From IMG/VR virus record IMGVR_UViG_2703719347_000005, positions 1-26,614 of that record: a stretch of DNA of 26,614 bases. One strand, written 5' to 3'. The notes below the pieces were generated by a model, which worked only from the letters and a program-made list of their open reading frames with translations, had not been told where the DNA came from and made no database searches. How positions within the stretch are numbered: position 1 is the stretch's first letter; the number at the start of each line of letters is the position of its first letter. This stretch comes from a virus (taxonomy: Duplodnaviria; Heunggongvirae; Uroviricota; Caudoviricetes). A program made the translations under genes and the position numbers. Positions 1-26,614 of this stretch are shown piece after piece.

Positions 1-405
1 ATGGATCAGGTCGTTGTTTTTCAAAAGATGTTTGAGCAAGTGAGAAAAGAGCAAAACTTCTCCTGGTTTTATTCAGAATTAAAACATCACCGTATTGCAC
101 ATTACATTTATTATCTGGCTACGGATAACATCAGAATTATTACTCACGATGATACGGTTTTGTTATTAAGAGGAACCAGGAACCTGTTAAAAGTTAGTAC
201 GACCAAGAACCCTGCTAAAATAAAAGAGGCCGCATTGCTTCATATTTGCGGAAAATCTACATTTCGGGAATACTGTTCAACACTGGCAGGCGCGGGCGTT
301 TTCCGGTGGGTTACTGATGTTAATCATAACAAACGCAGTTACTACGCCATTGATAATACGCTTTTATATATTGAAGATGTAGAAAATAATAAACCATTAA
401 TCTAG
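1..405 (+). CDS. ycgX: Hypothetical 134-aa protein, YcgX-like (DUF1398-type) chromosomal flank gene
   Basis: Complete 405-nt ORF starting at window position 1 in AT-rich DNA. Its length, and its ~700-bp spacing from a 107-aa ORF and an icd 3' fragment, match the ycgX-iraM-icdC arrangement I recall for E. coli K-12. Identification is from memory, not a search. Confidence 0.45.
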   Translation: MDQVVVFQKMFEQVRKEQNFSWFYSELKHHRIAHYIYYLATDNIRIITHDDTVLLLRGTRNLLKVSTTKNPAKIKEAALLHICGKSTFREYCSTLAGAGVFRWVTDVNHNKRSYYAIDNTLLYIEDVENNKPLI

Positions 406-611
406 CTAAAGTTGGATACTTAAGAAATGCTTCATAATTCAGTAAGGCATTAGCATAATGGAAATAAAAGTGCAGAGACTATCTCTATGGATGATTAATA
501 CTGTCTTTTTATTGTCACCCATAAATAATCACCAGACTAATACTATCAACTTGATATTTGAAATGTGATCACTTGACTTTTGATACGTTATTTTATAACG
601 GTTAACATATT

Positions 612-662
612 TATAAAAACAACGGCCGTGCCACACGTCCGTTTCAATACTTAACGCACATG
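612..662 (-). repeat. Copy 1 of a ~50-bp hairpin-containing element; near-duplicate of the icd terminator region at 1478-1527
   Basis: Direct repeat of 1478-1527 at roughly 45 of 52 positions. Contains imperfect hairpin AACGGCCGTG/CACGTCCGTT followed on the minus strand by a T-rich run (revcomp of ttataaaaac). Confidence 0.5.
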
Positions 663-1019
663 TATTTTGGTTTAGTCATCATCCGGTTATATGTATTTTA
701 GCCAGGAACAGGTTAAATCATTCCTATATAACTCAAAAATTGAAACCTTATTCTCATGTCATGCTTATATTCATTATTATCGTTATATAAAAAGGCAACC
801 ATAATGTTTAGCAAATTGGCACAAAGTAGCATAAAGGCTATGTTTTAATTACAGGATGTTCAGTCATTTGAATGTATAACATTATAGCTAAACAAATCTA
901 AAACGAAGTCAATAATTTATTGCTTTCACAAAATCTCATTTTGTTTAACATCCATTGAGATTCCTTGCTTTAAATTTTATTTTATATAAGCCATCATTTT
1001 AATTAATTTATTTTTTTGA

Positions 1020-1029
1020 GGGGGGGGGG
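1020..1029. repeat. G10 homopolymeric tract upstream of the iraM-like ORF
   Basis: Ten consecutive G, preceded by T7 and followed immediately by TAATAT (1030-1035); ~80 bp upstream of the ATG at 1107. Confidence 0.9.
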
Positions 1030-1106
1030 TAATATACTCATATGCAAAATCAAGAAATAAACATCCTAATGAACCATATTAAATACCGTGGGATAAGACA
1101 TAACAA

Positions 1107-1430
1107 ATGAAGTGGATAGTAATTGACACGGTAATTCAACCTACATGTGGTATATCTTTTTCAGCCATATGGGGTAATATGAAAATGATCATCTGGTATC
1201 AATCTACTATATTTCTCCCTCCTGGCAGTATATTTACACCGGTTAAGTCTGGTATTATCCTTAAGGATAAAGAATATCCTATTACTATTTATCACATCGC
1301 ACCATTCAACAAGGATTTATGGAGTTTACTCAAAAGCAGTCAAGAGTGTCCTCCAGGAGAAAGCAAAATAACAAATAAATGTTTACATAATAGTTGCATT
1401 ATAAAAATATGCCCATATGGGCTCAAGTAA
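1107..1430 (+). CDS. iraM: Anti-adaptor protein IraM-like (107 aa)
   Basis: 107-aa ORF in AT-rich DNA ~100 bp from the icd fragment. Size and position match iraM (ycgW) next to icdC in E. coli K-12, and the N-terminus ([12 protein letters not shown]...) agrees with my recollection of IraM. Unverified by search. Confidence 0.55.
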
Positions 1431-1475
1431 TGGGCTTCATATAAATATGCTCGATATGCTATTAATAATATCCAC

Positions 1476-1527
1476 ATAAATAAAACAACGGGCGTGTTAT
1501 ACGCCCGTTTCAATATTTAACACATGG
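1476..1527 (-). terminator. Intrinsic terminator downstream of the icd 3' end (copy 2 of the repeated element)
   Basis: Perfect hairpin AACGGGCGT-gttat-ACGCCCGTT (1487-1509) followed on the minus strand by a GTTTTATTT run; lies just 3' of the icd stop codon (1533-1535). Confidence 0.6.
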
Positions 1528-1532
1528 AGAGA

Positions 1533-1692
1533 TTACATGTTTTCGATGATCGCTTCACCAAACTCTGAACATTTCAGCAGCTTAGCGCCTTCCATCAGAC
1601 GTTCGAAGTCATAAGTTACGGTCTTGGCATTGATTGCGCCTTCCATACCTTTAACAATCAGGTCAGCCGCTTCAGTCCAACCCATATGGCGC
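1533..1692 (-). pseudogene. icd: 3'-terminal fragment of the isocitrate dehydrogenase gene (icdC-like), prophage attachment-site duplication
   Basis: Minus-strand translation reads ...[53 protein letters not shown], matching the Icd C-terminus. Homology to icd stops abruptly near 1692, with an in-frame stop just upstream. Confidence 0.85.
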
Positions 1693-1995
1693 AGCAATAT
1701 CTACGCCATAAATTCTTAAGAGACTGATTTTATTATTTATTTAACCAATGCATCGAATTTTTATTGCCTTAAACTACATTGTTTAACTTGTTGATTTAGA
1801 TAATTTTAAGCTTCGTTTTGGGGAATAAATTATCGCCTTTGACCCAAAACCTATCGGCCATTACAACGTGGCGCCAGGGACTAAAGCTTTGCTCCTGAGC
1901 TAACGCGACGAGCAGTTGTACCTCGACCCGGTTCACTGGGTTACGCGCCAGGGTGGTGGGACAAACCGCCATTGATTAATGCGAAGTACTGATAA

Positions 1996-2029
1996 TATAA
2001 AAAATAAAAACCGGGATAGAGTATCCCGG
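1996..2029 (-). terminator. Rho-independent terminator of the 147-aa cargo ORF
   Basis: Hairpin CCGGGATA-gag-TATCCCGG (2011-2029), followed on the minus strand by T-tract TTTTTATTTTTT, 8 bp after the stop at 2037-2039. Confidence 0.6.
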
Positions 2030-2036
2030 CTCAAAG

Positions 2037-2480
2037 TTAGTGCACCGTAAGCTTTGATGGATTATCAGAGATGTCGAATGAAAACTCATCCCCATCTTTA
2101 TTGAAGCTGAAAGAATCAACATTATTTGTCTTAACGGACACTAAATCACCTAAAGGCCCATATACGCAAGTTGCCGTTCCACCGTTAGTAAACAACACTT
2201 CCTTGGTCACACCGGATACATTGGTAATTGTATTTACAGAAACCACGTTTGCTAAATTTTTTGGATAAGCATATTTGATTGACGAATAGTTGATGGTGAG
2301 CACGGTTCCACTATTGCTAATGGCAGCTCGATGGCCCCCATTCATCTCAGCCACCATACTCCCGTCTGGATAATAAGTCACTTTATGCCCATTTTGTTCA
2401 ATAACTTTTTTCCCGTCGGAATACTCAGTTACTGTATTAATACCCAACTGAAAAACTTTCGGTTGTTCATTATCTGCCAT
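2037..2480 (-). CDS. Hypothetical protein (147 aa), prophage cargo near the attachment site
   Basis: Uninterrupted ORF with its own terminator. No signal peptide or recognisable motif; Gly/Asn/Thr/Val-rich, beta-rich appearance. Confidence 0.5.
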   Translation of the reverse strand: MADNEQPKVFQLGINTVTEYSDGKKVIEQNGHKVTYYPDGSMVAEMNGGHRAAISNSGTVLTINYSSIKYAYPKNLANVVSVNTITNVSGVTKEVLFTNGGTATCVYGPLGDLVSVKTNNVDSFSFNKDGDEFSFDISDNPSKLTVH

Positions 2481-2666
2481 TTAATTCCCCTTTTTTTCTC
2501 CTGAAGAAACCCCATCAACCTTTACTTACTTTGTTAATATACACAAATATTTTTATAAATCCGCAGCCTAGATCAAATAAATGCTCATTGTTTTCAGCTG
2601 AGCCCTATCGAACTAATACAGAAATGAACTAAACGAATAAAATTTTTCTATTCTAGAAAATTGATA

Positions 2667-3932
2667 CTACTTAACCTGTAACAGGTCGGAGTATCTTGTA
2701 GTATAGCAAGGTGAAAGCATTTCCCGCTTCATCTGCCAGGCCGTTTGGATCCCCTGCCCTGCAAAATACAGCGTTCCCCTTCCGTCTTTCGCATTGAGAT
2801 GGTCGAGTACTTCCATCAGTTTCTCGCTATTCCGCCGTGGCACGTTATCATCAAACAAGTTTAGCTGGGCCACCCCCTGACTGTAGAAATCCCCCAGCAT
2901 CACTCCGGCTTTCTGGTAGCGATACCCGTCTCGCCAGATTGCATCGAGACATTCCGTCGCCGCTGTGATTATGTCCCGACTGTCCTGGGTCGGGGTCAAT
3001 AGTTTCACTGATGCACTATTGCCGTAGTACGGCTCATTCAGAGCAAATGGGCTGGTTTTGACGAATGCAGAGATAAAGCGGCAGTACTGATGCTCACCAC
3101 GGAGTTTCTCCGCGGCACGGGATGCGTATAAGCATATCGCCTGGCGCATCTCTTCGTAGGTGGAAATCCGCTGCCCAAAGCTGCGACTACAGACAATCTC
3201 CTGCTTTACCGGCGCGAACTCCTCAAGACCGAGACATGGCTCTCCGCGTAGCTCCCGCACGGTTCGCTCCAGTACCACATTAAAATGCTTCCGGATAAAA
3301 CGGATATCGGTATCCGCCAGTTGCAGTACAGTTTTAATCCCCATGGCCTCCAGTTTTTTACTGATGCGGCGCCCGACGCCCCAGACCTCATCCACCGGAA
3401 GCAAAGCCATCAACTTCCTCTGTCTTTCCAGGTTCGACAGATCCACCACGCCTCCGGTCTGCCGCTGCCACTGTTTCGCGGCGTGATTGGCCAGCTTCGC
3501 CAGGGTTTTAGTCTGGGCTATGCCGACGCCGACCGTTAGGTGTGTCCTGCGCAGAACCGTCTCGCGAATTTCCCTGCCAAAGTCGGTAAGGTCGCGACAA
3601 TTCCGAACTCCTGTCAGGTCGCAAAATGCCTCATCAATACTGTAAATTTCGCAGCGTGGAGAGAGTTCCTCCAGCGTTGTCATCACTCGGTTGGACATAT
3701 CGGCATAAAGCTCATAGTTGCTGCTAAACGCGATAATACCGTGCCGGCGAAACACGTCCTTTTGCTTGAAATAAGGCTCACCCATTTTGACGAAGGGCTT
3801 CGCTTCTGGCGAGCGGGCGATCACACAGCCGTCGTTGTTTGACAGAACGACCACCGGACGCCCTTTCAGGTCAGGACGAAATACGGTCTCGCACGATGCA
3901 TAAAATGAATTCACATCACAAAGCGCAAACAT
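2667..3932 (-). CDS. umuC: Translesion DNA polymerase V catalytic subunit UmuC (Y-family polymerase)
   Basis: Starts MFALCDVNSFYASCE with the SIDEAFCDLTG catalytic motif, ~421 aa. ATG is at 3930-3932, one nt after the umuD stop. The ORF-track 5' extension to 3992 is rejected. Confidence 0.9.
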   Translation of the reverse strand: MFALCDVNSFYASCETVFRPDLKGRPVVVLSNNDGCVIARSPEAKPFVKMGEPYFKQKDVFRRHGIIAFSSNYELYADMSNRVMTTLEELSPRCEIYSIDEAFCDLTGVRNCRDLTDFGREIRETVLRRTHLTVGVGIAQTKTLAKLANHAAKQWQRQTGGVVDLSNLERQRKLMALLPVDEVWGVGRRISKKLEAMGIKTVLQLADTDIRFIRKHFNVVLERTVRELRGEPCLGLEEFAPVKQEIVCSRSFGQRISTYEEMRQAICLYASRAAEKLRGEHQYCRFISAFVKTSPFALNEPYYGNSASVKLLTPTQDSRDIITAATECLDAIWRDGYRYQKAGVMLGDFYSQGVAQLNLFDDNVPRRNSEKLMEVLDHLNAKDGRGTLYFAGQGIQTAWQMKREMLSPCYTTRYSDLLQVK

Positions 3933-3933
3933 C

Positions 3934-4353
3934 TTAGCCAGCTGATTTAATGATGTACGTAACCACCCCGAACACGTCGAGAGTGTCCTCACTACCGACG
4001 ACTATTGGCGAATATGCAGGGTTCATTGGGTTAAGCTGAACCCGCGGATGCAGTTGCAGCTTCTTAACGGTGAATTCCCCATCCACAGCAGCAATAACGA
4101 TATCGCCATGAACTGCTGTTCTTGAGCTATCCACGACCAGAAGATCACCTTCCCCTATGCCTGCGTCTTTCATGCTGTCGCCGGCGGCTTTGACAAAATA
4201 CGTCGCACTTGGGTGGTTAACGAGCAACTCGTTCAGATCAATACGTTGCTCAACATAATCCTGCGCTGGACTAGGAAAGCCGCACTGCACAAGGTCACTG
4301 TACAACGGGAGCAGCATGATCTGGCGTAACTCAACGGGCGTGTAGAACTGCAT
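3934..4353 (-). CDS. umuD: UmuD, LexA-like self-cleaving accessory subunit of polymerase V
   Basis: 139 aa from ATG 4351-4353 ([13 protein letters not shown]...). Conserved Cys-Gly cleavage site (LVQCGFPSP), Ser (GDSMKD) and Lys (TVKKLQL) present. Confidence 0.9.
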
Positions 4354-4372
4354 AATAAACTCGCTCACAAAA

Positions 4373-4392
4373 TACTGTTTTTATATACAGTA
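4373..4392. promoter_or_regulatory. LexA (SOS) box upstream of umuD
   Basis: TACTGTTTTTATATACAGTA: canonical CTGT-N8-ACAG palindrome, 20 bp upstream of the umuD start codon. Confidence 0.8.
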
Positions 4393-4567
4393 GTTTTATT
4401 CGCTAATCTAATCAATAGAGGTTTTAACTATCAATCAGGAACACAGAGGGGGGGGAAACCAGTCACCTTTGAGCCCCTGATATTGGTTTCACTTAGTGAT
4501 TATGTTGTCTATATGCCAGCTTTGAACTATCTTTTCTCAAAACCTGCTACTGCAAAATGGATATAAG

Positions 4568-4693
4568 ATGTCACAGACGGACTTGCTGATTGTTGTTTTT
4601 ACGCTGGGCATTTTAGCCTTTGGCTATTCCATATGGTTCATTTCGAACAGAATACTCTGCTCAATATTTCATAGACTTACAAAGAATATATGA
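4568..4693 (+). CDS. Small hydrophobic ORF (41 aa; MSQTDLLIVVFTLGILAFGYSIWFISNRILCSIFHRLTKNI), putative small membrane protein
   Basis: ATG-initiated ORF below the ORF-track cutoff with one predicted transmembrane helix. Divergent from umuD and on the same strand as the terminator at 4900-4934. Weak RBS. Confidence 0.25.
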   Translation: MSQTDLLIVVFTLGILAFGYSIWFISNRILCSIFHRLTKNI

Positions 4694-4816
4694 ATTGGGA
4701 TGGTATAGACCAAAATTCATGGTCCTTGCTCCTCGACGTCGGAAGGTACTTACAGATCATCTTCGCTCTTAACCTATCACATCGGCACCTACTCCATGAT
4801 GTAACAGCTCAGACCA

Positions 4817-4934
4817 GAAATATCTGGAAGCTTTAGGCATCTTCTTGGAAGATAGACGAGCGCAAAGACGCACACAGCAATGATGTTATGTAGTATTTTC
4901 CCCTTGAGTGTGCCTGCTCAAGGGGATTTTTTAT
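4817..4934 (+). repeat. Direct repeat copy 1 (~118 bp), homologous to 7965-8079, ending in an intrinsic terminator
   Basis: Shared GAAATATCTGGAA, a 22-bp identical core GCGCAAAGACGCACACAGCAAT (4860-4881 and 8008-8029), and a terminator hairpin with conserved loop. Confidence 0.6.
4900..4934 (+). terminator. Rho-independent terminator (plus strand) overlapping the 3' end of the invertase gene
   Basis: CCCCTTGAG-tgtgcctg-CTCAAGGGG followed by ATTTTTTAT. The minus-strand version has no U-tract, so it is not the invertase terminator. Confidence 0.6.
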
Positions 4935-5487
4935 CGCCGCATTGTACCGGCAAATTTTTGTAAATAGTCTTCACATCTACGCCTATCACATCTGCGATCT
5001 GTTGCCGAGTAGCGCCGTTCTCCAGCATTCTGCGGCACCGCTCCACCACTTCTTCAGTCATTACCCGGCGGCGGCCGCCGACTCTCCCCTGCTCCCTCGC
5101 TGCGGCTAACCCGGCTCGGGTACGCTCCACTATCAGCTCGCGCTCCATTTCTGCCAGGGCGCTCATGACGTGGAAGAAGAATCGCCCTGCTGGCGTCGAA
5201 GTGTCGATCGAGTCGGTAAGGCTGCGGAAATTCACCCCACGCGCCTGCAACTCTGACACGAGCGTAATCAGATCGCGCACGCTGCGGCCCAGCCGATCCA
5301 GTTTCCAGACCACCAGCACATCACCCGGGCGGAGCCGTCGCAGCGCTCGCTTCAAACCTGGCCGCCGGGCATTCTTCCCGCTGGCCATATCCTCGAAAAC
5401 CAGCTCACATTCTGCGCGGATCAGCGCGTTTTTCTGTAAATCGAGGTTTTGATCCCCGGTTGATACCCTCGCATAGCCAATCAGCAC
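4918..5487 (-). CDS. Serine DNA invertase, Gin/Hin/Pin/Cin family
   Basis: MLIGYARVSTGDQNLDLQ...VVWKLDRLGRS...FRSLTDSIDTSTPAGRFFFHVMSALAEMERELIVERT closely matches Gin/Pin over the catalytic domain. GTG start at 5485-5487 with SD AAGGAG 7 nt upstream. C-terminal ~45 aa diverge from what I recall of Gin/Pin. Confidence 0.9.
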   Translation of the reverse strand: MLIGYARVSTGDQNLDLQKNALIRAECELVFEDMASGKNARRPGLKRALRRLRPGDVLVVWKLDRLGRSVRDLITLVSELQARGVNFRSLTDSIDTSTPAGRFFFHVMSALAEMERELIVERTRAGLAAAREQGRVGGRRRVMTEEVVERCRRMLENGATRQQIADVIGVDVKTIYKNLPVQCGDKKSP

Positions 5488-5510
5488 GATCTAACTCCTT
5501 GAAATAGCTG

Positions 5511-5539
5511 ATTGTAAAAAGCCGCGGCCATTCGCTCAA
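5511..5539 (-). promoter_or_regulatory. Putative sigma70 promoter of the invertase gene, -35 overlapping crossover site L
   Basis: On the minus strand: -35 TTGAGC (5539-5534), 17-bp spacer, -10 TACAAT (5516-5511). The -35 hexamer lies inside the left half of the 26-bp site. Confidence 0.3.
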
Positions 5540-5556
5540 ACCCTCGTTTGGGCGAA
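5531..5556. other. gix/hix-like 26-bp recombination site L
   Basis: TTCGCTCAAACC-CT-CGTTTGGGCGAA: two 12-bp half-sites (TTC....AAACC) around a 2-bp core, as in gix/hix/cix. Exact reverse complement occurs at 11080-11105. Confidence 0.65.
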
Positions 5557-5923
5557 GCCTCTTTTTGGAGCAAAAAACATGGCCGAACTTAACCCGCCAC
5601 TGGGCACGACGACGCCGGAAATATTCATGGACAACGTTAAGCGCGCTGACGAGCTGGTTAACGGTCCGGCCGGAACGGTTGACGACCGCGGCGGTGAACC
5701 ACTCGATACCTGGCGCCAGATGATGGCGAAAAACGATGAGGTCAGGCAGAACCTGATCCCGCTCAGTAAGCAATACCAGACGCTGGCAGCGGCGCAGGCG
5801 GATATCGCGAATATTCCGGTGGGGTCGACCACGTATTACCGTAGCCCGGATGACAACGCGTTAGCTGTAGAAGTGATCAATAACGCCGGTACGCTGCAGC
5901 CTACCGGGCGGAAAATGCCATCT
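5531..5923. repeat. Left arm of ~390-bp inverted repeat (site + RBS + first ~115 codons of fibre A)
   Basis: First 48 bp are 100% identical to revcomp of 11058-11105; the next ~345 nt are roughly 85-90% identical by eye to the fibre B 5' end. Confidence 0.85.
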
Positions 5924-7918
5924 TATTCTTCGCTACGCGGGGCGAACATTCTGTTTGATGCTCTGAATGAATATTCAGCAAATGATCCTAAATTCGGTGC
6001 GTGGGACTGGTATCGCGGAGCAGTGATCACCTTCAGCACTACTGATGCCAATATTTCGTTACCGACTCCAGTGGCACAGTATTCCGGCGTATGGTCTGCA
6101 GATAAATATTATGACCTTGCCCGCCTGCCTGTAAGGGTTGGTGATAAGTTAACCTTTTCCGTGCTGGCGTGGTTCCAGGATGCCGGTGCTATGTTCCATA
6201 TTTTCTGGATGTCCACCGCTGGCGCTGTTATTTCGTCTAAATCACAGCTTGCTCTGGCCGCAGGTATAAATACGCCGGTTATCACAGATGTCATTCCATC
6301 CGGCGCATCCTACGTCAGGATCCGGGTTGAAAATACTACGGCAGGGATATTTAAGGTCGGTGCTTATGCTGCTGCGTTGGGGGCTATTCAGCCTGATTTT
6401 GTTCGCGCCACGCCGGATAAAACTTATCTGTCAGCCGTCATATCATCCGGTATTTCGGGGTTAACATCACGCGTCGATGCGCTCCAGGGAGCTATCTCTG
6501 TTGGTTATGCTTATGCAGCTGCCTGGCAAGTCGGGAAATTTATCAACCCAACTACAGGGGCCATCACTGATAACTCTGCGCTGAACTGCGCAATCATTCC
6601 GCATTCCGACGGGGATGGCTGGCTGGTGACAGCCCTTGTGACAGGATCGGCGACTGCTCTGGCCGTGTACATGAACAGCGCCGGGATGGTATTGGGTGTT
6701 GAAGGGCGGGGAACGGCAACCCCGCAGCAGTATACTAATTATCGTCTTAACGTTCCTGCCGGGACAACACAGATCGGTATAACGGGTCGTAATTCTGCGG
6801 AAATTGCTGTTAAAAAACTTGCTGTCGTTGAGACGGCCAAAGTACTGGCATCGATCGATTCTCTGGATGTCAGGGTACAAACAATAGAGGACTCTCTTGT
6901 TTATGATTTTATTAAACACGACGTCACGATTACCTCAGGAGCATATATAAACCGTGCTGATGGCAGTGTGGTGGCAAATGCTGCATTTGACTGTGCAATT
7001 TTTAATTACACAGCAGGAGACCGCTGGAAAGTCACAGCGAGGGTTAACGGCAGTGGAGTTTCGCTCGCGGTGTATATGAACAGTGCCGGGACGGTTATCG
7101 GCACCGAAGGGAACGGTACTACAGAATCGGTGGACTACACCGATTACGAGCTAACACCTCCTTCCGGCACCGCCAAAATCGGGATCACCACCCGTATAGC
7201 CGTCCCCATTATTGCCAAAAAATATGTAGTCGTTCCCGGTGGTAGCACGGTCAGTCCGTGGTCTGGAAAAGTCATCGATGTGATGGGTGACAGCAACGTT
7301 GCTTATAACAAATGGCAACCTCTTGTCGCGGCAGAACTGGGCTGCACTTTTCTGAATCACGGGGTCGGTGGTTCGAAAATAGCCAAACCGGATAGCTCCT
7401 CAACGCAAATCAGCATGTGCGACGATGTGCGAATCAATGCTCTGGATACATCGGCGGCGGCGTGGATTTGCGGTCCGTGGGCAACAAACGACTGGGCGCA
7501 AAATATTCCGATTGGAAGTATCACCGACTCAGTGAATACAACCGTTTACGGCGCGCTGAACATCATCGCTCAGAAACTGCGGGCGCGGGCCCCAACAAAA
7601 CCTATCCTGTGGGCCACGCCGTTCAATGGGGACTATGATTCTCCACGTTCAGCGGCATGGGTTGACGGTGAAACAAATGGCTATGGGCGGGTTTCTGACT
7701 ATGCAGCGGCCATACGCGCCGTGGCGTTGCGATATGGATTCCCCCTAATAGACCTTAACGCTGACTGTGGCTGGACAAAATTCAATAGCACTAGTTTTTT
7801 ATTAACCGAGGGGGATACAAATCCGTCCCGCATCCACCTCAATGCGGACGCGGGGCCTGTGCGTATTTCCTCACTGATAACCGATCGGCTTACTGCCCTA
7901 CAGAAACTGGTGGGCTAG
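5579..7918 (+). CDS. Alternative tail fibre A (779 aa): shared N-terminal anchor, three repeated ~100-aa modules, C-terminal GDSL/SGNH-like esterase domain
   Basis: N-terminus MAELNPPLGTTTPEIF... shared with fibre B for ~115 aa. C-terminal region carries MGDSNVA, HGVGGSK, WATNDW and a late His (SRIH), reading like SGNH hydrolase blocks. Currently antiparallel to the tail operon. Confidence 0.7.
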   Translation: MAELNPPLGTTTPEIFMDNVKRADELVNGPAGTVDDRGGEPLDTWRQMMAKNDEVRQNLIPLSKQYQTLAAAQADIANIPVGSTTYYRSPDDNALAVEVINNAGTLQPTGRKMPSYSSLRGANILFDALNEYSANDPKFGAWDWYRGAVITFSTTDANISLPTPVAQYSGVWSADKYYDLARLPVRVGDKLTFSVLAWFQDAGAMFHIFWMSTAGAVISSKSQLALAAGINTPVITDVIPSGASYVRIRVENTTAGIFKVGAYAAALGAIQPDFVRATPDKTYLSAVISSGISGLTSRVDALQGAISVGYAYAAAWQVGKFINPTTGAITDNSALNCAIIPHSDGDGWLVTALVTGSATALAVYMNSAGMVLGVEGRGTATPQQYTNYRLNVPAGTTQIGITGRNSAEIAVKKLAVVETAKVLASIDSLDVRVQTIEDSLVYDFIKHDVTITSGAYINRADGSVVANAAFDCAIFNYTAGDRWKVTARVNGSGVSLAVYMNSAGTVIGTEGNGTTESVDYTDYELTPPSGTAKIGITTRIAVPIIAKKYVVVPGGSTVSPWSGKVIDVMGDSNVAYNKWQPLVAAELGCTFLNHGVGGSKIAKPDSSSTQISMCDDVRINALDTSAAAWICGPWATNDWAQNIPIGSITDSVNTTVYGALNIIAQKLRARAPTKPILWATPFNGDYDSPRSAAWVDGETNGYGRVSDYAAAIRAVALRYGFPLIDLNADCGWTKFNSTSFLLTEGDTNPSRIHLNADAGPVRISSLITDRLTALQKLVG

Positions 7919-7964
7919 TTAACAGTGCTTATCGCGTAGTAGTGTTTCTAAAATGCTGTAATAA

Positions 7965-8079
7965 GAAATATCTGGAAATGTTTTGAATTATCCAGGAGTA
8001 TATCAACGCGCAAAGACGCACACAGCAATAATGTCATTCATCGCTTTTCCCCCGGCGTGCCTCCGGGGGGATTTTTTAG
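7965..8079 (+). repeat. Direct repeat copy 2 (homolog of 4817-4934) downstream of fibre A
   Basis: See copy 1. Stem sequence differs from copy 1 with compensatory changes (CCCCTTGAG/CTCAAGGGG versus CCCCCGG/CCGGGGG) while the loop (GTGCCT) is conserved. Confidence 0.6.
8049..8079 (+). terminator. Rho-independent terminator downstream of fibre A
   Basis: CCCCCGG-cgtgcct-CCGGGGGG followed by ATTTTTTAG on the plus strand. Confidence 0.6.
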
Positions 8080-8173
8080 TCCTTTATGACGTCGTCTTGT
8101 CCCGTCCTCAGGGAAGCTATAGTGGTCTTATTTCACGTGGTAACTGAAACTGAATACAGTACGAGTCAGCTTA

Positions 8174-8890
8174 TTACGCGATTGATAAAATCCCTTCATA
8201 GCTCTGAGTGACGAGGTCAACCATATCCATTTTTTCAGCCTGAGAGAGTATTCCGCCCGCCCACACCCCTGTCATTGCAATATCCACAGCGCCTAAAAAA
8301 TCTGACGTGATATAGGAGTAGCCAGCATAAATCGACTTATTCGGAACAGGGATTGCGCGGGCGGTAACAGCGACCTGTTCAGTCGATAACAGCTCACTGT
8401 TCGTCATTTTATGAAGCTGAACCATAGAGTTATTCACATCGAGGAAAACCAGATGGAATTTACTGGTGTCCAGTGGAGTCGCGAGGGTGGCGGTTGCTGT
8501 CCCGCTTGACCGCCCCACAATCCCCCTGATTTGAGGAATGGCCGGTTCAAAAACAAACGTATCCCCCTGCGGTTGTACAGCAGAGCCGAGATAGTTACCC
8601 ATGCCCAGCGCTCTGGTAGTGCTTTTAGGCCGGAGTAACACCATCATGGTTTTAACCGGGTTATCCGTGACTTTCAGATCATAACCCCCCGCACCAACAC
8701 CACCCGTAAACCAGTACGTGTTGATGACAGGTGCCCCCACTATGGTTGGCTCTTCCCCAAAAATAGCCCCAAAGTTCTGGCTGCCAAATGTGGCAATGCT
8801 CGCGATAGACGGCTGCGGATAACTCGAACCAATAATACAGTCATCATCCCAGACGGCATCAACATTAATAGATAATCCCTGATTAGACAT
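8174..8890 (-). CDS. Hypothetical protein (238 aa) co-transcribed downstream of fibre B; possible fibre accessory or assembly protein
   Basis: Start ATG 8888-8890 (MSNQGLSINVD...), 7 nt after the fibre B stop, with GAGG SD overlapping that stop. The ORF-track 5' extension to 8989 overlaps fibre B and is rejected. No family recognised. Confidence 0.5.
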   Translation of the reverse strand: MSNQGLSINVDAVWDDDCIIGSSYPQPSIASIATFGSQNFGAIFGEEPTIVGAPVINTYWFTGGVGAGGYDLKVTDNPVKTMMVLLRPKSTTRALGMGNYLGSAVQPQGDTFVFEPAIPQIRGIVGRSSGTATATLATPLDTSKFHLVFLDVNNSMVQLHKMTNSELLSTEQVAVTARAIPVPNKSIYAGYSYITSDFLGAVDIAMTGVWAGGILSQAEKMDMVDLVTQSYEGILSIA

Positions 8891-8897
8891 AAGTACC

Positions 8898-11057
8898 TCA
8901 CAACGTGATTTCAAACATGACGCAATAGTTATCCATACGGATAACCTCGCTATTAAGGGTAAAACTGATAATGTCGCCCTGGCTGTCACGCAGACAACCG
9001 CGCGGCCCGGTCAGGCGACCCGGTGACTGGCCGGTGGTGCCGCCGTGAAAGGCATACTGAAGAATGGCCCCGGCAGGGATATCCGCTGCCGTTGAGACAG
9101 TCACCGCGTCATAACGGATATTGAGGCTGGTCAGCGGGATAATCGCACGTGTGTCAGGGTGCAGTAGCCGGAAACCATAATTACCCGGATCAGAAACAAT
9201 GCTGGTATCAAAGCTCAGCCGACCCACCGGATTCAGCCACACCGTAGCGGCGCGGCCCTGGCGTTGATGACTAACTGGCATCAGTGGTTTTGCCGCTTTG
9301 CCGTCAACCAGCGCCCGCTTTTCCATCACGGAAATATAAAGCCCCTGAATATAGGAACTTCTGGCGGTGAGGTGTGCGCCATCCGTGTAATCGTGAATGT
9401 ACATCGGGTTCGTGAGATAGACATTTTCGCGTGTCTGCGCCAGCTCCAGCAGCGCCATCGGAATGGTGGGATAGGCTGTGTTCGGCGTCCGGTTTATCCA
9501 GCTGCTGAACTGATAAACAAAAATCGGCACATGGACTTCTTCGCCGCACACAGCTGAGGCGTGGGCATCGATCCGCTGTTGCATGGTGTCGAAAATAGCC
9601 TGATAGTCTGCTTTGGTGGTGCCTTTCGTCTGGTCTGCTTCGCCCTGCATCCAGTACATCGCCACAGGCCGGTAGGTTTTCCCGAGCTCCTGAGCGCGGG
9701 CGTAACCATAACTGATATCATCGAAAACTCGCTGAATGTACTTTCCGGGATACGCCGCCAGCACATCAATGGGTTGACCGCCCTCCGCCGGAACAGAACC
9801 CAGAATGATCAGATCATCCGGGTTAAAGCCATAGTTCTCGGCAATCATCAGTTCGTACCAGCCGCGAATGCTGGCCCCCATTGGGGTTTCCCATGCCTGG
9901 CCGTTATCGGTGTTTTTATACGTCTCGACGTAGGGAACCAGCTGAGCATGGTTTTCTGCCGAAGTGCCGGAGCCATCCTGCGCCCGTGCCCCACCGATAA
10001 AACGCAATGCGGTATACAGCGCGGCTATCGTAATCAGGGCCTGAGTATTCACGCCAGCGGCAAGCGATTGTCCGTAACCGATTTTATGGGCAATATCCGG
10101 CAGGCGTGAGTAAATGGACTGATTAAAATAGCGCAGAAATTCAGGGGAAATAATCGCTTTAACTTCCAGAGTTTCGGCTTTCAGCGATTTTACCTCTCCA
10201 TGATTCGCTTCAATTTTCCCCGCAGCAAATGCCCCGTTTTTTTTGATACCCACAGCCGGACGATTTAACGTATCACGCCACGCCATAACGAAATCGCGGA
10301 ATGTCGCAGTAGAAATGCTGGCGTTGGCTGGTAACCCTAAGATACTGGCAATCGTAAGATTGTTGATCTCAGCCTTCCCTGATTTCAGTACCCCTTTTTT
10401 ATTAATGGCAAAACAAAGCCGTTTAAGGGTGTCATAAACTGAAACAGCGTTACCGTCAGCCACTAATGATAAAGCAGAATTCCCGATATTCAGACGTGAT
10501 GACGAGATGATCGACGAAATAAATTCATCCGCTGAGAGCTTTTTTAATTCTGCTTTATTCGCCTTAATCCACCCGGCAAGCAACCGGCCCGCCTCATCCA
10601 GCCCTACCGAATAATTTTTTCGTTCATCCATAAAGGCAAGAGACATACCCGCTGGCGCATTCTGGCTGAACGTTGCTCTGATCAAATCAGTCATGATATT
10701 GACCAGCTCCTGAGATGGCATTTTCCGCCCGGTAGGTTGCAGCGTCCCGCCGTTATTCATGTACTCGTCCGCCAGCGCCCAGACGTCCTGGCTGCGAACA
10801 TAGGTCGTGGAGCCAACGGGGATATTCGCGATATCTGCCTGCGCTGCCGCCTCATTCATATACTGCTTGCTGAGTGGGATCAGGTTCTGCCTGACCTCAT
10901 CGTTTTTCGCCATCATCTGGCGCCAGGTATCGAGCGGTTCACCTGCGCGGTCGTTAATCGTTCCGGCCGGACCGTTCACCAGTTCGTCAGCGCGCTTGAC
11001 GTTATCCAGGAATATTTCAGGCGTCGTCGTTCCCAAAGGCGGGTTAAGTTCGGCCAT
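8898..11057 (-). CDS. Alternative tail fibre B (719 aa): shared N-terminal anchor, SASA-like acetylesterase domain, extra C-terminal domain
   Basis: N-terminal ~115 aa shared with fibre A. Residues ~325-585 carry YGQSLAAG, WMQGEAD and DGAHL, consistent with SASA/DUF303-type SGNH esterases. Colinear with the tail operon, so this is the presumably expressed fibre. Confidence 0.7.
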   Translation of the reverse strand: MAELNPPLGTTTPEIFLDNVKRADELVNGPAGTINDRAGEPLDTWRQMMAKNDEVRQNLIPLSKQYMNEAAAQADIANIPVGSTTYVRSQDVWALADEYMNNGGTLQPTGRKMPSQELVNIMTDLIRATFSQNAPAGMSLAFMDERKNYSVGLDEAGRLLAGWIKANKAELKKLSADEFISSIISSSRLNIGNSALSLVADGNAVSVYDTLKRLCFAINKKGVLKSGKAEINNLTIASILGLPANASISTATFRDFVMAWRDTLNRPAVGIKKNGAFAAGKIEANHGEVKSLKAETLEVKAIISPEFLRYFNQSIYSRLPDIAHKIGYGQSLAAGVNTQALITIAALYTALRFIGGARAQDGSGTSAENHAQLVPYVETYKNTDNGQAWETPMGASIRGWYELMIAENYGFNPDDLIILGSVPAEGGQPIDVLAAYPGKYIQRVFDDISYGYARAQELGKTYRPVAMYWMQGEADQTKGTTKADYQAIFDTMQQRIDAHASAVCGEEVHVPIFVYQFSSWINRTPNTAYPTIPMALLELAQTRENVYLTNPMYIHDYTDGAHLTARSSYIQGLYISVMEKRALVDGKAAKPLMPVSHQRQGRAATVWLNPVGRLSFDTSIVSDPGNYGFRLLHPDTRAIIPLTSLNIRYDAVTVSTAADIPAGAILQYAFHGGTTGQSPGRLTGPRGCLRDSQGDIISFTLNSEVIRMDNYCVMFEITL

Positions 11058-11105
11058 GTTTTTTGCTCCAAAAAGAGGCTTCGCCCAAACGAGGGTTTGA
11101 GCGAA
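10713..11105. repeat. Right arm of ~390-bp inverted repeat (fibre B 5' end + RBS + site R)
   Basis: Reverse complement matches 5531-5923; outermost 48 bp are identical. Confidence 0.85.
11080..11105. other. gix/hix-like 26-bp recombination site R (inverted relative to site L)
   Basis: TTCGCCCAAACG-AG-GGTTTGAGCGAA on the plus strand, the exact reverse complement of site L. Confidence 0.65.
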
Positions 11106-11133
11106 AGAAAAGTTGAAAGGGATTTTTTTGGTA

Positions 11134-14100
11134 TTAAGCAGCGTCGCCGGGGTATGTGGCGTCGTCGTACTGGTAGAACGATTCGAGGTATTCTTTTGCG
11201 GTGACCTGGCAGGTTCCGTCAGACTGCGGGGCGATCTCCTCTACAATGGCGTCGTAGACGTGGCGCGTTGAGCCGCAGAACACCAGGCGGATCGGCTCGA
11301 TGGTTGCCGACGACAGGTCAACCCGCATGGGATCATCAAACTCGCTCAGGTGCGGGACTGACAGCTGAAAATCACCCACCCGGCTCGCCACCATCAGCCC
11401 GGATGCAGAGCCATCCTGATAGCGGATTAGCGCGCGGGGATTTTCGAAAGACCAGTCCAGCGGCTCCGTAACGGTGAACGTTGTCACGCCACCAGCCGTT
11501 GTCATCGCCTCCACCAGACAGGAAATTGTGTTGTTACCCGGAATATCATCCGTGAGCACAATGCGATCGCCCGTGTTGTAGCACAGCGCGTCCAGCTCGG
11601 TAGTGGTCTGGAACGTCACCCGCTGCTGCAGGTATTTCATCAGGCGACGCATGCCGATCTGGTAGGCGTGATCCTGATTCAGTACCCCATCGAGTTTGTA
11701 GTTCTCGATTTTCACCGGCGTGGGATTATCAGGCGTCCGGCATTTAACGGTCTCCTCCGCCCAGGTAGTCCCGTTGATGTATGTCACGTCGACGCCATCA
11801 AAATCATCGTCGGACGGTACGGTAAATCCGCTCTGCAGCTCCTCCACCATCTCATGCGGAGTGATCACGCCAGTCCAGGGCTTAATCCCCTCACGGTTGA
11901 CCGTCGCCAGGCCATCACTCAGCAGAAAACGTGACTTCCCGGCATTGGCTATCTTCTGCAGCATTTCCAGCGCTGAGATACTGTCGCCCGTGGCGAAATC
12001 AAAATTTTCGCCCCGTGGCGTCCAGTACGCGGATTCCAGCGCGTTGATGGTGTCGACGTCCATCTCCAGCCCCAGCGAGTTCCCGACATGCAGCAGCGCC
12101 CCCGAAATGGTTCTGGCGGTTCCTGAGTCGTAGGCCCGCGTGGCCACAACGTTTACGCGGCGGTCCGACTGCGCCGCCAGCTTCCCACCCGTCTCAACGG
12201 TCACCGCCATCAGCGACACGCCGGGATAGGATGAAGGGCGCGTCAGCAGTCGCCCGCGCAGTGCCTGCCAGTACATCGAATCCCTGGCGTTGTTTGAGCC
12301 CTGCTCATTGCGCCGACGGCAGCGAACCTCTACCAGTCCCGGAGAACTGAGGGTGATCCGCTCAGTGAAACCTAACCCGTTGACGTTTTTCAGCGCATAC
12401 TCGCCCTGGTGACTCACCCACCCCGATCCGGAACCGTAGACGCGATACTGTATCTCCCACTCAACGTGGCGGATCCGTTTTTTGCCCTTACTGTCAAAGC
12501 CGCAAATACCGTTCGGGAAAGAGAAATTCACCTCGAACATATCGACGGTCTCATTTTCAGGGCAAACCAGGAACGGCCCCAGCCAGCTCAGCGTGTCGTT
12601 AAGACCAGTGGCCTCATAGTCGATCATCGTCCGGGCGGTGAATCCCGGCCATGACTCATCAACGGCACCGTTAACCAGGCGCGCCACCGTCGCCGTTGTG
12701 CCGTCGGTCGAGACAATGCGGTACTCATTCCCGCGGTGAGCAAGTGAAAGCCGTTGCACCCCCTCCGGCATGCCGGAAAAGGCCGTTCCCGTGGCGCTGT
12801 TATAGGCAAGCGTCACATTCGCCGTTACCGCCGGGCTGCCGCCGGTTGATGCCGTGCCGGAGGTGTAAACCGGGGCATCACCGAAAACAGCTGCAGGCAG
12901 CGAAGAGGACGTGATCTCCCCACCCGCGAACGGACTGGCCGACTCGGTTATCAGTACGGTGCCGCCGTTGTCCTGCGCAACCAGGCCGGCGCCAGTGAGT
13001 CCCTCGGTGATGGCCGCCAGCAGTCCCGACATCGAGACGTAGTTAGCCACCAGCGACACCGGGTAGGTAACTCCCTGCCAGGTGATCGTGAACGTGCTGG
13101 AGCTGGTCGAAAAATCGTAGGTGGTCGGGGCCGCACTGGCCTGGACTTTTGCCACACTCCCCCCGGTGCCGGGCACTGCAGCCTGACCGGGGGTATATGA
13201 CGCGATAAACAGATCGTAATCGACAGAGTTAAACCCCAGCGTCACCGGCATTCCAACCACCGGCGCGATCTCCGTCAGCAGCGGGCTTGCGATAACGCTG
13301 TATCCGGCCGCCGTGGTGATCTGGTAGTTCGCCTGGGCTTTCAGTTCGACCACGGCGCCAGCGACCCAGCTGGGCGGCAGTGAGTTATCGTTCTCGTCAT
13401 TATCGTCATCATCATCCGTATCCAGCCCGGTAAACGTTACGCTCGAACCGGATACGGTCATGCTGTCTGCGATAATATCGTCGGCATCCGGCGACGTCTG
13501 GGCCATATCCAGCCCGGTACCGGATGATGTCCCTCCGACCTCAGTACTATTGACCCAGTTTTCACTGCGCTCATCGCCGGAAACGTCCGCGCCTGGTGGA
13601 AAATAGGTGATGTTGAAACCCGGCAGCGTTGAAGCTGGCGTACTGCCTACCCTGATATCGCCAGTGGTATAAATCAGTTCACCGACACCGAGACACAGCA
13701 GCATCTGGACGCGCATTTTCGTAGGATCGGCGGCATCGAACCGGGTAACGGGCTGGACCACATAATCCGGGTAGATACGCACCCGGCCAAACACCTCACG
13801 AATGGCATCACCGAGTTTTGCGGTGTTGGCCCGCGCCGGGTTCAGGTCGAGACTCCGCCCTGTGGATGAGGTATAGCCGCCCGTATCGATGCGGCTCATC
13901 AAAACAAGCGAATAGGCTGCAGCGGCAACGGAGATACCGACGCCGATCCACGCGATTGTGGCGGCCTCCAGCCCGAAGGGGACCGGATAAAGCCGTACAT
14001 CACTATCAGGGCGGATCACACAGGTAGCCCACTCGCCTGGCGGAATTGACTGACCCTCAACCTCAACGGTCAGCGGTGGGACATCCCGATCGGTATAGTT

Positions 14101-14202
14101 TTCAACATTTTCCACCAGCCAGGTGCGGATACTGGTTACACCATGCTCATGCGTTTCGAGTGGTTCACCGGGAAGCCGGGACGGGTAGAAACGAATGGTC
14201 AT
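11134..14202 (-). CDS. Tail tip / central fibre host-specificity protein (1022 aa), possibly a fused I/J-like protein
   Basis: Large protein directly downstream of the NlpC/P60 gene with a 4-nt ATGA overlap. N-terminal ~100 aa include a hydrophobic stretch (AATIAWIGVGISVAAAAYSLVLM), reminiscent of lambda gpI. Confidence 0.55.
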   Translation of the reverse strand: MTIRFYPSRLPGEPLETHEHGVTSIRTWLVENVENYTDRDVPPLTVEVEGQSIPPGEWATCVIRPDSDVRLYPVPFGLEAATIAWIGVGISVAAAAYSLVLMSRIDTGGYTSSTGRSLDLNPARANTAKLGDAIREVFGRVRIYPDYVVQPVTRFDAADPTKMRVQMLLCLGVGELIYTTGDIRVGSTPASTLPGFNITYFPPGADVSGDERSENWVNSTEVGGTSSGTGLDMAQTSPDADDIIADSMTVSGSSVTFTGLDTDDDDDNDENDNSLPPSWVAGAVVELKAQANYQITTAAGYSVIASPLLTEIAPVVGMPVTLGFNSVDYDLFIASYTPGQAAVPGTGGSVAKVQASAAPTTYDFSTSSSTFTITWQGVTYPVSLVANYVSMSGLLAAITEGLTGAGLVAQDNGGTVLITESASPFAGGEITSSSLPAAVFGDAPVYTSGTASTGGSPAVTANVTLAYNSATGTAFSGMPEGVQRLSLAHRGNEYRIVSTDGTTATVARLVNGAVDESWPGFTARTMIDYEATGLNDTLSWLGPFLVCPENETVDMFEVNFSFPNGICGFDSKGKKRIRHVEWEIQYRVYGSGSGWVSHQGEYALKNVNGLGFTERITLSSPGLVEVRCRRRNEQGSNNARDSMYWQALRGRLLTRPSSYPGVSLMAVTVETGGKLAAQSDRRVNVVATRAYDSGTARTISGALLHVGNSLGLEMDVDTINALESAYWTPRGENFDFATGDSISALEMLQKIANAGKSRFLLSDGLATVNREGIKPWTGVITPHEMVEELQSGFTVPSDDDFDGVDVTYINGTTWAEETVKCRTPDNPTPVKIENYKLDGVLNQDHAYQIGMRRLMKYLQQRVTFQTTTELDALCYNTGDRIVLTDDIPGNNTISCLVEAMTTAGGVTTFTVTEPLDWSFENPRALIRYQDGSASGLMVASRVGDFQLSVPHLSEFDDPMRVDLSSATIEPIRLVFCGSTRHVYDAIVEEIAPQSDGTCQVTAKEYLESFYQYDDATYPGDAA

Positions 14203-14579
14203 CGCCAGAACTCCACTTTGACAAATCGCCGCTTAAACCGCGGCAACGGCAGAAAGGTGACGTTCGTTCCCGGGTTGCATTCCGCCACATGCAGCAGGCC
14301 ACCGATACTGACGACAATCCCCACATGGGTGACGGTCGACCCGGAATAACAGGCCACCCCGGCCCCTTCGCAGGGTTCGCAGCGCTCAAGGGTAAGCATC
14401 ATCCGGCGCGCTTCCCGGTCGAGTCCGCCGTCGTCTTTGGTGACCCCGGCAAAATCAGGCCAGAGAGGCATGCACAAATCGCGGCGTATCTCGTTCACAA
14501 TGCCGAAGCAGTCGAGCTGCGGATATACGCGCCCGCCCTTCAGCCAGGTGACTGAACGGTATTTATCAGGAATAAACAT
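14199..14579 (-). CDS. NlpC/P60-family tail protein (lambda gpK C-terminal-domain-like)
   Basis: 126 aa with DCFGIV (Cys) and HVGIV (His) motifs typical of NlpC/P60 peptidases; sits in the K position of a lambdoid tail module. Confidence 0.55.
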   Translation of the reverse strand: MFIPDKYRSVTWLKGGRVYPQLDCFGIVNEIRRDLCMPLWPDFAGVTKDDGGLDREARRMMLTLERCEPCEGAGVACYSGSTVTHVGIVVSIGGLLHVAECNPGTNVTFLPLPRFKRRFVKVEFWR

Positions 14580-14589
14580 GATGGATTCC

Positions 14590-15072
14590 TTAGCTGATAT
14601 AACGCAGTCCGGGGAAGACAGGGAGCGTGTAGCGGTAACGTGGCCAGGCGGTATCGAGGATATTCATGTAGCCCGCAGTGATCTGCACCTCTGTCGCCGT
14701 CCAGTAACCAGACTTGATTTTCAGCGTATAAGGCACTGCCGCAGGCACTGCTAAATCCGTGGAGATATAGCTCCGGTATGTCAGCGATGCAGGCAATCTG
14801 TTAGCCAGGGCATTGCGGATCGCCGTTGACACAACACCATCGATATTGCACAGGGCAAATTTCAAATCTTGCGTGCCGTCCGCATTACGCGCCGGCAGCG
14901 CAATGTCTATCGCACAGGCGGTAAACGTTACGGTATCGCCGTTCTCCGTCGTTGCCGTAATATCCTCGTAGCCCTGACACAGGTAGTGAATATCTGAGCC
15001 AACGGTGATCTGCAGCGTTTCAATGATCACCTCCGGGCCGCTGCTGGCGTAGAGGCGTTTAATCTGCGTCAT
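14590..15072 (-). CDS. Minor tail protein (160 aa)
   Basis: Assigned from position between tape measure and NlpC/P60 genes; no motif recognised. Confidence 0.4.
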   Translation of the reverse strand: MTQIKRLYASSGPEVIIETLQITVGSDIHYLCQGYEDITATTENGDTVTFTACAIDIALPARNADGTQDLKFALCNIDGVVSTAIRNALANRLPASLTYRSYISTDLAVPAAVPYTLKIKSGYWTATEVQITAGYMNILDTAWPRYRYTLPVFPGLRYIS

Positions 15073-15538
15073 GATTCGGCCACTCCTTATTCAGGGCGAT
15101 ATCAAGCAACGAACTTCCGACTATCCATTCCGGGTAATGCCCCCATCCAGACGGCGGCAATGGGCGCTCCCAGAGTTCTACTGGCGCGGTATATCTCCAG
15201 TAAAGTCCGCCTTCTGGCGTGGGGCCTTTATAAATATCCGTGAAACGACACACGTAATTTTTCAGCCCTACAGGCGTTAATAACGGTATGTTGAACCACG
15301 CCGCCCCATCTGATAACTCATCCCGAAACCACGCCTCAAAAGCCTGCGCCTGGGCATCAGAAAAAATCCAGGCCAGATCTGTTTGGGTTGGTGTCGAGGT
15401 GTAGGCACGCCGCTGCCGTGCCCGGCCAGTTACCATCTGAGTCCGTTTCAGAGGAGATACAGGAGTTAAACCAAAACTCTCTTTAAGCGGACCAGGCAGG
15501 TAAGCGGAGGGGTAATAAAGCGTTGTGGTGATAGCCAT
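15059..15538 (-). CDS. Minor tail protein (159 aa)
   Basis: Immediately downstream of the tape measure gene (stop/start overlap at 15538); no motif recognised. Confidence 0.4.
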   Translation of the reverse strand: MAITTTLYYPSAYLPGPLKESFGLTPVSPLKRTQMVTGRARQRRAYTSTPTQTDLAWIFSDAQAQAFEAWFRDELSDGAAWFNIPLLTPVGLKNYVCRFTDIYKGPTPEGGLYWRYTAPVELWERPLPPSGWGHYPEWIVGSSLLDIALNKEWPNHDAD

Positions 15539-17973
15539 CAGCTAATTTTCCTCCCCGAGGTAGTTTTCCCCATCAAGGCCTTATGCAAATCACCCTGACC
15601 GCTTGCGACTGAATTAACCGCCTTCCGGTATCCCCTTTCTGCCCCCTCATCTGCAGCTTTACGGACCAGCGCCAACGTTGCATCGGAAGGGTTACCATTG
15701 ATGGGGATATTGATTGTGGGCGAATAAATCGCGCCGCCACCTGTTGACTGGTTTGCAACTCGATCCAGAGTGGCATCCAGTTTTGCGCTGGTTTTAGCTG
15801 TCGTAACGCGCTCACCTTTCTGCAGGAGCCAGGTTCCTGTTTCGGGCACAGAGTCGATACCGTCGTGAGCCTGTCCATGAAGCGCCGATCCGATAGCAGT
15901 CATGAACACGCCAGCAGCAGCTGCCGCAGCTATTGCTTGGGTTGACGCCACCACGGGACCTACATAGGGAACACCAATCCAGGCAGTGAAGGCACTCAAC
16001 GCTGCCATTGCTACCTGAGCAGCCGCATATTGCAGTAATGCAGCCCCAACAGATTGAATGAATGTCGCCGCAAAGTCCTGAGCGTTTAATTTACCGGTTT
16101 CCGCCCAGTTAATTACCATATCAGTTAAACTACTAAACGTTTGTGTACCTACTTGCTGCATATTTGCATATAGGTTTGAATATGCAGCAGCTTGATCTGA
16201 TATTCCAGAAACGAAACCTGCGACACCATCGTTTTGTAACTCTTCTAACTTCTTATAGTGTTCCTCTTGAATTCTTAGCCTTTCATTCAGCGAGTTTTGA
16301 AGCGCTTCTTTCTTTTTATCGTATAGACTTTTTTCAATATCTCCAGACTGAAATTGATTTAAAAGCTCTTCCTGTCGAGAAGCAAAATCTTGCTGAATAT
16401 CATTATTATCCTGCATGCGTGAACGTTCACGACTACCAGAATAACGGCCAACTATTTGGTTTTCAAACCCTTGGCGGACTAATTTATTCTGTCTTTCGAG
16501 ATCTGAAACATATTCAGCTACTTTCGCATTTTCCTGATTAAGCCGTAACTCTTCCTTCTTGGAATCAAGGATTTTAGCCGCAGTTCGAAGTTGTTCCTTC
16601 TGCCCTTCAGATAATTTTTTCAGGTTTCCGCTGGTTATATCAAAATTAATCTTCTCCAGCTCGGTTACTTCTGCAGTTTTTTTACCGGTTGTTTCAATGA
16701 GGGCGGCCTGCTTCTGTAAATCAAGAAGCCTACTTTTGAAAGCGTTGTCAGTCGGATTGCTTTTTGGTTTTATTTTGGGCTGATTCTGGTTAGACTCCCC
16801 TTTTCCCAACGAAAAATCATTATCCTTAGCCGTATCAATGCCAAGATCAGAAAGAAGAGATGTGAGTCCTTTCGCTCCTCTATCTACCTGCTCCGGGGTC
16901 ATTCTTGACTTTATCGCGCGAAGAAATTGAAGACGTTTAGTTAAAAAGTCTAATTCGTCTTTTTGTTCCTTACTTTGATTCCCTCGTTTATTAAGGAATT
17001 CAATGCGCTGTGAAATATCACTTTCATCAGCAGCATTATAATTACCTGATACAGCACCTATACGAGAGCGGGTATAAGTAGCAATGGCCCCCAAGCCACC
17101 AGCAATACGCCCCACAACCCCGGCAAGGCTTATGGCTTCACCAACCAAGTCTGATAGCCCCTGAAGAACAGCAGGATCGGTGAAGACGTCACGAATGTCA
17201 TCAAGCCCATCCTGCAATGGCGTAAGGTCAACCTTAGCCAGCCCCGAAGCCATTTCCATTTTAAGACCGCGGGCGCTAGTCTCTATATCCTGAAAGAACT
17301 GATTAACCTTAACAAGGTTATCAATATCTTCTTGCGGTGGTGCGACACCAAAATCTTTTGATAGCTGGATAAACTGTTTCAGCTTCTCGTTGTTGTTGTC
17401 GAACAACGGCAGCATTTTTGACAGGTCATTACCCAGACTTTCGAGAATATTAGTTTTCCCGGCCTGAGTGGGTATTTTCTGTAATGCTTCACTGATTGCC
17501 ATCAGCTGCTTATCTGGGGATTGCTGAGCCAGCTTCTGAGCTGAAAGCCCCAAAGTATCCAGCGCCTGAGCAGCCTCACCTGATTTATTCAGGACCGCAT
17601 CGCCGACCTTATCATTAATGTCTTTGAAAATATCGGCTATGTTGTCACCGGTTAAACCGGCTTGTTCAGCAGCATATTGCCAGGATAACAAATCCTGGGT
17701 GGACATTTTAAGAGATTTTGCCCAGCGATCAACTTCTGTAACCTGCTGTGCAGTATTTTTAACAATGGCTAGCCCAGCAGCGCCAATACCAACAGCTGCG
17801 GTAGCCGCTGCAGCCCCCACAGCAATGATTGAAGAACTTACCTCTTTAGCGTCTTTTTTTACCTGGTCGCGCCACTTCTGAGAAGATCTTTCGGCTTTAT
17901 CCATGCCCTGAACAAATCCACCTACTTTAGCGATCAGGTCGATTGTTAACGTACCGAGGGACTTGCCAGACAT
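15538..17973 (-). CDS. Tail tape measure protein (811 aa)
   Basis: Gly/Ala-rich hydrophobic N-terminal segment (AVGAAAATAAVGIGAAGLAIV), long coiled-coil centre, Ala-rich C-terminal region; SD GGAG upstream of the ATG at 17971-17973. Confidence 0.85.
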   Translation of the reverse strand: MSGKSLGTLTIDLIAKVGGFVQGMDKAERSSQKWRDQVKKDAKEVSSSIIAVGAAAATAAVGIGAAGLAIVKNTAQQVTEVDRWAKSLKMSTQDLLSWQYAAEQAGLTGDNIADIFKDINDKVGDAVLNKSGEAAQALDTLGLSAQKLAQQSPDKQLMAISEALQKIPTQAGKTNILESLGNDLSKMLPLFDNNNEKLKQFIQLSKDFGVAPPQEDIDNLVKVNQFFQDIETSARGLKMEMASGLAKVDLTPLQDGLDDIRDVFTDPAVLQGLSDLVGEAISLAGVVGRIAGGLGAIATYTRSRIGAVSGNYNAADESDISQRIEFLNKRGNQSKEQKDELDFLTKRLQFLRAIKSRMTPEQVDRGAKGLTSLLSDLGIDTAKDNDFSLGKGESNQNQPKIKPKSNPTDNAFKSRLLDLQKQAALIETTGKKTAEVTELEKINFDITSGNLKKLSEGQKEQLRTAAKILDSKKEELRLNQENAKVAEYVSDLERQNKLVRQGFENQIVGRYSGSRERSRMQDNNDIQQDFASRQEELLNQFQSGDIEKSLYDKKKEALQNSLNERLRIQEEHYKKLEELQNDGVAGFVSGISDQAAAYSNLYANMQQVGTQTFSSLTDMVINWAETGKLNAQDFAATFIQSVGAALLQYAAAQVAMAALSAFTAWIGVPYVGPVVASTQAIAAAAAAGVFMTAIGSALHGQAHDGIDSVPETGTWLLQKGERVTTAKTSAKLDATLDRVANQSTGGGAIYSPTINIPINGNPSDATLALVRKAADEGAERGYRKAVNSVASGQGDLHKALMGKTTSGRKIS

Positions 17974-17991
17974 TTAATTTCTCCAGGCAAC

Positions 17992-18014
17992 AAAAAAACC
18001 CCGCCGAAGCGAGG
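17992..18014 (-). terminator. Putative intrinsic terminator downstream of the lipoprotein gene, just upstream of the tape measure RBS
   Basis: Minus-strand RNA CCUCGC-UUCG-GCGGGG (UUCG tetraloop, one U-G wobble) followed by UUUUUUUG. Confidence 0.5.
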
Positions 18015-18042
18015 TTTTGGTTTGTTTATATATTGGTTAAAA

Positions 18043-18435
18043 TTATTTAACTTTTCCCGTATAGCCCGCATTCACCTGAGCATCAGCGGAGTCTATTTTC
18101 CCATGGGAGTAAAAAATAGTATGTGCTTCAGCACCTGTATATCCACCATAGGAGTTTTTAGCATTAATGGTTATCGGAATAAGCCATCCATATCGCATAG
18201 CCCCACCTGATTCAGCTAAAATGCCATCCTTAAACCATGCTTTCTCTGGTGTACCAAAAGTATAATGAGCAGAATATGGGTCTTTTAACATCCTTCCCCA
18301 CCAATCCTTTATCTGCTGCTGATAGTTATCCGGTAACACCCCATAATCAGCCGAGTGCAACTGAACTTGGCTAGGTGGATTTGCGGCGCACGCAGTTAAC
18401 AATAATGCAAATAACATAATCGCTATTTTCTTCAT
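18043..18435 (-). CDS. Lipoprotein (130 aa) moron, putative outer-membrane lipoprotein
   Basis: MKKIAIMLFALLLTAC: classic signal peptide with lipobox LTAC (Cys16), no Asp at +2. Gene is visibly AT-richer than flanking tail genes (by eye) and has its own terminator. Confidence 0.7.
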   Translation of the reverse strand: MKKIAIMLFALLLTACAANPPSQVQLHSADYGVLPDNYQQQIKDWWGRMLKDPYSAHYTFGTPEKAWFKDGILAESGGAMRYGWLIPITINAKNSYGGYTGAEAHTIFYSHGKIDSADAQVNAGYTGKVK

Positions 18436-18498
18436 ATCCCTATCCCATTGGTTATTGTTGTACTGATGATATTGATACCTACAGCGATTTAAAAGTTA

Positions 18499-19148
18499 TC
18501 AATGCCAACTTTTCATAGCTTCTTCAAGAGATAATGGCGCTTCGTTGATGTGCGGTGCAAAGTCACTAACCTTGAACGGAGGCGTGTTCTTTGCCTTATT
18601 GATGTTAGCCAGGACAGAAGCCACCAGCGAAGCCCCCCACTCGGTACGCATCATAACGTTAAGCTGACCATACTTATTACGGTACTTTACCCACACCTGA
18701 AACTCACGAAGGCTCATTCGCTCCTGAGCCTCCGCTATGGTCCGCCCACCGATGCCGTTCATGACTAACTCACACCAGAACTCGTCTTCTCCTGTGAGTT
18801 CGTAGTCTTTCCCAGATCGTTGACTTCCTGGATGACGGCCAGCAAAGCAATAACGATCGGCCCATCGAGCGCGCCACGATCTGGGGTAGCAGTTCCAAGA
18901 ATGTCAGCCGCGGTAAACACTGGGGCGCCGTCCTGATCGCAAATATGCGCCGCAATGCGCTCAGCAATCGGGTCCGATTTCCCGTTATACGCCAGCAGTT
19001 CAGCTTTAGTGGTGTGGTAGCCCATCGGGCGCACATAGACGGTTGCGATATGCTCTTTCCTGTCACGGCCTTTCCACTTAATTTCTTTTTTCACGGGACG
19101 CCCGGTAAAGGCACCGGTTTCTTTTAACGTATCGAGAGTAAGTTGCAT
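18499..19148 (-). CDS. Tail assembly chaperone GT fusion product (by programmed -1 frameshift)
   Basis: The downstream ORF (18499-18762) is in the -1 frame relative to G and overlaps its end. Slippery GGGAAAG sits in the correct zero-frame phase (G GGA AAG). Confidence 0.6.
18765..19148 (-). CDS. Tail assembly chaperone G-like (127 aa)
   Basis: Position between major tail and tape measure genes; ends ...LGKTTNSQEKTSSGVS with the slippery site near its 3' end. Confidence 0.65.
   Translation of the reverse strand: MQLTLDTLKETGAFTGRPVKKEIKWKGRDRKEHIATVYVRPMGYHTTKAELLAYNGKSDPIAERIAAHICDQDGAPVFTAADILGTATPDRGALDGPIVIALLAVIQEVNDLGKTTNSQEKTSSGVS
18806..18812 (-). other. Programmed -1 ribosomal frameshift slippery heptamer GGGAAAG
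   Basis: Plus strand reads CTTTCCC; on the minus strand the G-frame reads CUG GGA AAG. The -1 frame continues ...DYELTGEDEFWCELV-MNGIGG... into the T ORF. Confidence 0.7.
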
Positions 19149-19191
19149 TTCAGCTCCTGAATTGAAAAGCCCGGATAACCGGGCATATTAA

Positions 19192-19683
19192 TTACGCTGC
19201 GGCCTTCGGCACCCATACGGAAGAGCCAGACCGCTGGATCGTGGCGGAGGTCGTCACAACAGCGTTACCCTGAAAATCAAACGGGAAGTCGGAAACGTAA
19301 CCCTGGAAAATGAACCAGGTGCGATCCGATGGCAGCACCAGGCCATCAACAGCATCCTCAGCGCCAGGAGCGGCGGCTGTCGGGATACTGGTTCCATCTG
19401 ACCAGCCAACCGCAAAAGTTAACGGCGTCTGATCATTCGCTTCAGCGAGACCATGCAACATAATGTGGCTGGCGTTCGTCGGATCAGCGTTAAGCCCGAC
19501 GGTTGCGGCCGCAGGCGTTTTAAGCCCCTTTTTGTAGGTTCTTGAATCCCGCTCACTCAGACAGGTATCTTCAATCTGATCGGCAGGGTTGCCGCCGGGG
19601 TTGAAACTGGTGATGCATTCAACCTCGCTGACCACGCCAGACTTGAGCACAAAAAATTGCGTGCCTTGCGTTAATACAGACAT
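19192..19683 (-). CDS. Major tail protein (164 aa)
   Basis: Start ATG 19681-19683 ([16 protein letters not shown]...) with SD GGAG, in the major-tail position. The ORF-track 5' extension to 19713 is rejected. Confidence 0.6.
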
Positions 19684-19693
19684 GTTTTGTCTC

Positions 19694-19721
19694 CATAAAA
19701 GAAAAACCCGCACAAGGCGGG
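19694..19721 (-). terminator. Intrinsic terminator-like hairpin upstream of the major tail gene
   Basis: Minus strand CCCGC-CTTGT-GCGGG followed by TTTTTCTTTTAT, between the upstream gene stop (19740) and the major tail RBS. Confidence 0.45.
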
Positions 19722-19739
19722 TCAGTTTGGGGTTGTTGG

Positions 19740-20105
19740 TTATCTGGGCGTTATCCAGTCAACATCGAAGGAATAGCGGTATCGCATTGTTTCAGGATCA
19801 CGGCTTTGTTCACCCCATCGGGTGATATAGGCCTTGCCCTCAATCGCGTCGCGTAAAGCACGGGCAACGGCGATCACGTCGGTGTCAGTATCACCATAGA
19901 CATCAACCTGCAGAGAATAGTGATCTGCATCTGGCCGCTGGTTTAGATAATTTTCAGGGTTGCCACCTATGTTTTGCCAGACTGCATAGGGGTAAACGAT
20001 ATTATCGTTCTGCATACCGAACGGATAAAGCCGCACGGGATTAGAGCCTAACAAATCCCTGACTGCCTGGCTGGCTGCGCAAACTGCAAATATTGGAGCA
20101 ATCAT
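19740..20105 (-). CDS. Tail completion / neck protein (DUF3168-like, 121 aa)
   Basis: Pattern ...NPVRLYP...IVYPYAVWQ...LQVDVYG resembles DUF3168-family proteins found upstream of major tail genes. Confidence 0.45.
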
Positions 20106-20641
20106 ACCGGCGTTCCTTTTTTAGCCGCCCGTCGCACAGCGCGATCAATGGACTTTTCCAGCTCCGCTGCGAAAATATTAATTACGTCGGTATCAACACC
20201 ATTGATCGCCGGTCGCAAAACAGGCTTTGCTGCTGCGTGCTCTGTGCCGAACTCCAGGAATCGCCAGTACCAGGTATCCCCGCCGGGATTACCTTTATCT
20301 CCGGCAGTGTTAAAGCTTTTACCCACCCTGCCTTTTCGGACGTTGGCCTTTGTATTGGCGTATTGCCTGGCGCCGCCCATCACCCCGACACGAAACGTTG
20401 GATCGCCGGTTCTGCGAAATGCCTTGCTGCTGAAACTGACCACAATGTTTTTGTAGATAGCCTCTTTGGTGAGAGGGTCATCAACCCGCGCGGCATTATT
20501 GCGCGCTCTGTCCCTGATCACGTTTGCCGCTTTACGCAGCGCTGCACGACCGGATTTATCGCGAGTGACCTGTGAGACGGCATCCAGTTTCCCCAGGACG
20601 GAATCGAGCCCAGTCAGGTTTACTTCTACGCCATCAGCCAT
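20102..20641 (-). CDS. HK97 gp10-family tail-component protein (179 aa)
   Basis: Contains WRFLEFGTEHAAAKP, characteristic of the HK97 gp10 family; 4-nt overlap with the downstream gene. Confidence 0.6.
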   Translation of the reverse strand: MADGVEVNLTGLDSVLGKLDAVSQVTRDKSGRAALRKAANVIRDRARNNAARVDDPLTKEAIYKNIVVSFSSKAFRRTGDPTFRVGVMGGARQYANTKANVRKGRVGKSFNTAGDKGNPGGDTWYWRFLEFGTEHAAAKPVLRPAINGVDTDVINIFAAELEKSIDRAVRRAAKKGTPV

Positions 20642-20966
20642 CGTTAGCCCCCTCTGAACATGGCAGTGTCAGGTATTCCCTGCCGCTCCGGGGGTCAGGT
20701 AAAACGCCCTCAATGTTGTAGATGCGGCCACGAAACAGGATCCGATGTTTGCGGGTAACACCCTCACGGTAACGAATCGTTATCCGGGTGGTAACTTCGC
20801 CCTGAGAGGCCTGGGCGGCGATAAACTCACGTGCGGATAAAGCAGCGACTTCGGCCCAAAGGGTTGCGACATCGCGCCAGGTATTAATCACGGCTCCCGT
20901 TGTCGGGTTCTGTTCTTTTACCGGCTCCTGCAGGGTTATCCTGTGACGCAATTTCCCGGCCTGCAT
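20634..20966 (-). CDS. Head-tail adaptor / head closure protein (110 aa)
   Basis: N-terminus MQAGKLRHRITLQ is typical of phage head-tail joining proteins. Confidence 0.6.
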   Translation of the reverse strand: MQAGKLRHRITLQEPVKEQNPTTGAVINTWRDVATLWAEVAALSAREFIAAQASQGEVTTRITIRYREGVTRKHRILFRGRIYNIEGVLPDPRSGREYLTLPCSEGANDG

Positions 20967-20967
20967 A

Positions 20968-21180
20968 TCACCCCCTCGTTCTTTGACTCAGGTACACAGG
21001 GCGATCATCACCCAGTGAAGTGATATCAATATCGTCATCTGCAGCCAGCGACTGGATAATTACATCGGACAGGGCGACGTTAGATTCAGCCAGGCGGTTT
21101 ATCGCTTCCGTCTGCTCTCTCTGTGCTGCTGTTTGTTCTCTCAGCGCTGCTATCAGCGCGTTTACCAGTTGCTCGTTCAT
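20968..21180 (-). CDS. Hypothetical small protein (70 aa)
   Basis: ORF translationally coupled to the adaptor gene; Ala/Gln-rich helical appearance. Confidence 0.35.
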   Translation of the reverse strand: MNEQLVNALIAALREQTAAQREQTEAINRLAESNVALSDVIIQSLAADDDIDITSLGDDRPVYLSQRTRG

Positions 21181-21240
21181 AGGCTATTTTCGTCCACTTT
21201 TTTAACCATTCACGCCGTTTAGCACATCCAGAGCAGCCCA

Positions 21241-21567
21241 TTAATTCCACCTCCGGTGCCGAATCAGAAGCGCTTCAACACCCAGCGGAACTTCCGAAAG
21301 GTTCTGCGCTACCGCTTCGCGGTTCGCATACCAGTGTCCAATCAGCAAAAGCATTGCCGCCCAGATGCCGGAAGTAAAAATAATCTCACGGGGCTGAGTT
21401 TCCCCTTCCACTGGCGGCGTTAATGTTTCGACCAGCGCCCCGTCGCAGAACCGCTCAACATAATCGACGGAGGCCGACGCATAGGCAGAAATAAGCGTAT
21501 CTTCGTCGTCACCATCAACCTTCAGATGCGCCTTTATCTGCGCCAGCTGTTCCTCGCTTATTTCCAC
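21241..21567 (-). CDS. gp6-like head-tail connector protein (~108 aa)
   Basis: EISEEQLAQIKAHLKVDGDDEDTLISAYASASVDYVERFCDG matches gp6-like connector N-termini. Proposed start is GTG 21565-21567 with AGGGGG SD; the ORF-track start at 21633 would overlap an upstream frame. Start is uncertain. Confidence 0.5.
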   Translation of the reverse strand: MEISEEQLAQIKAHLKVDGDDEDTLISAYASASVDYVERFCDGALVETLTPPVEGETQPREIIFTSGIWAAMLLLIGHWYANREAVAQNLSEVPLGVEALLIRHRRWN

Positions 21568-21794
21568 CTTTACCCCCTGGTTTGGCTTTAGCAGGCTCCG
21601 CAGAACCAGAGTCTGTTGCCTTTTCCGGCTCAACCGCCTCGGCCAGATGCAGTTTCACCAGTACTTCGCCGATTCCTTTATGCACCTCGCGGATTTCCCC
21701 CTGAGATACCGTACCCAGGTGATAATGCGAGAACATACGGAGAGCTTTAATTTTCATCGCATTTACGCGGCCATTGCTGGCCGCGCCCTTTTTG

Positions 21795-22958
21795 TTATGC
21801 ACCAGTGCTGACAGCAATATCACCCGTCACAATCGCTGCCGGGCGATAGTGGGCCAGCGCCAGGCGCTCTTCGCAAAGGATGGTCAGCATGTTTTTAACG
21901 AAGTTATCGCGGTCCTGGTTGCTGATCTCGATGGTGGCATCCATGCGATCCCAAACCTGCGACGCCAGGCCAAACGCGCCAACGGTGAATTTGCCTGCCG
22001 TCTGCGCCGTGGTCGACACCACCGGAAGCCCCCAAAGCACTTTCGAGGCAAACGCCTGCGGGCCACCGAGAATGTAATTGCCGTTAGCGTCCTTCAGCAG
22101 GGCAATACGGTGCCAGTCCGCCGGGTTCAGAATGATGCCGTCTGCTTCGAACTCACTCAGCGATACCTGATAGATGGCGTGTGCCAGAACATCAGCGCCA
22201 GTATCTCCGGTTGCGTTGAGTGTGGTTTCGTAGTCGTTCGCTACTACGTTGAGCCCCTGCAGGTTATCGCCGGTACCGTCCCCGTTCAGCATCTGGTTCT
22301 CTTCCACCAGTGCCAGTCCGTACATCATGCGGGAATTGATGTAAGACTCGAGCGCCGGGGCATCATCCATGATCTGGCGCGATGCCTGGATCCAGTGGGC
22401 GATAGTTTTCACGTTCGCCGTTTCTTTGGTGAAGGTGATATTACTTTCCGGCTTGAGGGTACCTTCTGCCACTGGTGCTGCAGCGTTGGTAAACACGTTT
22501 TCGCGCACGTATTCCAGCGCGTTACTGGTGATACGCCCCTGTGCCAGCAAGTCACGCACAGTCAGACGGCGAAGGCCCGGCATAAGAATACCCGGCAGCT
22601 GCTGCGGCTGGACCAGGGCGCCTGCCGACGCTGCGCCGGAACCAATCGCTTTATCAAAGCTGGTGACTTTCGCTTTGGTACGCGAGCCGTCCCAGCCCTT
22701 CATCAGATCTTCAGATACGCGCTGAGCAAATGACTTCTGCGCAGTCTGATCAGGAGAGTTCCCGGCCAGTTTCTGCTCAAGATCGAACAGGCGGGCACCG
22801 GTGGCTTTCAGTTCTTCCTGTGCTTTCGTCAGATCGGTCTGCATCTGCTTGTTGATTTCACCGGTCTGGTTGATGGATTTACGCTGTTCTTCGATAAGCT
22901 CCTTTACTTCTTTTTGGGAGTTTTCGATAGCTTTTTCCAGTACAGATAATTCAGACAT
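21795..22958 (-). CDS. Major capsid protein, HK97 fold, with N-terminal coiled-coil delta/scaffold domain
   Basis: 387 aa; coiled-coil N-terminal ~100 aa then a capsid body; lies directly after the prohead protease gene. Confidence 0.85.
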   Translation of the reverse strand: MSELSVLEKAIENSQKEVKELIEEQRKSINQTGEINKQMQTDLTKAQEELKATGARLFDLEQKLAGNSPDQTAQKSFAQRVSEDLMKGWDGSRTKAKVTSFDKAIGSGAASAGALVQPQQLPGILMPGLRRLTVRDLLAQGRITSNALEYVRENVFTNAAAPVAEGTLKPESNITFTKETANVKTIAHWIQASRQIMDDAPALESYINSRMMYGLALVEENQMLNGDGTGDNLQGLNVVANDYETTLNATGDTGADVLAHAIYQVSLSEFEADGIILNPADWHRIALLKDANGNYILGGPQAFASKVLWGLPVVSTTAQTAGKFTVGAFGLASQVWDRMDATIEISNQDRDNFVKNMLTILCEERLALAHYRPAAIVTGDIAVSTGA

Positions 22959-22969
22959 GTGTTACTCCG

Positions 22970-23650
22970 TTAAGGTGTCCGCAGGTTAGCGGCAAATGAG
23001 TTAATGCGCTGTGCCAGCGCGTCAATGTCGTCGCTACCGAACTCGCTTCGGCCTGCAGACTTAACACGGGCGATAAATGCCTGTGCTTCAGAACGCGAAA
23101 GCCCGACTGAATCCCTCAGCCAGGCCTCCGCATCGCGAATAGATTTGATACTGTCGATGCTCTTCATAGCCGTTACGCCAGCGAGCTCGTTGGCCGGGAA
23201 AGTACAGACGCTAATTTCCCGCAGGTAAGAGATGTTTTTGAAGATGAGCCCTGACGTGCCAACGGTGTAATCATCAGGCCCAACGGAAAACCCCACTGAC
23301 ATCCCTTCAACCGTGCCATGCTGCATGGCAGCTTTCAGGTCTTCGGCCAGGCTAAGCCCTGGAGTAAGTTGACCACGGACAAATAGCCCCTTGTCATCTT
23401 CATGCATTGCATCCCATTTACCGACCGGGATAGCACGTGTCTGGTGGTTAAAGAACATGGCCACCTTGCGACTCTGGTTAGCAATCACACCAGCGAAAGC
23501 ACCTGGCAAAATAATGTCGCCATCGGCGTCGGTGTTATTAAAAACCGAGGCATACCCTTCAAATGTTCCCTTACTGCCGTCGCCGATGAACTTGATTTCT
23601 GTCTGGTCGAAAGCCAGCGTCTTCTGAATGTCAGGCATCATAGCCCCCAT
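22970..23650 (-). CDS. Prohead protease (HK97 family)
   Basis: 226 aa between portal and capsid genes; GYASVFNNTDADGDIILPGAF-type N-terminal region typical of HK97 prohead proteases. Confidence 0.75.
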   Translation of the reverse strand: MGAMMPDIQKTLAFDQTEIKFIGDGSKGTFEGYASVFNNTDADGDIILPGAFAGVIANQSRKVAMFFNHQTRAIPVGKWDAMHEDDKGLFVRGQLTPGLSLAEDLKAAMQHGTVEGMSVGFSVGPDDYTVGTSGLIFKNISYLREISVCTFPANELAGVTAMKSIDSIKSIRDAEAWLRDSVGLSRSEAQAFIARVKSAGRSEFGSDDIDALAQRINSFAANLRTP

Positions 23651-23655
23651 AAAAA

Positions 23656-24731
23656 TTAAGCCCCGGCATTGCGGGGCTCTTTGTTTGTTCCGAGATCGGT
23701 AATGGGCACGTTCTGCGACTGCCGTGTCGCCACATCACCTCCGGGCAGCGGCGGCAGGTTATCGAGCCTTCGAACCTCGTTAACGGTCCGAATCCCGGTA
23801 TTGACCATGATTTGCATAAATGATGCCCGGCTTGTTGAATCACCGCGCAACAGCCCGTCGAGGTTATGCTCGGCGTGAATGATGCCCTGTTCTGACTCTT
23901 TGACCAGCCAGCGCTCAATGCTGTACTCCCACCGATCAAGGTAGGGTTTGAGGGTATACTGGAGAAAGCCTAGGTTTTGCTGTTCAATCCCCGATCCCCA
24001 GGAGGTGGTTTTGTCCACATCGCCGACCAGATGTGGAGGCACGCCGTAAAATCGCGCCAGTTCGGCGACCTGAAATTTACGCGCAGACAGAATTTCTGAA
24101 TCCTGAGGCGAAACGCCGATAGGTTGCGTGGTGAAGCCGCTCTCAAGGATCCAAAGCCGCTTTTTGACCGGGCCACCAGCAATCTCCTTAAAGTTTTCCT
24201 CCAACTGCCCGCGCTGCTCTTTCGTCAGCACCTTGCCGTCAGTCATCAGGATCTGCGGAGACTTCGCACCATTGGCGAAAAATTCACGCTGGTTATCTTC
24301 CATCGCTATGGCCACACCAGCAGACTTCGCACTGAACGCCAACGGCGAAAGACCAGTCAGCCCATTGAAGCCAAACCCTTTGAGATGAAAAATTTCTTTC
24401 TGTGAAAAGTCGGCGTATTCAGTGTCCCGTCGGTAGCGATAGATAATATTTTTACCGTTATCGCTGAGCCGAACTTCCATATTGGCGCTCATCAGTGGAA
24501 CCATGCTAATCACGTCACCAACACTGTTTCGCTCAACATGTGCATAGGCGTTGCCGTAGGCACATAGTTGCATAGTCATTGCTTCGCGAAACTCAAGAGC
24601 GGTCATGAAGTTGTTGGGACGGAATCTCAGCAGCTTCGCCAGGGGGTGACTGTTGTCCACTTTCGTGCGCTGATCATTTTTGGTCTGATAAACATCGAGT
24701 GGTAAAGATGCTGTTACGGTGGAGATTAACC
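23656..24731 (-). pseudogene. Portal protein gene, 5'-truncated by IS66-family insertion
   Basis: Portal-like sequence begins at ...RLISTVTASLPLDVY. The first ~30 codons of the track ORF (24732-24822) are IS-derived. About 358 codons remain, short of a typical ~400-420 aa portal. Confidence 0.7.
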
Positions 24732-24812
24732 GTAAGCGTCGTCTCAGCACCGTCTGGCAGATCCTGAAATTCCTGAGAGAATAGTGGACACCAAATATGG
24801 TGGACGCAATCC

Positions 24813-25217
24813 ATGAAATCATTAACCGCAGTGCGTAAAAAAAGCCCTAATTATCCCGTTGAGTTCAAAATCAAAATGGTTGAACTCTCGCATCGACCAG
24901 AGATCTCCGTAGCGCAACTCGCTCGTGAGCATGGGATCAACGATAATTTGCTGTTCAAGTGGCGCCAGTACTGGCGCGAAGGAAAACTACGTCCTCCTTC
25001 AACAACAGAAAACAACGTGCCTGAGCTGCTCCCGATAACACTTGATGCCGAAGATGTTGTCCCTACAACCTCCCCCCGGTCACAACCTGTAGCTGCTGCG
25101 ACACCTGAATCACTCAATATCAGCTGTGAAGTGACGTTCCGGCACGGATCACTCCGTCTGAATGGTGCCATCAGCGAAAATATCCTGAACCTGCTGATAC
25201 GGGAGCTCAAACGTTGA
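24813..25217 (+). CDS. tnpA: IS66-family accessory protein TnpA (orf1)
   Basis: 134-aa ORF with a helix-turn-helix-like region (ISVAQLAREHGINDNLLFKWRQ); stop overlaps the next ORF start. True start may be the internal MVELSH. Confidence 0.75.
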   Translation: MKSLTAVRKKSPNYPVEFKIKMVELSHRPEISVAQLAREHGINDNLLFKWRQYWREGKLRPPSTTENNVPELLPITLDAEDVVPTTSPRSQPVAAATPESLNISCEVTFRHGSLRLNGAISENILNLLIRELKR

Positions 25218-25561
25218 TCCCATTACCATCAGGGACAAAGATCTGGCTGGTCGCTGGCATCACCGATATGAGAAACGGCTTCAACGGCCTGGCGGCAAAG
25301 GTGCAGACGACGCTGAAAGACGATCCGATGTCAGGTCACGTTTTTATCTTCCGTGGGCGTAATGGCAGTCAGGTAAAGCTCCTCTGGTCTACCGGCGATG
25401 GACTGTGTCTGCTGACCAAACGGCTGGAGCGCGGCCGCTTCGCCTGGCCGTCAGCCCGGGATGGCAAAGTGTTCCTCACACCGGCACAGCTGGCGATGCT
25501 GCTGGAAGGTATCGACTGGCGGCAGCCTAAAAGACTGCTTACGTCCCTGACTATGTTGTAA
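25214..25561 (+). CDS. tnpB: IS66-family Orf2 (TnpB)
   Basis: MIPLPSGTKIWLVAGITDMRNGFNGLAAKV... is the conserved IS66 orf2 signature; TTG start overlapping the tnpA stop. Confidence 0.8.
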   Translation: MIPLPSGTKIWLVAGITDMRNGFNGLAAKVQTTLKDDPMSGHVFIFRGRNGSQVKLLWSTGDGLCLLTKRLERGRFAWPSARDGKVFLTPAQLAMLLEGIDWRQPKRLLTSLTML

Positions 25562-25609
25562 GCCTCTTTATCCTAGTCGACGCTGAATGAGCCTGGTAAT
25601 ATACCCGGT

Positions 25610-26614
25610 ATGAGCAGCTCACTTCCTGACGATATCAATGCACTGAAACGTCTCCTTGCCGAACAGGAGGCGCTGAACCGTGCCCTGCAGGAAAAGCTGA
25701 ACGAGCGTGAACGCGAAATAGACCATCTGCAGGCACAGCTGGATAAGCTGCGCCGGATGAACTTCGGCAGCCGCTCGGAAAAAGTCTCCCGTCGTATCGC
25801 ACAGATGGAAGCTGACCTGAAGGCACTTCAGAAAGAAAGTGATACCCTTACCGGTCGGGTTGACGACCCGGCCGTGCAGCGCCCGCTGCGTCAAACCCGC
25901 ACCCGCAAACCGTTCCCCGAATCACTCCCCCGCGATGAAAAACGGCTGCTGCCGGCAGCGTCATGCTGCCCGGAATGTGGAGGCTCGCTGAGCTATCTGG
26001 GTGAGGATGCCGCTGAACAGCTGGAGCTGATGCGCAGCGCCTTCCGGGTTATCCGGACTGTACGTGAAAAGCATGCCTGTACTCAGTGCGATGCCATCGT
26101 GCAGGCCCCCGCGCCTTCACGGCCCATCGAGCGGGGTATCGCAGGACCGGGGCTGCTGGCCCGCGTGCTGATCTCAAAGTATGCAGAGCACACCCCGCTG
26201 TACCGCCAGTCTGAAATGTACGGCCGCCAGGGCGTGGAGCTGAGTCGTTCACTGCTGTCGGGCTGGGTGGATGCATGCTGCCGGCTACTGTCACCGCTGG
26301 AAGAAGCGCTTCAGGACTATGTGCTGACTGACGGTAAGCTCCATGCTGATGACACGCCTGTCCCGGTGCTGTTGCCAGGCAATAAGAAAACGAAGACCGG
26401 GCGGTTATGGACCTACGTTCGTGACGACCGTAACGCCGGGTCAACGCTGGCGCCGGCGGTGTGGTTCGCTTACAGCCCGGACAGAAAAGGCATCCATCCG
26501 CAGACCCATCTTGCGGGGTTCAGTGGTGTACTGCAGGCGGATGCATACGCCGGGTTCAACGAGCTGTACCGGGATGGCCGGATAACGGAAGCCGCCTGTT
26601 GGGCTCACGCCCGC
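25610..26614 (+). CDS. tnpC: IS66-family transposase TnpC (partial, continues beyond window end)
   Basis: Starts ATG 25610 (MSSSLPDDINALKRLL...); leucine-zipper-like N-terminus, CPECGG...CTQC zinc-finger pairs, LHADDT. Open to the window end, so absent from the ORF track. Confidence 0.9.
   Translation, partial: MSSSLPDDINALKRLLAEQEALNRALQEKLNEREREIDHLQAQLDKLRRMNFGSRSEKVSRRIAQMEADLKALQKESDTLTGRVDDPAVQRPLRQTRTRKPFPESLPRDEKRLLPAASCCPECGGSLSYLGEDAAEQLELMRSAFRVIRTVREKHACTQCDAIVQAPAPSRPIERGIAGPGLLARVLISKYAEHTPLYRQSEMYGRQGVELSRSLLSGWVDACCRLLSPLEEALQDYVLTDGKLHADDTPVPVLLPGNKKTKTGRLWTYVRDDRNAGSTLAPAVWFAYSPDRKGIHPQTHLAGFSGVLQADAYAGFNELYRDGRITEAACWAHAR

Follow-up and report, generated by a model that had tools for sequence, protein, structure and literature searches.

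Two copies of the icd terminator, one of them decayed, bracket iraM in Escherichia coli and probably mark an old lambdoid integration

Results

The window analysed here is a 26,614-nucleotide stretch of viral DNA (IMG/VR record IMGVR_UViG_2703719347_000005, positions 1 to 26,614), which runs in the reverse orientation of Escherichia coli K-12 and whose positions 1-1800 are 100% identical to E. coli strain 98227. At its left end lie two plus-strand genes known from annotation, ycgX (1-405; DUF1398 by Pfam) and ymgL (458-568; Pfam YmgL). Beyond them stand two minus-strand copies of a terminator element: T1 (616-664), a putative relic of the icd terminator and 3' untranslated region, and T2 (1482-1530), the intrinsic terminator of icd. 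The copies enclose a plus-strand block of 817 bp (665-1481) that contains iraM (1107-1430, plus strand), annotated in strain 98227 and encoding the 107-amino-acid anti-adaptor of RssB. In E. coli K-12, three anti-adaptors that stabilise RpoS have been characterised, and IraM is one of them. Also within the block are ymgK (804-848, plus strand), a 14-amino-acid open reading frame in the RefSeq annotation of identical or near-identical strains, and the first ~24 nucleotides of a ymgB/ariR-like gene (1037-1059, plus strand), recognised by blastn against two further haplotypes, types C and D, that are described below. The GC content of the block is 30.4%, as against 50% for icd and 49% for bluR. 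An Rfam scan of positions 1-3000 gave nothing beyond sub-threshold noise. The ycgX-ymgL flank (1-568) is kept by every haplotype that carries T1 or a single terminator copy.

To the right of T2 lies a displaced 3' fragment of icd (1533-1700, minus strand, 168 bp), an icdC-like pseudogene that is annotated as such in strain 98227 and whose 54-amino-acid open reading frame corresponds to the C terminus of Icd. Homology between the window and genomes with an intact icd stops at 1696-1703, and the resident prophage starts at about 1698-1702, with umuDC-like and tail genes following from about 1700. We conclude that T2 and the icd fragment are the junction left by the resident prophage. The sequence-only reading, made before any database search, had named icd itself as the neighbour of T2; that neighbour is indeed derived from icd, but it is just the displaced 168-bp fragment, and the intact gene lies beyond the window.

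We found by repeat search that 616-658 and 1482-1524 form a direct repeat of 43 nucleotides, 36 of them identical (84%), at a spacing of 866. A gapped alignment of 612-664 with 1478-1529 gave 41 matches in 54 columns, with the similarity continuing through CACATG past a 2-nucleotide indel to 664/1529, a few bases short of the icd stop codon. The probability of at least 36 matches in 43 is ~3e-14 at local base composition, ~1e-5 such pairs are expected window-wide, and the best match in 20 shuffles of bases 1-3500 was 29/43; these values exclude a chance origin of the match. The sequence-only reading had described this repeat at the same place and in the same orientation, bracketing an AT-rich iraM segment of about 0.8 kb, and all of this stands; its figure of about 45 identical positions in 52 was slightly generous. 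It had also remarked that T1 has no upstream minus-strand gene to terminate, and we likewise found no open reading frame of 40 or more amino acids at 405-1107 on either strand. A search of the window for icd coding homology beside T1 detected none, the terminator and untranslated part alone being repeated, and a search for extended homology to the left of T2 found no similarity. The repeat is the distal, terminator part of a duplicated region and not the crossover core: phage 21 and e14 cross over within icd, in a part that T1 no longer has beside it.

The two copies differ in how well they fold, so that the earlier description of one hairpin element in two copies holds for T2, a strong hairpin, but not for T1, which is degraded. 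A terminator scan and folding placed the stem-loop of T2 at 1487-1509, followed by a minus-strand T-run, with a 9-bp stem containing six GC pairs and the tail GTTTTATTTA; its folding energy was -20.7 kcal/mol (z -4.0) on the minus strand and -18.2 (z -4.5) on the plus strand. The T2 hairpin is identical to the phage-side and empty-site copies described below. T1 has a mismatched stem, of which a 5-bp stem alone was detected, and it folds no better than shuffled sequences (-13.4 kcal/mol, z -0.55, on the minus strand; -9.7, z -1.2, on the plus strand). T2, by its predicted structure, probably terminates icd, here represented by its fragment. It also faces the 3' end of iraM at a distance of 51 nucleotides and is stable on the iraM strand as well. 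T1 lies downstream of ycgX-ymgL and is weak on both strands in the window haplotype; in the XH993/Shigella type and in type C its plus-strand stem reaches 10 bp by way of G-U pairs (z -2.1 and -2.7), and in the XH993 type the minus-strand hairpin is broken. These predictions hint that plus-strand termination may be the only activity of T1 still under selection.

The occurrence of the element across E. coli bears on whether T1 has anything to do with icd. A blastn search with 606-670 against 5426 complete E. coli genomes located the element at a median of two and a maximum of four places per genome (median over the 5402 genomes in which places were counted), and every copy that we inspected adjoined icd or a fragment of it, or else occupied the position of T1. 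We therefore rejected a REP/BIME-like interspersed palindrome, which would be expected in tens to hundreds of copies. T1 is a short GC-rich palindrome within AT-rich intergenic DNA, as would befit an interspersed element or a terminator that arose by chance or convergence and has no link to icd, and the sequence-only reading had offered a coincidental or widespread palindrome as its alternative. That alternative fails on the copy numbers and locations just given; moreover, the similarity passes beyond the stem into the loop, the 3' untranslated region and, in type C, icd codons, and no Rfam match rises above noise. We consider an origin of this kind extremely improbable.

We found that 1037 of the 5426 genomes (~19%) have an uninterrupted site without iraM, in which ycgX-ymgL, the left flank, one hairpin and the icd 3' end follow one another. 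This is the single copy in iraM-less genomes that the sequence-only reading had proposed looking for. Among the carriers are B2 reference and uropathogenic strains, the type strain ATCC 11775 and UPEC132; NRG 857C shows the same partial-coverage pattern by blastn. This B2-type empty site agrees with a passage in Hryckowian et al. 2014 (PMC4045071) according to which CFT073 lacks iraM. The K-12-type filled locus occurs in 3844 genomes (~71% of the 5426). Another empty site, that of EC21Z-144, has two IS200C copies exactly at the edge of the T-run of the hairpin. Over the 612-nucleotide flank from the start of ycgX to the hairpin, empty and filled types differ by 2-4% and form a near-star tree, type C differing by 18-20%. 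A search of genome contigs for BluR returned E. coli and Shigella together with Citrobacter, Klebsiella, Kluyvera and others, and in these other genera bluR was not near icd, ycgX or iraM.

According to work cited in a passage of PMC12803456, e14 and phage 21 both attach at icd and bring a replacement icd end with them. We found 30 phage records (phage 21, 4A7, ev017, 1H12 and others) that match window positions 1480-1700, a stretch that starts at the left edge of the repeat and ends 165 bp into icd. The comparison with icd-site attachment regions that had been suggested earlier thus bore out the link: the terminator and partial icd of phage 21 and lambda-like phages are homologous to the window and begin at the left edge of the repeat. 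The phage 21 record gives the order xis, int, three attP arm sites, terminator and an 'ICDH-like' pseudogene. The O157:H7 prophage at icd has xis-int, hairpin and icd, with its late genes on the strand opposite to int, and was found to contain no iraM gene. The window differs from phage 21 in that the arm sites of the latter, YYTTCCCCAAAA, were found neither in the block nor beside T1 or T2, and phage 21 is without iraM. A search of 665-1481 for an integrase or excisionase open reading frame found none, and we found no extant icd-integrating phage that carries iraM.

The e14 prophage of K-12 provides the closest view of such an integration. Like the proposed element, it integrates at the icd 3' end, supplies a replacement icd end and terminator, displaces the host copy and is flanked by direct repeats; unlike the locus studied here, e14 still possesses int/xis, 15 kb of genes and a complete 165-bp icdC, whereas just a 49-bp outer repeat and 0.8 kb of cargo are left in the window. 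In the K-12 annotation e14 spans 1196209-1211412, icdC 1211413-1211577 and iraM 1211680-1212003, and iraM also occurs in strains whose icd is intact and free of a prophage. The K-12 iraM is outside e14, beyond icdC, in a separate older remnant that adjoins e14; this corrects the statement, in a passage of Hryckowian et al. 2014 (PMC4045071), that the gene lies 'on the e14 prophage'.

The relatives of IraM are phage genes. The window protein matches phrog_4407 (E 4e-51), and 46 phage records, mostly Stx2 phages, encode an IraM relative. Six of the seven IraM variants that we traced, which are 53-73% identical to the window protein, belong to lambdoid prophages, where they sit between antiterminator Q and holin and antisense to the late genes, in the Q-to-lysis slot that stx occupies; some of them adjoin stxAB. 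The match to phrog_4407 and the relatives in lambdoid and Stx prophages indicate that the cargo is of phage origin. At 72% identity, the type C protein is barely nearer to the window IraM than a Stx-phage variant is (70%). Were the int end of the lost element at T2, the arrangement seen in phage 21, e14 and the O157 prophage, its late genes would be expected on the minus strand and iraM on the plus strand, which is the orientation observed. Unlike the genes in the lambdoid slot, the chromosomal iraM no longer has any phage gene beside it. Its 447-bp upstream region gave no blastn match among 50,697 phage records, and tblastx against the prophage iraM loci detected homology confined to the coding region. 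In the protein search, named IraM relatives came from Escherichia only. A Pfam scan gave no IraM match; a precomputed table lists PF11183 (PmrD) for IraM. A further homologue, IraL of uropathogenic CFT073 (58.9% identity), is likewise placed on a horizontally acquired island by a passage of PMC4045071, and flanking repeats of the T1/T2 type are not mentioned in the passages of that paper available to us.

A rare and deeply diverged haplotype, which we call type C, retains more of the presumed element. It was found through a ycgX variant of 89% identity and occurs in 19 genomes, 17 of which have the long form, in which the T1 and stub region of the type seen in record L041 is present over at least 80% of its length. 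The gene order in type C is ycgX, a ymgL-like gene and T1, a ymgB/ariR-like gene, iraM (80% nucleotide identity to the window iraM), trkG, IS fragments, a 455-amino-acid open reading frame, T2 and icd; this order, in which trkG separates iraM from the int end, does not simply follow that of lambda. The T1 orthologue (L041 7709-7751) reads AATACAACGGGCGTGTTATATGCCCGTT-CAATACTTAA, and then ...GTTAACATATTCTTGAT, where the icd end reads ATTACATATTCTTGATGATCGC. This stub, which consists of the icd stop codon and the last four to five codons of the gene, shares a 13-nucleotide exact match with the icd end at the same offset from the hairpin, and 2 of 2000 shuffles reached such a match. By BLAST, L041 7709-7773 matches the hairpin and the end of the icd coding sequence at ~82-84% over ~65 nucleotides (E ~1e-7), and ~1900 records fell in the 80-90% identity band, the matches listed being of that kind. 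The stub beside the type C T1 argues that T1 once carried an icd 3' end. The T1 of both haplotypes shares CAATACTTAA, at which T2, the phage copies and most empty-site copies have CAATATTTAA (KN93 differs).

The other boundary of the type C island resembles the end of e14. The 38 nucleotides to the left of its T2, TTTTGATAAAATTTTGATAACCGTTAGCAGGCTAACAA, agree with the icd-adjacent end of K-12 e14 at 37 of 38 positions by hand count, and BLAST extends the similarity to 83.6% over 146 nucleotides. These alignments give the island a truncated junction on its outer side and one of the e14 type on its inner side; it contains no recognisable integrase. The left flank of T1 in the window (575-608, not assigned to a strand) also resembles this e14-type end in local alignment, with a score of 25 that none of 2000 shuffles reached, and the two stretches lie at the same offset from their respective hairpins.

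Both MAFFT and blastn showed the window to be colinear with type C over ycgX (87%), the ymgL region and T1, 660-982 (74%) and 1102-1468 (80%), with homology reaching flush against T1. By comparison with type C, the window is missing ~205 nucleotides immediately after T1 (the stub and its neighbours), ~480 nucleotides with the ymgB-like gene, of which the first ~24 nucleotides remain at 1037-1059, and everything from trkG to the e14-type end. The blastn matches join L054 328-666 to window 711-1059 and L054 1146-1498 to window 1104-1459, and the ymgB-like open reading frame is intact at L054 642-902 and L041 8346-8606 (Pfam YmgB). Type D, a variant represented by two short metagenome contigs, combines bluR with the block, the ymgB-like gene and iraM, and lacks ycgX, ymgL and T1 through deletion. 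This pattern of haplotypes, as far as sequence comparison can tell, would fit the progressive, lineage-specific decay of one inserted element.

Discussion

Our results suggest that T1 and T2 are probably the surviving distal parts of a duplication made when an icd-targeting lambdoid element integrated and brought iraM with it, a reading that is drawn from comparative sequence evidence. The sequence-only reading had proposed that T1 is a relic of an older integration at icd that delivered iraM, and the proposal gains support from the single-copy sites, the homology to phage attachment regions and the anatomy of type C. We envisage that an element of the phage 21/e14 kind, carrying its own 'last 165 bp of icd + terminator', would have integrated at the icd 3' end by a single crossover. 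The attP region of phage 21 offers a parallel: its homology with the chromosome runs from the outer edge of the terminator, which coincides with the left edge of the T1/T2 repeat, to 165 bp into icd. One copy of the terminator would have stayed on the working icd, where it is now T2, and the other would have been pushed outward to become T1, the iraM-type gene riding in the element as an extra, host-affecting gene. Deletions would then have stripped the element down to iraM and ~440 bp upstream of it, and the window haplotype would also have lost the icd coding part beside T1 and the element end beside T2. T2 would still serve as a terminator where icd and iraM converge, while T1 decays. A single event appears to lie behind both haplotypes, with iraM arriving on that element, and the case for the window leans on the rarer type C haplotype. 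Type C could, however, stack two separate relics.

Loss of the block may follow from the same repeats. Recombination between T1 and T2 would yield exactly the single-hairpin product that we observed, and the B2-type site without iraM would most likely have arisen by repeat-mediated loss. On the flank tree type C falls as the outgroup, and it has T1 and the block with homologous junctions, so the common ancestor most simply had them too. In addition, the 3.3% flank difference between EC21Z-144 and the B2 type suggests that the block was lost more than once. On parsimony over one short region and the E. coli types compared, we lean towards regarding the iraM-less sites as secondary losses and not as sites that preceded the insertion.

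The principal competing explanation takes the single hairpin of the B2 type as the ancestral attB, with the iraM block entering the non-B2 lineages alone and type C representing a separate gain or import. The empty-site hairpin is wholly T2-like and no chimera of T1 and T2, as this explanation would have it, and icd is a busy integration site at which repeated hits are plausible. The left-flank tree rooted with type C leaves the root among the E. coli types ambiguous: two sites put B2 outside the other types, but three contradict a basal B2. The T2-like sequence of the single hairpin is in fact uninformative, since the copy beside icd is regularly overwritten by phage copies; that of UPEC132 has the sequence of the phage 21 copy over the hairpin and the downstream stretch compared. 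Against an ancestral empty site stand the homology of K-12-type and type C loci flush to T1 and across the block, which points to one insertion with one set of junctions, and the presence of T1 in the outgroup; the second empty lineage, EC21Z-144, points to recurrent loss. We judge this explanation unlikely. An origin without any phage, by local tandem duplication or slippage of the icd terminator with iraM landing later between the copies or being imported by homologous recombination, would suit a block that has no phage structural or integration gene and an upstream region that matches no phage. It would leave unexplained, however, the e14-type end beside the type C T2, a duplicated unit that originally reached icd coding sequence, as phage-made duplications do, and the prophage location of all other traced IraM relatives, and we regard it as very unlikely.

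The integration reading can be extended to the whole region downstream of icd, which might be a layered record of successive lambdoid integrations, each leaving one retained extra gene; we offer this extension tentatively and think it less probable than not. Each arrival would push the older 'icd 3' end + terminator' outward, and the layers would run outward from icd as the resident prophage (with T2 and the displaced, icdC-like copy), the iraM layer closed by T1, and an older ycgX layer. Hints of the ycgX layer are that DUF1398 relatives are lambdoid prophage genes located after the lysis genes in the same orientation, and that the 'host' flank to the left of T1 looks like an e14-type end. 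The bluR-ycgX interval also gives a faint colinear alignment with the hairpin and icd end, one that 43 of 2000 shuffles reached in the K-12 type; for type C the figure was 712 of 2000. For YcgX relatives in E. albertii and Escherichia sp. E10V10 the locations were different ones, a prophage and the neighbourhood of fliDST. Plus-strand termination of ycgX-ymgL may be all that T1 was retained for once it had been duplicated. If the layered view is true, the repeats would act as deletion switches for whole layers, giving rise to the iraM-plus/iraM-minus polymorphism between lineages.

That iraM was horizontally acquired and is absent from CFT073 is already stated in passages of PMC4045071. A limited literature search found no prior mention of the T1/T2 repeat, the type C stub or the e14-type end, and no earlier argument from where IraM-family genes lie in prophages to the route by which iraM arrived at this site. 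Our findings provide a concrete and probable origin for iraM, as an extra gene retained from a phage that integrated at icd long ago, and the direct repeats around the block offer a simple structural reason for the presence/absence polymorphism of the gene. The locus is a further example of a decayed prophage with a scarred attachment-site duplication, and it illustrates how, at a much-used attachment site, prophage remnants that would otherwise escape recognition can be dated and bounded from terminator copies. The relevance of these findings is mostly to RpoS control and to the evolution of the E. coli genome.

Organization of the iraM locus

Both type C, a rare diverged haplotype of the iraM locus, and type D, a further one, carry an intact ymgB/ariR-like gene upstream of iraM. 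By comparison with these, the window retains only the first ~24 nt of this gene, CATATGCAAAATCAAGAAATAA (1037-1059), and ~480 nt have been deleted at the remnant; the sequence preceding iraM is therefore in part a deletion scar. Ten consecutive G residues (1019-1029) stand closely upstream of the remnant.

Type D, which we recovered from Logan contigs SRR13871025 and ERR4405726 (L054/L055), represents a fourth haplotype, arranged as the bluR end, the block, the ymgB-like gene, iraM and an IS3 orfA remnant. Its iraM shows 71% identity and its bluR end is just 77% identical to that of E. coli; ycgX, ymgL and the left hairpin copy, T1, are all missing from these two contigs. In O157:H7 ATCC 43890 (L056, 36-49 kb), the icd prophage is followed on its far side by IS elements, ompT and minE, in that order, and no match to or annotation of icdC, iraM, ycgX or bluRF was found in this stretch.

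PMC4045071 names the e14 prophage as the location of iraM. The RefSeq annotation of K-12 NC_000913.3 (L050) places the end of e14 at 1211412, ahead of icdC and iraM (1211413-1212003), and in prophage-free strains iraM adjoins intact icd.

Prophage-like traces around the hairpin copies

YcgX (window 1-405) is a DUF1398 protein of phrog_413, and its relatives are lambdoid prophage genes (comparison sequence L015, 6001-6405; O157:H7 ATCC 43890, 11613-12023) located after the lysis genes and running antisense to the late operon. One such relative, ybcV, belongs to the O157 prophage that occupies icd, and the orientation of ycgX in the window, as well as its order relative to iraM and icd, matches that of the prophage genes. 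The flank left of T1 (575-608) resembles an e14-type end, both in the type C sequence (L041 13985-14022) and at the end of K-12 e14 (L049); the likeness lies at an equal distance from the hairpin and was reached by 0 of 2000 shuffles. In empty, iraM-less sites, this nominally host flank also adjoins the single hairpin on its left side. Either e14-type elements have captured host flank, or the flank itself represents the end of a still older relic of e14 type, from which ycgX remains.

To the left of where the window starts, the bluR-ycgX intergenic region (L001 1306-1418) bears a faint colinear likeness to the hairpin, UTR and icd end: ACAACAGCGT ... CCGTTGCAAAAT ... CACTCTGTACATATCACAG. This trace is possibly a third, older scar; possibly it arose by chance. 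In the K-12 type 43 of 2000 shuffles reach it, and in type C the likeness to the hairpin and icd end was not significant by shuffle comparison.

Features of the resident prophage were noted at 1698-1860 and 2037-5487. At its start is a motif, TTTTGGGGAATA, that resembles the phage 21 arm-site consensus. A pair resembling umuD/umuC lies on the minus strand at 2667-4368, and the prophage also encodes a recombinase and has a degraded gene for an SOS-response peptidase. Its proteins also appear to include many with Klebsiella-like accessions.

Variation in the icd terminator hairpin

In EC21Z-144 (L003 3617-5038), two tandem copies of IS200C abut the icd terminator hairpin precisely at its T-run edge, and the loop of this hairpin, ATAAC, is the reverse complement of the usual GTTAT; strain MEW likewise carries an IS200C insertion at the T-run edge. 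The T1 copies of the XH993/Shigella type (L005 1510-1552) and of type C (L041 7709-7751) retain the full plus-strand stem via G-U pairs, and the minus-strand stem of the XH993-type copy is broken. This pattern hints that the former two-way terminator, once duplicated, has been retained at T1 for ycgX-ymgL alone.

Follow-up and report, generated by a model that had tools for sequence, protein, structure and literature searches.

The G10 homopolymer that precedes iraM in the window (the whole 26,614-nucleotide stretch of virus-derived DNA analysed here) is, on balance, probably one length variant of a slippage-prone and largely neutral poly-G tract that lies in the transcribed leader of iraM and not in a promoter spacer. 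Under this reading, a PhoP-box-like site and the best promoter match would both lie further upstream of the tract, and the 3′ end of the tract would stay at a fixed distance from all downstream elements.

The initial annotation had described T7-GA-G10 directly followed by TAATAT, about 70 bp before the ATG of an 'iraM-like' gene. Direct reading of the window bore this out at 1011-1035 (…TTAATTAATTTA, T7, GA, GGGGGGGGGG, TAATAT, ACTCATATG…), with the tract ending 77 nt and TAATAT ending 71 nt before the ATG, and the likeness to iraM proved to be an identity, the encoded protein being the same as K-12 IraM (WP_001295666.1). The main features are as follows.

1-405, ycgX, part of the locus around iraM
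804-848, plus strand, ymgK small-protein gene, upstream of iraM (context)
1011-1017, plus strand, T7 run, followed by GA at 1018-1019
1020-1029, plus strand, poly-G tract (G10 here), length-polymorphic, G6 to G16 among strains
1030-1035, plus strand, TAATAT, a −10-like hexamer directly adjoining G10
1107-1430, plus strand, iraM, anti-adapter protein IraM, a 107-aa ORF
1533-1697, minus strand, icd 3′ duplicate, beyond iraM

The order along the locus was ycgX, ymgL, ymgK, iraM and the icd 3′ duplicate, and then an icd-inserted element with umuDC-like genes. The G10 run is not a chance feature: the window contains one, whereas shuffles that preserve dinucleotides predict 0.05 (4 of 100 contained any), and the intergenic region that holds it has a G+C content of 28%. 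Its counterpart in MG1655 is a G8 tract at 1,212,081-1,212,088, which appears as a C-run on the reference strand.

Tract length was compared across 5,426 complete E. coli genomes, 3,918 of which contained the iraM upstream region. The census counted exact matches to a query in which Gn stood between 30 nt of left and 55 nt of right flank; no query reached 100 nt, so that a single difference puts a match below the 99% identity band. Counts for G12 and above were taken from record lengths; the G14 query gave 237 matches at ≥99% from trimmed alignments, and identity-band counting is unreliable where a query is much longer than the tract of the subject. Among the complete E. coli genomes, the census was as follows.

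G6, 20 genomes
G7, 156 genomes
G8, 617 genomes (the K-12 length, and modal)
G9, 285 genomes
G10, 146 genomes, including ETEC H10407
G11, 78 genomes
G12, about 25 genomes
G13, 2 genomes; G14, 1 genome; G16, 1 genome

Tracts of G6 to G16 with identical flanks were thus present in at least 1,311 of the 5,426 genomes, in a unimodal and broad distribution, and the sum for G8 to G12 (1,151) agreed with the 1,105 records at ≥99% returned by a 231-nt search. The initial annotation had left open whether reference strains carry the tract and how its length compares across E. coli genomes; they do carry it, at differing lengths (G8 in MG1655, G10 in ETEC H10407 and G11 in HS), and length is variable from G6 to G16 among the complete genomes. 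Assemblies of another kind gave a similar picture: among 49 metagenome contigs (mostly Illumina/SPAdes), the K-12-like allele occurred with G7 (two contigs), G8 (ten), G9 (seven) and G10 (one), ranking the lengths in the same order as the census.

The tract mutates faster than its surroundings, and no other site of the locus is as mutable. An identical 1,000-bp left flank was seen with G8, G9 and G10 and, on the right, records with G9 (5CRE51), G10 (98227), G11 (MRSN) and G12 (Ec42) scored equally against the first 4.4 kb of the icd-inserted element. A change has also been recorded within one experimental line: the silver-adapted MG1655 population SAM7 fixed a +C at 1,212,080, intergenic (−77/+623) between iraM and ycgX, called by breseq from Illumina reads at a frequency of 1.0 (PMC11510482). 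On the iraM strand this is a step from G8 to G9; the RNA-seq supplement for SAM7 (PMC11510482) contained no iraM value. Because lengths are polymorphic between otherwise identical flanks and a +1 was fixed in SAM7, slipped-strand instability of the iraM poly-G tract is supported, and the initial annotation's view of the homopolymer as a slippage-prone repeat holds.

An artefactual origin of the length differences, as homopolymer errors of long-read assemblies and not biology, has to be weighed at this point. K-12 laboratory derivatives do appear variously as G7 (DH5alpha, NEB 5-alpha, HST04, DHB4, C3026, ER1709 and one 'MG1655'), G8 (MG1655, BW25113, DH1 and C600) and G9 (MC4100_0.1s, a length shared with the O16:H48 mouse-gut isolate PG20180172), and some length calls in long-read assemblies, including those of K-12 derivatives, may be off by one. 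We nevertheless consider error as the general explanation very improbable: the range of 6-16 goes beyond plus or minus 1, reference genomes differ, and G7 recurs in three separate DH5alpha-type assemblies. Moreover, HS is G11 in both of two independent assemblies, and clonal or serial sets are internally consistent, each keeping a single length (G11 in Ec-050 at T0, T5 and T20 and in a further Ec-050 record, G11 in all four MRSN isolates and G12 in ESY001-003). Finally, G7-G10 recur in the Illumina metagenome assemblies, and the +1 call in SAM7 came from Illumina reads with breseq at full frequency.

To place this variation in the context of more divergent sequences, we aligned nine iraM-upstream alleles (86-100% identity), in which the indels were confined to one segment.

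989-1029, plus strand, indel-tolerant segment that holds every indel among the nine divergent alleles

These indels comprised a 7-bp insertion, a 2-bp deletion, T5-T7 and the G block, and none of the nine alleles had an indel in 900-988 or 1030-1112. Aligned representatives with otherwise identical flanks had G10 (the window), G9, G8 (MG1655) or G7, and other allele classes had short, interrupted blocks (T6-GAAGGGG, T7-GAGGGGG and T7-GGGAG). A G-rich block stood before TAATAT in every allele (GAAGGGG, GAAGGG, GAGGGGG, AGGGGA, GGGGAG or GGGAG) in surroundings of approximately 72% A+T, which argues for a function of the core, apart from its expansion in the K-12-like allele. Two metagenome contigs carried T7-GAGGAGGGGG, which matches GA plus G8 in length and departs from it at one position (A/G); one substitution could turn an interrupted, stable block into a slipping G8, or the reverse. 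The K-12-like allele may thus have arisen when a short G-rich block became an uninterrupted G run, and replication slippage would then have widened that run to G6-G16.

The position of the tract relative to the transcript comes from a published mapping. By 5′RACE in MG1655, Mendoza-Vargas 2009 placed the 5′ end of ycgW (iraM) at −87 (DMTSS, sequence Tttttttgaggggggggtaat) and predicted its −10 in ttaaTTTATTTTtttg (PMC2760140 Table S1). Counted as in K-12, position −87 falls on the G of 'GA' (window 1018) and T7 spans −88 to −94. The method tails cDNA with poly-A, which makes a T-run at the end ambiguous (PMC2760140 Table 1C and text), and the same ambiguity applies in that table to aspS ('ttttttc') and menA ('ttttc'). 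The published end is given here as a zone.

1011-1018, plus strand, zone of the published ycgW/iraM 5′ end (T7 plus the G of GA; PMC2760140 Table S1)

Since this end lies immediately upstream of the G run, the tract falls at about +3 to +12 here and TAATAT at about +13 to +18; the one published 5′-end mapping found, be it of a primary or a processed end, shows that the tract is transcribed as part of the iraM leader. No iraM start site was found in the genome-wide start-site studies Conway 2014, Kim 2012, Cho 2014 and Ettwiller 2016, nor in the reviews and related articles consulted. The mapping is to be read with the properties of 5′RACE in mind, which gives primary and processed ends alike and does not prove a triphosphate end; the growth conditions (LB or M9, 30 °C) do not induce iraM, and, with an anchor of the oligo-dT type, mispriming on an A7 within a longer cDNA is conceivable. 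The coordinate mapping itself was cross-checked by the position of ymgK (1,212,260-1,212,304) and by the −77 annotation of the +C mutation.

Work by Bougdour in 2008 is said to have described both PhoP control of iraM and a PhoP-dependent start site. PhoP-activated E. coli promoters (mgtA, mgrB and phoPQ) carry a (T/G)GTTTA-N5-(T/G)GTTTA box that overlaps the −35 region. Activation of iraM by PhoP is reported in reviews, and its PhoP-dependent induction has been reported in K-12. Candidate elements were located upstream of the tract.

942-958, plus strand, candidate PhoP box TGTTTA-acatc-CATTGA (TGTTTAacatcCATTGA), with 3 mismatches to TGTTTAN5TGTTTA
955-983, plus strand, best sigma-70-like promoter of 900-1150, TTGAGA-17-TATTTT, from a consensus scan and a crude weight matrix
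971-976, plus strand, TAAATT, an alternative −10, invariant in all nine alleles aligned
1004-1009, plus strand, TAATTT, a candidate weak −10, with TTTATA at 981-986 and a 17-bp spacer (crude sigma-70 matrix score 6.8)

In the best match, the −35 (TTGAGA, 955-960) overlaps the proximal PhoP half-site and the −10 (TATTTT, 978-983) reads TGTTTT in non-K-12 alleles. A promoter at 955-983 would be predicted to start at about 984-990, with the G tract then lying roughly between +30 and +46, and TAATTT at 1004-1009 would suit a start at 1016-1018. The arrangement at 942-983, a box-like site overlapping the −35 of the best promoter match, before a gene reported as PhoP-activated, resembles that of mgtA, mgrB and phoPQ; unlike their idealised repeat, the iraM candidate has 3 mismatches and is not statistically distinctive alone, as matches of that quality are common in the window (33 observed versus 19 expected). 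Its half-sites are conserved over the nine alleles and only the 5-nt spacer varies (ACATC, ATATC or ATCTC), and we tentatively assign 942-958 as a PhoP box. Among other PhoP-like sites, 889-905 on the minus strand was invariant and thus uninformative, and 1047-1063 on the minus strand is unlikely, its good half-site being lost in several alleles (TGTTTA to TGTTCA). SELEX data localise binding of RNA polymerase and of H-NS no more finely than to the ycgX-iraM spacer (Shimada 2014); the iraM promoter predicted in that study, TTCATA-17-CATAAT, was not located by eye in the window sequence.

The initial annotation had proposed a different role for the tract, in which TAATAT is the −10 of iraM, the G run lies in the promoter spacer, and slippage alters the −35/−10 spacing and so switches iraM on and off. 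Homopolymers in promoter spacers do cause phase variation in Neisseria meningitidis (the porA poly-G and the opc poly-C) and in Bordetella pertussis (the poly-C of fim, fim3). The iraM tract is like these in being a G/C homopolymer of approximately 8-12 nt that immediately precedes a −10-like hexamer and is strain-variable by slipped-strand mispairing. In addition to the mutability of the tract, the conservation of TAATAT in 8 of the 9 alleles (TAATGT in ET220) speaks for this model, as do the recognisable though weak promoter TTTATT-17-TAATAT that forms at exactly G10 and a predicted TAATAT promoter score that rises and falls with n, peaking at n = 6 and 10 and lowest at n = 8 and 12. However, the published 5′ end lies upstream of the tract, so that, as far as published data go, transcription starts elsewhere (at −87 or in the T-run), and the −35 partner of TAATAT has at most 3/6 matches at every tract length and 1-2/6 in the commonest (W-like) allele (hand count on the aligned sequence). 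Further, the modal G8 of K-12, in which the literature reports PhoP-induced iraM, gives the worst TAATAT spacing (19 bp), and the influence of n is levelled out by an overlapping TATACT. Natural alleles, all with an intact annotated iraM, have between 12 and 25 nt separating the AT block from TAATAT, a range that a promoter spacer would not tolerate.

The length data also speak, indirectly, against a switch: there is a single broad peak, neither bimodal nor divided into on and off classes. Serial isolates keep one length, and K-12 laboratory derivatives differ among themselves (G7, G8 or G9). The porA, opc and fim tracts lie between a mapped −35 and −10, with expression classes that follow length; at iraM, in contrast, the tract follows the mapped 5′ end, a credible −35 is lacking and lengths are spread around one broad peak, and E. 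coli, unlike those systems, is mismatch-repair proficient, with clonal isolates that keep one length. Of the attributes of phase variation, a hypermutable repeat is present here, and a tract between mapped −35 and −10 elements, or between an activator site and the core promoter, is not, the latter by one low-stringency 5′RACE datum from non-inducing conditions. We conclude that a role of the tract as spacer of the iraM promoter is not supported, that an on/off phase switch at the tract is unlikely and that the model as a whole is quite improbable. Homopolymeric tracts have been surveyed in Bordetella pertussis (PMC1891110), M. tuberculosis (PMC10334774) and Escherichia (PMC8928963), and, to judge from the portions of these surveys that were available, the iraM tract is like the surveyed loci in being intergenic, near a regulatory gene, polymorphic between isolates and changing in evolving populations. 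By that comparison, it fits a looser class of homopolymeric-tract microevolution and is not filed as a phase-variable promoter. The available portion of the Escherichia survey (PMC8928963) did not name the iraM tract, and our literature search found it only as one line of a mutation table (PMC11510482).

The G-rich core that all alleles share may be better understood from an open reading frame that follows it.

1042-1110, plus strand, unannotated 22-codon upstream ORF, with AUG at 1042 and TGA stop at 1108-1110

The stop of this ORF overlaps the start of iraM in an ATGA arrangement (TGA at 1108-1110, ATG at 1107-1109), and the in-frame stop that bounds it upstream is the TAA of TAATAT. The G-rich block ends 12 nt before the AUG of the ORF, a long spacing for a Shine–Dalgarno (SD) element, and its predicted anti-SD pairing is between −8 and −12 kcal/mol for most alleles (full range −4.6 to −12.6 kcal/mol), stronger than the −4.0 kcal/mol predicted for the ribosome-binding site (RBS) of iraM itself. 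The frame was open and of equal length in all 62 sequences compared (15 haplotypes). The peptide was not conserved (7 nonsynonymous versus 1 synonymous differences, with no purifying selection), was absent from the protein collection searched and was unannotated in RefSeq records, and the chance of a 22-codon open frame in DNA of this composition is roughly 15% by our estimate. Judged from sequence, the ORF has what a leader ORF calls for, namely an RBS-like block of its own, a stop overlapping the main start and a conserved open frame; more speculatively, the conserved G-rich core would most plausibly be a ribosome-binding element for this putative ORF.

Leader-ORF control is familiar from mgtL-mgtA of the PhoP regulon, and ATGA-type stop/start coupling from operons. 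Like these, iraM, a gene induced by Mg2+ starvation, has a short leader ORF whose stop lies over the main start and, as in other leader-ORF systems, the SD predicted for the putative leader ORF is stronger than that of the main gene. Unlike mgtL-mgtA, the putative iraM leader ORF is known from sequence alone, has a 12-nt SD spacing and shows conservation of neither its peptide nor an attenuator structure.

This arrangement bears on how tract length should matter. The run lengthens away from the AUG of the upstream ORF with its 3′ end fixed, and for n ≥ 6 the predicted anti-SD pairing at usable spacing is unchanged by tract length, which would account for unconstrained drift in length. Given that this pairing and the predicted RBS accessibility of iraM (unchanged for n = 5-16) are constant in our models, and that the length distribution is broad and unimodal, we expect differences in length to be close to neutral and to alter the amount of IraM produced modestly at most. 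Two other roles were considered and rejected. A terminator for upstream ymgK/ymgL transcripts found no support, an intrinsic-terminator scan of 700-1600 giving no terminator-like site at the tract, where the T-run lies 5′ (not 3′) of the G-rich block. For a role in RNA structure, in single-sequence folds the G run paired with U/C-rich coding sequence; a consensus fold of six alleles contained no conserved pairing involving the tract, predicted RBS accessibility was flat over the modelled lengths and Rfam covariance models had no meaningful match in 400-1800.

A stronger version of the modifier idea is that the transcribed tract tunes IraM quantitatively, like a rheostat, such that lineages differ heritably in RpoS stabilisation. 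By analogy, it could act through promoter escape, slippage in the initial transcript, the distance from the start to TAATAT or ribosome loading on the upstream ORF. The position of the tract, from about +3 of the mapped 5′ end, is consistent with this, as is the −10-like hexamer directly after it, which at about +13 to +18 may be a sigma-70-dependent proximal pause site; so too are the strong predicted anti-SD partner that the G block provides upstream of an ORF overlapping iraM and the +1 that went to fixation in one evolved population, where hitch-hiking is equally possible. Reiterative transcription at initially transcribed homopolymers is established for pyrBI, codBA and upp in E. coli and for B. 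subtilis pyrG, whose transcripts gain additional G's at the 5′ end. The T7 and G8-10 runs at or beside the mapped iraM 5′ end, in a similar A-T7-G arrangement, recall codBA and upp, but iraM, unlike all four of these genes, has no known link to nucleotide pools. Both reiterative transcription and sigma-dependent pausing are analogies from other promoters, and tuning also has against it the constancy with n of the modelled SD pairing at usable spacing and of RBS accessibility, the absence of the tract from any conserved RNA structure and the fit of broad, unimodal lengths to drift. We regard such tuning as a tentative possibility and rather unlikely.

A bolder form of the same idea, which we hold to be improbable, is that the tract is a contingency locus whose length determines, in a heritable way, the degree to which RpoS is stabilised by PhoPQ signals, acting via promoter escape, sigma-70 pausing at TAATAT and/or ribosome loading on the leader ORF. 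If this were true, K-12-like lineages would gain a fast and reversible shift between stress protection and growth with rpoS unmutated. The reading we favour remains that of a largely neutral tract in the transcribed leader.

Together, these results identify the G10 of the window as a common polymorphism of a tract that is also present in K-12. To our knowledge, heritable variation through repeats is regarded as uncommon in E. coli, and the level of RpoS is one of the traits most frequently tuned in this species; a mutable tract beside an RpoS-stabilising anti-adaptor could therefore bear on strain differences in stress resistance. For the present, the tract is mainly a caution: it differs among K-12 stocks and clinical lineages, and will recur as a 'mutation' in resequencing projects that is not necessarily adaptive. 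The upstream ORF, with its G-rich block and the weak RBS of iraM that follows, may be the more testable lead on how iraM expression is set.

Among nine divergent alleles of the region upstream of iraM, every insertion or deletion fell within a 40-nt segment (window 989–1029), which includes the poly-G tract, and only substitutions were observed in the flanking sequence on either side (window 900–988 and 1030–1112). The iraM leader downstream of this segment also contains an unannotated putative 22-codon open reading frame (window 1042–1110, plus strand), the TGA stop of which overlaps the iraM start codon as ATGA. This frame was open and unchanged in length in all 62 sequences examined, with a strong Shine–Dalgarno-like G block 12 nt upstream of it, and iraM's own ribosome-binding site is weak; the predicted product had no match in a collection of 15 billion proteins and no entry in annotations.

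Downstream of iraM, a duplicate of the icd 3′ end precedes an integrated element that occupies the place of e14/mcrA in K-12; its genes include one for a recombinase and umuDC-like ones (Y-family polymerase). The minus-strand features here, at 1533–1697 and 2667–4368, include:

1533–1697, minus strand, duplicate of the icd 3′ end
3934–4368, minus strand, umuD-like gene of the icd-inserted element

Another long G run (G8, 4448–4455) is intergenic and lies on the upstream side of this umuD-like gene. Window 1500–9500 was not covered to 80% or more by any of the collection's complete E. coli genomes, and the best matches among these had only its first 4.4 kb in common with it. In strains lacking an element in icd, iraM lies only ~6 kb from phoPQ, a reported activator of iraM (for example, iraM-icd-rluE-nudJ-mnmA-hflD-purB-phoP-phoQ at 20208–28691 of locus L059, from E. 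coli 51008369SK1).

By pattern scan, two loci on one chromosome of Shigella flexneri SFBU0723 (L056 and L057; CP182557.1) both carried the W-type T6-GAAGGGG allele; they may represent two iraM-upstream copies or a single place counted twice. In three metagenome contigs (loci L017, L043 and L012), the equivalent of window 1018–1029 held an interrupted tract, as GAGGAGGGGG and GAA followed by G7, with GAGGAGGGGG equal in length to GA followed by G8 and differing from it by a single A/G difference. Such interrupted versions suggest how a stable G-rich block could turn into an uninterrupted, slippage-prone run, or how such a run could turn back into a stable block.

Follow-up and report, generated by a model that had tools for sequence, protein, structure and literature searches.

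Among the described systems closest to the locus studied here are the e14 element of E. coli K-12 and Escherichia phage 21 (OL657228.1), both of which use icd as their integration site. The K-12 annotation gives the end of e14 as stfP-tfaP / tfaE-stfE, followed by pinE, mcrA, icdC, and iraM. This agrees with the layout given in a first-pass annotation of the present locus, which had placed mcrA, pin, and an invertible fibre segment at the icdC-proximal end of e14. The cargo next to attP is mcrA in e14 and a set of sit transporter genes in phage 21, and it is umuDC in the phage described here; such differing cargo is ordinary prophage mosaicism. Among Klebsiella phages, the genome announcement of KPP5665-2 (PMC5658490) mentions that some E. 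coli strains carry related prophages, and UmuCD genes on Klebsiella prophages were noted earlier (PMC8617712). Literature searches found no paper that treats icd, e14, phage 21, and the integrase together, while broader searches did return papers; likewise, no paper on whole-gene fibre inversion in Klebsiella siphoviruses was found.

The window, that is, the whole stretch of DNA that was analysed, comprises 26,614 nucleotides of the virus record IMGVR_UViG_2703719347_000005. Ten of 5,426 complete E. coli genomes match positions 1-5598 of the window at 100%. Strain 98227 (NZ_CP173466.1), which is 100% identical over the same interval and whose annotation is collinear with the window, was used for reading gene names and the parts of the prophage beyond the window. 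On the evidence set out below, it can be held with high confidence that window 1533-1697 is the attR of an approximately 40-kb lambdoid siphovirus prophage of Klebsiella lineage that is integrated in icd and is not an e14 derivative.

The left flank of the junction is chromosomal. It carries ycgX (1-405, plus strand, DUF1398), ymgL (approximately 458-568), ymgK (approximately 804-848), and iraM (1107-1430, plus strand), as annotated in strain 98227 and, for the last three, in K-12 as well. This flank was matched in all 5,426 complete E. coli genomes. The first-pass annotation had recognized a ycgX-iraM-icdC arrangement, and the genes and their order are indeed those of K-12, including ymgK and ymgL. 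Next to iraM lies icdC (1533-1697, minus strand), a pseudogene that represents the displaced native 3' end of E. coli icd and that RefSeq labels a partial isocitrate dehydrogenase in strain 98227. A terminator-like stem-loop directly 3' of its stop codon (1487-1509, minus strand) is the native icd terminator, displaced together with the fragment.

The fragment consists of 54 codons and a stop codon (165 nt). Its identity is 164/165 nt with K-12 icdC, 152/165 nt with the 3' end of K-12 icd that e14 carries, and 138/165 nt with the icd end that the phage brings in strain 98227. The only mismatch to K-12 icdC is position 1697 (TTG vs. ATG), which is also the first base of the phage arm. Alignment to K-12 icd and iraM had been proposed as a check on the locus. 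It matched the fragment to icdC and found IraM and YcgX to be 100% identical to the K-12 proteins. The first-pass annotation was thus right about the identity of the icd fragment and wrong about its length, which it had given as 52 codons at 1533-1692. In uninterrupted E. coli icd, the alignment is continuous from ycgX through icd as far as window 1702. The position of the junction is the same as that of e14 to the nucleotide, which bears out the proposal that the prophage occupies the e14 attachment site. The combined match of icd fragment, flank, and gene order cannot be due to chance.

The att sites share a 14-bp common core, TGCTGCGCCATATG, at 1683-1696 (minus strand), which lies in icd and would be the region of strand exchange. 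This core is the only block common to attL of strain 98227, attR of the window, and the reconstructed attB, and the arms diverge on both sides of it. attL reads ...GAGATGA-TGCTGCGCCATATG-CAGTGG..., and attR reads ...GTAGATAT-TGCTGCGCCATATG-GGTTGG.... The junctions coincide in an alignment of attR, attL, K-12 icdC, the K-12 icd/e14 junction, and phage 21 attP. The phage arm of attR extends over 1697-1831 (minus strand), and its sequence, GACGTAGATAT, is unchanged in the copies from K. pneumoniae and Raoultella. The arm-type site consensus YYTTCCCCAAAA was taken from the phage 21 record, where it is annotated next to int. Strain 98227 has three tandem sites of this type (positions 16838-16873 of locus L002) between the icd stop codon and int, a count that none of 100 shuffled sequences equalled. 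The arm within the window holds one match, the predicted site TATTCCCCAAAA at 1816-1827, which taken alone does not rise above chance (at least two matches in 14/100 shuffles). The attP of the prophage is of the phage 21 style.

At the far end of the prophage, strain 98227 carries an excisionase, a site-specific integrase, and an intact icd, followed by rluE and nudJ. The first-pass annotation had predicted an integrase and an intact icd at this end, and both are present approximately 40 kb from the icd fragment in ten near-identical genomes. The intact icd beside int is chimeric, and its product is identical to that of K-12 at 411/416 aa. Beyond the portal and terminase genes, strain 98227 carries lysis genes, replication genes (RusA, Dam), and an immunity region that includes a YmfL-family protein. 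The far end lies outside the window and was read from ten genomes with 99.9-100% identity to the window in the parts held in common. Since these are relatives, none of which has the IS66 insertion of the window, the window's own genome could differ at its far end. The window does not derive from any of these ten, which differ from it in the IS66 insertion and in the orientation of the fibre segment; the closest relative was GCA_949766055.1 (99.98% over 12 kb). Several of the ten complete genomes carry other IS elements within the prophage.

These observations suggest the following course of integration. We infer that a tyrosine integrase of the phage 21/e14 family was active here and inserted the prophage into the 3' part of icd, with strand exchange taking place in the 14-bp core. 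The attP brings with it the 54 final codons of icd and a terminator, so that an intact chimeric icd is restored at attL. The native 3' end of E. coli icd is thereby moved approximately 40 kb away, where it persists as the icdC pseudogene beside iraM.

The integrase encoded at the far end in strain 98227 shares 82% identity with phage 21 Int and 61% with e14 IntE, and it matches a group of lambda-like coliphages equally well (82%). Apart from IntE, the proteins that can be compared with e14 are XisE (40%), YmfM (55%), YmfL (28%), and PinE (64.5%). The first-pass annotation had described the element as a larger relative or a replacement of e14. According to the first of these possibilities, the element would be a larger and less decayed relative, and e14 a deletion derivative of such a phage. 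The common att site, these five homologous proteins, and an invertase at the same place relative to attR all fit such a relationship. However, the DNA shared with e14 in blastn is confined to icd, a 436-nt stretch around ymfL/ymfM (74%), and the invertase gene. Gene order and DNA similarity do not extend to an e14 backbone beyond the att/int module, and the element lacks counterparts of the tail, baseplate, lit, ymfD/E, and mcrA genes of e14. Moreover, Int is far closer to phage 21, the virion genes are of Klebsiella siphovirus type, and the inversion sites of the two elements are placed differently with respect to the fibre genes. Kinship with e14 of this kind is therefore scarcely credible. 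The part of the earlier claim that stands is replacement, in the sense of a shared hotspot, whereas a larger relative with almost no common DNA and an integrase nearer to that of phage 21 does not stand. Because Int is nearer to phage 21 and there is little e14 DNA, the element shares an integration family and a site with e14, and no stronger kinship. The element is thus an alternative occupant of the shared icd hotspot and neither a derivative nor a close relative of e14.

The icd site is frequently occupied. An uninterrupted icd-iraM junction (query covered at least 80%) was found in 3,039 of the 5,426 complete E. coli genomes. The junction is therefore interrupted in up to 44% of them, a figure that covers interruptions of any kind and not prophages only. 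Homologues of the integrase were scanned in one genome per GTDB species, and the best 80 of 113 confirmed loci were kept. In 59 of these best 80, icd or an icd 3' fragment of approximately 55 aa lies directly beside int. The genera concerned are Proteus, Providencia, Xenorhabdus, Pectobacterium, Erwinia, Pantoea, Serratia, Klebsiella, and others, all of the Enterobacterales. The presence of a fragment of approximately 55 aa beside int indicates tandem arrays. Since the site is often interrupted and homologous integrases are widely found beside icd, different prophages at icd are the rule. An icd prophage with cargo unlike that of e14 is accordingly expected, and the main value of that finding is negative. 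This particular prophage is rare in E. coli (10/5,426 complete genomes).

From the junction inwards, the window reads icdC, a decayed SRAP gene, a 147-aa ORF, umuC, umuD, the invertase gene, the invertible fibre segment, and gene J. The first-pass annotation had placed umuDC and the 147-aa ORF where e14 has mcrA, and an invertase in the same relative position as that of e14. Both umuDC and the ORF were found at that place, and the invertase belongs to the Pin family. umuC (2667-3932, minus strand) encodes a Y-family DNA polymerase of 421 aa with the Pfam domains IMS, IMS_C, and DUF4113, which is 86% identical to E. coli chromosomal UmuC. umuD (3934-4353, minus strand) encodes an S24 self-cleaving subunit of 139 aa (Pfam Peptidase_S24), which is 74% identical to E. 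coli UmuD and keeps Cys24-Gly25, Ser60, and Lys97. The pair has the make-up of a UmuDC/Pol V operon, namely, an S24 peptidase with a cleavage site and the Ser60/Lys97 dyad, followed by a Y-family polymerase. A predicted LexA box, TACTGTTTTTATATACAGTA, lies at 4373-4392 (plus strand), 20 nt upstream of the umuD start codon. It is perfect and is the sole CTGT-N8-ACAG match in the window. A promoter scan gave a promoter-like site at 4405-4434, with the LexA box just downstream, between this site and the umuD start. These features suggest that the prophage umuDC would be under LexA control and would supply an active extra Pol V. In strain 98227, the host has its own umuDC approximately 18 kb beyond the left end of the window. 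Because the host keeps this chromosomal copy, the lysogen has two Pol V operons. Copying of the prophage umuDC from the nearby chromosomal operon was rejected, as the proteins are only 86% and 74% identical and the 90%-identity cluster is almost entirely from Klebsiella.

The remaining attR-proximal cargo is small. The decayed gene (1832-1986, plus strand) is of the SRAP/YedK-like SOS-response-associated peptidase type and is a RefSeq pseudogene in strain 98227. The 147-aa ORF (2037-2480, minus strand), with a terminator at 2008-2032, encodes an orphan all-beta repeat protein with Tcp10_C/G-box-like hairpin repeats, as judged from repeat-type matches. The ORF had no Pfam match above the cut-off (only Tcp10_C below threshold) and belongs to no PADLOC or PHROG family. 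Its product falls into only three clusters among 5.8 billion proteins. A single-sequence AlphaFold prediction is all-beta with low confidence (mean pLDDT 54.7). Exhaustive HMMER searches gave 33 matches, mostly repeat to repeat with Tcp10_C-repeat proteins, none of which indicates a function. The proposal that this ORF is an analogue of McrA in restriction or defence was rejected as unsupported, also in view of the lack of a PADLOC match. An Rfam scan of the whole window gave no match at gathering scores.

Exact copies of the 147-aa protein are also encoded in K. pneumoniae and Raoultella ornithinolytica. The order umuD, umuC, 147-aa gene, identical attP arm, and icd fragment recurs in K. pneumoniae and Raoultella, and the order of J, fibres, invertase, umuDC, 147-aa gene, and icd fragment is the same in three genera. 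The attR-proximal cargo, which is also found at icd in Klebsiella and Raoultella, belongs to the phage lineage. The site could also be composite, with umuDC and the 147-aa gene forming an independent island beside the prophage or a remnant of a second prophage in tandem. Tandem arrays do exist at icd: several species have an icd fragment of approximately 55 aa beside int, and in locus L092 the icd fragment is followed immediately by a second integrase. The interval between invertase and umuD is also variable, with a retron-type RT at this place in L092 and in Escherichia phage vB_EcoS-733R5. However, the stretch of approximately 40 kb in strain 98227 holds only two icd-like pieces and no second integrase, three genera have the same gene order from J to the icd fragment together with an identical attP arm, and umuDC and SRAP stand together at the end of a deposited Klebsiella prophage genome (ST846-OXA48phi9.2). 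In addition, the int-xis module was found in exactly the ten genomes that have the umuDC end, with at least 99.9% identity (10/5,426 complete E. coli genomes). Because both ends share the same ten genomes, they form one prophage with one attL/attR pair, and a composite origin is highly improbable.

The single prophage also carries a fibre switch. The invertase gene (4918-5487, minus strand) encodes a serine DNA invertase of the Pin/Gin/Hin family of 189 aa (Pfam Resolvase, 1.6e-49, plus HTH_7), which is 64.5% identical to PinE. The adjoining invertible segment comprises 5,575 bp (5531-11105). Relative to strain 98227, it is inverted exactly, at 100% identity, and both flanks are collinear. Inverted hix/gix-like sites of 26 bp, at 5531-5556 and 11080-11105, lie exactly at the two edges of the inverted block. 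Each has the imperfectly palindromic form TTCGCTCAAACC-CT-CGTTTGGGCGAA. The segment is bounded by inverted repeats of 393 bp that match at 85% overall and perfectly in their outer 68 bp. It contains tail-fibre gene A (5579-7918, plus strand; 779 aa, SGNH/GDSL esterase, PHROG tail fibre), a gene for a 238-aa protein (8174-8890, minus strand), and tail-fibre gene B (8898-11057, minus strand; 719 aa, PHROG tail fibre). In the ten complete genomes, all of which have the segment inverted at 100% identity, the 779-aa SGNH/GDSL fibre gene stands behind gene J. In the window and in GCA_949766055.1, the 719-aa fibre gene and the 238-aa gene stand there. Both orientations of the fibre segment therefore occur in natural isolates.

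The inversion site stops 22 nt short of the ATG in both fibre genes, and each gene has its own ribosome-binding region. The two fibre proteins are identical at 100 of 115 N-terminal residues, so that each has its own copy of the anchor. Since the crossover site lies upstream of the start codon, whole genes are swapped and not C-terminal parts, as the first-pass annotation had anticipated in calling the fibre cassettes whole genes. In e14, the inversion site AAACCTTGGTTTGGGAGAA resembles that of the window and lies 285 nt inside stfP. Phage KPP5665-2, which was obtained by induction, has other fibre genes framed by the identical pair of sites, and the fibre switch is therefore a feature of the phage group. 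Its value here is that a whole-gene tail-fibre switch has been caught in both states in natural isolates.

The morphogenesis genes follow at 11134-24731 (minus strand; RefSeq annotation of strain 98227, offset +20000). They include those for the TipJ/J-like protein (11134-14202), the tape measure (15538-17973), and the major capsid (21795-22958), all on the minus strand. Genes for tail assembly, the tail tube, head-tail connectors, and the prohead protease and a 5'-truncated portal gene lie within the same interval and on the same strand. Collinearity with all ten complete genomes ends at 24731, inside the portal gene, where strain 98227 continues from portal to terminase. The remainder of the window (24732-26614) is an IS66-family element (ISEc22-like) that runs off the end of the window. 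It is 99.8% identical to ISEc22 copies elsewhere, and its junction starts with GTAAGCGTC. This insertion is in none of the ten complete genomes. With the portal gene interrupted, the prophage in the window's strain should be unable to make particles.

The head and tail genes of the virion are approximately 94% identical at the nucleotide level to those of the Klebsiella phages KPP5665-2 and KpF5, and 39 of the 47 phage records that match the window are Klebsiella phages. In the clusters formed at 90% identity around Int, UmuC, the invertase, J, the two fibre proteins, and the 238-aa protein, nearly all entries come from the K. pneumoniae complex. In strain 98227, the icd end supplied by the phage agrees at 160/165 nt with the native end that was displaced in a K. 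pneumoniae chromosome (locus L089), and the similarity runs on through the terminator. The flank genes of L089 give exact products that are named K. pneumoniae by their sources. The match of the phage-borne end to the E. coli native end is 138/165 nt only. The icd 3' end carried by the phage is thus of Klebsiella type, and the chimeric Icd of the E. coli lysogen has five C-terminal substitutions (G->Q, T->F, N->A, E->D, and E->A).

Because the attP-borne icd end, the virion genes, and the protein clusters are Klebsiella-like, we infer a transfer from Klebsiella to E. coli. The two grounds for this direction, namely, the resemblance of the icd end borne on attP and the frequencies in databases, are both open to sampling bias. 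The opposite course, in which a phage native to E. coli would have passed into Klebsiella, draws on exact copies of the window proteins on approximately 450-600 contigs each, many from E. coli, and on the fact that phage 21-type integrases are common in coliphages. It is rendered quite improbable by three observations. Only ten of the 5,426 complete E. coli genomes carry the prophage, and their identity of at least 99.9% throughout indicates a single recent acquisition; the icd end borne on attP resembles that of Klebsiella and not that of E. coli, as does its terminator; and Klebsiella accounts for nearly all of the diverse relatives with 90-95% identity. The phage lineage therefore seems to live in Klebsiella and to have entered E. 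coli once, and the element would be a lambdoid mosaic of Klebsiella lineage that was acquired by a single E. coli lineage. As such, it is a clean nucleotide-level case of a Klebsiella-lineage phage resident in E. coli, in which the phage-borne icd end serves as an ancestry marker. The carriers are human clinical isolates, some with ESBL or CRE in the strain name, and they gain a second Pol V operon with a LexA box.

A bolder reading goes further: a complete temperate Klebsiella phage would have passed between genera into a single clinical E. coli lineage, with three phenotypic consequences. In full, this is rather unlikely. The crossing would have been open to the phage because the attB core in icd is conserved across Enterobacterales. 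If this were true, a second SOS-inducible Pol V would raise stress-induced mutagenesis. The lysogen would also have a chimeric isocitrate dehydrogenase with a Klebsiella-type C-terminus (five substitutions). Lastly, an invertible whole-gene switch of the receptor-binding protein would provide two specificities for hosts or surface glycans and may itself have aided the crossing between genera.

The preferred reading, that of a Klebsiella-lineage prophage at the icd hotspot, can be placed among the known systems as follows. With e14 it shares the attB core, the icdC-iraM-ycgX flank, and a Pin-family invertase with an invertible fibre segment that adjoin the attR-proximal cargo. In contrast, e14 is a defective element of 15.2 kb with remnants of another tail/baseplate type, its cargo is mcrA, with lit and ymfD/E at the other end, and its inversion takes place inside the fibre ORF and switches C-terminal parts. 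With phage 21, which is also lambdoid, it shares the attB position in icd, an attP that holds a duplicate icd 3' end (annotated as an ICDH-like pseudogene in the phage 21 record), tandem arm-type sites YYTTCCCCAAAA between the icd end and int, and variable cargo across attP. Phage 21 differs in carrying sitABCD-type transporter genes instead of umuDC and in having an E. coli-like attP-borne icd end, whereas that of the present phage is Klebsiella-like. Phage 21 also belongs to another virion group and is absent among the 47 phage records that match the window. The Gin/Cin/Pin/Hin systems (the G segment of Mu, the C segment of P1, and the P segment of e14) have in common with the present switch a serine invertase with Resolvase and HTH_7 domains, 26-bp inverted sites, and alternative expression of tail fibres. 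The difference is that complete genes are swapped behind J here, each with its own N-terminal anchor. KPP5665-2 (MF695815.1) has the same head/tail module (approximately 94% nt), the same layout of J, fibre, opposed fibre, and invertase, and the identical pair of 26-bp inversion sites; it differs in having another integrase directly after the invertase, other fibre genes, and no umuDC. The Klebsiella phage ST846-OXA48phi9.2 has SRAP and umuDC at the same prophage end, with SRAP intact. Unlike the prophage described here, neither KPP5665-2 nor ST846-OXA48phi9.2 is described in its record as integrated in icd.

The icd gene reconstituted in the lysogen, taken from E. coli strain 98227 (NZ_CP173466.1; locus L002, 15522-16772), is chimeric: the final 54 codons are Klebsiella-type and differ from the displaced E. 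coli end at five amino acids. In several species, an integrase of the prophage's family is flanked not by a complete icd but by a 3' fragment of it, about 55-60 aa long. Such fragment-only loci were found in species-representative genomes of Proteus, Providencia, and Erwinia (L015, L018, L031, L043, and L072) and in L092, a locus of a prophage relative in a 5.3-Mb genome, where the icd fragment is directly followed by a second integrase. The arrangement of these loci suggests that prophages are arrayed in tandem at icd.

The host umuDC of strain 98227 (L001, 654-2341) is located approximately 18 kb to the left of the window start. Because it lies near the prophage-borne copy, these lysogens carry two LexA-type Pol V operons no more than about 24 kb apart. 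A G homopolymer approximately 80 nt upstream of iraM (1020-1029) differs in length between strains: it is G10 in the window and strain 98227, G8 in K-12, and G11 in two other assemblies, while GCA_949766055.1, the assembly closest to the window, reads GGGGGGAGG. These differences could be true length variation or assembly error. A second G run (G8) is present at 4448-4455.

The portal gene is interrupted by an IS66-family, ISEc22-like element (24732-26614), which begins GTAAGCGTC and continues past the window end. This insertion was absent from all ten complete genomes with the same prophage. Other IS elements, namely ISKox3, ISKpn26, IS150, and IS200C, were found inside the prophage in several of them.

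An unannotated stretch of 525 bp (4393-4917) is bounded by the LexA box on one side and the invertase on the other. It contains a 41-aa hydrophobic ORF (4568-4693, + strand; MSQTDLLIVVFTLGILAFGYSIWFISNRILCSIFHRLTKNI), and a terminator-like hairpin is found at 4899-4926 (+ strand). The equivalent interval is occupied by a 140-aa gene in L087, another prophage relative, and by a retron-type reverse transcriptase in L092, as is also annotated in Escherichia phage vB_EcoS-733R5. This interval looks like a variable cargo slot.

The 5.6-kb invertible segment (5531-11105) contains two complete, opposed tail-fibre genes; one encodes a 779-aa product, and the other encodes a 719-aa product and is accompanied by a 238-aa gene. 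The start codon of each fibre gene lies 22 nt downstream of the end of a 26-bp hix-like crossover site; inversion therefore exchanges entire genes at the position behind gene J, which encodes a TipJ/J-like tail protein. Both orientations of the segment were found among near-identical E. coli isolates. Klebsiella phage KPP5665-2 has an identical site pair (L004, 15756-15781 and 22246-22271) around different fibre genes.

Follow-up and report, generated by a model that had tools for sequence, protein, structure and literature searches.

We identify, in a 26,614-nucleotide stretch of virus DNA (the window), a umuDC operon that very probably encodes a functional, LexA-repressed DNA polymerase V (UmuD'2C) and that is carried as the terminal cargo (moron) of an intact Klebsiella-type, HK97-like siphoprophage residing in icd of Escherichia coli. 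The features of this end of the prophage are:

1533..1702, minus strand: icd' (icdC-like), a displaced icd 3' fragment (Icd residues 362-416), which marks the prophage/chromosome junction
1820..1986, plus strand: decayed fragment of a gene for SRAP (YedK-like SOS-response-associated peptidase) at the prophage end, annotated as a pseudogene
2008..2032, minus strand: hairpin and T run resembling a terminator, located past ORF147, proposed by the consensus scan only
2037..2480, minus strand: ORF147, hypothetical protein WP_042346543.1, in the variable slot 3' of umuC
3932..2667, minus strand: umuC, Y-family catalytic subunit of DNA polymerase V, 421 aa, assigned by Pfam, NCBIfam and motifs
4353..3934, minus strand: umuD, autoproteolytic subunit of DNA polymerase V, 139 aa, with Cys24-Gly25 and Ser60/Lys97
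4373..4392, minus strand: LexA (SOS) box TACTGTATATAAAAACAGTA, a perfect match to the consensus, 19 nt 5' of the umuD ATG
4410..4415, minus strand: putative -35 hexamer TTGATT, proposed from the conservation of TTGA
4918..5487, minus strand: Pin/Hin-family serine DNA invertase, the phage-side border of the cargo slot

The umuD and umuC genes are intact

Read on the minus strand, umuD extends from its ATG at 4353-4351 to a TAA stop at 3936-3934, and umuC from its ATG at 3932-3930 to a stop at 2669-2667. The sole base separating the umuD stop from the umuC start is G3933, exactly the one nucleotide given in the initial annotation. Its further claim that both genes are intact and carry their diagnostic motifs agrees with the residues, coordinates and family scores that follow.

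The UmuD protein is identical in sequence to RefSeq WP_004179627.1. Cys24-Gly25, Ser60 and Lys97 were placed by direct residue counting and by alignment with K-12 UmuD, which is also 139 aa long and 74% identical; the alignment is gap-free, and the cleavage site and the Ser60/Lys97 dyad occupy positions equal to those of the K-12 protein. UmuD scored 103 bits against Pfam Peptidase_S24 (PF00717; cut-off 23.3) and 166.9 bits against the NCBIfam UmuD subfamily NF007621 (curated cut-off 110), and its top PDB matches were E. coli UmuD and UmuD' (8gmt, 1umu). The NCBIfam LexA model covers the C-terminal half only, with 80.6 bits, under its cut-off of 110.95. With its 139 residues the protein has no N-terminal DNA-binding domain, the absence of which separates UmuD from LexA, CI and UmuDAb. 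Membership in the phage P1 HumD family was also considered and rejected, the equivalog NF051876 scoring 110.6 bits, under its cut-off of 120. A difference from K-12 UmuD is found in the N-terminal arm, where residues 14-18 read LLPLY in the prophage protein and TFPLF in K-12. Given the 74% identity and this altered arm, the fit of the protein with E. coli RecA, with the beta clamp and with control by Lon/ClpXP is an assumption on our part.

UmuC (RefSeq WP_042346540.1) is 86% identical to K-12 UmuC, with 421 residues compared to 422. All four of its Pfam domains, namely IMS (palm/fingers), IMS_HHH (thumb), IMS_C (little finger) and the DUF4113 found at the C-terminus of UmuC, are above threshold, and it scored 861.7 bits against the NCBIfam UmuC subfamily NF002955 (curated cut-off 431), whereas the Pol IV models of NCBIfam remained far under their cut-offs. 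Alignment with the K-12 protein places Asp6, Phe10-Tyr11, Asp100-Glu101 and, at 356-360, QLNLF; there is a one-residue deletion near position 48, and Asp100-Glu101 is equivalent to D101/E102 of K-12. The steric gate Tyr11, the clamp motif QLNLF and the catalytic carboxylates D6/D100/E101 are thus all conserved.

A LexA box and a candidate umuD promoter

The plus strand at 4373-4392 reads TACTGTTTTTATATACAGTA, and the coding strand therefore reads TACTGTATATAAAAACAGTA, which is, letter for letter, the K-12 umuD operator, situated 19 nt from the ATG in both cases. Table 4 of PMC3009722 gives the same 20-mer for the SOS box of umuD. The box perfectly matches the CTGT-N8-ACAG palindrome of the Enterobacterales LexA regulon (TACTG(TA)5CAGTA type), and a perfect TACTGT-N8-ACAGTA is found once in the whole window, compared to about 0.0015 expected in 26.6 kb. 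The canonical LexA box previously claimed before umuD therefore stands, matching K-12 umuDC in both 20-mer and spacing, and its claimed distance of 20 bp was correct to within one base. A box upstream of umuD is conserved in most of 80 species-representative loci, and it was present in all four GenBank phages checked, 14-21 nt from the ATG, three of them having the identical 20-mer.

From the hexamer TTGATT a spacer of 17 nt leads to TACTGT (4392-4387), the first half-site of the LexA box and a candidate -10 element. As ten aligned upstream regions, K-12 included, all have TTGA at this spacing, we infer that TTGATT and TACTGT constitute the umuD promoter, with its -10 inside the LexA box. A consensus promoter scan did not return this pair, since TACTGT scores poorly as a -10 against the consensus, and proposed another weak pair instead (TTGATA, 4434-4429, with TAGATT, 4410-4405). 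The arrangement suggests that the operon has its own LexA-controlled promoter. Behind pin lies a hairpin whose T run is on the opposite strand, with none on the coding strand, so some LexA-independent read-through from pin is possible. At the other side of the operon no terminator-like site was found between umuC and ORF147. Scans of the whole window with Rfam, at gathering thresholds, and for tRNAs gave no matches.

Proposed mechanism and the host copy

Based on the established biology of E. coli polymerase V, we propose that LexA binding, induction, UmuD cleavage and mutagenic activity would proceed at the prophage operon as follows. In an undamaged lysogen, host LexA would keep the operon off by occupying the operator, which overlaps the putative promoter. 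Upon DNA damage, RecA* would bring about the self-cleavage of LexA, and umuD and umuC would be transcribed and translated as a coupled pair. RecA* would also promote self-cleavage of UmuD at Cys24-Gly25 via the Ser60/Lys97 dyad, and UmuD'2 together with UmuC, RecA-ATP and the beta clamp, contacted through QLNLF, would then carry out error-prone translesion synthesis. Literature searches turned up no experiments on an enterobacterial polymerase V carried by a phage.

The initial annotation had called for a search of the host chromosome for its own umuDC. We carried out this search in strain 5CRE51, in which the locus is identical, and found a chromosomal umuDC beside hlyE, about 21 kb away and under the same operator. 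As 5CRE51 keeps its chromosomal operon, the prophage umuDC is an extra copy, and the lysogen would possess two polymerase V operons governed by the same operator.

The strains carrying the locus are E. coli from human clinical samples, 5CRE51 originating from urine. It is conceivable that a second SOS-inducible error-prone polymerase could raise the supply of mutations induced by damage or by antibiotics, for example under fluoroquinolones, and the umuDC copy can spread from Klebsiella to E. coli through lysogeny. The interest of the locus is applied; records already exist of both genes, of how they are regulated and of temperate phages carrying them, so the locus does not constitute a new kind of system.

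Distribution, selection and possible beneficiary of the operon

The exact UmuD protein is indexed in 10,814 blocks. We examined eight such places, at several chromosomal sites, and the layout GpJ-fibres-invertase-umuD-umuC was present in all eight. The pin-umuDC block accompanies related prophages at sapB and other sites, and was also found in Klebsiella, Raoultella, Enterobacter and Citrobacter. Compared with phage-borne relatives, dN/dS is 0.018-0.060 at a dS of 0.4-0.7; values of 0.02 to 0.06 indicate strong purifying selection and a function that is maintained.

The same mechanism could primarily serve the phage. According to this alternative, which we consider possible yet rather unlikely, the LexA-timed polymerase V copies the damaged phage genome, and the prophage supplies its own Weigle reactivation and mutagenesis. 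The mutation supply of the phage would then be raised at induction and the very lesions that triggered induction would be bypassed. This would explain why a conserved terminal block under purifying selection is kept in a very widespread family of Klebsiella prophages despite the umuDC of the host. The persistence of the module across integration sites and genera is in line with such a benefit, as is the position of umuDC near tail-fibre genes or att in the complete phage records vB_SosS_Oslo (from sewage, according to its record), ENT39118 and PHB10. Moreover, E. coli and Klebsiella (in a housekeeping context) own a umuDC themselves, and the need of the host alone leaves the retention by the phage unexplained. 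However, an induced phage already has the polymerase V of its host at its disposal, the operator is that of the host, hence the timing would be the same as that of the host enzyme, and morons are commonly retained for the fitness of the lysogen.

In E. coli the locus is rare: ten of 5,426 complete genomes have it at 100% identity and one more at 94%. About 19 further E. coli genomes hold a 330-bp remnant alone, and in E. coli HS, the only remnant genome examined, a frameshifted polymerase V pseudogene adjoins the remnant. One could thus argue that E. coli carries the operon as a passenger, inert or incompatible, which came in with a Klebsiella phage and has stayed intact only through the recency of the transfer; it would then either be silent or yield proteins that fail to assemble a working mutasome with the RecA and beta clamp of E. 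coli. The rarity, the remnants, the HS pseudogene and the 26% divergence of UmuD from its E. coli counterpart would all suit this explanation, which we nevertheless regard as improbable. The operator and promoter layout is the same as that of E. coli itself, every catalytic, cleavage and clamp-binding residue is retained, and the dN/dS of the family is low. In addition, MucAB and RumAB, which are much more divergent orthologues, function in E. coli.

Prophage setting and the cargo slot

The element is an intact siphoprophage of about 40 kb in icd of the E. coli chromosome, the site of e14. In the window the gene order is fibres-pin-umuDC-ORF147-icd'-iraM, umuDC being situated between the Pin invertase, which matches Resolvase and HTH_7 of Pfam and phrog_125 (DNA invertase), and the displaced icd 3' fragment, which shares 83.5% nucleotide identity with the functional icd 3' end. 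At the opposite prophage end in strain 5CRE51, xis and int lie beside icd, and the phage gene set between the two ends is complete. The morphogenesis genes are 94% identical in nucleotides to those of Klebsiella phage KPP5665-2.

The operon occupies the extreme end of the element and differs in composition from its AT-rich flanks (50-57% GC in umuDC, 37-42% in the flanking DNA), and the ORFs on either side of it vary among relatives. These properties could hint at a separate chromosomal islet abutting the prophage rather than phage cargo, a reading to which we give very little credence. The phage invertase and the icd' junction enclose the operon, nothing is found between e14 and icdC on the K-12 chromosome, related prophages take the pin-umuDC block along to sapB, to other sites and into other genera, and umuDC is also present in phage genome records. 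The initial view of the operon as prophage-borne is accordingly upheld by the Pin and icd' borders, by int and xis at the far end and by the mobility of the module with related prophages.

The slot occupied by ORF147 holds unrelated ORFs in relatives. No match to ORF147 was found in Pfam, NCBIfam, PHROGs, PADLOC or PDB sequences; its best PDB matches, to ribosomal protein L6 (E = 0.04), were dismissed as noise. Several relatives have a 140-aa ORF between pin and umuD, which the window lacks. The SRAP fragment spans residues 22-77 of 230 and contains a frameshift and a stop, and in relatives SRAP, full or fragmentary, is likewise found beyond umuC. We also compared the cargo slots of vB_EcoS-733R5, KPP5665-2 and ST405-OXA48phi1.3; the comparison was partly informative, as the records begin and end at different points. 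The retron-type RT and TIR genes noted in the course of this comparison are among the tail genes, outside the umuDC slot.

That the operon serves as a phage-phage conflict module (defence or counter-defence) instead of in mutagenesis, as its position in the slot of mcrA in e14 and the differing flanking ORFs without family match might suggest, is hardly plausible, since UmuD, UmuC and ORF147, like Pin and the SGNH fibre, had no defence-system match in PADLOC (E <= 0.01), the two subunits are orthodox polymerase V proteins with all diagnostic residues present, and LexA control is of the SOS regulon type.

Comparison with known systems

The cryptic prophage e14 of K-12 likewise resides in icd and leaves an icdC-like fragment, and the structure of its end is alike: an invertible fibre segment, Pin, a cargo gene and the junction. 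The order stfE-pinE-mcrA-icdC-iraM in K-12 parallels that of the window and confirms that umuDC takes the place of mcrA, as originally proposed. The cargo is mcrA in e14 and umuDC with ORF147 in the present prophage, and e14 is a different phage, whereas the prophage described here is an intact Klebsiella-type element.

The chromosomal umuDC of K-12 (b1183-b1184) has the same gene order and near-equal sizes, and shares with the prophage copy the 20-bp operator, the 19-nt distance and the -35/17-nt layout, as well as the cleavage site, the catalytic dyad, the polymerase active site and the clamp motif. The two operons differ at the stop-start of umuD and umuC, which overlap in K-12 and are 1 nt apart in the prophage, and in location, that of K-12 being placed between hlyE and dsbB. 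They are about 72% identical in nucleotides with saturated synonymous sites, which indicates that the prophage operon split off long ago as a lineage of its own rather than arising by recent duplication.

Phage-borne umuDC with the same box is already known, and the layout is common in Klebsiella prophages, a point that the initial annotation leaves out. Both UmuD and UmuC have PHROG families (phrog_811 and phrog_1268), and the genes are found in the GenBank records of Klebsiella phage ST846-OXA48phi9.2, Salmonella phage vB_SosS_Oslo, Escherichia phage PHB10, Cronobacter phage ENT39118, Enterobacter phage CobraSix and Morganella phage IME1369_01; umuD-umuC at the tail-fibre/att end of temperate siphophages is thus an arrangement shared with the present element. 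The ST846-OXA48phi9.2 locus is 88% identical in nucleotides (98% for UmuD and 96% for UmuC at the protein level), and its umuDC likewise has a Hin-type invertase and SRAP as neighbours. Unlike the GenBank phages, the present element has E. coli as its host and icd (the e14 site) as its place of integration, its SRAP is fragmentary, and the ORF that follows umuC, ORF147, differs. PMC8617712 mentions UmuCD in prophages of K. pneumoniae. Our observation is real but ordinary, given that annotations of umuDC cargo already exist for many phages and for genomes in the thousands.

Additional SOS-linked polymerases of the UmuDC type are also carried by other mobile elements, namely mucAB (pKM101), impCAB, samAB and rumAB (SXT/R391 ICEs). 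These are borne by plasmids or ICEs, whereas the present copy is borne by a prophage, and they are much more divergent from UmuDC than the prophage copy is. PMC11602152 describes Rum pol as a hypermutagenic polymerase V homologue on ICEs; this trait is that of Rum pol, and we do not carry it over to the prophage copy. HumD of phage P1 is likewise a phage-encoded protein of the UmuD family, and unlike HumD the prophage UmuD possesses a 24-residue N-terminal arm, a cleavage site and a umuC of its own.

A LexA-box-headed umuDC operon

A minus-strand reading of 2400-4700 confirms both the coordinates and the operon description of the initial annotation, which had placed a umuDC operon with a canonical LexA box at 2667-4392:

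4392-4373, minus (coding) strand: LexA box TACTGTATATAAAAACAGTA, a 20-mer 19 nt from the umuD ATG
4353 (ATG) to 3936-3934 (TAA), minus strand: umuD, 139 aa
3932 (ATG) to 2669-2667 (stop), minus strand: umuC, 421 aa

One nucleotide, the G at 3933, separates the umuD stop from the umuC start. The 139-aa protein matches Pfam Peptidase_S24 and the 421-aa protein matches IMS, IMS_HHH, IMS_C and DUF4113, and both exceed the cut-offs of the NCBIfam subfamily models for UmuD (166.9 bits, cut-off 110) and UmuC (861.7 bits, cut-off 431). As alternative identities, the NCBIfam models for Pol IV, LexA and HumD all score below their own cut-offs. UmuD is 74% and UmuC 86% identical to the K-12 proteins, and alignment to these shows that Cys24-Gly25, Ser60 and Lys97 are retained in UmuD, and Asp6, Tyr11, the Asp-Glu pair and the QLNLF beta-clamp motif in UmuC. 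The solved structures closest to UmuD are those of E. coli UmuD and UmuD', and those matching UmuC are Dpo4/DinB-type Y-family polymerases only.

On the plus strand the box reads TACTGTTTTTATATACAGTA (4373-4392). The perfect TACTGT-N8-ACAGTA occurs once in the window, where about 0.0015 occurrences are expected by chance in 26.6 kb, and the same 20-mer lies upstream of K-12 umuD, likewise 19 nt from the ATG, and is the umuD SOS box of Table 4 in PMC3009722. A survey of UmuC relatives covered 80 species-representative genomic loci. It detected an adjacent umuD in 70 of them, and in 67 of these 70 an SOS box can be recognised no more than about 120 nt upstream, in most cases at 14-25 nt. Loci of Escherichia, Kosakonia, Enterobacter and Serratia share the exact 20-mer. 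Ten upstream regions, taken from the window, two relatives carried by phages, and K-12, Klebsiella, Kosakonia, Enterobacter and Dryocola loci, were aligned; a TTGA 17 nt 5' of the TACTGT is invariant among them, and the layout of -35, 17 nt and box-embedded -10 is therefore conserved. We infer that these two elements would form the umuDC promoter; the pair is not called by a simple consensus promoter scan.

An apparently intact prophage in the e14 site

The operon lies between the E. coli chromosome and the phage genes:

1-405: ycgX, E. coli chromosome, at the window start
between ycgX and iraM: ymgL and ymgK, E. coli chromosome
1107-1430: iraM, E. coli chromosome
1533-1702: displaced icd 3' fragment (icd'), Icd residues 362-416
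1820-1986, plus strand: SRAP (YedK-like peptidase) pseudogene fragment, the first foreign DNA past icd'
5487-4918: Pin-family invertase, beyond umuD

After the invertase come a tail-fibre segment, TipJ and the remaining siphovirus morphogenesis module. In 5CRE51, an E. coli urine isolate with a locus identical to that of the window, the element extends further, past genes for terminase, lysis, replication and immunity, as far as xis and int adjoining icd (about 40 kb, an ISKpn26 insertion aside), and is thus apparently an intact prophage in the e14 attachment site. As the end of the cryptic prophage e14 in K-12 reads stfE-pinE-mcrA-icdC-iraM, umuDC and the hypothetical ORF147 fill precisely the mcrA slot, the position that the initial annotation had assigned to umuDC. 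The backbone is of Klebsiella type, its morphogenesis genes being 94% identical in nucleotide sequence to Klebsiella phage KPP5665-2. The GC content of umuDC is 50-57%, with AT-rich spacers on either side, and that of the neighbouring E. coli flank 29-37%. ISKpn26 (IS5-like) interrupts the prohead protease/capsid region of 5CRE51 (L001 40665-41861) and is absent at window position ~23064, so the window comes from another strain, in which the prophage is uninterrupted at that point.

The tail-fibre segment (5531-11105, 5,575 bp) is 100% identical to that of 5CRE51 but inverted relative to it, and is edged by 393-nt inverted repeats (85% complementary):

5532-5557 and 11079-11104: hix/gix-like 26-bp sites TTCGCTCAAACCCTCGTTTGGGCGAA, at the start of the inverted repeats
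5579-7918, plus strand: SGNH/GDSL hydrolase fibre, 779 aa
11057-8898, minus strand: alternative fibre, 719 aa, with a 271-aa partner

The sites lie 22 nt 5' of the start codons of these two alternative whole fibre genes, the N-terminal ~115 codons of both are duplicated within the repeats, and the window is in the orientation expressing the 719-aa fibre. The classical G/C/P segments exchange C-terminal parts only, whereas here entire ORFs are exchanged behind tipJ, in a switch that by comparison of the two sequences appears to invert actively.

Variable neighbours of umuDC

The SRAP fragment, between icd' and ORF147, corresponds to residues 22-77 of 230 and contains both a frameshift and a stop. 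Relatives carry an SRAP gene, complete or broken, past umuC at the prophage/chromosome junction; this arrangement is seen in 17 of the 80 species representatives and at several Klebsiella places. The fragment may be either decayed DNA-damage cargo that was once a partner of umuDC, or what remains of an ancestral attP whose target was an SRAP gene of the host. ORF147 (2037-2480, minus strand; 147 aa, beta-rich) found no match in any library tried, and its exact sequence is present on 570 contigs; the slot after umuC in relatives holds unrelated unknown ORFs of 290, 568, 154, 87 and 118 aa. A consensus scan found no terminator-like site between umuC and ORF147.

A group II intron, absent from the window, is present in two Klebsiella relatives whose UmuD is the identical protein (L095 6052-7980; L099 4144-7980, two tandem copies). 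It has the orientation of umuD and splits the LexA box at its 3' edge, precisely between positions 19 and 20: TACTGTATATAAAAACAGT / intron / ATTTTGTGAGCG...ATG. Its ends are 5' GTGCGCC ... CTACCGCGAC 3', and it encodes a 494-aa RVT_1 protein. As the interrupted box still reads ...ACAGTG, the intron would occupy an SOS-controlled 5' UTR, and it accounts for those members of the UmuD 90% cluster that are labelled 'group II intron reverse transcriptase'.

An extra copy of separate ancestry

The host chromosome of 5CRE51 carries its own umuDC, flanked by hlyE and dsbB and with the same 20-bp operator, at a distance of about 21 kb from the prophage operon; the prophage operon is an extra copy, at least in this strain. 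The two copies share ~72% nucleotide identity (longest common exact stretch 23 nt) and their synonymous sites are saturated; the prophage operon therefore belongs to an old, separate lineage and is no duplicate of the host gene. The closest chromosomal relative among the species representatives is that of Klebsiella sp. I138 (UmuC 91%); there and in K. pneumoniae ATCC 13883 umuDC lies in housekeeping contexts. Klebsiella hosts too have their own copy. In the latter type strain umuC (L015 6001-7266) is split into ORFs of 183 and 225 aa, which points to a frameshift or pseudogene, if not to a sequencing error.

Comparisons with phage-borne relatives show strong purifying selection: against Klebsiella phage ST846-OXA48phi9.2 dN/dS is 0.018 for umuD (dS 0.52) and 0.047 for umuC (dS 0.67), and against the E. 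coli 3426 prophage 0.060 for umuC (dS 0.40). The assembly collection lists 10,814 blocks for the exact UmuD. All eight places examined keep the order GpJ – fibre genes – Resolvase/invertase – (small variable ORFs) – umuD – umuC, followed by a variable ORF, often by an SRAP gene as well, and then by chromosomal flanks of several kinds. The 90%-identity clusters hold 2,020 (UmuD) and 3,572 (UmuC) members, mostly Klebsiella among those listed. The locus is rare in complete E. coli genomes (10 of 5,426 at 100% identity); one further genome has it at 94%, the related prophage in this case lying beside sapB. In about 19 others nothing but a remnant of 330 bp persists, which begins at the LexA box and is 92.5% identical to window 4369-4700. 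In the one examined, E. coli HS (L005 5754-6329; NC_009800 2063228-2063803), it is adjoined by a 'DNA polymerase V' pseudogene with a frameshift, which has a tRNA-like site and decayed fibre/esterase genes beside it; the whole appears to be what is left of a related prophage that formerly carried umuDC.

Proposed mechanism and beneficiary

The best-supported reading is that the prophage operon would follow the textbook pol V mechanism; a sequence basis is shown for each step, and the steps themselves are taken from E. coli pol V biology. Operator-bound LexA would repress the operon until DNA damage generates RecA*, leading to LexA cleavage and transcription; UmuD would then be cut at Cys24-Gly25, promoted by RecA*, and UmuD'2C with RecA-ATP and the beta clamp would perform error-prone translesion synthesis. 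The observation of the initial annotation is confirmed, and its interpretation supported as far as sequence reaches.

The beneficiary could be the phage, its own damaged DNA being replicated after induction; what makes this reading attractive is that pol V is already present in the hosts and that the umuDC module is a conserved phage block. It could also be the host, through a gain in survival or mutation supply. Readings of umuDC as an inert passenger, as a separate chromosomal islet and not phage cargo, or as a defence function fit poorly.

Relation to known phage-borne and mobile umuDC

Muc, Imp, Sam and Rum are the classical mobile-element pol V orthologues. Among phages, ST846-OXA48phi9.2 carries an operon 88% identical in nucleotide sequence, likewise adjoined by a Hin-type invertase and SRAP, and umuDC is annotated at the fibre/att end of Salmonella phage vB_SosS_Oslo, Escherichia phage PHB10, Cronobacter phage ENT39118, Enterobacter phage CobraSix and Morganella phage IME1369_01. 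All four phages checked have a LexA box before umuD, identical to the 20-mer in three. PHROGs has families for UmuD and UmuC, and both exact proteins are named in RefSeq. UmuCD is listed among K. pneumoniae prophage genes (PMC8617712), earlier work (PMC3765255) described SRAP in prophages as well as the SRAP-UmuCD neighbourhood, and PMC11602152 describes the Rum polymerase on ICEs as hypermutagenic. Given the phage records, PHROGs, RefSeq and the literature, phage-borne umuDC is therefore already known, and the only local detail is that this Klebsiella-type phage occupies the e14 site in a few E. coli lineages.

Follow-up and report, generated by a model that had tools for sequence, protein, structure and literature searches.

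The anti-sRNAs AgvB and AsxR of EHEC lambdoid prophages are 51–60 nt long, with a conserved 3' part of about 42 nt and a variable 5' seed that mimics a GcvB or FnrS target, and are encoded at the moron site after PR' (PMC4104026). They are the nearest phage RNAs to the element described here, a non-coding repeat of about 115 nt that occurs twice near the tail-fibre genes of a prophage. Like AgvB and AsxR, the element is phage-borne, short and non-coding, ends in a Rho-independent terminator, occupies conserved convergent positions, and combines a conserved part with a variable part. Unlike them, it is invariant at its centre and variable in its 5' part and its terminator, is about 115 nt long, and follows tail-fibre cassettes. 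The pattern of conservation is therefore reversed, and with no sequence similarity between the two and with pairing to GcvB that lies within the composition background, membership of the AgvB/AsxR class was rejected.

In the way that it would work, the module is most like the 3'-UTR-derived Hfq sRNAs of enterobacteria, such as CpxQ, SroC, DapZ and DinR. It resembles these in lying directly after a co-oriented ORF whose terminator it would use, and in having a U-rich stretch, a hairpin, a U tail and a conserved internal segment as a possible seed. It differs from them in that it is carried by phages, follows unrelated genes, is present or absent as a unit, and is described here from sequence alone.

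The terminators of Gin, Cin and Pin segments are also similar, being located at the convergence point of fibre cassettes or at the invertase-side end of the segment, and consisting of a hairpin and a T-run. In those sister segments the hairpin is short (30–100 nt) and often bidirectional, whereas the module is unidirectional and has a payload of 90 nt. Finally, the lambda sib/tI retroregulation element and the C. difficile cwpV switch terminators are 3' RNA elements whose effect on a recombinase or a neighbouring gene, as might be the case here, depends on the arrangement of the DNA. This likeness is an analogy only.

The two copies and their genomic setting

The window analysed here is the whole stretch of 26,614 nt of viral DNA, which forms the right arm of a siphovirus-type prophage. 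The features that are relevant to the repeat are as follows.

2667–3992, − strand: umuC-like gene
3934–4368, − strand: umuD-like gene
4568–4693, + strand: hydrophobic small ORF of 41 aa, co-oriented and upstream of copy A
4816–4934, + strand: copy A, winA type, payload and terminator (covariance-model score 153.7 bits)
4816–4899, + strand: copy A payload, from family alignments: 5' leader and hairpin region, core, and A/U-rich linker ending in UUUU
4860–4881, + strand: copy A invariant core GCGCAAAGACGCACACAGCAAT, at least 90% conserved across 23 clusters of <90% identity
4900–4932, + strand: copy A intrinsic terminator, 9-bp stem, 8-nt loop and T6, from folds, terminator scan and covariation
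4918–5487, − strand: serine invertase with Resolvase and HTH_7 domains, convergent with copy A
5531–5556: left invertase crossover site TTCGCTCAAACCCTCGTTTGGGCGAA, a 26-bp dyad
5579–7918, + strand: SGNH/GDSL tail-fibre cassette of 779 aa, silent in the orientation of the window
7964–8079, + strand: copy B, winB type, within the invertible segment (covariance-model score 118.8 bits)
8008–8029, + strand: copy B invariant core, the 22-mer GCGCAAAGACGCACACAGCAAT, identical to the copy A core
8049–8077, + strand: copy B intrinsic terminator, 7-bp stem (9 with flanking pairs), 7-nt loop and T6
8174–8890, − strand: accessory gene of the 719-aa fibre cassette, convergent with copy B
8898–11057, − strand: tail fibre of 719 aa, the expressed cassette
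11080–11105: right crossover site, inverted, at the outer end of a 393-nt inverted repeat
11134–14202, − strand: TipJ

An earlier note on this DNA had described two + strand segments, at 4817–4934 and 7965–8079, which share AGAAATATCTGGAA and an identical 22-nt core. This description holds, except that the true bounds of each copy are one base wider, so that AGAAATATCTGGAA opens both copies (4816–4829 in copy A and 7964–7977 in copy B). The first 74 nt of the copies align without gaps at 74% identity, and over the full element 77 of 117 aligned columns are identical. No direct repeat in the first 12 kb of the window is longer than this pair, and a 21-nt core pattern for which 0.01 occurrences would be expected by chance has two in the window.

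The region from 5531 to 11105 is a complete Pin-type invertible tail-fibre segment, bounded by a 393-nt inverted repeat (5531–5923 and 10713–11105) with arms that are 85% identical. The crossover dyads lie upstream of the start codons, and whole fibre genes are therefore exchanged, namely the 779-aa GDSL fibre for the 719-aa fibre with its accessory gene. In ten complete E. coli genomes this prophage is present at the icd/e14 site and its segment is in the opposite orientation, and the 100% match to E. coli genomes breaks exactly at 5531, the left crossover site. It follows that copy B is inside the invertible segment and flips, and that copy A is outside it and fixed. The two copies of L124 are found one on each strand. 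The repeat is not itself an additional crossover site for the invertase, because it does not contain the dyad TTC....AAACC NN GGTTT....GAA that is found at 5531–5556 and 11080–11105.

Copy B starts 46 nt after the stop codon of the GDSL fibre. Copy A is 122 nt downstream of the 41-aa ORF, and the stop codon of the convergent invertase gene (4918–4920) falls within the 3' arm of the copy A hairpin. Elements of the winA type have the umuD promoter region on one side and the invertase 3' end on the other, and dozens of phages retain this placement against the invertase. In the window, the umuD promoter with its LexA box and the intact 41-aa ORF occupy the 447 nt upstream of copy A, and the same arrangement recurs at >92% identity in about 30 other phage loci. 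The ORF (MSQTDLLIVVFTLGILAFGYSIWFISNRILCSIFHRLTKNI), between the LexA box and copy A, is intact in the roughly 30 homologous loci. Its only database match is weak and sub-threshold, to the Ecr family (E = 0.023), and its product may be an SOS-linked small membrane protein. The LexA-box-like palindrome, TACTGTTTTTATATACAGTA, is at 4373–4392, just upstream of the umuD-like gene, and the umuDC-like genes form a moron at the right end of the phage.

These surroundings bear on the origin of copy A. The earlier note suggested that it may be a terminator cassette left behind by a fibre gene that once stood next to the invertase. The same module does follow fibre cassettes elsewhere, and the two copies, 3.1 kb apart, flank the invertase and one fibre cassette. 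However, what stands upstream of copy A is the umuD promoter region and a conserved region with the small ORF, and nothing resembling a relic of fibre coding sequence was seen there. The junction with the invertase 3' end is itself shared by dozens of phages. An ancestral relic is therefore not supported, being the least probable of the origins and roles considered here, and copy A is better described, from these comparisons, as a standing feature of its phage group that abuts the 3' end of the invertase gene.

In many relatives (for example L073 at 1756–2486, L046 and L006) there is an insertion of about 535 bp between the element and the invertase. It holds an ORF of 140 aa, is bordered by a 47-nt stretch of the invertase 3' end that has been duplicated, and is located at the equivalent of window positions 4949–4995. 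The insertion is absent from the window and from L027, L105 and L062.

Distribution and modular structure of the element family

Judged by its matches, the A/B repeat is a member of a dispersed family and not a local duplication. In BLAST searches against phage genomes, either copy matches other phages across the element only: Proteus phage Mydo matches at 77% over exactly 4816–4935, and Klebsiella phage Kpn_R1 at 83% over exactly 7960–8077. A search of IMG/VR with the core pattern found at least 119 contigs, and a covariance model built from 51 variants gave 106 matches on these core-pattern loci. The model finds the element in about 140 phage loci, and the sequences, of which 68 are distinct, fall into 23 clusters of <90% identity. 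The proposal of a conserved 3' module, which the earlier note had based on the two copies in the window, is thus borne out. A sample of 78 loci was gathered by means of the conserved fibre N-terminus alone, which removes ascertainment by the element itself, and 39 of the 78 contain at least one copy.

The hosts named for the matches are Klebsiella, Raoultella and a few E. coli, and there is one Proteus phage. Klebsiella is the host for all 14 matches in the plasmid database and for most of the phage matches; the species-representative genomes gave four matches only, all in Raoultella; and copy B is present in 13 of 5426 E. coli genomes. The family is therefore narrow and mostly from Klebsiella, and some of the conservation described below may reflect recent spread.

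Searches of the whole window against Rfam 15 gave no matches at the gathering threshold, and at permissive E-values (up to 10) gave just sub-threshold noise driven by the terminator. Full-text literature searches with the core and leader strings found no relevant paper, and the Klebsiella RIL-seq paper has nothing on the element. We take it to be an uncatalogued non-coding 3' module of phages and a candidate small RNA, with a putative regulatory function.

The element is generally about 20–120 nt after a co-oriented gene, which is usually the receptor-binding fibre cassette of a Pin-type segment. In at least 12 independent contexts it begins 19–59 nt after the co-oriented stop codon, and the gene concerned encodes a fibre, a GDSL fibre, or an accessory protein of about 249 aa (phrog_4390). 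A convergent pair of accessory and fibre genes faces the element, the convergent stop codon being at the T-run. Three loci (L012, L092 and L120) have the element with no close co-oriented gene upstream.

Comparison between loci indicates that the module is made up of two separable parts, a payload of about 90 nt and an exchangeable terminator. In L130 and L131 the fibre 3' flank, the hairpin CCCCCGGTGTGCCTCCGGGGG, the T-run and the downstream gene are all shared with L160 and L104, but the payload of about 96 nt that lies between flank and hairpin in the latter pair is absent. The payload ends have no inverted repeats and at most 1–2 nt of junction homology, as seen by inspection against L130 and L131, and a MITE-like element was rejected on these grounds. 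The 5' types reassort with the terminator types T1, T2, T3 and T4, in combinations that require recombination inside the element. For example, the 5' half of L204 is of the winA type and its 3' half of the winB type, and the terminators of L012 and L120 differ although their 5' half is shared.

In the sample ascertained by the fibre N-terminus, most invertible segments have at the convergence point only a spacer of 30–100 nt with a simple and often bidirectional hairpin. Since most sister segments terminate with this plain hairpin spacer, the payload of about 90 nt is not necessary for termination, which suggests that it has a function of its own.

That function could also be exerted at the level of DNA, because an invariant stretch of 26–30 bp with reassorting flanks also fits a recombination patch. 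The element would then be a plain terminator with a patch of homology and no RNA role beyond termination, and the core would serve as, or be homogenised by, the joint at which receptor-binding cassettes are swapped, between the conserved fibre N-terminus and the 3' flank of the element. We consider this, the main rival to a small-RNA role, possible but doubtful. The repeated reassortment of 5' halves and terminators noted above is in its favour, as is the scarcity of covariation outside the terminator (described below), and the invariant core has about the minimal length of homology for RecA or phage recombinases.

Mydo, a virulent phage with no invertase, provides evidence on both sides. Here the element closes a receptor-binding cassette that is missing from its Klebsiella Mydovirus relatives (L001 1–3346), and homology to the relatives resumes at the L-shaped tail-fibre gene. 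The cassette has a match at its start to the tail fibre of Klebsiella phage PIN1, suggesting a cassette swap between temperate and virulent phages. That a swapped cassette ends in the element favours a homology patch, but the junction between cassette and backbone is about 225 nt beyond the element and not within it. Furthermore, half of the sister segments exchange cassettes without the element, and a homology patch needs no one strict sequence, fixed 5' boundary or fixed internal spacing. The near-invariant U tract and the G·U pairs on the + strand also point to RNA instead. Should the element prove to be only a terminator and a homology patch, it would still document a conserved 3' joint for the exchange of fibre cassettes.

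Terminator and payload: conservation and folding

The terminator hairpin of copy A is formed by CCCCTTGAG (4900–4908) and CTCAAGGGG (4917–4925) around the loop TGTGCCTG, followed by A and TTTTTT (4927–4932). That of copy B is formed by CCCCCGG (8049–8055) and CCGGGGG (8063–8069) around the loop CGTGCCT, followed by GA and TTTTTT (8072–8077). In a scan of the region for + strand terminators these two hairpins rank top, and, with 11 and 9 pairs respectively, they are present in both the MFE and the centroid folds and dominate the predicted structures. Both copies thus have the G+C-rich stem-loop followed by a T run on the transcribed strand that identifies an intrinsic terminator, with differing stems, in agreement with the earlier note. 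The loops, which had been called conserved, have GTGCCT in common and are related rather than identical. The T-run is confined to the + strand, and the scan showed no terminator on the − strand at copy B.

Across the family, 98.7% of cells in the terminator stem are paired, and four of its seven pairs have two-sided changes (for example UA/CG/GC at columns 98:115). The compensatory changes that were proposed from the two copies are therefore real, and are found among homologues as they should be for an intrinsic terminator. They do not argue for a special RNA, because any terminator would be expected to covary in this way. A pseudoknot or kissing interaction between the terminator loop and the core (GUGUGC with GCACAC, or UCUUUGC with GCAAAGA in T3) was rejected, as it is not above that of shuffled loops (p = 0.04–0.84 depending on type).

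One group of relatives shows an unusual change in the terminator loop. Between L031/L223 and L220/L224 the loop is exactly reverse-complemented (GAG AUAAAACA CUC against GAG UGUUUUAU CUC) in otherwise near-identical copies, which amounts to an inversion of the loop within the hairpin.

The limits of the element are sharp. Homology begins abruptly at AGAAA, regardless of the sequence upstream, and stops at the T-run. Within these limits the columns GCGCAAAGACGCACACAGCAAURAUGU are at least 90% conserved across the 23 clusters. Other conserved blocks are the leader AGAAAYAUCUGGAA, UUUUC, GAAnAU and the U stretch before the hairpin, where UUUU is nearly invariant (alignment columns 87–89). The variable parts are a stretch of 10–12 nt in the 5' part and the terminator itself. 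When the 5' part alone was used for retrieval, each of the 17 loci obtained had the core, with no more than one substitution, and the conservation of the core is therefore not an artefact of the search pattern. Divergent members (L166 and L199) also keep the core despite a very different 5' part. In a sister lineage (L031b, L220, L223 and L224) a different sequence replaces the core, and a small hairpin, RAUGUCAU and a terminator are retained. A small peptide encoded in the element was rejected by inspection, since indels in the hairpin put the two copies out of frame with each other.

RNAalifold, run on 20 diverse members, predicts a 5' hairpin in which CUGGAAR pairs with YUUC-U-URG, corresponding in the window to 4824–4830 with 4841–4848 and to 7972–7978 with 7989–7996. 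It also predicts a 3-bp hairpin in the core. The 5' hairpin contains 19 G·U cells when read on the + strand, and in one lineage its changes are compensatory. Other ways of pairing the 5' part reach about 88% paired cells, with changes that are one-sided. When all columns were compared with all others, the two-clade phylogeny dominated the covariation. The earlier note had looked to covariance analysis of homologues for support, and this is robust for the terminator alone; elsewhere the covariation is weak, being mostly one-sided or following lineages. Both the T-run and the G·U pairs, in the terminator as in the 5' hairpin, point to an RNA from the + strand. In the small core hairpin, substitutions keep the pairing slightly better on the − strand, as judged from wobble pairs, which is not decisive. 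In some variants (L002 and L118) the core can be fully paired.

The 5' part could in principle be read as DNA instead. The element would then be an autonomous sRNA gene, its 5' part being a promoter composed of an A-rich upstream block, TGGAAA, a variable spacer of exactly 17 bp and GARNAT, with transcription starting at the core to give an sRNA of about 72 nt with a 5' seed. The payload would be a promoter-plus-seed cassette placed before a pre-existing terminator, in keeping with its presence/absence polymorphism. The 17-bp spacing between TGGAAA and GAnnAT is held, A2 and T6 of the second block are invariant, indels occur only between the GAnnAT block and the core, and the sequence TTGAAA-15-TAGAAT of Mydo scores 11 bits. 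The loci L012, L092 and L120, where there is no close co-oriented gene upstream, would also be explained. We nevertheless think this unlikely. In a sigma-70 position-weight scan the in-register promoter scores 4.3 bits, below the median best score of shuffled sequences (5.9), and a consensus scan did not report it. Relatives of the L031b type do not have T at the last position of the −10-like hexamer. The 5' part also forms a conserved hairpin, with its + strand G·U pairs and one compensatory lineage, which implies that it is transcribed.

Proposed function and relation to the inversion switch

We favour the explanation, at about an even chance, that the element is a 3'-UTR module of payload and terminator that probably yields an Hfq-type small regulatory RNA. 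Each repeat would be a discrete 3'-end module of phage genes, mobile by recombination, with a payload made up in order of the 5' leader hairpin, the small core-bearing hairpin, and the A/U-rich linker ending in the U stretch. The module would be transcribed as the end of the upstream co-oriented gene, which is the receptor-binding fibre cassette for copy B and the 41-aa membrane-protein gene for copy A. The terminator would end this unit and insulate the convergent gene, and the prediction is that the 3' end of about 115 nt, whole or trimmed by RNases, would remain as an sRNA-like RNA, with the invariant core as its putative working part, acting in trans as a base-pairing seed or as a protein site. 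The element has the U-rich stretch, the hairpin and the U tail of at least 5–6 that are characteristic of an Hfq-type 3' module. The small-RNA role raised by the earlier note is plausible.

A search of the window for sequences that could pair strongly with the core gave one candidate, the antisense of the other copy. With a panel of 14 E. coli sRNAs no pairing was significant after multiple testing: the GcvB duplex has a z of about −1.8 to −1.9, with 3.7% of shuffles as good, and SgrS in the same panel has a z of about −1.9. The duplex between the sense RNA of one copy and the antisense of the other has a predicted energy of −42.5 kcal/mol, with more than 20 contiguous pairs.

This duplex raises the question of a role in the inversion switch. 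The element might be an antisense or insulator device that links the choice of fibre to expression of the invertase. Termination of the late operon at copy B would require the GDSL cassette to be ON; in the orientation of the window, late transcripts would run antisense through copy B towards the invertase, and the sense RNA of one copy would pair with the antisense of the other, which is located in the 3' end of the invertase mRNA. Several observations agree with this, in addition to the duplex itself: copy B flips relative to copy A in the 10 E. coli genomes with the same prophage, the invertase stop codon is inside the copy A hairpin, no − strand terminator is seen at copy B, and two-copy loci recur in both relative orientations (L017, L102, L054, L046/L048, L027/L119 and L033/L075). 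On the other hand, most phages with an invertase-side copy have no second copy in the sequence examined, the second copy of L031 has a different core, and the element is present in a virulent phage with no invertase. Such a device, though attractive for this phage, is very unlikely.

A more specific version, which we regard as highly improbable, is an inversion-coupled pair of sense and antisense RNAs, by which the module would sense which fibre is ON and adjust the expression of the invertase, and hence the rate of switching. In one orientation the late operon would end in the sense RNA of copy B, whose 26-nt core would be perfectly complementary to the copy A antisense at the 3' end of the invertase mRNA; in the other, late transcription would proceed antisense through copy B into the invertase gene. 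If true, a DNA inversion switch would here be under feedback control by RNA.

To return to the preferred explanation of a 3'-UTR module with an Hfq-type RNA, if the RNA is real it would represent an uncatalogued family of phage sRNAs tied to the receptor-binding cassettes of Klebsiella phages. Host range is determined by the receptor-binding region, which is a current target of engineering for phage therapy. Because the payload is gained or lost precisely before an existing terminator, and the two halves reassort, this portable unit of payload and terminator would illustrate clearly how regulatory RNAs are acquired and shuffled by phages. The module also marks the boundaries of cassettes, which makes it useful for annotation and for the design of fibre swaps.

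The repeat was also considered as the TR/VR pair of a diversity-generating retroelement (DGR), and rejected. The 40 differences between copies A and B are spread over all bases and are not adenine-specific, both copies are non-coding, and there is no reverse transcriptase among the ORFs of the window or in the RefSeq annotation. Separately, Escherichia phage vB_EcoS-733R5 (L003) has an annotated retron-type reverse transcriptase at 4282–5766, near an element of the winA type and adjoining fragmented remnants of an invertase and a large tail gene. This locus may be a DGR or a retron; it has no equivalent in the window.

At the other end of the region, the identical E. coli prophage in RefSeq (L124 17600–20770, corresponding to window 1–2600) is annotated with an icd fragment, iraM, ymgK/ymgL, ycgX and bluR, and many of the E. 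coli prophage protein accessions are also shared with Klebsiella. There is a second direct repeat here, at 616–658 and 1482–1524, downstream of the prophage end and near iraM. Its copies are 43 nt long and 84% identical, and contain a hairpin, AACGGGCGT...ACGCCCGTT, followed by a T-rich stretch.

Follow-up and report, generated by a model that had tools for sequence, protein, structure and literature searches.

We lean slightly toward the view that the 91-bp gap separating a serine DNA invertase gene from its invertible tailspike segment forms a compact Gin-type control module. In this module a weak promoter would have its -35 hexamer inside crossover site L and would be subject to negative feedback by the invertase. 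The window, which is the whole stretch of 26,614 nucleotides that was analyzed, is a Klebsiella lambdoid prophage, and its closest phage records are KPP5665-2 and Kpn_R1. The features of the module and of the segment beside it are collected in Table 1.

Table 1. Positions of the invertase control elements, crossover sites and tailspike genes in the window
Feature	Position	Strand	Remarks
Invertase gene, 189 aa, GTG start	4918-5487	minus	catalytic serine recombinase and HTH_7 domains
Candidate recombinational enhancer	5398-5457	minus	CDS nt 31-90, codons 11-30
GTG start codon	5487-5485	minus	invertase gene
Shine-Dalgarno (SD) AAGGAG	5500-5495	minus	7-nt gap, then the start codon
Predicted transcription start	5504-5505	minus	6-7 nt past the -10; placed by promoter geometry
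-10 hexamer TACAAT	5516-5511	minus	5/6 consensus match; within invariant TTTACAAT
Spacer GAATGGCCGCGGCTTTT, 17 nt	5517-5533	minus	between -35 and -10
-35 hexamer TTGAGC	5539-5534	minus	4/6 consensus match; positions 4-9 of the outer half-site
Crossover site L, 26 bp, TTCGCTCAAACC-CT-CGTTTGGGCGAA	5531-5556		imperfect palindrome, 12+2+12; outer half 5531-5542 faces the invertase
Central asymmetric dinucleotide CT	5543-5544		putative strand-exchange point; about -40/-39 from the predicted start
Invertible segment, two complete convergent tailspike genes	5557-11079		flanked by sites L and R
Silent tailspike gene	5579-7918	plus	own SD and ATG 22 nt inside the site
Expressed tailspike gene	8898-11057	minus	own SD and ATG 22 nt inside the site; no Pfam match
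Crossover site R, identical 26-mer, inverted	11080-11105		between a J-like tail gene and the expressed tailspike gene

The sequence-only reading had described a sigma70-like promoter on the minus strand followed by an SD and a GTG start, and every one of these elements was found where it had been placed. Its claim that the -35 hexamer sits within site L was also borne out, since 5534-5539 falls inside 5531-5556, and the promoter that thus overlaps a recombinase site is backed by conservation. The minus-strand sequence from 5560 to 5480 is gcttcgcccaaacgagggTTTGAGCgaatggccgcggcttttTACAATcagctatttcAAGGAGttagatcGTG, and the leader from the predicted start would be about 17-18 nt long. A consensus promoter scan of 4600-6000 returned the invertase promoter as its sole match. 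With the same criteria, 1.0 ± 1.0 matches are expected by chance per 1400 bp on both strands, and the probability of at least one match in a random 91-nt intergenic sequence on one strand is 0.028 under a Markov model and 0.044 with shuffles. A hexamer match at this level (P of about 0.03-0.04) is suggestive only, and the strong support for the promoter is comparative. The plus strand of the gap gave no match in the consensus scan and, therefore, the idea that the silent tailspike gene has a divergent promoter here was dropped.

The comparison set consisted of 80 viral-contig loci with invertases 88-99% identical to that of the window, which made 81 loci with the window itself. Their upstream regions aligned without a single indel, and the distance from the site edge to the start codon was 43 nt in all 81. 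The block TTTACAAT, which includes the -10 hexamer, was 100% invariant (81/81), and the GGTTT core and CGAA end of the half-site were invariant or nearly so. For comparison, only 1 of the 46 fourfold-degenerate sites in the invertase coding region of the same sequences was invariant. The eight spacer columns that adjoin the site (-43 to -36) were hypervariable, while the length of the spacer was constant. Two classes of site occur among the relatives, class A with the outer half GGTTTGAGCGAA, which is nearly invariant within that class, and class B with GGTTTACGCGAA. In class B, whose sites lie within tail-fibre coding sequence, TTTACG at 18-bp spacing replaces TTGAGC at 17 bp, and the -10 and all distances are the same as in class A. 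This combination of conserved hexamers, a spacer of fixed length and changeable sequence, and a suitable distance to the SD is characteristic of a functional sigma70 promoter. The degree to which the hexamers and their spacing are conserved greatly exceeds neutral expectation, and they very likely mark such a promoter. Taking the match and the alignment together, we are confident that the invertase has a real promoter of the sigma70 type, as its sequence indicates.

One further element of the leader is conserved. TTTCAA, at 5499-5504 of the window between the -10 and the SD, has five columns that are invariant in the 81 loci and one column that differs in a single sequence. It shares bases with both the predicted transcription start and the beginning of the SD, and the reason for its conservation is not obvious.

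At Gin/Hin-type sites, strand exchange occurs at the central 2 bp. Sites L and R share the 12+2+12 architecture of hix and gix sites, and they are the outermost 26 bp of a 393-nt inverted repeat (5531-5923 and 10713-11105, 85% complementary) that bounds the 5.5-kb segment. The repeat is perfect over 68 bp from the outer site edge (5531-5598 = 11105-11038). It had been claimed that the first 48 bp inside each end are identical; the identity stood, and the length was corrected to 68 bp from the outer edge, or 42 bp past the inner edge. The related claim that the promoter is regenerated in either orientation was right in its outcome and wrong in its reliance on the inner repeats, as the -35 lies in the fixed outer half-site. 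Since this hexamer is on the invertase side of the CT at 5543-5544, inversion never moves it, and the core promoter is the same either way. Only the DNA upstream of about -40 changes hands on inversion.

The outer half of site R carries the same TTGAGC in the window without a following -10, and this half at site R was also found with the hexamer in two related phages. Thus, the outer half-site holds no feature that is specific to site L, and the -35 is borrowed from the recombinase half-site rather than separately evolved. A -35 specially selected at site L was rejected on the same ground, because the outer half of site R is the same in the window and in the two related phages. Matches of 54 bp in many Klebsiella phage records were also considered as orphan sites that lack an invertase. 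This was set aside, as the two records that were checked are prophage predictions ending in or just past the tailspike gene.

Because the crossover site is palindromic, it would also form a hairpin in the late mRNA. In the late transcript (11105-11060, minus strand, equal to 5531-5576 on the plus strand), the site folds into an 11-bp hairpin that is followed by GCCUCUUUUU just before the tailspike SD. The hairpin looked terminator-like in the scan and had a fold z-score of -1.9. The hairpin might have an attenuating or modulating effect on tailspike expression, or might simply follow from the symmetry of the site.

The invertase matched the Pfam families PF00239 (Resolvase, 1.6e-49) and PF02796 (HTH_7, 1.3e-05), and it aligned with the Gin structures 4m6f and 3uj3 at an E-value of 1e-71 over residues 1-182. 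Its identity to Gin, Cin, and Pin is 62-66% (Gin 62%, Cin 66%), and the GYARVST motif is present with S9 as the catalytic serine. By homology, the enzyme is a serine DNA invertase of the Gin/Hin/Cin/Pin family. Its first residue aligns with Met1 of Gin, Cin, and Pin, and the N-terminus is collinear with theirs residue for residue. An in-frame TAG two codons upstream makes the GTG the first possible start. On the N-terminal alignment with Gin, Cin, and Pin, which upholds the GTG proposed by the sequence-only reading, we take this codon to be the true start; Mu gin is also annotated with GTG.

The GTG is not a conserved device, as 55 of the 81 close relatives start with ATG, 24 with GTG, and 2 with TTG. 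The GTG relatives (24/81) always have AAGGAG as their SD. Overall, AAGGAG is paired with GTG or TTG in 25 of 25 loci, and the weaker AAAGGG or AACGGG with ATG in 55 of 56. Compensatory evolution was rejected as an account of this pairing. The combinations behave as two linked haplotypes within 14 nt and, thus, independent compensation events cannot be claimed. Both combinations are compatible with modest translation. Elsewhere in the family, GTG starts were found in 12 of 82 Gin/Pin-type loci and 27 of 69 Hin-like loci sampled, and weak start codons recur in each clade sampled.

Synonymous sites at CDS nt 31-90 showed a conservation of 0.89-0.91 in the 81 loci, compared to about 0.73 in the rest of the gene. 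Within this stretch, GCGCAGAATGTGAGC (5417-5403) is a perfect match to the degenerate Fis consensus and contains an 11-nt run that is invariant in the 81 loci. The P1 enhancer is annotated at nt 19-90 of cin, a position equivalent to that of the candidate here. No second Fis site was clearly identified in the candidate enhancer. These data suggest that CDS nt 31-90 is probably a Fis-bound recombinational enhancer and, with it, the control module matches the standard architecture of the Gin/Hin family.

The closest known counterparts are Gin with its gix sites in phage Mu and Pin in e14. The enzymes belong to one family, as the identity to Gin and the E-value to its structures show, and in both systems a 26-bp site immediately precedes the start of the invertase gene, which lies just outside the segment and points away from it. 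In Mu gin and e14 pin, the site is followed by about 54 nt and then the start codon, and the window has a layout of this kind. Mu gin also resembles the window in that its annotated GTG follows a GGAG-type SD, and Mu Gin has an enhancer-like region in the 5' coding part. Of 82 Gin/Pin-type loci (L086-L165; Mu, L083, 4562-4570; e14, L084, 4652-4660), 80 carry the motif TGGCAT[CG]AT. Wherever the site was located (81 loci), the distance from the motif to the site edge is exactly 22 nt, and the motif lies 25-27 nt before the start codon. This fits an extended -10 promoter for gin and pin. The differences are in the geometry. The -10-like box of Gin/Pin is 22 nt from the site compared to 14 nt here, which is 8 bp closer and, thus, the site there abuts the -35 position rather than containing it. 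The gap from site to start is 53-55 nt in Gin/Pin and 43 nt here. The half-site is TTCCTGTAAACC in Gin/Pin, in contrast to TTCGCTCAAACC here, and the DNA-binding domains diverge. In Mu, the crossover occurs inside the tail-fibre coding sequence, whereas here it is in the 5' leader of complete tailspike genes; in Mu and P1, inversion swaps the C-terminal halves of one gene, whereas whole genes are swapped here.

Salmonella Hin is likewise an enhancer-dependent invertase, and a 26-bp hixL (TTCTTGAAAACCAAGGTTTTTGATAA) lies directly upstream of hin with 61 nt to the ATG. Unlike the invertase gene of the window, hin is inside the invertible segment, and the payload of that segment is a promoter and not tail genes. 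No -10 was found 16-18 bp from the -35-like hexamer at Salmonella hixL, and overlap of the site with a -35 was not evident there. A candidate -10 for hin, TAAAAT, read by eye, lies about 25 nt from the hix site. P1 has Cin and cix with an enzyme of the same family, tail-fibre switching, and an enhancer in the 5' coding region. In contrast to the window, cin is transcribed toward the segment and cixL overlaps its 3' end. P1cin and P2cin are annotated far from any cix site and, therefore, P1 has no overlap of promoter and site. This placement of cixL and the distance of the annotated promoters from it led to the rejection of P1 as a model.

Since the distance between the site and the -10-like box is 22 nt in Gin/Pin and about 25 nt in Hin, direct overlap of the -35 is not a conserved feature of the family. 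As judged from these alignments, a promoter beside the crossover site is common among the invertases, and direct embedding of the -35 is specific to the clade of the window. A Xenorhabdus group has a conserved TATTAT about 12 nt from GGTTTTTTATAG, which is half-site-like, and this group may share the direct embedding.

In the mechanism we propose, the weak, constitutive sigma70 promoter would give a short-leader mRNA from about 5504-5505 that is transcribed away from the segment. A promoter of its own would allow the invertase to be made in the lysogen without activity of the late operon. Relative to the predicted start, site L extends from about -52 to -27. An invertase dimer at the site would cover this stretch and compete with sigma region 4 and RNA polymerase; it should exclude sigma region 4 and, thus, bring about negative feedback. 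With a promoter of moderate strength and a GTG start, little enzyme would be made and inversion would be rare. In this scheme, we infer the transcription start, the occupancy of site L, repression, and low translation. From the geometry and the analogy with Tn3 res, we would give negative autoregulation by the invertase an even chance.

In P22 challenge-phage assays, repression was reportedly seen when Hin occupied a hix site overlying a promoter, and low-level expression of hin has been described. The nearest precedent is the res site of Tn3, where a serine recombinase is autoregulated through promoters inside its recombination site, which are repressed when it binds (PMC7157771). The Tn3/gamma-delta resolvases have a homologous catalytic domain (E 1e-29 to 1e-33), and their own promoter is in the recombination site, as it appears to be here; binding represses that promoter at res (PMC7157771) and would do so here by analogy. 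They differ in that res has three dimer sites compared to the single 26-bp site here, and in that res controls two divergent genes and serves resolution, not inversion, with no need for a Fis enhancer. A full-text literature search, with the 1980s classics outside its coverage, found no mapping of hin, gin, or cin promoters and no invertase autoregulation.

A possible explanation, though on the unlikely side, is that the promoter is real and its overlap with the site has no regulatory effect, with the invertase too scarce or its dimer binding too transient. The -35 would then be in the site merely because the half-site consensus GGTTTGA resembles TTGA and the intergenic space is short. Since the TTGAGC half-site recurs at R with no promoter, the overlap may have come about through packing alone, without selection for an operator. 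This explanation also gains from the lack of anything peculiar to site L in the outer half-site, and from the other clades, where the -10-like box is 8-11 bp further off and the site only abuts the -35 position. It is harder to reconcile with the site-to-start spacing held in every one of the 81 loci and with the 17-nt spacer, which is invariant in length despite free sequence change, as this suggests that the geometry itself is under constraint. Protein over -52 to -27 is also hard to square with unhindered binding of the polymerase. The opposite position is that site L is a dual-use operator, a derived trait of this Klebsiella prophage clade in which initiation and invertasome assembly are mutually exclusive. 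Synapsis would be blocked by RNA polymerase at the promoter and disturbed by transcription passing the enhancer, which lies within the first 90 nt of the gene. Bound invertase would switch off its own synthesis, and a homeostatic rate of host-range switching would result. We regard this stronger version as doubtful.

We consider it improbable that the hexamers are not a working promoter and that the gene is instead reached by late-operon transcripts reading through the segment or by transcripts that begin within it, with TTTACAAT and TTTCAA acting, for example, in protein binding or translation. Taken alone, the consensus match is close to chance level, and a scan for minus-strand intrinsic terminators found none in the two stretches that it covered, 4600-6000 and 7700-9100; late read-through could thus add to invertase expression in lytic growth. 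However, the upstream DNA varies with orientation and from relative to relative, while the invariant block is at the place of a -10, 24-29 nt before the start codon with the SD between them. Invertase made in the prophage state also needs a promoter that is independent of late transcription, and the invertases of Mu and P1 are recorded with expression signals of their own. Even more improbable is that invertase at site L activates its own promoter in the manner of a class II activator. Here the geometry is the whole case, with the center of the dimer site at about -39.5 overlapping a -35 that matches consensus at 4/6. This center is 2 bp off the canonical -41.5, positive feedback would oppose keeping the recombinase scarce, and we know of no self-activating serine recombinase. 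The precedent of Tn3 res is one of repression (PMC7157771). Negative feedback on a promoter of its own therefore remains the reading we prefer for the invertase.

As the site is in the 5' leader, 22 nt before the ATG, inversion would swap whole tailspike genes, with their SD and start codon, behind the late operon. The cassettes of the window were found in flipped positions in related prophages. The cassette at the J side of the window is flipped beside the invertase in L249 and L326, with 97% identity over about 3 kb, and the cassette at the invertase side is flipped at the J side in L279 and L313, with 89-96% identity. The partner of each flipped cassette in these four loci is not the one it has in the window. 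All four have an unchanged 26-bp site L, and the promoter, as read in loci from the same contigs, is the same apart from one or two base changes in the spacer. No exact isomer pair of one prophage was found among the related prophages. These arrangements are consistent with inversion plus cassette exchange among Klebsiella prophages, and the cassettes may also have been reshuffled by routes other than inversion.

The segment and its surroundings showed several other features. Residues 571-757 of the silent tailspike form a C-terminal GDSL/SGNH hydrolase domain, which suggests a receptor-modifying esterase activity of the deacetylase type. As listed, an ORF at 8174-8989 (271 aa, no Pfam match) shares 92 nt with the 3' end of the expressed tailspike gene, and the true start of the ORF is probably further downstream. 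A small gene similar to this ORF follows the tailspike in phage KPP5665-2. Beyond the invertase, at 2667-4368 on the minus strand, is a pair of umuD-like (Peptidase_S24, 3934-4368) and umuC-like (IMS family, 2667-3992) genes, apparently cargo of the prophage.

Specialists would find nothing surprising in the layout described here, an ordinary variant of that of Gin in phage Mu. Weak start codons are already familiar, as are recombinase promoters within or beside recombination sites, and the value of the finding is therefore mainly in annotation. The gain is a well-supported promoter, a start codon, a crossover site, and a probable enhancer for a widespread family of invertases in Klebsiella prophages. 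The arrangement is also easy to test, and it lends itself to a clean construct design for autoregulation. If the proposed module is true, a temperate Klebsiella phage would hold its tailspike-switching enzyme low and self-limited in the lysogen in either orientation, and the level of the invertase would set the frequency of progeny with the alternative capsule specificity.

Follow-up and report, generated by a model that had tools for sequence, protein, structure and literature searches.

A Klebsiella-type prophage in E. coli carries an invertible 5.6-kb segment whose orientation decides which of two complete fibre genes sits behind the tail operon

The window analysed here is a 26,614-nt stretch of viral DNA (Caudoviricetes; IMG/VR record IMGVR_UViG_2703719347_000005) from a Klebsiella-type prophage in E. 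coli that occupies the e14/icd attachment region and has a tail of the lambda-like siphovirus type. Within it, two 26-bp invertase sites bound an invertible 5.6-kb segment (Table 1). Read in order, the locus consists of the fixed tail gene J, a site, two convergent fibre cassettes, the other site, and an invertase gene reading away; J closes the fixed part of the late tail operon, with 28 nt between its stop codon and site R. The initial annotation had placed two complete convergent fibre genes in the segment, with fibre B and its downstream open reading frame (ORF) colinear with the minus-strand tail operon; we found both to be so, the colinearity extending to J. The locus thus shares with canonical invertible fibre segments the convergent alternative receptor-binding determinants inside and the adjoining invertase gene.

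Table 1. Features of the invertible segment and its surroundings, in window positions
Feature	Position	Strand	Details
Second 3′-boundary element and terminator	4816..4926	+	Outside the segment, beyond the 3′ end of the invertase gene
DNA invertase gene	4918..5487	−	189 aa; GTG start; catalytic Ser9 in MLIGYARVS
Putative Fis-dependent recombinational enhancer	5398..5469	−	Inside the invertase coding sequence, gene nt 19–90
Putative sigma-70-like invertase promoter	5511..5539	−	−35 TTGAGC, −10 TACAAT; consensus scan
Invertible segment	5531..11105		5,575 bp; in the window orientation, J reads into fibre B
Crossover site L	5531..5556	+	TTCGCTCAAACC-CT-CGTTTGGGCGAA; 12-2-12 layout
5′UTR of fibre A, inside the segment	5557..5578	+	T-run, GGAG (5567–5570), 8-nt spacer
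Fibre A, complete gene	5579..7918	+	779 aa; C-terminal SGNH/GDSL esterase
3′ boundary of cassette A	7964..8071	+	Conserved ~75-nt element and GC hairpin/T-run terminator (8047–8071; terminator scan)
Accessory ORF travelling with fibre B	8174..8890	−	238 aa; 717-nt CDS in RefSeq
Fibre B, complete gene	8898..11057	−	719 aa; phrog_4201 tail fiber, E = 2e-114
5′UTR/RBS of fibre B, inside the segment	11058..11079	−	
Crossover site R	11080..11105	−	Exact reverse complement of site L
J, TipJ family tail tip gene	11134..14202	−	NCBIfam TipJ, E = 6e-137; phrog_469

The invertase gene sits beyond site L, with transcription directed away from the segment. Its product has the hallmarks of a Din-family enzyme, being a small serine recombinase whose N-terminal catalytic domain has Ser9, with a C-terminal HTH and close homology to Gin and Cin. 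Specifically, it matched Pfam Resolvase (E = 1.6e-49) and HTH_7, the DNA invertase family phrog_125 (E = 1.8e-85) and, end to end, Mu Gin (PDB 4m6f; E = 1.3e-71, residues 1–182, MLIGYARVS conserved), and it is 68% identical to P1 Cin. The Gin/Pin-family invertase annotated just outside site L is therefore a full-length Gin/Cin homologue, with 43 nt between its start codon and the site (given as 44 bp in the initial annotation). The −35 hexamer of its putative promoter falls within the outer half of site L, and both hexamers are kept in all invertase-side flanks of related loci while the spacer varies. The putative enhancer lies where the enhancer is annotated in P1 cin and contains a Fis-like 15-mer (GCGCAGAATGTGAGC) at gene nt 71–85, where cin has GCGCAGGATGTGAGC; this is one of two expected Fis sites, the second not being recognisable in the putative enhancer. 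Among 40 invertase alleles, synonymous diversity reached its minimum at codons 7–37, with the eight lowest 24-codon windows all beginning at codons 7–14. A Fis enhancer within the 5′ part of the gene is thus hinted at by sequence features.

The site sequence is TTCGCTCAAACCCTCGTTTGGGCGAA. No further copies were found in the window at up to 3 mismatches (chance expectation, 0.00 in 100 shuffles), nor did a degenerate Din-type pattern match the window anywhere besides sites L and R. Site L shares its 12-2-12 layout and conserved positions with cix, gix and the 26-bp Sandmeier consensus given in PMC4134206, so that the gix/cix-like half-site architecture first read from the sequence was confirmed. 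The core CT is non-palindromic and identical in both copies, as is needed for inversion. The pair therefore has the arrangement expected of Din-family sites, namely, two inverted 26-bp sites, each an imperfect 12-bp dyad around the same 2-bp core.

The sites form the outer ends of two inverted arms (5531–5923 and 10713–11105; 393 nt each) that are identical at 336 of 393 positions (85%). The 48 bp from each site to the fibre ATG, initially reported as 100% identical, are so, but the longest perfect run (5531–5598) covers 68 nt from the outer edge because the first 20 coding nucleotides are identical as well; the next longest run is 59 nt. Homology ends at the outer edge of each site, as had been noted, and the outer flanks are unrelated. 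Both crossover sites sit in a 5′UTR, 22 nt upstream of the fibre ATGs, which bears out the proposal of a crossover outside the coding sequence. A crossover inside the fibre ORF with a constant N-terminus fused in frame, typical of canonical segments, is not found here.

Fibres A and B align over aa 1 to ~135 only. They share an N-terminal anchor (aa 1 to ~115 in fibre A; 100 of 115 aa), and their C-terminal parts are unrelated. Fibre A matched Pfam Lipase_GDSL_2 (E = 2.4e-9, aa 571–757) and a GDSL-like protein of known structure (PDB 7bxd; E = 2e-9), with the esterase motifs GDS at 570, ND at 637 and RIH at 751. In fibre B, a SASA match fell below the Pfam threshold (E = 0.003–0.006), and esterase-like motifs can be read at GQS329, QGE471 and DGAH559; its C-terminal part is probably a SASA-type esterase. 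Hence, of the claim that each orientation brings its own start codon, anchor and enzymatic domain, the first two elements stand for both fibres and the third is significant for fibre A and sub-threshold for fibre B. Since the distal parts are unrelated, GDSL-type in one and SASA-like in the other, the two fibres likely differ in specificity. The accessory ORF had no match in Pfam, PHROG or NCBIfam and only 17 Klebsiella homologue clusters, and its AlphaFold model was unusable (pLDDT 34). At the 3′ side, direct repeat D1 links the boundary of cassette A with 4816–4889, and many related loci have the boundary element on the 3′ side of their fibre cassettes. A simple sigma-70 consensus scan revealed no sigma-70-like promoter facing either fibre gene from outside the segment and, within each cassette, an RBS with no promoter-like sequence upstream.

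A comparison across related assemblies, suggested by the initial annotation, recovered both orientations and three isomer pairs. Of the long E. coli contigs, 27 encode fibre A: in 21 of these J reads into fibre A, the arrangement that inversion had been predicted to produce, and in 6 it reads into fibre B as in the window (20 and 5, respectively, in the fibre B look-up). Each assembly represents one consensus orientation, so that 21:6 counts assemblies, and the excess could have been inherited clonally after very few events. In ten complete RefSeq E. coli genomes, 5531–11105 aligned as one block at 100% with the flanks on the opposite strand; complete chromosomes thus occur in both orientations, with fibre A behind J in CP018109.1 and nine others and fibre B behind J in CP035350.1. 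Four isomers compared in full with the window (L001, L128, L130 and L132) showed zero differences from it in the 5,575-bp segment and the compared flanking sequence, and the breakpoints between the window and L001 fall inside the 68-nt identical stretch that contains the site. The other two isomer pairs have different cargo. In one (L014 and L114), a 5.7-kb segment is ≥95% identical and inverted. In the other, E. coli EC28 and ES4, both complete genomes, have an identical 9.5-kb flank; their arms share 54–66 nt, after which identity drops to 55–62% and no shared word exceeds 12 nt, and the crossover can be placed within ≤66 nt, a stretch including the site. The 5′ end of one arm also sets these two genomes apart, with a cluster of three differences (one at site position 21, a GAG indel and one substitution), which requires an additional gene-conversion or allele-replacement step because a single precise crossover is insufficient. 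On this comparative evidence from public genomes, the segment inverts as expected of a Din-family system.

Next, we considered the wider family, using 143 site copies from IMG/VR and reference loci, 33 two-site segments and 57 fibre clusters overall. The exact 26-mer is present in >118 IMG/VR stretches. An ATG follows the site at 20–29 nt in all 143 copies (mostly 21–22 nt), and every common inner-flank variant contains a GGAG RBS. The outer side of the site is the J C-terminus or the invertase in every classifiable locus, with the J C-terminus colinear with and ~30 nt from every J-side site and the invertase start exactly 43 nt from the site in 45 of 45 loci. In the 33 loci with a second site (searched at up to 4 mismatches), this was exact in 26 and had 1 mismatch in 7, and the adjoining bases vary while the 26-mer stays constant. 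The anchors are divergent in at least 12 of these 33 loci, where the repeat is the site and RBS alone; the ~390-bp arms of the window are therefore incidental. Cassettes are shuffled among the 33 segments, one and the same cassette adjoining J in certain genomes and the invertase in others, and its partner differing. The whole-gene layout is thus a family trait. Solo exact 26-mers also occur in many prophages with no invertase nearby, so the 26-mer may have another or additional role, e.g., as an RNA hairpin.

We consider it very likely that the locus is a Din-family (Gin/Cin/Pin/Hin-type) site-specific inversion switch in which crossover in the 5′UTR alternates whole receptor-binding-protein cassettes behind a fixed late operon. 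Invertase dimers would bind the two sites and bring them together in a synapse, which would probably include a Fis-bound enhancer near the start of the invertase gene (first ~90 nt); cleavage at the central CT followed by rotation would flip the 5,575-bp segment. Each half of the segment is a cassette for expression, complete apart from a promoter: it comprises the inner half-site, an RBS, a full gene with its own anchor, in some cases an accessory ORF, and a terminator element at the 3′ side. Late transcription leaving J would read whichever cassette faces it (fibre B and the 238-aa ORF in the window isomer, fibre A in the other), while the opposite cassette would face the invertase gene with no evident promoter. 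Each virion would then display one of the two surface-polysaccharide esterases, and the two kinds of progeny would adsorb to different hosts, the outcome being a bet-hedging host-range switch.

The sequence between the sites could instead be inverted by RecA-dependent homologous recombination between the 393-bp repeats, the invertase and the 26-bp palindrome being bystanders or relics. With 85% identity and uninterrupted matches of 68 and 59 nt, the window arms would suit such an exchange, and the crossover between the window and L001 is resolvable to the 68-nt run at best; moreover, the arms within a locus often share an inner-flank variant, and the chimeric 5′ end in EC28 points to homology-driven exchange or conversion. 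Nevertheless, EC28 and ES4 are inverted relative to each other with only their 54–66 nt in common, which makes homologous recombination implausible there, and in at least 12 of the 33 loci the repeat is merely site and RBS. The invariance of the 26-mer amid variable neighbouring bases, the intact Gin-like invertase at its fixed 43-nt distance in every one of the 45 loci and the Din-family half-site layout also argue against this explanation, which we regard as very unlikely. That the orientation difference is an assembly artefact has next to no chance of being correct: inverted repeats do break short-read assemblies and several IMG/VR contigs stop at the site, but reads span the arms because these are diverged except for 68 nt, both orientations are present in complete chromosomes, and there are two further isomer pairs, including the complete EC28 and ES4 genomes.

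A different question is whether inversion, though real, has any effect on expression, since both fibres might be made in either orientation and virions might carry both enzymes, as in dual-tailspike Klebsiella phages. Many Klebsiella phages indeed have several receptor-binding proteins at once (PLoS Biol 2026; bioRxiv 2026), and the promoter evidence comes from a simple sigma-70 scan. Against this, the shared anchor (100/115 aa) would have the two fibres compete for one docking position, with no branching; the cassettes have an RBS and lack promoter-like sequence upstream; and the invertase-side copy stands back to back with the invertase promoter region. Placing the site exactly between J and the RBS, an arrangement kept in all 143 copies, would serve no purpose if orientation were irrelevant, and the Mu, P1 and e14 precedents follow the logic of a switch. 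We therefore judge simultaneous expression to be quite unlikely and favour exclusive expression of the J-side fibre.

A broader possibility, in our view rather unlikely, is that the 26-bp site and RBS form a universal recombinase-addressable junction of mobile receptor-binding-protein cassettes in Klebsiella/Enterobacter siphoprophages, with the site hairpin and U-run acting as a terminator. Each cassette would have a half-site as its 5′ boundary and a conserved terminator element of ~118 bp as its 3′ boundary and would be exchanged between co-resident prophages, giving an integron-like market of whole host-range genes; solo sites in invertase-less prophages would be acceptors for invertases acting in trans, as PinQ does on e14. 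The RNA hairpin and U-run would shield the invertase-side copy from stray transcription and so keep it silent, and antiterminated late transcription would pass the J-side site.

Under the preferred reading of a two-site inversion switch, the cut lies upstream of the gene, so the phage can alternate receptor-binding proteins that share nothing; divergent anchors in at least 12 of the 33 related loci and accessory genes that travel with the fibres fit this picture. The design is common in Klebsiella prophages and has also entered clinical E. coli lineages. Prediction of host range or capsule specificity from prophage sequence would then depend on segment orientation, and one lysogen could release two phage types; annotation pipelines mislabel the fibre genes of such loci. 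The conserved site and RBS may also offer a natural docking point for whole receptor-binding-protein swaps in engineered phages.

Tail-fibre inversion is the textbook case of gene splicing by recombination, and to our knowledge every described fibre switch alternates C-terminal fragments on a constant N-terminus. Annotations and papers on P1, Mu and e14 bore out the premise of the initial annotation that canonical switches cross over within the fibre ORF. The whole-gene layout had not been recognised as described, and we likewise found no paper describing it: the only earlier trace in the literature on whole-gene fibre inversion is a ~5-kb inversion, left uninterpreted, that a preprint reports for a prophage of K. 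pneumoniae (see below), and recent surveys of temperate Klebsiella phage receptor-binding proteins make no mention of a whole-gene switch.

The whole-gene switch is a variant of the classic host-range switch of phage Mu. The Mu G segment and Gin share with it the GTG-CTG-ATT-GGC-TAT invertase start, the order of fixed tail gene, site, two convergent cassettes, site, short gap and outward invertase (crossover-to-invertase gap, 67 nt to gin in Mu versus ~56 nt here), 26-bp sites of 12-2-12 layout and accessory genes held whole within the segment (U/U′ in Mu, the 238-aa ORF here). In Mu, however, gixL lies within the S ORF, so that a constant N-terminal part (509 nt) stays outside and C-terminal halves alternate in frame, whereas the sites here are intergenic, and start codon, RBS, anchor and catalytic part all alternate with nothing spliced. 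The cargo also differs, with tailspike-like esterases on a lambda-like siphovirus tail here versus myovirus fibres with chaperones in Mu. The C segment of P1/P7 has cix sites (TTCTCTTAAACC-AA-GGT...), and the P1 cin enhancer (gene nt 19–90) corresponds to the zone of the synonymous-diversity minimum and Fis-like motif here; in contrast, the cixL site extends over the 3′ end of cin and cixR falls within S, so that a 1.36-kb part, Sc, stays constant. The Min system of p15B has six sites and shuffles 3′ fragments, compared with only two sites and whole genes here. The e14 P segment with Pin and the E. coli EC958 prophage switches are likewise prophage-borne Din invertases with 26-bp sites; such switches flip 1.8–3.1-kb tail-fibre segments, and the orientations coexist in cultures (PMC4134206, PMC4272514, PMC12529663), with in-frame C-terminal tail fibre fragments alternating in EC958 (PMC4134206). 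The e14 half-site GGTTTGGGAGAA resembles CGTTTGGGCGAA, but inversion in e14 is described as making chimeric ORFs, whereas no ORF is cut here.

Whole-gene alternation by DNA inversion has precedents outside fibre switches. Salmonella Hin is a Din-family invertase that toggles whole-gene expression, but what it inverts is a promoter together with its own gene, the controlled genes staying in place, while here a fixed outside promoter would read flipped promoter-less cassettes, a mirror image of that logic. In Campylobacter fetus sap and Mycoplasma pulmonis vsa, complete genes with conserved 5′ ends alternate at one expression position by DNA inversion; these systems are RecA-dependent or use a tyrosine recombinase, belong to other organisms and are not phage host-range systems. 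A further parallel comes from prophage #4 of K. pneumoniae ST14, where a ~5-kb inversion on the downstream side of a DNA invertase covers five ORFs, fibre genes among them, and disrupts none; it was reported, with no account of sites, mechanism or a switch, as a mutation fixed in evolved clones that might, its authors suggested, attenuate fibre production (bioRxiv 10.64898/2025.12.17.694638). Judged by this description, the ST14 inversion is very probably a member of the same family of whole-gene switches.

The 5,575-bp segment between the two 26-bp sites occurs in both orientations in public genomes. We found that 5531–11105 is matched at 100% as a single block in 10 complete RefSeq E. coli genomes, with the flanks on the opposite strand; in one of them, NZ_CP018109.1, the tail-tip gene J reads into fibre A (A-on), and fibre B, pointing back toward fibre A, lies next to the invertase. 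When such an A-on molecule was aligned with the window, in which J reads into fibre B (B-on), all differences fell inside the diverged repeat arms, and the two molecules therefore differ by inversion alone. In junction-specific searches, no complete RefSeq genome showed the junction of the window with precisely these two fibres. When a larger collection was queried for exact protein matches, fibre A occurred in 455 index blocks; of 27 long contigs encoding it, 21 are A-on and 6 B-on (including the complete chromosome CP035350.1); the corresponding look-up with fibre B gave 20 versus 5. Specifically, two B-on contigs (L130 and L132) and one A-on contig (L128) equal the window across the segment and the flanking sequence compared, and the structural backgrounds that hold both isomers comprise intact loci, loci with J interrupted by IS26, loci with the invertase interrupted by an IS (as in JBIHGT010000001.1), and loci with a group II intron nearby. 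The initial annotation had proposed that the segment inverts and that related assemblies be searched for both orientations; these natural isomers bear the proposal out, and, as far as sequence comparison reaches, the switch is well supported as real.

Several copies of the prophage are damaged (L133/L141, L132/L140 and L138), through an IS that cuts the invertase to 129 aa, through IS26 truncation of J accompanied by an aac(3)-type resistance island, or through a group II intron whose reverse transcriptase lies directly upstream of fibre B. The copy with the IS-disrupted invertase is A-on.

Features of the invertible locus and the adjoining prophage border
Feature	Position	Strand	Remark
Site L	5531–5556	+	26-bp TTCGCTCAAACCCTCGTTTGGGCGAA
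Site R	11080–11105	−	Exact reverse complement of site L
Invertase	4918–5487	−	GTG start, 43 nt from site L
Fibre A	5579–7918	+	Complete fibre gene
Fibre B	8898–11057	−	Complete fibre gene
238-aa ORF	8174–8890	−	Travels with fibre B
J, tail-tip gene	11134–14202	−	Stop codon 28 nt from site R
ycgX, iraM, partial icd copy (prophage edge) and umuD/umuC-like Pol V genes	1–1700 and 2667–4368		Prophage border

An inverted repeat of 393 nt (336/393 positions identical) begins at the outer edge of each site, and the flanks beyond the sites are unrelated to each other. The exact reverse-complement pair, the end of homology at the outer edges and the gene arrangement around the sites were thus all read correctly in the initial annotation. 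Two of its measurements shifted: the invertase does adjoin site L, at 43 rather than 44 nt, and the claimed 48-bp identity from the site through the ribosome-binding site to the ATG is covered, but the perfect run measures 68 nt, made up of the site, the 22-nt UTR containing GGAG and the initial 20 nt of coding sequence. The second-longest perfect run in the arms is 59 nt. Each site has a 12-2-12 layout, as do cix of P1 (from the P1 annotation), gix of Mu and the published consensus quoted in PMC4134206, and the non-palindromic core CT is the same in both copies. No third copy of the 26-mer and no shufflon was found in the window at ≤3 mismatches (100 shuffles also gave none), the degenerate pattern TT-5N-AAACS-NN-SGTTT-5N-AA of the Din family (Gin/Cin/Pin/Hin-type invertases) matched nothing in the window beyond sites L and R, and no related locus was found to have more than two sites. 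One B-on assembly (L129) carries A→T within site R (window-equivalent 11087) and two substitutions in the 5′ region of fibre B; this is either genuine variation of the site or a fault of the assembly.

Over its entire length the invertase aligns with Mu Gin (PDB 4m6f; E = 1.3e-71); it is 68% identical to P1 Cin and has an intact catalytic serine motif. Fibres A and B share 100 of their first 115 residues, the N-terminal anchor, and do not align past residue ~135. The claim that each fibre brings its own enzymatic domain is supported for fibre A, whose C-terminal part matches GDSL/SGNH esterases (Pfam E = 2.4e-9; PDB 7bxd, E = 2e-9). For fibre B, which is probably also an esterase to judge from its sequence, it rests on a below-cut-off match to Pfam SASA and on the motifs GQS, QGE and DGAH at residues 329, 471 and 559, which we take to resemble the catalytic blocks of sialate-O-acetylesterase-type SGNH enzymes; its enzymatic domain had no sequence match in the PDB. 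The 238-aa ORF matched no family in Pfam, PHROGs or NCBIfam, its homologues form only 17 clusters restricted to Klebsiella, and its AlphaFold model (15-sequence alignment) was unusable at a pLDDT of 34. An ORF of 240–460 aa likewise lies 3′ of most fibres in related loci.

A ~110-bp element, in which a conserved ~75-nt stretch is joined to a GC hairpin/T-run terminator, is present as two direct copies, past the 3′ end of the invertase (4816–4926) and 3′ of fibre A (7964–8071). Many related loci, and prophages with a single site, also carry it 3′ of their fibre cassettes, and it looks like a candidate 3′ boundary of the cassettes or a homology arm. A hairpin terminator between the cassettes was rejected as bidirectional, since its minus strand has no T-run. 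At the prophage edge, ycgX, iraM and the partial icd copy mark the region where e14 attaches in E. coli, and the Pol V genes sit between the invertase and the prophage end.

The exact 26-mer is present in more than 118 IMG/VR stretches among the matches listed and in KPP5665-2, an isolated temperate phage described in a genome note that makes no reference to the sequence. Only three GTDB species representatives carry the 26-mer, and its taxonomic breadth as described here is based on IMG/VR and E. coli data. In all 143 copies, the ATG of a fibre gene (247–1345 aa) follows the site by 20–29 nt (mostly 21–22), with GGAG just 5′ of the ATG in each common inner-flank variant. On the outer side, every locus with a classifiable flank has either the J C-terminus (colinear) or the invertase (divergent), the latter starting exactly 43 nt away in 45/45 cases. 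Misleading annotations accompany some members (KPP5665-2, L002 and L144): J appears as 'kinase', the fibre as 'flagellar biosynthesis protein' or 'O-glycosyl hydrolase', and a gene for tail assembly as 'nitrite transporter'.

Two sites, 5.1–7.3 kb apart, are present in 33 loci. Because the second site was sought with ≤4 mismatches, the result is free of exact-match query bias: it is exact in 26 loci and differs by one mismatch in 7, while adjoining bases inside and outside vary. Natural variants of the inner half-site, examined for whether they pin the crossover to the central dinucleotide, gave mixed linkage: G21C is tied to the cassette (invertase-side in E. coli ES4, J-side in L054), and G20A to flank and UTR (L112 and L114). 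Clustering at 90% identity sorts the fibres into 57 clusters, many of which are found both J-side and invertase-side, and half-segments combine with different partners; the 3,040-bp module of fibre B and its ORF, for example, is paired with fibre A, a 614-aa fibre or a 1113-aa fibre. In at least 12 of the 33 loci the anchor domains are divergent (24–60 matches in 115 aa) and the repeat is no longer than site plus ribosome-binding site, so the ~390-bp arms of the window are incidental and the site is the invariant feature.

Exchange by RecA within the repeat arms, rather than by the invertase at the sites, is an unlikely alternative. Apart from the isomers of the window, whose arms are long, L014 and L114 (IMG/VR) carry the same 5.7-kb segment with its orientation relative to J reversed, and E. 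coli EC28 and ES4 share a prophage inserted at zinT, the two copies being identical over a 9.5-kb flank and opposite in segment orientation. The EC28/ES4 arms have only 54–66 nt in common (further in, identity is 55–62% and the longest shared word 12 nt), which makes RecA-dependent recombination implausible for this pair on sequence grounds and places the event within or beside the 26-bp site. Three differences between these two isomers (a GAG indel, one substitution and a change at site position 21) cluster in one arm, at its 5′ end, so that an extra short conversion or allele replacement is needed and EC28/ES4 is not a clean single-event pair. The 737-aa fibre of EC28 starts MAEFIPELG, joining its partner's first six codons to its own sequence (L142 15657–15722), and that of the inverted isomer ES4 starts MAFNPELG, with the G21C site (L144 9565–9630); the chimeric start reflects either conversion over a short tract from one arm to the other or allele replacement. 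Two other pairs were not accepted as isomers. Kpn_R1 and KPP5665-2 were rejected, having the same layout and different cargo. In E. coli p10A (L146) and p10B (L143), blood isolates from one Houston series, a different fibre adjoins J, but IS26-mediated rearrangements run through the second fibre of p10A and leave the cause of the orientation difference ambiguous.

Under the standard Din mechanism, two invertase dimers on the sites would act with a Fis-bound enhancer, cleave at the central dinucleotide, with a 2-nt overhang predicted at 5543–5544, and exchange strands by subunit rotation. A scan found no sigma-70-like promoter facing fibre A or B from outside the segment; the J-proximal cassette would thus most likely be read by late transcription continuing out of J, the invertase-side cassette would most likely be silent, and host range would change with orientation. 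A Fis-like 15-mer in the invertase gene matches the position of one in cin, whose annotated enhancer in P1 spans nt 19–90, although a second Fis site is not recognisable. Among 40 distinct invertase alleles, the eight 24-codon windows of lowest synonymous diversity all begin at codons 7–14. Together, these features hint at a putative Fis enhancer in the 5′ part of the gene. In a promoter-like element of the invertase (5511–5539), the −35 hexamer TTGAGC falls within the outer half-site of L; across all invertase-side flanks the two hexamers are conserved and the spacer is variable, which suggests possible autoregulation by site occupancy.

The site itself forms an 11–12-bp hairpin followed by GCC-TCTTTTT, scores as terminator-like on both arms (5531–5566 and 11070–11105; RNA centroid −14.8 kcal/mol) and is followed by a 4–6-nt T-run in every inner-flank variant across loci. 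This hairpin could serve to insulate the silent cassette or to dampen read-through from J into the fibre gene. In many related prophages (L006, L013, L017, L019, L050, L058, L082, L088 and others), J is separated by a solo exact site from a single cassette of fibre and accessory gene, neither an invertase nor another site lies within 5–10 kb, and the solo site stays exact where J identity drops to 58%. Such sites may be remnants, may act as acceptors for invertases supplied in trans, or may be a sign of a second function of the sequence. A broader role in cassette exchange or regulation is unlikely; what room there is for it comes from the solo exact sites lacking an invertase and from the resemblance of the site to a terminator hairpin.

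In the literature searched, we found no description of a whole-gene exchange layout, and inversion goes unmentioned in recent surveys of the receptor-binding proteins of temperate Klebsiella phages. The one prior trace is a preprint on a K. pneumoniae ST14 prophage (bioRxiv 10.64898/2025.12.17.694638), which reports a ~5-kb inversion 'downstream of a DNA invertase' that spans five ORFs, disrupts none and, according to its authors, possibly attenuates fibre production. The order of elements is that of Mu: a fixed tail gene, then two convergent cassettes with a site on either side, and lastly an invertase reading away, with a site-to-invertase gap of about 56 nt here versus 67 in Mu and the invertase start GTG-CTG-ATT-GGC-TAT in common. 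In Mu, P1 and e14, as had been stated at the outset, and also in the EC958 prophages, the crossover lies inside the fibre ORF, a paradigm that a recent Enterobacter phage shufflon follows as well; here, in contrast, no ORF is cut. The element therefore lacks the defining feature of canonical fibre segments while sharing the invertase, the paired inverted sites and the inversion in natural genomes with Din-family systems, and from its sequence the whole-gene switch is best classed as a variant of this known type.

Follow-up and report, generated by a model that had tools for sequence, protein, structure and literature searches.

In the classical invertible fibre systems of phages, crossover takes place within the fibre ORF, and a constant N-terminal part is joined to variable C-terminal parts. 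Those SGNH receptor-binding proteins that have been investigated in phages of Gram-negative bacteria are, as far as two sources describe them, polysaccharide deacetylases (G7C gp63.1, PMC13123978; Possum, PMC9569702). G7C gp63.1 is the tailspike of an E. coli phage and acts as an O-acetyl esterase on the O-antigen (Prokhorov et al. 2017, cited in PMC13123978). More recently, Otwinowska et al. (PLoS Biol 2026; PMC13123978) found SGNH fibres to be common in Klebsiella prophages and showed that 164_08-KL2 and 174_38-KL55 both hydrolyse p-nitrophenyl acetate; invertases or inversion are not mentioned in that paper. Here, we analyzed a stretch of 26,614 nucleotides (IMG/VR record IMGVR_UViG_2703719347_000005, hereafter the window) harboring two fibre genes, termed fibre A and fibre B, on a segment that is found in two orientations. 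We assign a probability of about 0.78 to the reading that fibre A is the phase-variable side tail fibre, tipped with an esterase head, of a lambda-like TipJ-type temperate siphovirus. The locus comprises the following features:

4918..5487, minus strand: intact 189-aa serine DNA invertase of the Hin/Gin family, lying immediately outside the segment
5531..11105, no strand: invertible segment, 5,575 bp, delimited by orientation comparison among public assemblies
5531..5556, plus strand: hix-like 26-bp imperfect palindrome TTCGCTCAAACC-CT-CGTTTGGGCGAA at the left segment end
5579..7918, plus strand: fibre A ORF, 779 aa, 100% identical to RefSeq WP_057077864.1
8047..8071, plus strand: hairpin and subsequent T run resembling a terminator, downstream of fibre A
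8174..8890, minus strand: ORF of 238 aa within the segment, downstream of fibre B, with no family match
8898..11057, minus strand: fibre B, 719 aa, with a SASA-type (SGNH-superfamily) acetylesterase head and a C-terminal beta domain
11080..11105, minus strand: identical hix-like site at the right segment end, upstream of the fibre B ATG
11134..14202, minus strand: host-specificity protein of the TipJ type (central tail tip), encoded by the tail operon's final fixed gene ahead of the switch

Both orientations of the segment are present in public E. coli assemblies. Among 10 loci compared, the segment was collinear with the window in five and inverted in the other five, at 99.75-100% identity, and the inversion breakpoints fell exactly at 5531 and 11105. 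In the five inverted loci, the segment itself matched that of the window at 99.96-100% identity. Counted over 27 contigs, fibre A lies behind TipJ in about 21 (E. coli 5CRE51 is an example) and fibre B in 6. In the window itself, fibre B sits behind TipJ and fibre A points away from the tail operon, a position in which it is presumably silent, that is, not expressed. No promoter-like site was found upstream of fibre A on its own strand.

The enzyme and the sites expected of such a switch are both in place. The invertase matches Resolvase (E = 1.6e-49) together with HTH_7 as well as the DNA invertase family phrog_125 (1.8e-85), and its N terminus reads GYARVST. The two 26-bp sites are identical and in inverted orientation, an arrangement for which the number expected by chance is 0. 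They are embedded in the terminal 393 nt at either end of the segment, which form an 85% inverted repeat coding for the anchors of both fibres. An Rfam search gave no match in the window, including its 74-nt repeat. RecA-mediated recombination between the 393-nt arms was considered as the cause of inversion and appears unlikely, since the 54-56 or so mismatches between the arms stay with the segment. As this is true of all arm mismatches whichever way the segment lies, exchange is limited to the initial 68 identical bases, which include the hix-like site. We thus propose that the adjacent Hin-type invertase would flip the 5,575-bp segment at the 26-bp sites in the 5' leaders. Inversion would place either fibre A or fibre B behind the TipJ gene, and expression of the two fibres would be phase-variable.

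This arrangement resembles the Mu G, P1 C and e14 P segments (Hin/Gin/Cin/Pin) in that a serine invertase adjoins the segment, the alternative fibre genes face each other, and the crossover sites are inverted 26-bp imperfect palindromes with an AAACC core. However, the crossover sites do not lie inside the fibre ORFs. The left site precedes the ATG of fibre A by 22 nt and the right one that of fibre B by the same distance, so that whole genes are exchanged. Unlike in Mu G, P1 C and e14 P, two complete genes with their own diverged anchors (85% nucleotide identity) are therefore swapped, and both alternatives carry acetylesterase heads. A similar locus is found in Klebsiella phage KPP5665-2 (MF695815), which has the same junction between invertase and fibre anchor (85.5% nucleotide identity) and the same layout of an invertase, two convergent fibre cassettes and then a TipJ-like gene. 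Its heads differ: a fibre of 1,220 aa is annotated as "O-glycosyl hydrolase", its counterpart bears the erroneous label "flagellar biosynthesis protein", and KPP5665-2 is without a head of the fibre A type.

Within fibre A, four modules were delimited, all on the plus strand:

5579..5938, plus strand: N-terminal anchor module, aa 1-120, assigned by homology (PHROG matches on these residues)
6533..6829, plus strand: internal repeat domain 1, aa 319-417, from pairwise comparison
6938..7234, plus strand: internal repeat domain 2, aa 454-552, from pairwise comparison
7253..7918, plus strand: C-terminal SGNH/GDSL hydrolase domain, aa ~559-779 plus the stop codon

Judged from sequence, fibre A is a tail fibre: it stands behind TipJ in the alternative orientation, its anchor is homologous to those of other fibres, and it matches PHROG tail-fibre families. 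None of fibre A, fibre B and the 238-aa ORF was assigned to a family by an NCBIfam search. The anchors of fibres A and B share 77% identity over 137 aa. Like fibre A, 164_08-KL2 and 174_38-KL55 are tail fibres of temperate phages that end in an esterase head of the SGNH superfamily at the C terminus, and the comparison with our sequences covered the N-terminal 400 aa of each. The anchor of 164_08-KL2 is 87% identical to that of fibre A over 120 aa and 77% identical to that of fibre B over 145 aa. Its head is of the SASA type (PF03629), as in fibre B but unlike in fibre A, and its host is Klebsiella instead of E. coli. Conversely, 174_38-KL55, with accession WP_255896696.1, shares PF13472 with fibre A, whereas its N terminus is unrelated. 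The two internal repeats of fibre A are 51% identical (E = 5e-32); they were found by direct pairwise comparison only and are absent from the output of a blastp self-comparison. Repeat domain 1 matched no family and may be a beta-sandwich or carbohydrate-binding-like module.

The C terminus of fibre A is an SGNH/GDSL hydrolase domain, as had been suggested for its last ~220 aa in the initial annotation. That claim was upheld by the HMM search, by structure prediction and by residue conservation. Pfam PF13472 (Lipase_GDSL_2) matched with an E value of 2.4e-9 and 38.4 bits, above the gathering score of 32.9, and phmmer against the PDB recovered the GDSL proteins 7bxd (2.1e-9) and 3dc7 (2.3e-8). 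With a family profile, 7bxd was reached at 1.8e-35, and 3dc7 and 3bzw were found as well, in an E range of 1.8e-35 to 1.2e-26; phage virion proteins were also matched, namely 6v8i (80alpha tail-associated lysin gp59, 1.3e-16) and 8egr_K. The AlphaFold2 model of aa 551-779 (pLDDT 94.4, pTM 0.91) alternates strands and helices, and together with Foldseek it places the domain in the three-layer alpha/beta/alpha fold with its parallel beta-sheet. The best Foldseek match was 7bxd (E = 1.2e-15, TM 0.76), and the top of the list consisted entirely of SGNH-fold esterases. In total, 71 PDB matches were obtained at E <= 0.001, those listed being overwhelmingly SGNH/GDSL-type esterases, and the neighbours include acetyl-xylan, carbohydrate and sialate acetylesterases. 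The domain is not new as such: RefSeq labels WP_057077864.1 "SGNH/GDSL hydrolase family protein", so that the esterase domain of fibre A had been annotated before and is of a known kind. For fibre B, its single sequence gave nothing meaningful in the PDB and a sub-threshold SASA match; its head was identified by family profile and fold search.

Homologues of the fibre A head are numerous. A word-indexed search with the single domain yielded 7 proteins, 1 of them frameshifted, and was replaced by exhaustive representative and profile searches; the former gave 2,963 homologous cluster representatives at E <= 0.001. The 107 homologues whose domains were aligned come mostly from proteins 500-1000 aa long with the domain at the C terminus, and the precomputed families of homologues are PF13472, PF00657 and PF16255. 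In BFVD, 113 viral proteins were matched at E <= 0.001, the tail spike of Pectobacterium phage Possum among them. The head behaves as an exchangeable module that is carried by both sipho-type and myo-type tails. E. coli MS 85-1 has a myovirus-type prophage whose fibre bears an 84% identical head with all motifs kept, and the 5' edge of the domain coincides with a module-exchange boundary, where the match to a prophage of E. coli strain 219 begins at window position 7259. For reference, nucleotide 7262, from which the initial annotation had reckoned the domain, belongs to codon 562, and nucleotide 7918 is the final base of the stop codon.

All four motifs named in the initial annotation were recovered at their places in the fibre A ORF, and residue conservation was counted in an alignment of 107 homologous domains:

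7271-7303, plus strand: VIDVMGDSNVA motif, aa 565-575 (block I)
7292..7294, plus strand: codon of Ser572 in the block I GDS, predicted nucleophile, Ser in 106/107
7358-7378, plus strand: HGVGGSK motif, aa 594-600 (block II)
7361..7372, plus strand: Gly595-Gly598 (G-V-G-G) of block II, predicted oxyanion-hole glycine
7475-7495, plus strand: PWATNDW motif, aa 633-639 (block III)
7487..7492, plus strand: Asn637-Asp638 (T-N-D) of block III, predicted oxyanion-hole Asn
7826..7837, plus strand: Ser750-Arg-Ile-His753 (SRIH), aa 750-753 (block V)

The positions expected to be catalytic are almost invariant. Block I (G570, D571 and S572) is kept in 105-106 of the 107 domains and aligns with the GDS of 7bxd and 3dc7. 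In block II (N593-x-G595-x-x-G598), the two glycines are found in 102/107 and 101/107, respectively, and in block III (A635-T-N637-D638) the Asn is retained in 106/107 and the Asp in 107/107. The Gly of the GxND signature is an Ala in fibre A and a Gly in 98/107. Finally, His753 of block V is present in 106/107 and aligns with the DxxH histidine of 7bxd, 3dc7, 3bzw and 6v8i.

When checked for a Ser-His-Asp triad, fibre A keeps the Ser and His positions, and the canonical Asp is absent, its place at His-3 being taken by Ser750. All four of the nearest solved structures, 7bxd, 3dc7, 3bzw and 6v8i, have DxxH. Among the homologues, by contrast, Asp at -3 from the block V His is present in only 15/106 and Asp at -5 in 55/106, and their alignment shows no conserved acid at -2 to -4 from His753. 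E744 and D746, considered as the third triad residue, are unconserved even in the closest clade. In addition, a clade-specific insertion of 4 aa (TNPS) precedes block V of fibre A. The closest solved proteins, 7bxd (Ca_00815), 3dc7 (L. plantarum lp_3323) and 3bzw (B. thetaiotaomicron putative lipase), have Foldseek TM scores of 0.74-0.76 and align with fibre A in blocks I, II and III and in the block V His. They are, however, stand-alone bacterial proteins with DxxH, whereas fibre A is a predicted virion protein with SxxH and an inserted hairpin loop. Their labels, like that of 4q7q, are generic (GDSL-like protein, uncharacterized protein, putative or possible lipase). Lacking the block V Asp, fibre A departs from the canonical catalytic centre, and its head probably uses a Ser-His dyad or an acid located elsewhere. 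With Ser750 in place of the DxxH Asp, activity could be reduced or mechanistically different.

The lost Asp and the insertion before the His would also fit a catalytically dead, lectin-like module that binds (acetylated) glycan and keeps the SGNH fold as a scaffold. The fibres shown to be active in Klebsiella (PMC13123978) bear different heads, so that their activity does not transfer directly to fibre A. Nevertheless, we regard a dead head as unlikely. The Ser, both oxyanion residues and the His are retained in 101-107 of the 107 domains, including the 84% identical copy on the other tail type, and a pure binding scaffold would not be expected to keep precisely the catalytic positions so strictly. 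Moreover, SGNH enzymes with Ser-His dyads, for example those of the CE2 family, are active. As to the substrate, the head could act on a non-carbohydrate ester, either as a lipase or lysophospholipase directed at lipids of the outer membrane or acyl chains of lipid A, or as a cell-wall O-acetylesterase aiding penetration in the manner of tail-associated lysins from phages of Gram-positive bacteria. The Pfam name "GDSL-like lipase/acylhydrolase", the label "lysophospholipase L1-like esterase" of some homologues and the profile match to the GDSL domain in the tail-associated lysin of staphylococcal phage 80alpha all point in this direction. We nonetheless consider it very unlikely: the domain occupies the far end of a long, repeat-containing side fibre, not a central tip or needle, several of its structural neighbours are described as carbohydrate, acetyl-xylan or sialate acetylesterases, and G7C gp63.1 (PMC13123978) and Possum (PMC9569702) are reported, in what these sources give, as polysaccharide deacetylases.

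One could further suppose that fibre A is, in the window, a silent and decaying spare copy without a current role, given its orientation away from the tail operon and the lack of a promoter-like site upstream on its strand. This is hard to reconcile with an intact ORF that is 100% identical to copies lying directly behind TipJ elsewhere, with an intact invertase and two intact recombination sites, and with the fact that both orientations are common; we hold it to be highly improbable.

Our preferred reading is thus that of a phase-variable side fibre with an esterase head. The conserved ~120-aa N-terminal anchor would dock fibre A onto the tail tip, and the shaft would contain the two tandem repeat domains of ~100 aa. 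The C-terminal ~220 aa would act as an esterase, with Ser572 as nucleophile, Gly595/598 and Asn637 forming the oxyanion hole and His753 as general base. At adsorption, this head would bind surface polysaccharide and strip O-acetyl groups from it; deacetylation of host O-antigen or capsule is, as suggested by homology, its most likely function. The host of the integrated prophage would be E. coli, and the models are G7C gp63.1 and the SGNH fibres of Klebsiella prophages. The initial annotation had described fibre A as an enzymatic receptor-modifying fibre. Its fibre part stands, in view of the TipJ neighbour and the 87% identical anchor, and its enzymatic part fits the picture drawn in PMC13123978 by homology. 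G7C gp63.1, as far as it is described there, likewise has an SGNH esterase domain that deacetylates host polysaccharide with no depolymerisation, but it is the tailspike of a virulent podovirus, whereas fibre A is a long fibre of a temperate phage. Tblastn against 50,697 phage records (10 matches in total) gave no match of G7C to the fibre A head at E <= 1e-5, which places gp63.1 in a different SGNH subfamily. Given this distance in sequence, the functional analogy rests on fold and superfamily.

An esterase-tipped fibre alone adds little to what is known, and the inversion switch between two esterase fibres is the more notable feature. We see an even chance that the prophage alternates two complete fibres with heads from different SGNH branches, one of the GDSL_2 type without the canonical Asp and the other of the SASA type, and so splits its progeny between two receptors defined by O-acetylation. 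If true, a swap of whole genes through crossover sites in the 5' leaders would depart from the classical Mu/P1 design; the literature searched on SGNH fibres makes no mention of it. Fibre A would extend the Klebsiella-type lineage of fibres "shaving" capsule or O-antigen to a prophage of E. coli, with two different acetylesterase fibres under invertase control and both states frequent in sequenced isolates. Fibre A would also be a test case for the activity of an SGNH enzyme without the DxxH Asp, and the switch would offer a tractable system for asking whether the host range of a temperate phage is set by O-acetylation of polysaccharide.

The distal part of fibre A, a tail fibre encoded by the ORF listed below, had been read in the initial annotation as an SGNH-like esterase domain at 7262-7918, that is, from codon 562 to the last base of the stop codon.

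5579-7918, + strand: fibre A ORF (779 aa)

The four motifs were found where they had been placed (GDS at aa 570 to 572, HGVGGSK at 594 to 600, ATND at 635 to 638 and SRIH at 750 to 753), and the C-terminal domain is an SGNH domain, as borne out by four independent lines of evidence: Pfam, PDB sequences, the predicted fold and residue conservation. Pfam Lipase_GDSL_2 matched aa 571 to 757 (E = 2.4e-9; 38.4 bits versus a curated threshold of 32.9). Using phmmer against the PDB sequences, fibre A matched the GDSL proteins 7bxd (2.1e-9), 3dc7 (2.3e-8) and 4q7q, and with a 24-sequence family profile the PDB match to 7bxd rose to 1.8e-35. This profile also matched SGNH domains of phage virions, namely, 8egr_K and 6v8i (1.3e-16), the latter being the tail-associated lysin gp59 of staphylococcal phage 80alpha. 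Similarly, an AlphaFold2 model of this head (aa 551 to 779), built from a 51-sequence alignment, displayed an SGNH-like fold (mean pLDDT, 94.4; pTM, 0.91). Foldseek returned 71 PDB matches at E <= 0.001, starting with 7bxd (E = 1.2e-15; TM, 0.76), 3dc7 and 3bzw and including, lower in the list, acetyl-xylan, carbohydrate and sialate acetylesterases. Among predicted viral structures there were 113 matches at the same threshold, mostly C-terminal domains of phage proteins of 400 to 1100 aa, such as the tail spike of Pectobacterium phage Possum. When 1.84 billion cluster representatives were scanned exhaustively with HMMER, 2,963 relatives were recovered (E <= 0.001). Aligning 107 domains with full coverage showed every SGNH signature position to be among the strictest columns: G570, D571 and S572 were kept in 105 to 106 domains, G595 in 102, G598 in 101, N637 in 106, D638 in all 107 and H753 in 106.

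The expected Ser-His-Asp triad was only partly recovered. Fibre A keeps the Ser, Gly, Asn and His positions, but S750 stands in place of the canonical aspartate, block V of fibre A being S750-R-I-H753 rather than DxxH. All of the nearest solved relatives carry the canonical DxxH. Among homologues, aspartate occupies position -3 to the histidine in just 15/106 and position -5 in 55/106, with a block V consensus of D-G-x-x-[IL]-H-P-N. Furthermore, the fibre A clade harbors an additional 4-residue insertion near the histidine (E-G-D-T-N-P-S-R-I-H). This stretch forms a beta-hairpin in the AlphaFold2 model, and its acidic residues showed no conservation in the alignment even among the closest relatives. 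We read the predicted catalytic center as a Ser-His dyad or as one with a displaced acid. SGNH esterases with a Ser-His dyad, such as the CE2 enzymes, are active. The missing canonical aspartate is one of two points that deserve note beyond the domain itself.

The tail-fibre assignment held as well: PHROG tail-fibre families matched the N-terminal part as well as the head, and in complete E. coli genomes the gene lies directly downstream of the TipJ tail-tip host-specificity gene. By megablast against these genomes, the fibre A gene was present at 100% identity in 10, and an index of the assembly collection has the identical protein in 455 blocks. PGAP already names it "SGNH/GDSL hydrolase family protein" (WP_057077864.1); fibre A is a further case of a well-documented kind, with its family assignment already in RefSeq. 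We also consider the initial interpretation, an enzymatic receptor-modifying fibre, to be correct: the domain identity, the fold, the conservation, the position of the gene and the inversion are shown, and the activity, the substrate and the effect of orientation on expression are what we infer. In sequenced phage isolates the head is rare, with matches in just 10 of 50,697 records; the best full-length one was Pseudoalteromonas phage HS6 (39%), and G7C gave no match in this set.

The head is modular: in E. coli MS 85-1, a baseplate-J prophage has a fibre of 803 aa whose head is 84% identical and retains every motif, and similarity between E. coli strain 219 and fibre A begins at 7259, the domain boundary. 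The MS 85-1 prophage is myovirus-type (baseplate J/gp47 module; fibre locus, 4763-7174), and its fibre shares 75% nucleotide identity with fibre A over aa 56 to 750; the distal fibre has been swapped between tail types. Upstream of the head, fibre A contains two tandem repeat domains of about 100 aa (aa 319 to 417 and 454 to 552; 51% identical), for which no Pfam family was matched.

Within an invertible segment, fibre A lies opposite another fibre gene, fibre B; over the first 137 aa of fibre B, the two fibres share 77% identity.

4918-5487, - strand: intact Hin-family serine invertase gene, just outside the segment
5531-11105: invertible segment (5,575 bp), from the E. coli 5CRE51 alignment
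5531-5923 and 10713-11105: inverted repeat (393 nt, 85%) in the 5' regions of fibres A and B
5531-5556, + strand: left hix-like site, 22 nt upstream of the fibre A ATG
11080-11105, - strand: right hix-like site, 22 nt upstream of the fibre B ATG
8898-11057, - strand: fibre B, SASA-type head and beta-rich C-terminal domain
8174-8890, - strand: 238-aa ORF inside the segment, directly downstream of fibre B

Both arms open with an identical 26-bp imperfect palindrome, TTCGCTCAAACC-CT-CGTTTGGGCGAA, which is hix/gix-like (0 expected by chance). In E. coli 5CRE51, 5531-11105 is present at 100% identity but inverted relative to both flanks. Public E. coli assemblies have both orientations: ten loci with identical fibre A were 5/10 collinear with the window and 5/10 inverted (99.75 to 100% identity), with breakpoints at 5531 and 11105 in all ten. 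With similar places counted too, fibre A stood behind TipJ in about 21/27 contigs and fibre B in 6/27. The approximately 54 to 56 arm mismatches all move along when the segment inverts. This limits exchange to the first 68 identical bases, where the site lies, and argues for site-specific and against homologous recombination. Since the sites lie in the 5' leaders, two complete fibre genes are swapped, not C-terminal parts. In the window, fibre B is behind TipJ, with fibre A oriented divergently to the invertase gene and away from the operon; because no promoter-like site was found there on its own strand either, fibre A is most likely silent in this orientation. At 5531-5566 and 11070-11105, each palindrome leads into a T-rich stretch and was scored by a consensus scan as an intrinsic-terminator-like site, which could reduce transcription running on from TipJ into the fibre gene.

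As a single sequence, fibre B gave a subthreshold SASA match (E = 0.0055); 25 of its 32 relatives match PF03629 SASA, one being a Cupriavidus protein (40% identity) named sialate O-acetylesterase by NCBI. The blocks G-Q-S, Q-G-E-x-D and D-x-x-H do not vary across the family alignment, and the family profile matches 9vyh, the tailspike of cyanopodophage Pan3 (2.5e-18), as well as the esterase 2apj. In agreement with this, 9vyh was the best structural match (1.9e-22) of the AlphaFold2 model (pLDDT, 92.4), which also matched XAC1771, a carbohydrate acetylesterase, and SIAE, the mammalian sialic acid esterase. Fibre B is thus predicted to be an esterase fibre too, with a SASA-type carbohydrate acetylesterase head, and the switch would therefore alternate between two acetylesterase heads that belong to separate branches of the SGNH superfamily. 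The adjacent 238-aa ORF had no match in Pfam, PHROG or NCBIfam and may encode a fibre B-specific assembly factor or distal subunit; no such partner gene accompanies fibre A.

Comparable cassettes occur elsewhere. The isolated temperate Klebsiella phage KPP5665-2 (MF695815) likewise has an invertase and two convergent fibre cassettes but other heads, so the enzyme heads on this switch platform vary from phage to phage. At its locus (6537-13600), one cassette is a 1,220-aa 'O-glycosyl hydrolase', and the other bears the erroneous annotation 'flagellar biosynthesis protein'. In E. coli strain 219 (locus 198-6919) the cassette is decayed: its SGNH/GDSL ORFs are fragmented, ISKox3 has inserted, and the invertase is a pseudogene interrupted by a stop. 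Two Klebsiella prophage fibres, 164_08-KL2 and 174_38-KL55, hydrolyze p-nitrophenyl acetate (PMC13123978), and E. coli phage G7C gp63.1 is an O-antigen deacetylase precedent, as cited in that paper. The N terminus of 164_08-KL2, starting MAELNPPLGTTTPEIF (supplement, PMC13123978), is the same anchor as in fibres A (87% over 120 aa) and B (77% over 145 aa), and its head is SASA-type. Like fibre A, 174_38-KL55 carries PF13472, but its N terminus is different. Invertases or inversion are not mentioned in the recent Klebsiella receptor-binding-protein literature searched, PMC13123978 included.

Several further features lie in or beside the segment.

1107-1430, + strand: PmrD-family gene (PF11183), annotated in two related loci collinear with this stretch
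2667-4368, - strand: umuD/umuC-like pair (S24 peptidase and Y-family polymerase)
4569-4691, + strand: short hydrophobic ORF (about 41 aa, MSQTDLLIVVFTLGILAFGYSIWF...; sequence reading), upstream of the first 74-nt repeat copy
4816-4889, + strand: 74-nt direct repeat, copy 1, beyond the invertase gene and outside the segment (hairpin, 4899-4926)
7964-8037, + strand: 74-nt direct repeat, copy 2, after fibre A and inside the segment (hairpin, 8047-8071)

The PmrD-family gene and the umuD/umuC-like pair sit between the invertase and the window end, and the genes for the translesion polymerase resemble cargo of the prophage placed beside the tail-fibre switch. The short ORF may be a small membrane-peptide moron. 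The repeat copies share 74% identity and the core CGCGCAAAGACGCACACAGCAAT, each followed on the + strand by a terminator-like hairpin; they had no Rfam match and may be left over from duplication of a fibre 3' end.

We propose that the anchor would dock fibre A on a TipJ-type tail tip, the repeat domains and shaft presenting the head. The head would bind an O-acetylated surface polysaccharide and hydrolyze the acetyl ester via Ser572 and His753, with Gly595/598 and Asn637 stabilizing the oxyanion; deacetylation may expose or create the receptor or let the virion pass through the glycan layer. That the head is instead a catalytically dead binding module is less likely: the absent aspartate speaks for this reading and the near-invariant serine and histidine against it. 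A lipid or cell-wall esterase is less likely too, the lysin gp59 speaking for it and the sugar acetylesterases among the structural matches against it, and so is a decaying spare copy, favoured by the facing of fibre A in the window but opposed by its identical copies behind TipJ. The invertase would set the choice between the two heads that any one lysogen puts on its progeny. This whole-gene inversion between two different predicted acetylesterase fibres, both states of which are common in nature, is the second point that deserves note.

Follow-up and report, generated by a model that had tools for sequence, protein, structure and literature searches.

Tandem predicted beta-sandwich modules between the anchor and the SGNH esterase domain of an invertible phage tail fibre: candidates for carbohydrate binding

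Pfam, NCBIfam and PHROGs contain no model for the region between the anchor and the esterase of SGNH fibres, and the fibre A gene of the viral DNA analysed here (26,614 nucleotides, hereafter the window) raises the question of what this region consists of and whether it binds sugar. An earlier note, made from the sequence alone, had described it as a series of duplicated modules, and had proposed that they are carbohydrate-binding modules preceding an esterase. The parts of fibre A and of its surroundings are listed in Table 1; the conversion of residues into nucleotides in that note was correct (residue 326 at nt 6554 and residue 552 at nt 7234). Both termini of fibre A match PHROG tail-fibre families, and its RefSeq annotation in E. 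coli is SGNH/GDSL hydrolase family protein, while none of the Pfam, NCBIfam and PHROG models covers residues 293-556. It must be noted that three related modules before an esterase tip are an ordinary design for a phage fibre, and the understanding of how phage fibres work is unchanged by them.

Table 1. Features of the fibre A gene and its flanks (positions in the window)
Feature	Position	Strand	Evidence and remarks
Serine DNA invertase, adjoining fibre A	4918..5487	-	phrog_125 E 1e-84; Pfam Resolvase 1.5e-49 and HTH_7
26-bp 12-2-12 palindrome TTCGCTCAAACC CT CGTTTGGGCGAA, outer edge of inverted repeat	5531..5556	.	Probable invertase crossover; partner 11080-11105
Fibre A gene, 779 aa	5579..7918	+	ORF list; order anchor, M1, M2, M3, SGNH esterase
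N-terminal anchor domain, aa 1-125, common to alternative fibre B	5579..5953	+	phrog_9750 over aa 1-118, E 9e-74
M1, aa 145-264, third copy, diverged; predicted as beta-sandwich alone, no heptad helix before it	6011..6370	+	Iterated HMM i-E 3.6e-6
M2 unit, aa 293-418; amphipathic helix (~aa 294-307), then beta-sandwich (predicted)	6455..6832	+	HMM envelope 293-418, 200 bits; M3 alignment
M3 unit, aa 427-553; helix (aa 428-439), then 9-strand beta-sandwich (predicted)	6857..7237	+	HMM envelope 427-553, 215 bits
SGNH/GDSL esterase domain, C-terminal, aa 557-779	7247..7915	+	PF13472 (Pfam match aa 571-757), E 2.4e-9
Terminator-like GC hairpin with T-run, downstream of fibre A	8047..8071	+	Consensus scan: 9 pairs, 7 G-C, then TTTTTT

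M2 and M3 are clear tandem duplicates. Two related modules had been claimed at about residues 326-417 and 454-552, and they were recovered as homologous units: their Smith-Waterman score was 250, against 32 ± 5.6 for 300 shuffles (z = 39), with 50 identities over 100 ungapped residues (318-417 vs. 453-552), and a single HMM recognized both (scores in Table 1). The motifs quoted for them (LAVYMNSAG.V.G.EG.GT, IGIT and FHIFWMSTAGAVISS) are present in the sequence. The units are nevertheless longer than first stated, given that each starts with a helix (LTSRVDALQGAIS in one copy, LDVRVQTIEDSLV in the other), and the boundaries were therefore set at the residues indicated in Table 1. The similarity reported at nucleotide level holds only weakly, since a single 32-nt patch at 84% was significant whereas overall identity was 55% and fell to 36% at third codon positions; therefore, the duplication is old. 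That the internal similarity arose by chance or composition could be argued from the self-BLASTP with default reporting, which returned only the identity alignment, and from the DNA repeat finder, which detected no long direct repeat in the fibre A gene. Because of that self-BLASTP outcome, segments were aligned against each other with shuffles, and the self-alignment proposed as a check then gave the internal repeat. The shuffle z-score, the ungapped identity and the HMM bits rule chance out, the same tandem layout being found in hundreds of homologues, and we give this explanation a negligible probability.

The more diverged third copy, placed upstream at about residues 165-265, was borne out by profiles only, as M1. 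Its pairwise alignments with M2 and M3 were not significant (z of 0.3 and 2.2 against shuffles). However, M1 scored 25 bits with a family HMM built without fibre A, the maximum for shuffles being 9 bits (0 of 2000 reached the M1 score), and hhalign of the M1 alignment against the module alignment gave a probability of 92% (E 5e-7, 82 columns). Reciprocally, the M1 HMM matches M3. As judged from these profiles, M1 is homologous to M2 and M3, with the homology spanning only its C-terminal ~80 residues.

The modules belong to a family which is nameless in the domain libraries searched. Fibre A modules matched no curated CBM family in Pfam or NCBIfam, and when 48 family modules were compared with Pfam no consistent family emerged, CBM_6 being touched by just one of them (E 0.0018). 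Fucose-lectin (RSL/BambL) matches obtained in a sequence-profile search of the PDB were judged spurious, with single-stretch i-E values near 1, because the whole-sequence score sums weak repeated matches. A word-indexed protein search retrieved only close relatives (nine with M2 plus M3 as query, eight with M1), and the family became apparent only with an exhaustive profile search, in which it comprised 269 representatives at E ≤ 1e-3 (clusters at 50% identity). They come from several bacterial phyla, with members in Enterobacteriaceae, Novosphingobium, Arcicella and Gorillibacterium, as well as in many metagenomic contigs. Three Klebsiella phages (KpV2811, ZX4 and RCIP0114) have SGNH fibres in which profiles detect a module, while tblastn with M2 plus M3 found nothing in 50,697 phage records, a pattern search of genome contigs gave eight stretches of which none was confirmed, and no copy was seen in fibre B or in any other reading frame of the window. 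Relatives carry one to five copies per protein, usually two to five, with a median start-to-start spacing of 135 residues, and an SGNH esterase nearly always follows (Lipase_GDSL_2 was matched by 24 of 60 members, and the SGNH motif columns are nearly invariant). Module and esterase identities are partly uncoupled: P0008 is 91% identical in the SGNH domain and 45% in the module, and P0011 shows the reverse (51 and 64%, respectively). The possibility that modules always diverge faster than the esterase was rejected, SGNH identity being the higher in 14 of 22 comparisons with clear cases in both directions. This variation in copy number and module sequence, partly independent of the esterase, fits module shuffling.

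With respect to fold, the structure models place the modules among jelly rolls of the CBM4/16/22/61 type and the sandwiches at the C-terminus of Klebsiella and CBA120 tailspikes, clearly for M1 and weakly for M3. The AlphaFold2 model of M1 (mean pLDDT 66, core 75-93) had 103 PDB matches at E ≤ 1e-3 with Foldseek, dominated by CBM16, CBM4, CBM22, CBM61, a porphyran CBM and tailspike C-terminal sandwiches, and including CBM22-1-CBM22-2 (4xup). The best ones were CBA120 TSP4 (5w6h; 6e-7) and the K2-2 tailspike (8iq9; 8e-6), followed by CBMs, on which this model of modest confidence superposed with TM ~0.5, rmsd ~4-5 Å and E of 2e-5 to 1e-4. The M3 model (pLDDT 95.3, pTM 0.85) consists of a helix and nine strands. 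Its best PDB match was weak (E 3.5e-3), and its list (E 0.003-0.1) lies in the same neighbourhood as that of M1, with K2-2, CBM4-2 and CBM35/6/22, the best CBM matches having E of 0.013-0.05 and low TM. M3 strongly matches predicted phage proteins (best BFVD match E 4.6e-8, TM 0.78), many of them annotated as GDSL, hydrolase or phosphoesterase, and one BFVD match is the neck passage structure of a lactococcal 936-group phage (E 1.2e-4, TM 0.50). The helix of M3 and M2 is short and amphipathic, of about two heptads, and a similar one starts most modules of the wider family: in 341 module instances, hydrophobic residues make up 77-91% of HMM columns 2, 6, 9, 13 and 16, the columns in between being polar, as in a heptad (a/d) pattern.

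The domain that follows the modules is, on sequence evidence, supported as a genuine SGNH/GDSL esterase domain. PF13472 scored 38.4 bits over a cut-off of 32.9, GDSL-like proteins were matched in the PDB (7bxd, 2e-9; 3dc7, 2e-8), and the motif residues are G570-D571-S572 (block I), G597-G598-S599 (II), N637-D638 (III) and H753 (V). The Asp of the DxxH motif, three residues before the catalytic His, is absent from fibre A (D746-TNPSRI-H753), unlike in most family members, which have DxxHP.

A DNA-invertase switch carries two alternative fibres, of which fibre A is one. Several features of a Hin/Gin/Cin/Pin-type switch were found, namely a serine invertase, a segment bounded by an inverted repeat (393 nt, 85% complementary) and both orientations in natural genomes, L005, L008 and L010 being inverted relative to the window and to L006, L007 and L009. 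The orientation breakpoint maps to 67 nt (-48 to +19 from the ATG) over which the two arms do not differ, and fibre B matches phrog_9750, the family of the fibre A anchor. In phage Mu (gene S) and P1, the invertible segment does not include the N-terminal part of the fibre gene, which is constant. The layout differs here, where the segment contains two complete fibre genes because the probable crossover lies 23-48 nt upstream of each ATG.

Do the modules bind sugar? Of the earlier proposal, the repeated sandwiches upstream of an SGNH/GDSL domain (PF13472) and, more clearly for M1 than for M3, their CBM-like fold as modelled are supported, while membership in a named CBM family is not. Carbohydrate binding itself we infer, with no module in a named CBM family, a weak best match of M3 in the PDB and, in K2-2, the closest solved analogue in the literature, a sugar bound elsewhere in the protein. 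The explanation that we favour, with a probability of roughly 0.55, is that fibre A serves a temperate siphophage, integrated in E. coli, as its receptor-binding tail fibre, in which an anchor of about 125 residues is followed by three homologous sandwich modules and a C-terminal SGNH acetyl-esterase. In the trimer, the helices may come together along the fibre axis as short coiled-coil segments, with the three sandwiches of each unit packing around it to give a beaded shaft of up to nine lectin-like modules. These would bind weakly and multivalently to host surface polysaccharide (capsule or O-antigen) and would keep the esterase tip on its substrate during removal of O-acetyl groups, as with the esterase fibres of other phages, and shuffling of modules could tune reach, avidity or specificity. 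Against sugar binding it must be considered that the conserved columns of the module are mostly Gly, Pro and core hydrophobics and that no residues of a binding site were recognizable, in addition to the weak M3 matches, the lack of a Pfam CBM model matching the family, and the fact that the C-terminal sandwich of K2-2, a top structural neighbour, is not its sugar site. The missing Asp of the SGNH domain counts against this explanation as well, as does the location of fibre A, which in the window occupies the position remote from the tail operon and before which a consensus scan found no promoter-like site on the same strand.

The main rival is a purely structural role, in which the modules would be trimerisation or folding nodes and spacers that build the shaft and set how far the esterase reaches, without binding a ligand themselves. 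The conserved heptad helix before most modules, the mostly structural nature of the conserved residues and the one to five copies at a regular spacing of ~135 residues, as for beads on a shaft, are in line with this role, and so is K2-2, whose helix and sandwich form a triangular prism discussed as a folding nucleus. On the other side, true carbohydrate-binding modules dominate the fold neighbourhood, structurally similar modules occur in phage adhesion devices where CBMs have been identified, and the enzyme that accompanies the modules is almost always a carbohydrate esterase; we consider a structural role possible, yet less probable than polysaccharide binding. Another role, which we regard as improbable, is that of docking platforms for other virion proteins, such as the branching adaptors of G7C and CBA120, or of binders of a protein receptor. 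The best PDB neighbour of M1 is indeed a CBA120 tailspike, which belongs to a branched complex, and the SGNH fibres of G7C make branched assemblies (PMC9569702). However, the only fibre-like gene adjoining fibre A is the alternative fibre B, which lacks the module and, since it has the same anchor domain, is a competitor of fibre A for one site and not a partner that docks on it.

Apart from these roles, the definition of the modules gives a domain boundary map for recombinant constructs, supplies a candidate determinant of specificity and provides an alignment to seed a new domain family from the 269 clusters. A broader reading, speculative and in our opinion unlikely, is that the helix-plus-sandwich unit constitutes an unnamed glycan-binding family of several phyla, tied to SGNH esterases, in which the modules rather than the esterase would give specificity, and their copy number and shuffling would set host range. 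If so, the invertase switch would let the prophage change back and forth between two fibres of the esterase type that differ in specificity.

Among the nearest known systems are the SGNH fibres (G7C gp63.1, and 164_08-KL2 and 174_38-KL55 of Klebsiella; PMC13123978), which, like fibre A, have an anchor at the N-terminus and an SGNH domain at the C-terminus and were recently reported to rank among the receptor-binding proteins most often found in temperate Klebsiella phages (PMC13123978). Two SGNH tail fibres of Klebsiella prophages hydrolyse pNP-acetate, and G7C gp63.1 deacetylates LPS (PMC13123978). In Klebsiella, Raoultella and E. coli, proteins closely homologous to fibre A carry the annotation SGNH/GDSL hydrolase. 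The known SGNH fibres have been described by their SGNH domain and a "brush-like" C-terminus, and the terms tandem, sandwich, jelly and carbohydrate-binding do not appear in PMC13123978. Fibre A differs from them in lacking the DxxH Asp, and a PDB search gave no sequence match between it and G7C gp63.1.

The predicted beta-sandwiches of the modules, M1 more clearly than M3, resemble in fold and size the galactose-binding-domain-like CBMs of CAZy (CBM4, CBM16, CBM22, CBM61 and CBM6/35), from which units of the M2/M3 type differ in carrying an N-terminal helix of coiled-coil type. Tandem CBMs adjoining a carbohydrate-active enzyme are a common layout. For M1 and M3 alike, the highest-ranking PDB neighbours are the tailspike C-terminal sandwiches (K2-2, 8iq9/8iqe; Kp7 gp52; Depo32; CBA120 TSP4). 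The K2-2 domain likewise starts with a short helix and continues as a two-sheet sandwich, is packed with three-fold symmetry around the axis, and has been described as a trimeric prism. The likeness is structural only, at 9-16% identity, and those sandwiches are single and terminal, after a beta-helix depolymerase, whereas the units of fibre A are internal, repeated two to three times and placed before an esterase. Distant, purely structural and from a different host group is the likeness of M3 to the 936-group neck passage structure, a link through one predicted structure and through PMC6669499, where CBMs are identified in that structure. The CBMs of lactococcal adhesion devices (936-group neck passage structure; Tuc2009 BppA) and the modules of fibre A are nevertheless alike in being beta-sandwiches added to phage tail proteins, and the BppU_N baseplate anchor of lactococcal-type phages is also present in 3 of 60 members of the module family.

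The tail-fibre protein fibre A was divided into three recognisable parts by PHROGs and Pfam. Its N-terminus is typical of tail fibres (phrog_9750, aa 1-118, E = 9e-74; PHROGs), the tail-fibre family phrog_38670 matches aa 65-277 (PHROGs), and an SGNH/GDSL hydrolase lies at the C-terminus (PF13472, aa 571-757, 38.4 bits with a cut-off of 32.9 bits; Pfam). The PDB sequence matches were GDSL-like proteins (7bxd, 2e-9; 3dc7, 2e-8). Residues of the SGNH catalytic motifs (Ser572, Gly598, Asn637 and His753) were present, and the domain lacks the Asp usually found at position -3 from the His. The stretch aa 293-556 was not covered by any model of Pfam, PHROG or NCBIfam.

Features of the fibre region and the adjoining prophage edge
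Feature	Position	Strand	Remarks
UmuC-like Y-family polymerase	2667-3992	-	PHROG 'DNA polymerase'; Pfam IMS in related loci
S24 peptidase, UmuD-like	3934-4368	-	
Serine invertase gene	4918-5487	-	adjoins fibre A
Inverted repeat, 393 nt	5531-5923 / 10713-11105		bounds invertible segment
Palindrome TTCGCTCAAACC CT CGTTTGGGCGAA, 26 bp, 12-2-12	5531-5556 and 11080-11105		outer edge of each repeat arm
Fibre A gene	5579-7918	+	ORF, 779 aa
ORF between convergent fibre genes	8174-8989	-	downstream of fibre B; 238 aa as called in related loci
Fibre B	8898-11057	-	anchor domain common to fibre A

The earlier note, whose residue-to-nucleotide mapping on fibre A was correct, had described two related modules in this protein, and these are real. 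Alignment of aa 291-430 with aa 431-560 scored 250, compared with 32 ± 5.6 for shuffles (z = 39), and the remaining domain pairs of fibre A scored at background. The two modules, M2 and M3, share 50 of 100 residues without gaps (aa 318-417 and 453-552). Since the similarity continues into a helix on the upstream side (LTSRVDALQGAIS / LDVRVQTIEDSLV), each unit is approximately 130 aa long (aa 293-418 and 427-553). The nucleotide-level similarity also noted earlier held for one significant patch only, 32 nt in the AVYMNSAG codons; overall DNA identity was 55% (36% at third codon positions) and the repeat finder gave no long DNA repeat in the gene. Given this low identity and single patch, the duplication is old as judged from the sequences, in agreement with the homologous protein P0011, whose modules 2 and 3 pair by position with M2 (54-57%) and M3 (64%).

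A more diverged third copy had been proposed upstream. Pairwise comparison of this segment, M1, with M2 and M3 was not significant (z = 0.3 and 2.2). A family HMM built from homologues, with fibre A left out, detected aa 145-264 (i-E = 3.6e-6) and gave 25 bits for the isolated segment, 2000 shuffles peaking at 9. The M1 alignment, which takes in distant relatives from Klebsiella phages NDO71, KpV2811 and RCIP0114, matched the module alignment with an hhalign probability of 92% (E = 5e-7, 82 columns), and reciprocally the M1 HMM found M3. Profile evidence therefore supports M1 as a third, diverged copy, as proposed. It has the C-terminal seven strands in common with the M2/M3-type modules and no preceding heptad helix.

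The AlphaFold2 model of M3, computed from an alignment of 48 sequences, had a pLDDT of 95.3 and a pTM of 0.85, with a helix at aa 428-439 followed by nine strands. Its PDB matches were not strong (best E = 3.5e-3); over-represented in the list were C-terminal sandwiches from the Klebsiella tailspikes K2-2, Kp7 gp52, Depo32 and DpK2, as well as CBM4, CBM35, CBM6, CBM22 and CBM36. Among predicted viral structures, 14 matches reached E ≤ 1e-3, led by an uncultured siphovirus 'hydrolase' (E = 4.6e-8, TM 0.78, rmsd 2.5 Å); the others included several GDSL or phosphoesterase proteins and one lactococcal 936-group neck passage structure. The M1 model was of lower confidence (mean pLDDT 66, core 75-93) and had 103 PDB matches at E ≤ 1e-3 with TM of about 0.5, including CBA120 TSP4, K2-2 TSP, a porphyran-binding CBM, CBM16, CBM4, CBM61 and CBM22, together with Cry toxin domains and the Fbs1 sugar-binding domain. 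Because the two PDB lists overlap and the strands correspond one to one in the hhalign register, the predicted fold of the modules is a CBM-like jelly-roll sandwich. By sequence, the module is not a member of any curated CBM family. The analyses show fibre A to begin with an anchor, to continue with three homologous CBM-like sandwiches, of which two have a heptad helix in front, and to end in an SGNH domain with its catalytic residues.

When 1.84 billion representatives were searched exhaustively with the profile, a module family of 269 proteins emerged at E ≤ 1e-3, mostly with 2-5 matched stretches each. Among 150 retrieved members there were 1 to 5 modules per protein. The median start-to-start spacing was 135 aa (IQR 129-141). 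Median identity was 34% between adjacent modules vs 21% across all pairs, and 118 of 320 modules had their closest relative within the same protein, so that module duplication has been recurrent. Helix columns 2, 6, 9, 13 and 16 were 77-91% hydrophobic with polar residues in between (341 instances), a column pattern that reads as heptad a/d. Lipase_GDSL_2 was matched in 24 of 60 full-length members and the BppU_N baseplate anchor in three; in the family SGNH alignment the GDS, GGS, GxND and DxxHP columns were nearly invariant. Arcicella, Novosphingobium and Gorillibacterium supply the named members, whose annotation goes no further than hypothetical or 'beta strand repeat-containing'; several lie on contigs of 37-46 kb. 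The homologues P0008 and P0021 share 91 and 74% SGNH identity with fibre A and only 45% in their modules, and the reverse holds for P0011 and P0048, whose modules are closer to fibre A than their SGNH domain; the histories of module and esterase are thus partly uncoupled.

In tail fibres of lytic Klebsiella siphophages (KpV2811 gp10, ZX4 gp53 and RCIP0114_00026; loci L002, L004 and L003) the anchor motif of fibre A recurs together with a domain like M1 and a single clear module, so the architecture is not confined to prophages. In KpV2811 this module spans aa 321-422 (i-E = 1.5e-9 with the family profile A4), and GDS, GTND and DGIHP motifs were read by eye at the C-terminus. Pairwise tblastn of M2+M3 against 50,697 phage records gave no match.

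With respect to function, we consider it somewhat probable (about 0.55) that the modules bind glycan. Fibre A would be a trimer, its helices making up coiled-coil segments along the axis and the sandwiches arranged around them; the modules would bind the host surface polysaccharide multivalently and hold the esterase on its O-acetylated substrate. Klebsiella prophage SGNH fibres are active esterases (PMC13123978), G7C gp63.1 deacetylates LPS (PMC13123978; PMC9569702), and lactococcal phages of the 936 group have been found to carry CBMs in their neck passage structure (PMC6669499). The main alternative, that the modules are purely structural, is possible and less probable. It is favoured by the K2-2 C-terminal helix and sandwich, which form a trimeric prism discussed as a folding nucleus, and by the sugar groove of that tailspike, which sits in the beta-helix and not in the C-terminal sandwich (PMC10936425); moreover, the conserved module residues are mostly Gly, Pro and core hydrophobics. 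The observation in the earlier note is correct, and its reading as repeated carbohydrate-binding modules upstream of an esterase domain is reasonable, with the binding putative. The repeat belongs to a familiar class, the CBM-like beta-sandwich modules of phage receptor-binding proteins, as a new member without a name; its practical interest is moderate and it holds little surprise.

The window is an E. coli prophage. Strains such as 5CRE51 and MRSN346595 carry the fibre A gene with 100% identity, and among 5426 complete genomes 12 have it in full length; in the public assembly collection, 455 indexed blocks contain the exact protein. The UmuC-like polymerase and S24 peptidase sit just past the invertase, at the prophage edge; in loci L008 and L010 an ISL3 transposase is inserted between this pair and the invertase. 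Two related E. coli loci carry variants of this prophage: in L009 the neighbourhood of gene J is replaced by a reverse transcriptase of the group II intron type (RVT_1 + GIIM), and in L010 J is shorter (961 aa).

The invertible segment was found in both orientations among natural E. coli genomes, fibre A coming after J in L005, L008 and L010, and fibre B in L006, L007, L009 and the window. In the window it is fibre A that sits distal to the tail operon, with no promoter-like site upstream on its strand in the window scan and a strong terminator-like hairpin 3' of the gene. Fibre B has no copy of the M1-M3 module. It gave a weak, below-cut-off Pfam match to SASA (sialic-acid-specific acetylesterase; aa 452-568, E = 0.0055), from which the switch may alternate between two different esterase-type fibres. 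The ORF between the fibre genes had no match in Pfam, PHROG or NCBIfam and could be a candidate fibre assembly chaperone for fibre B.

The orientation breakpoint maps to 67 nt identical between both repeat arms, and the palindrome, which we take to resemble hix/gix/cix-type crossover sites, forms the outer 26 of these, 23-48 nt 5' of each ATG. It was also flagged by the scan as a hairpin followed by a T-run, and a promoter-like site on the minus strand (5539-5511), a possible promoter of the invertase gene, overlaps it. As the palindrome lies upstream of each ATG, both fibre genes are wholly within the segment, complete with ribosome-binding site and ATG. In Mu and P1 the constant 5' part of the fibre gene is kept outside the segment; here, in contrast, two complete fibre genes lie inside it and there is no constant outside part.
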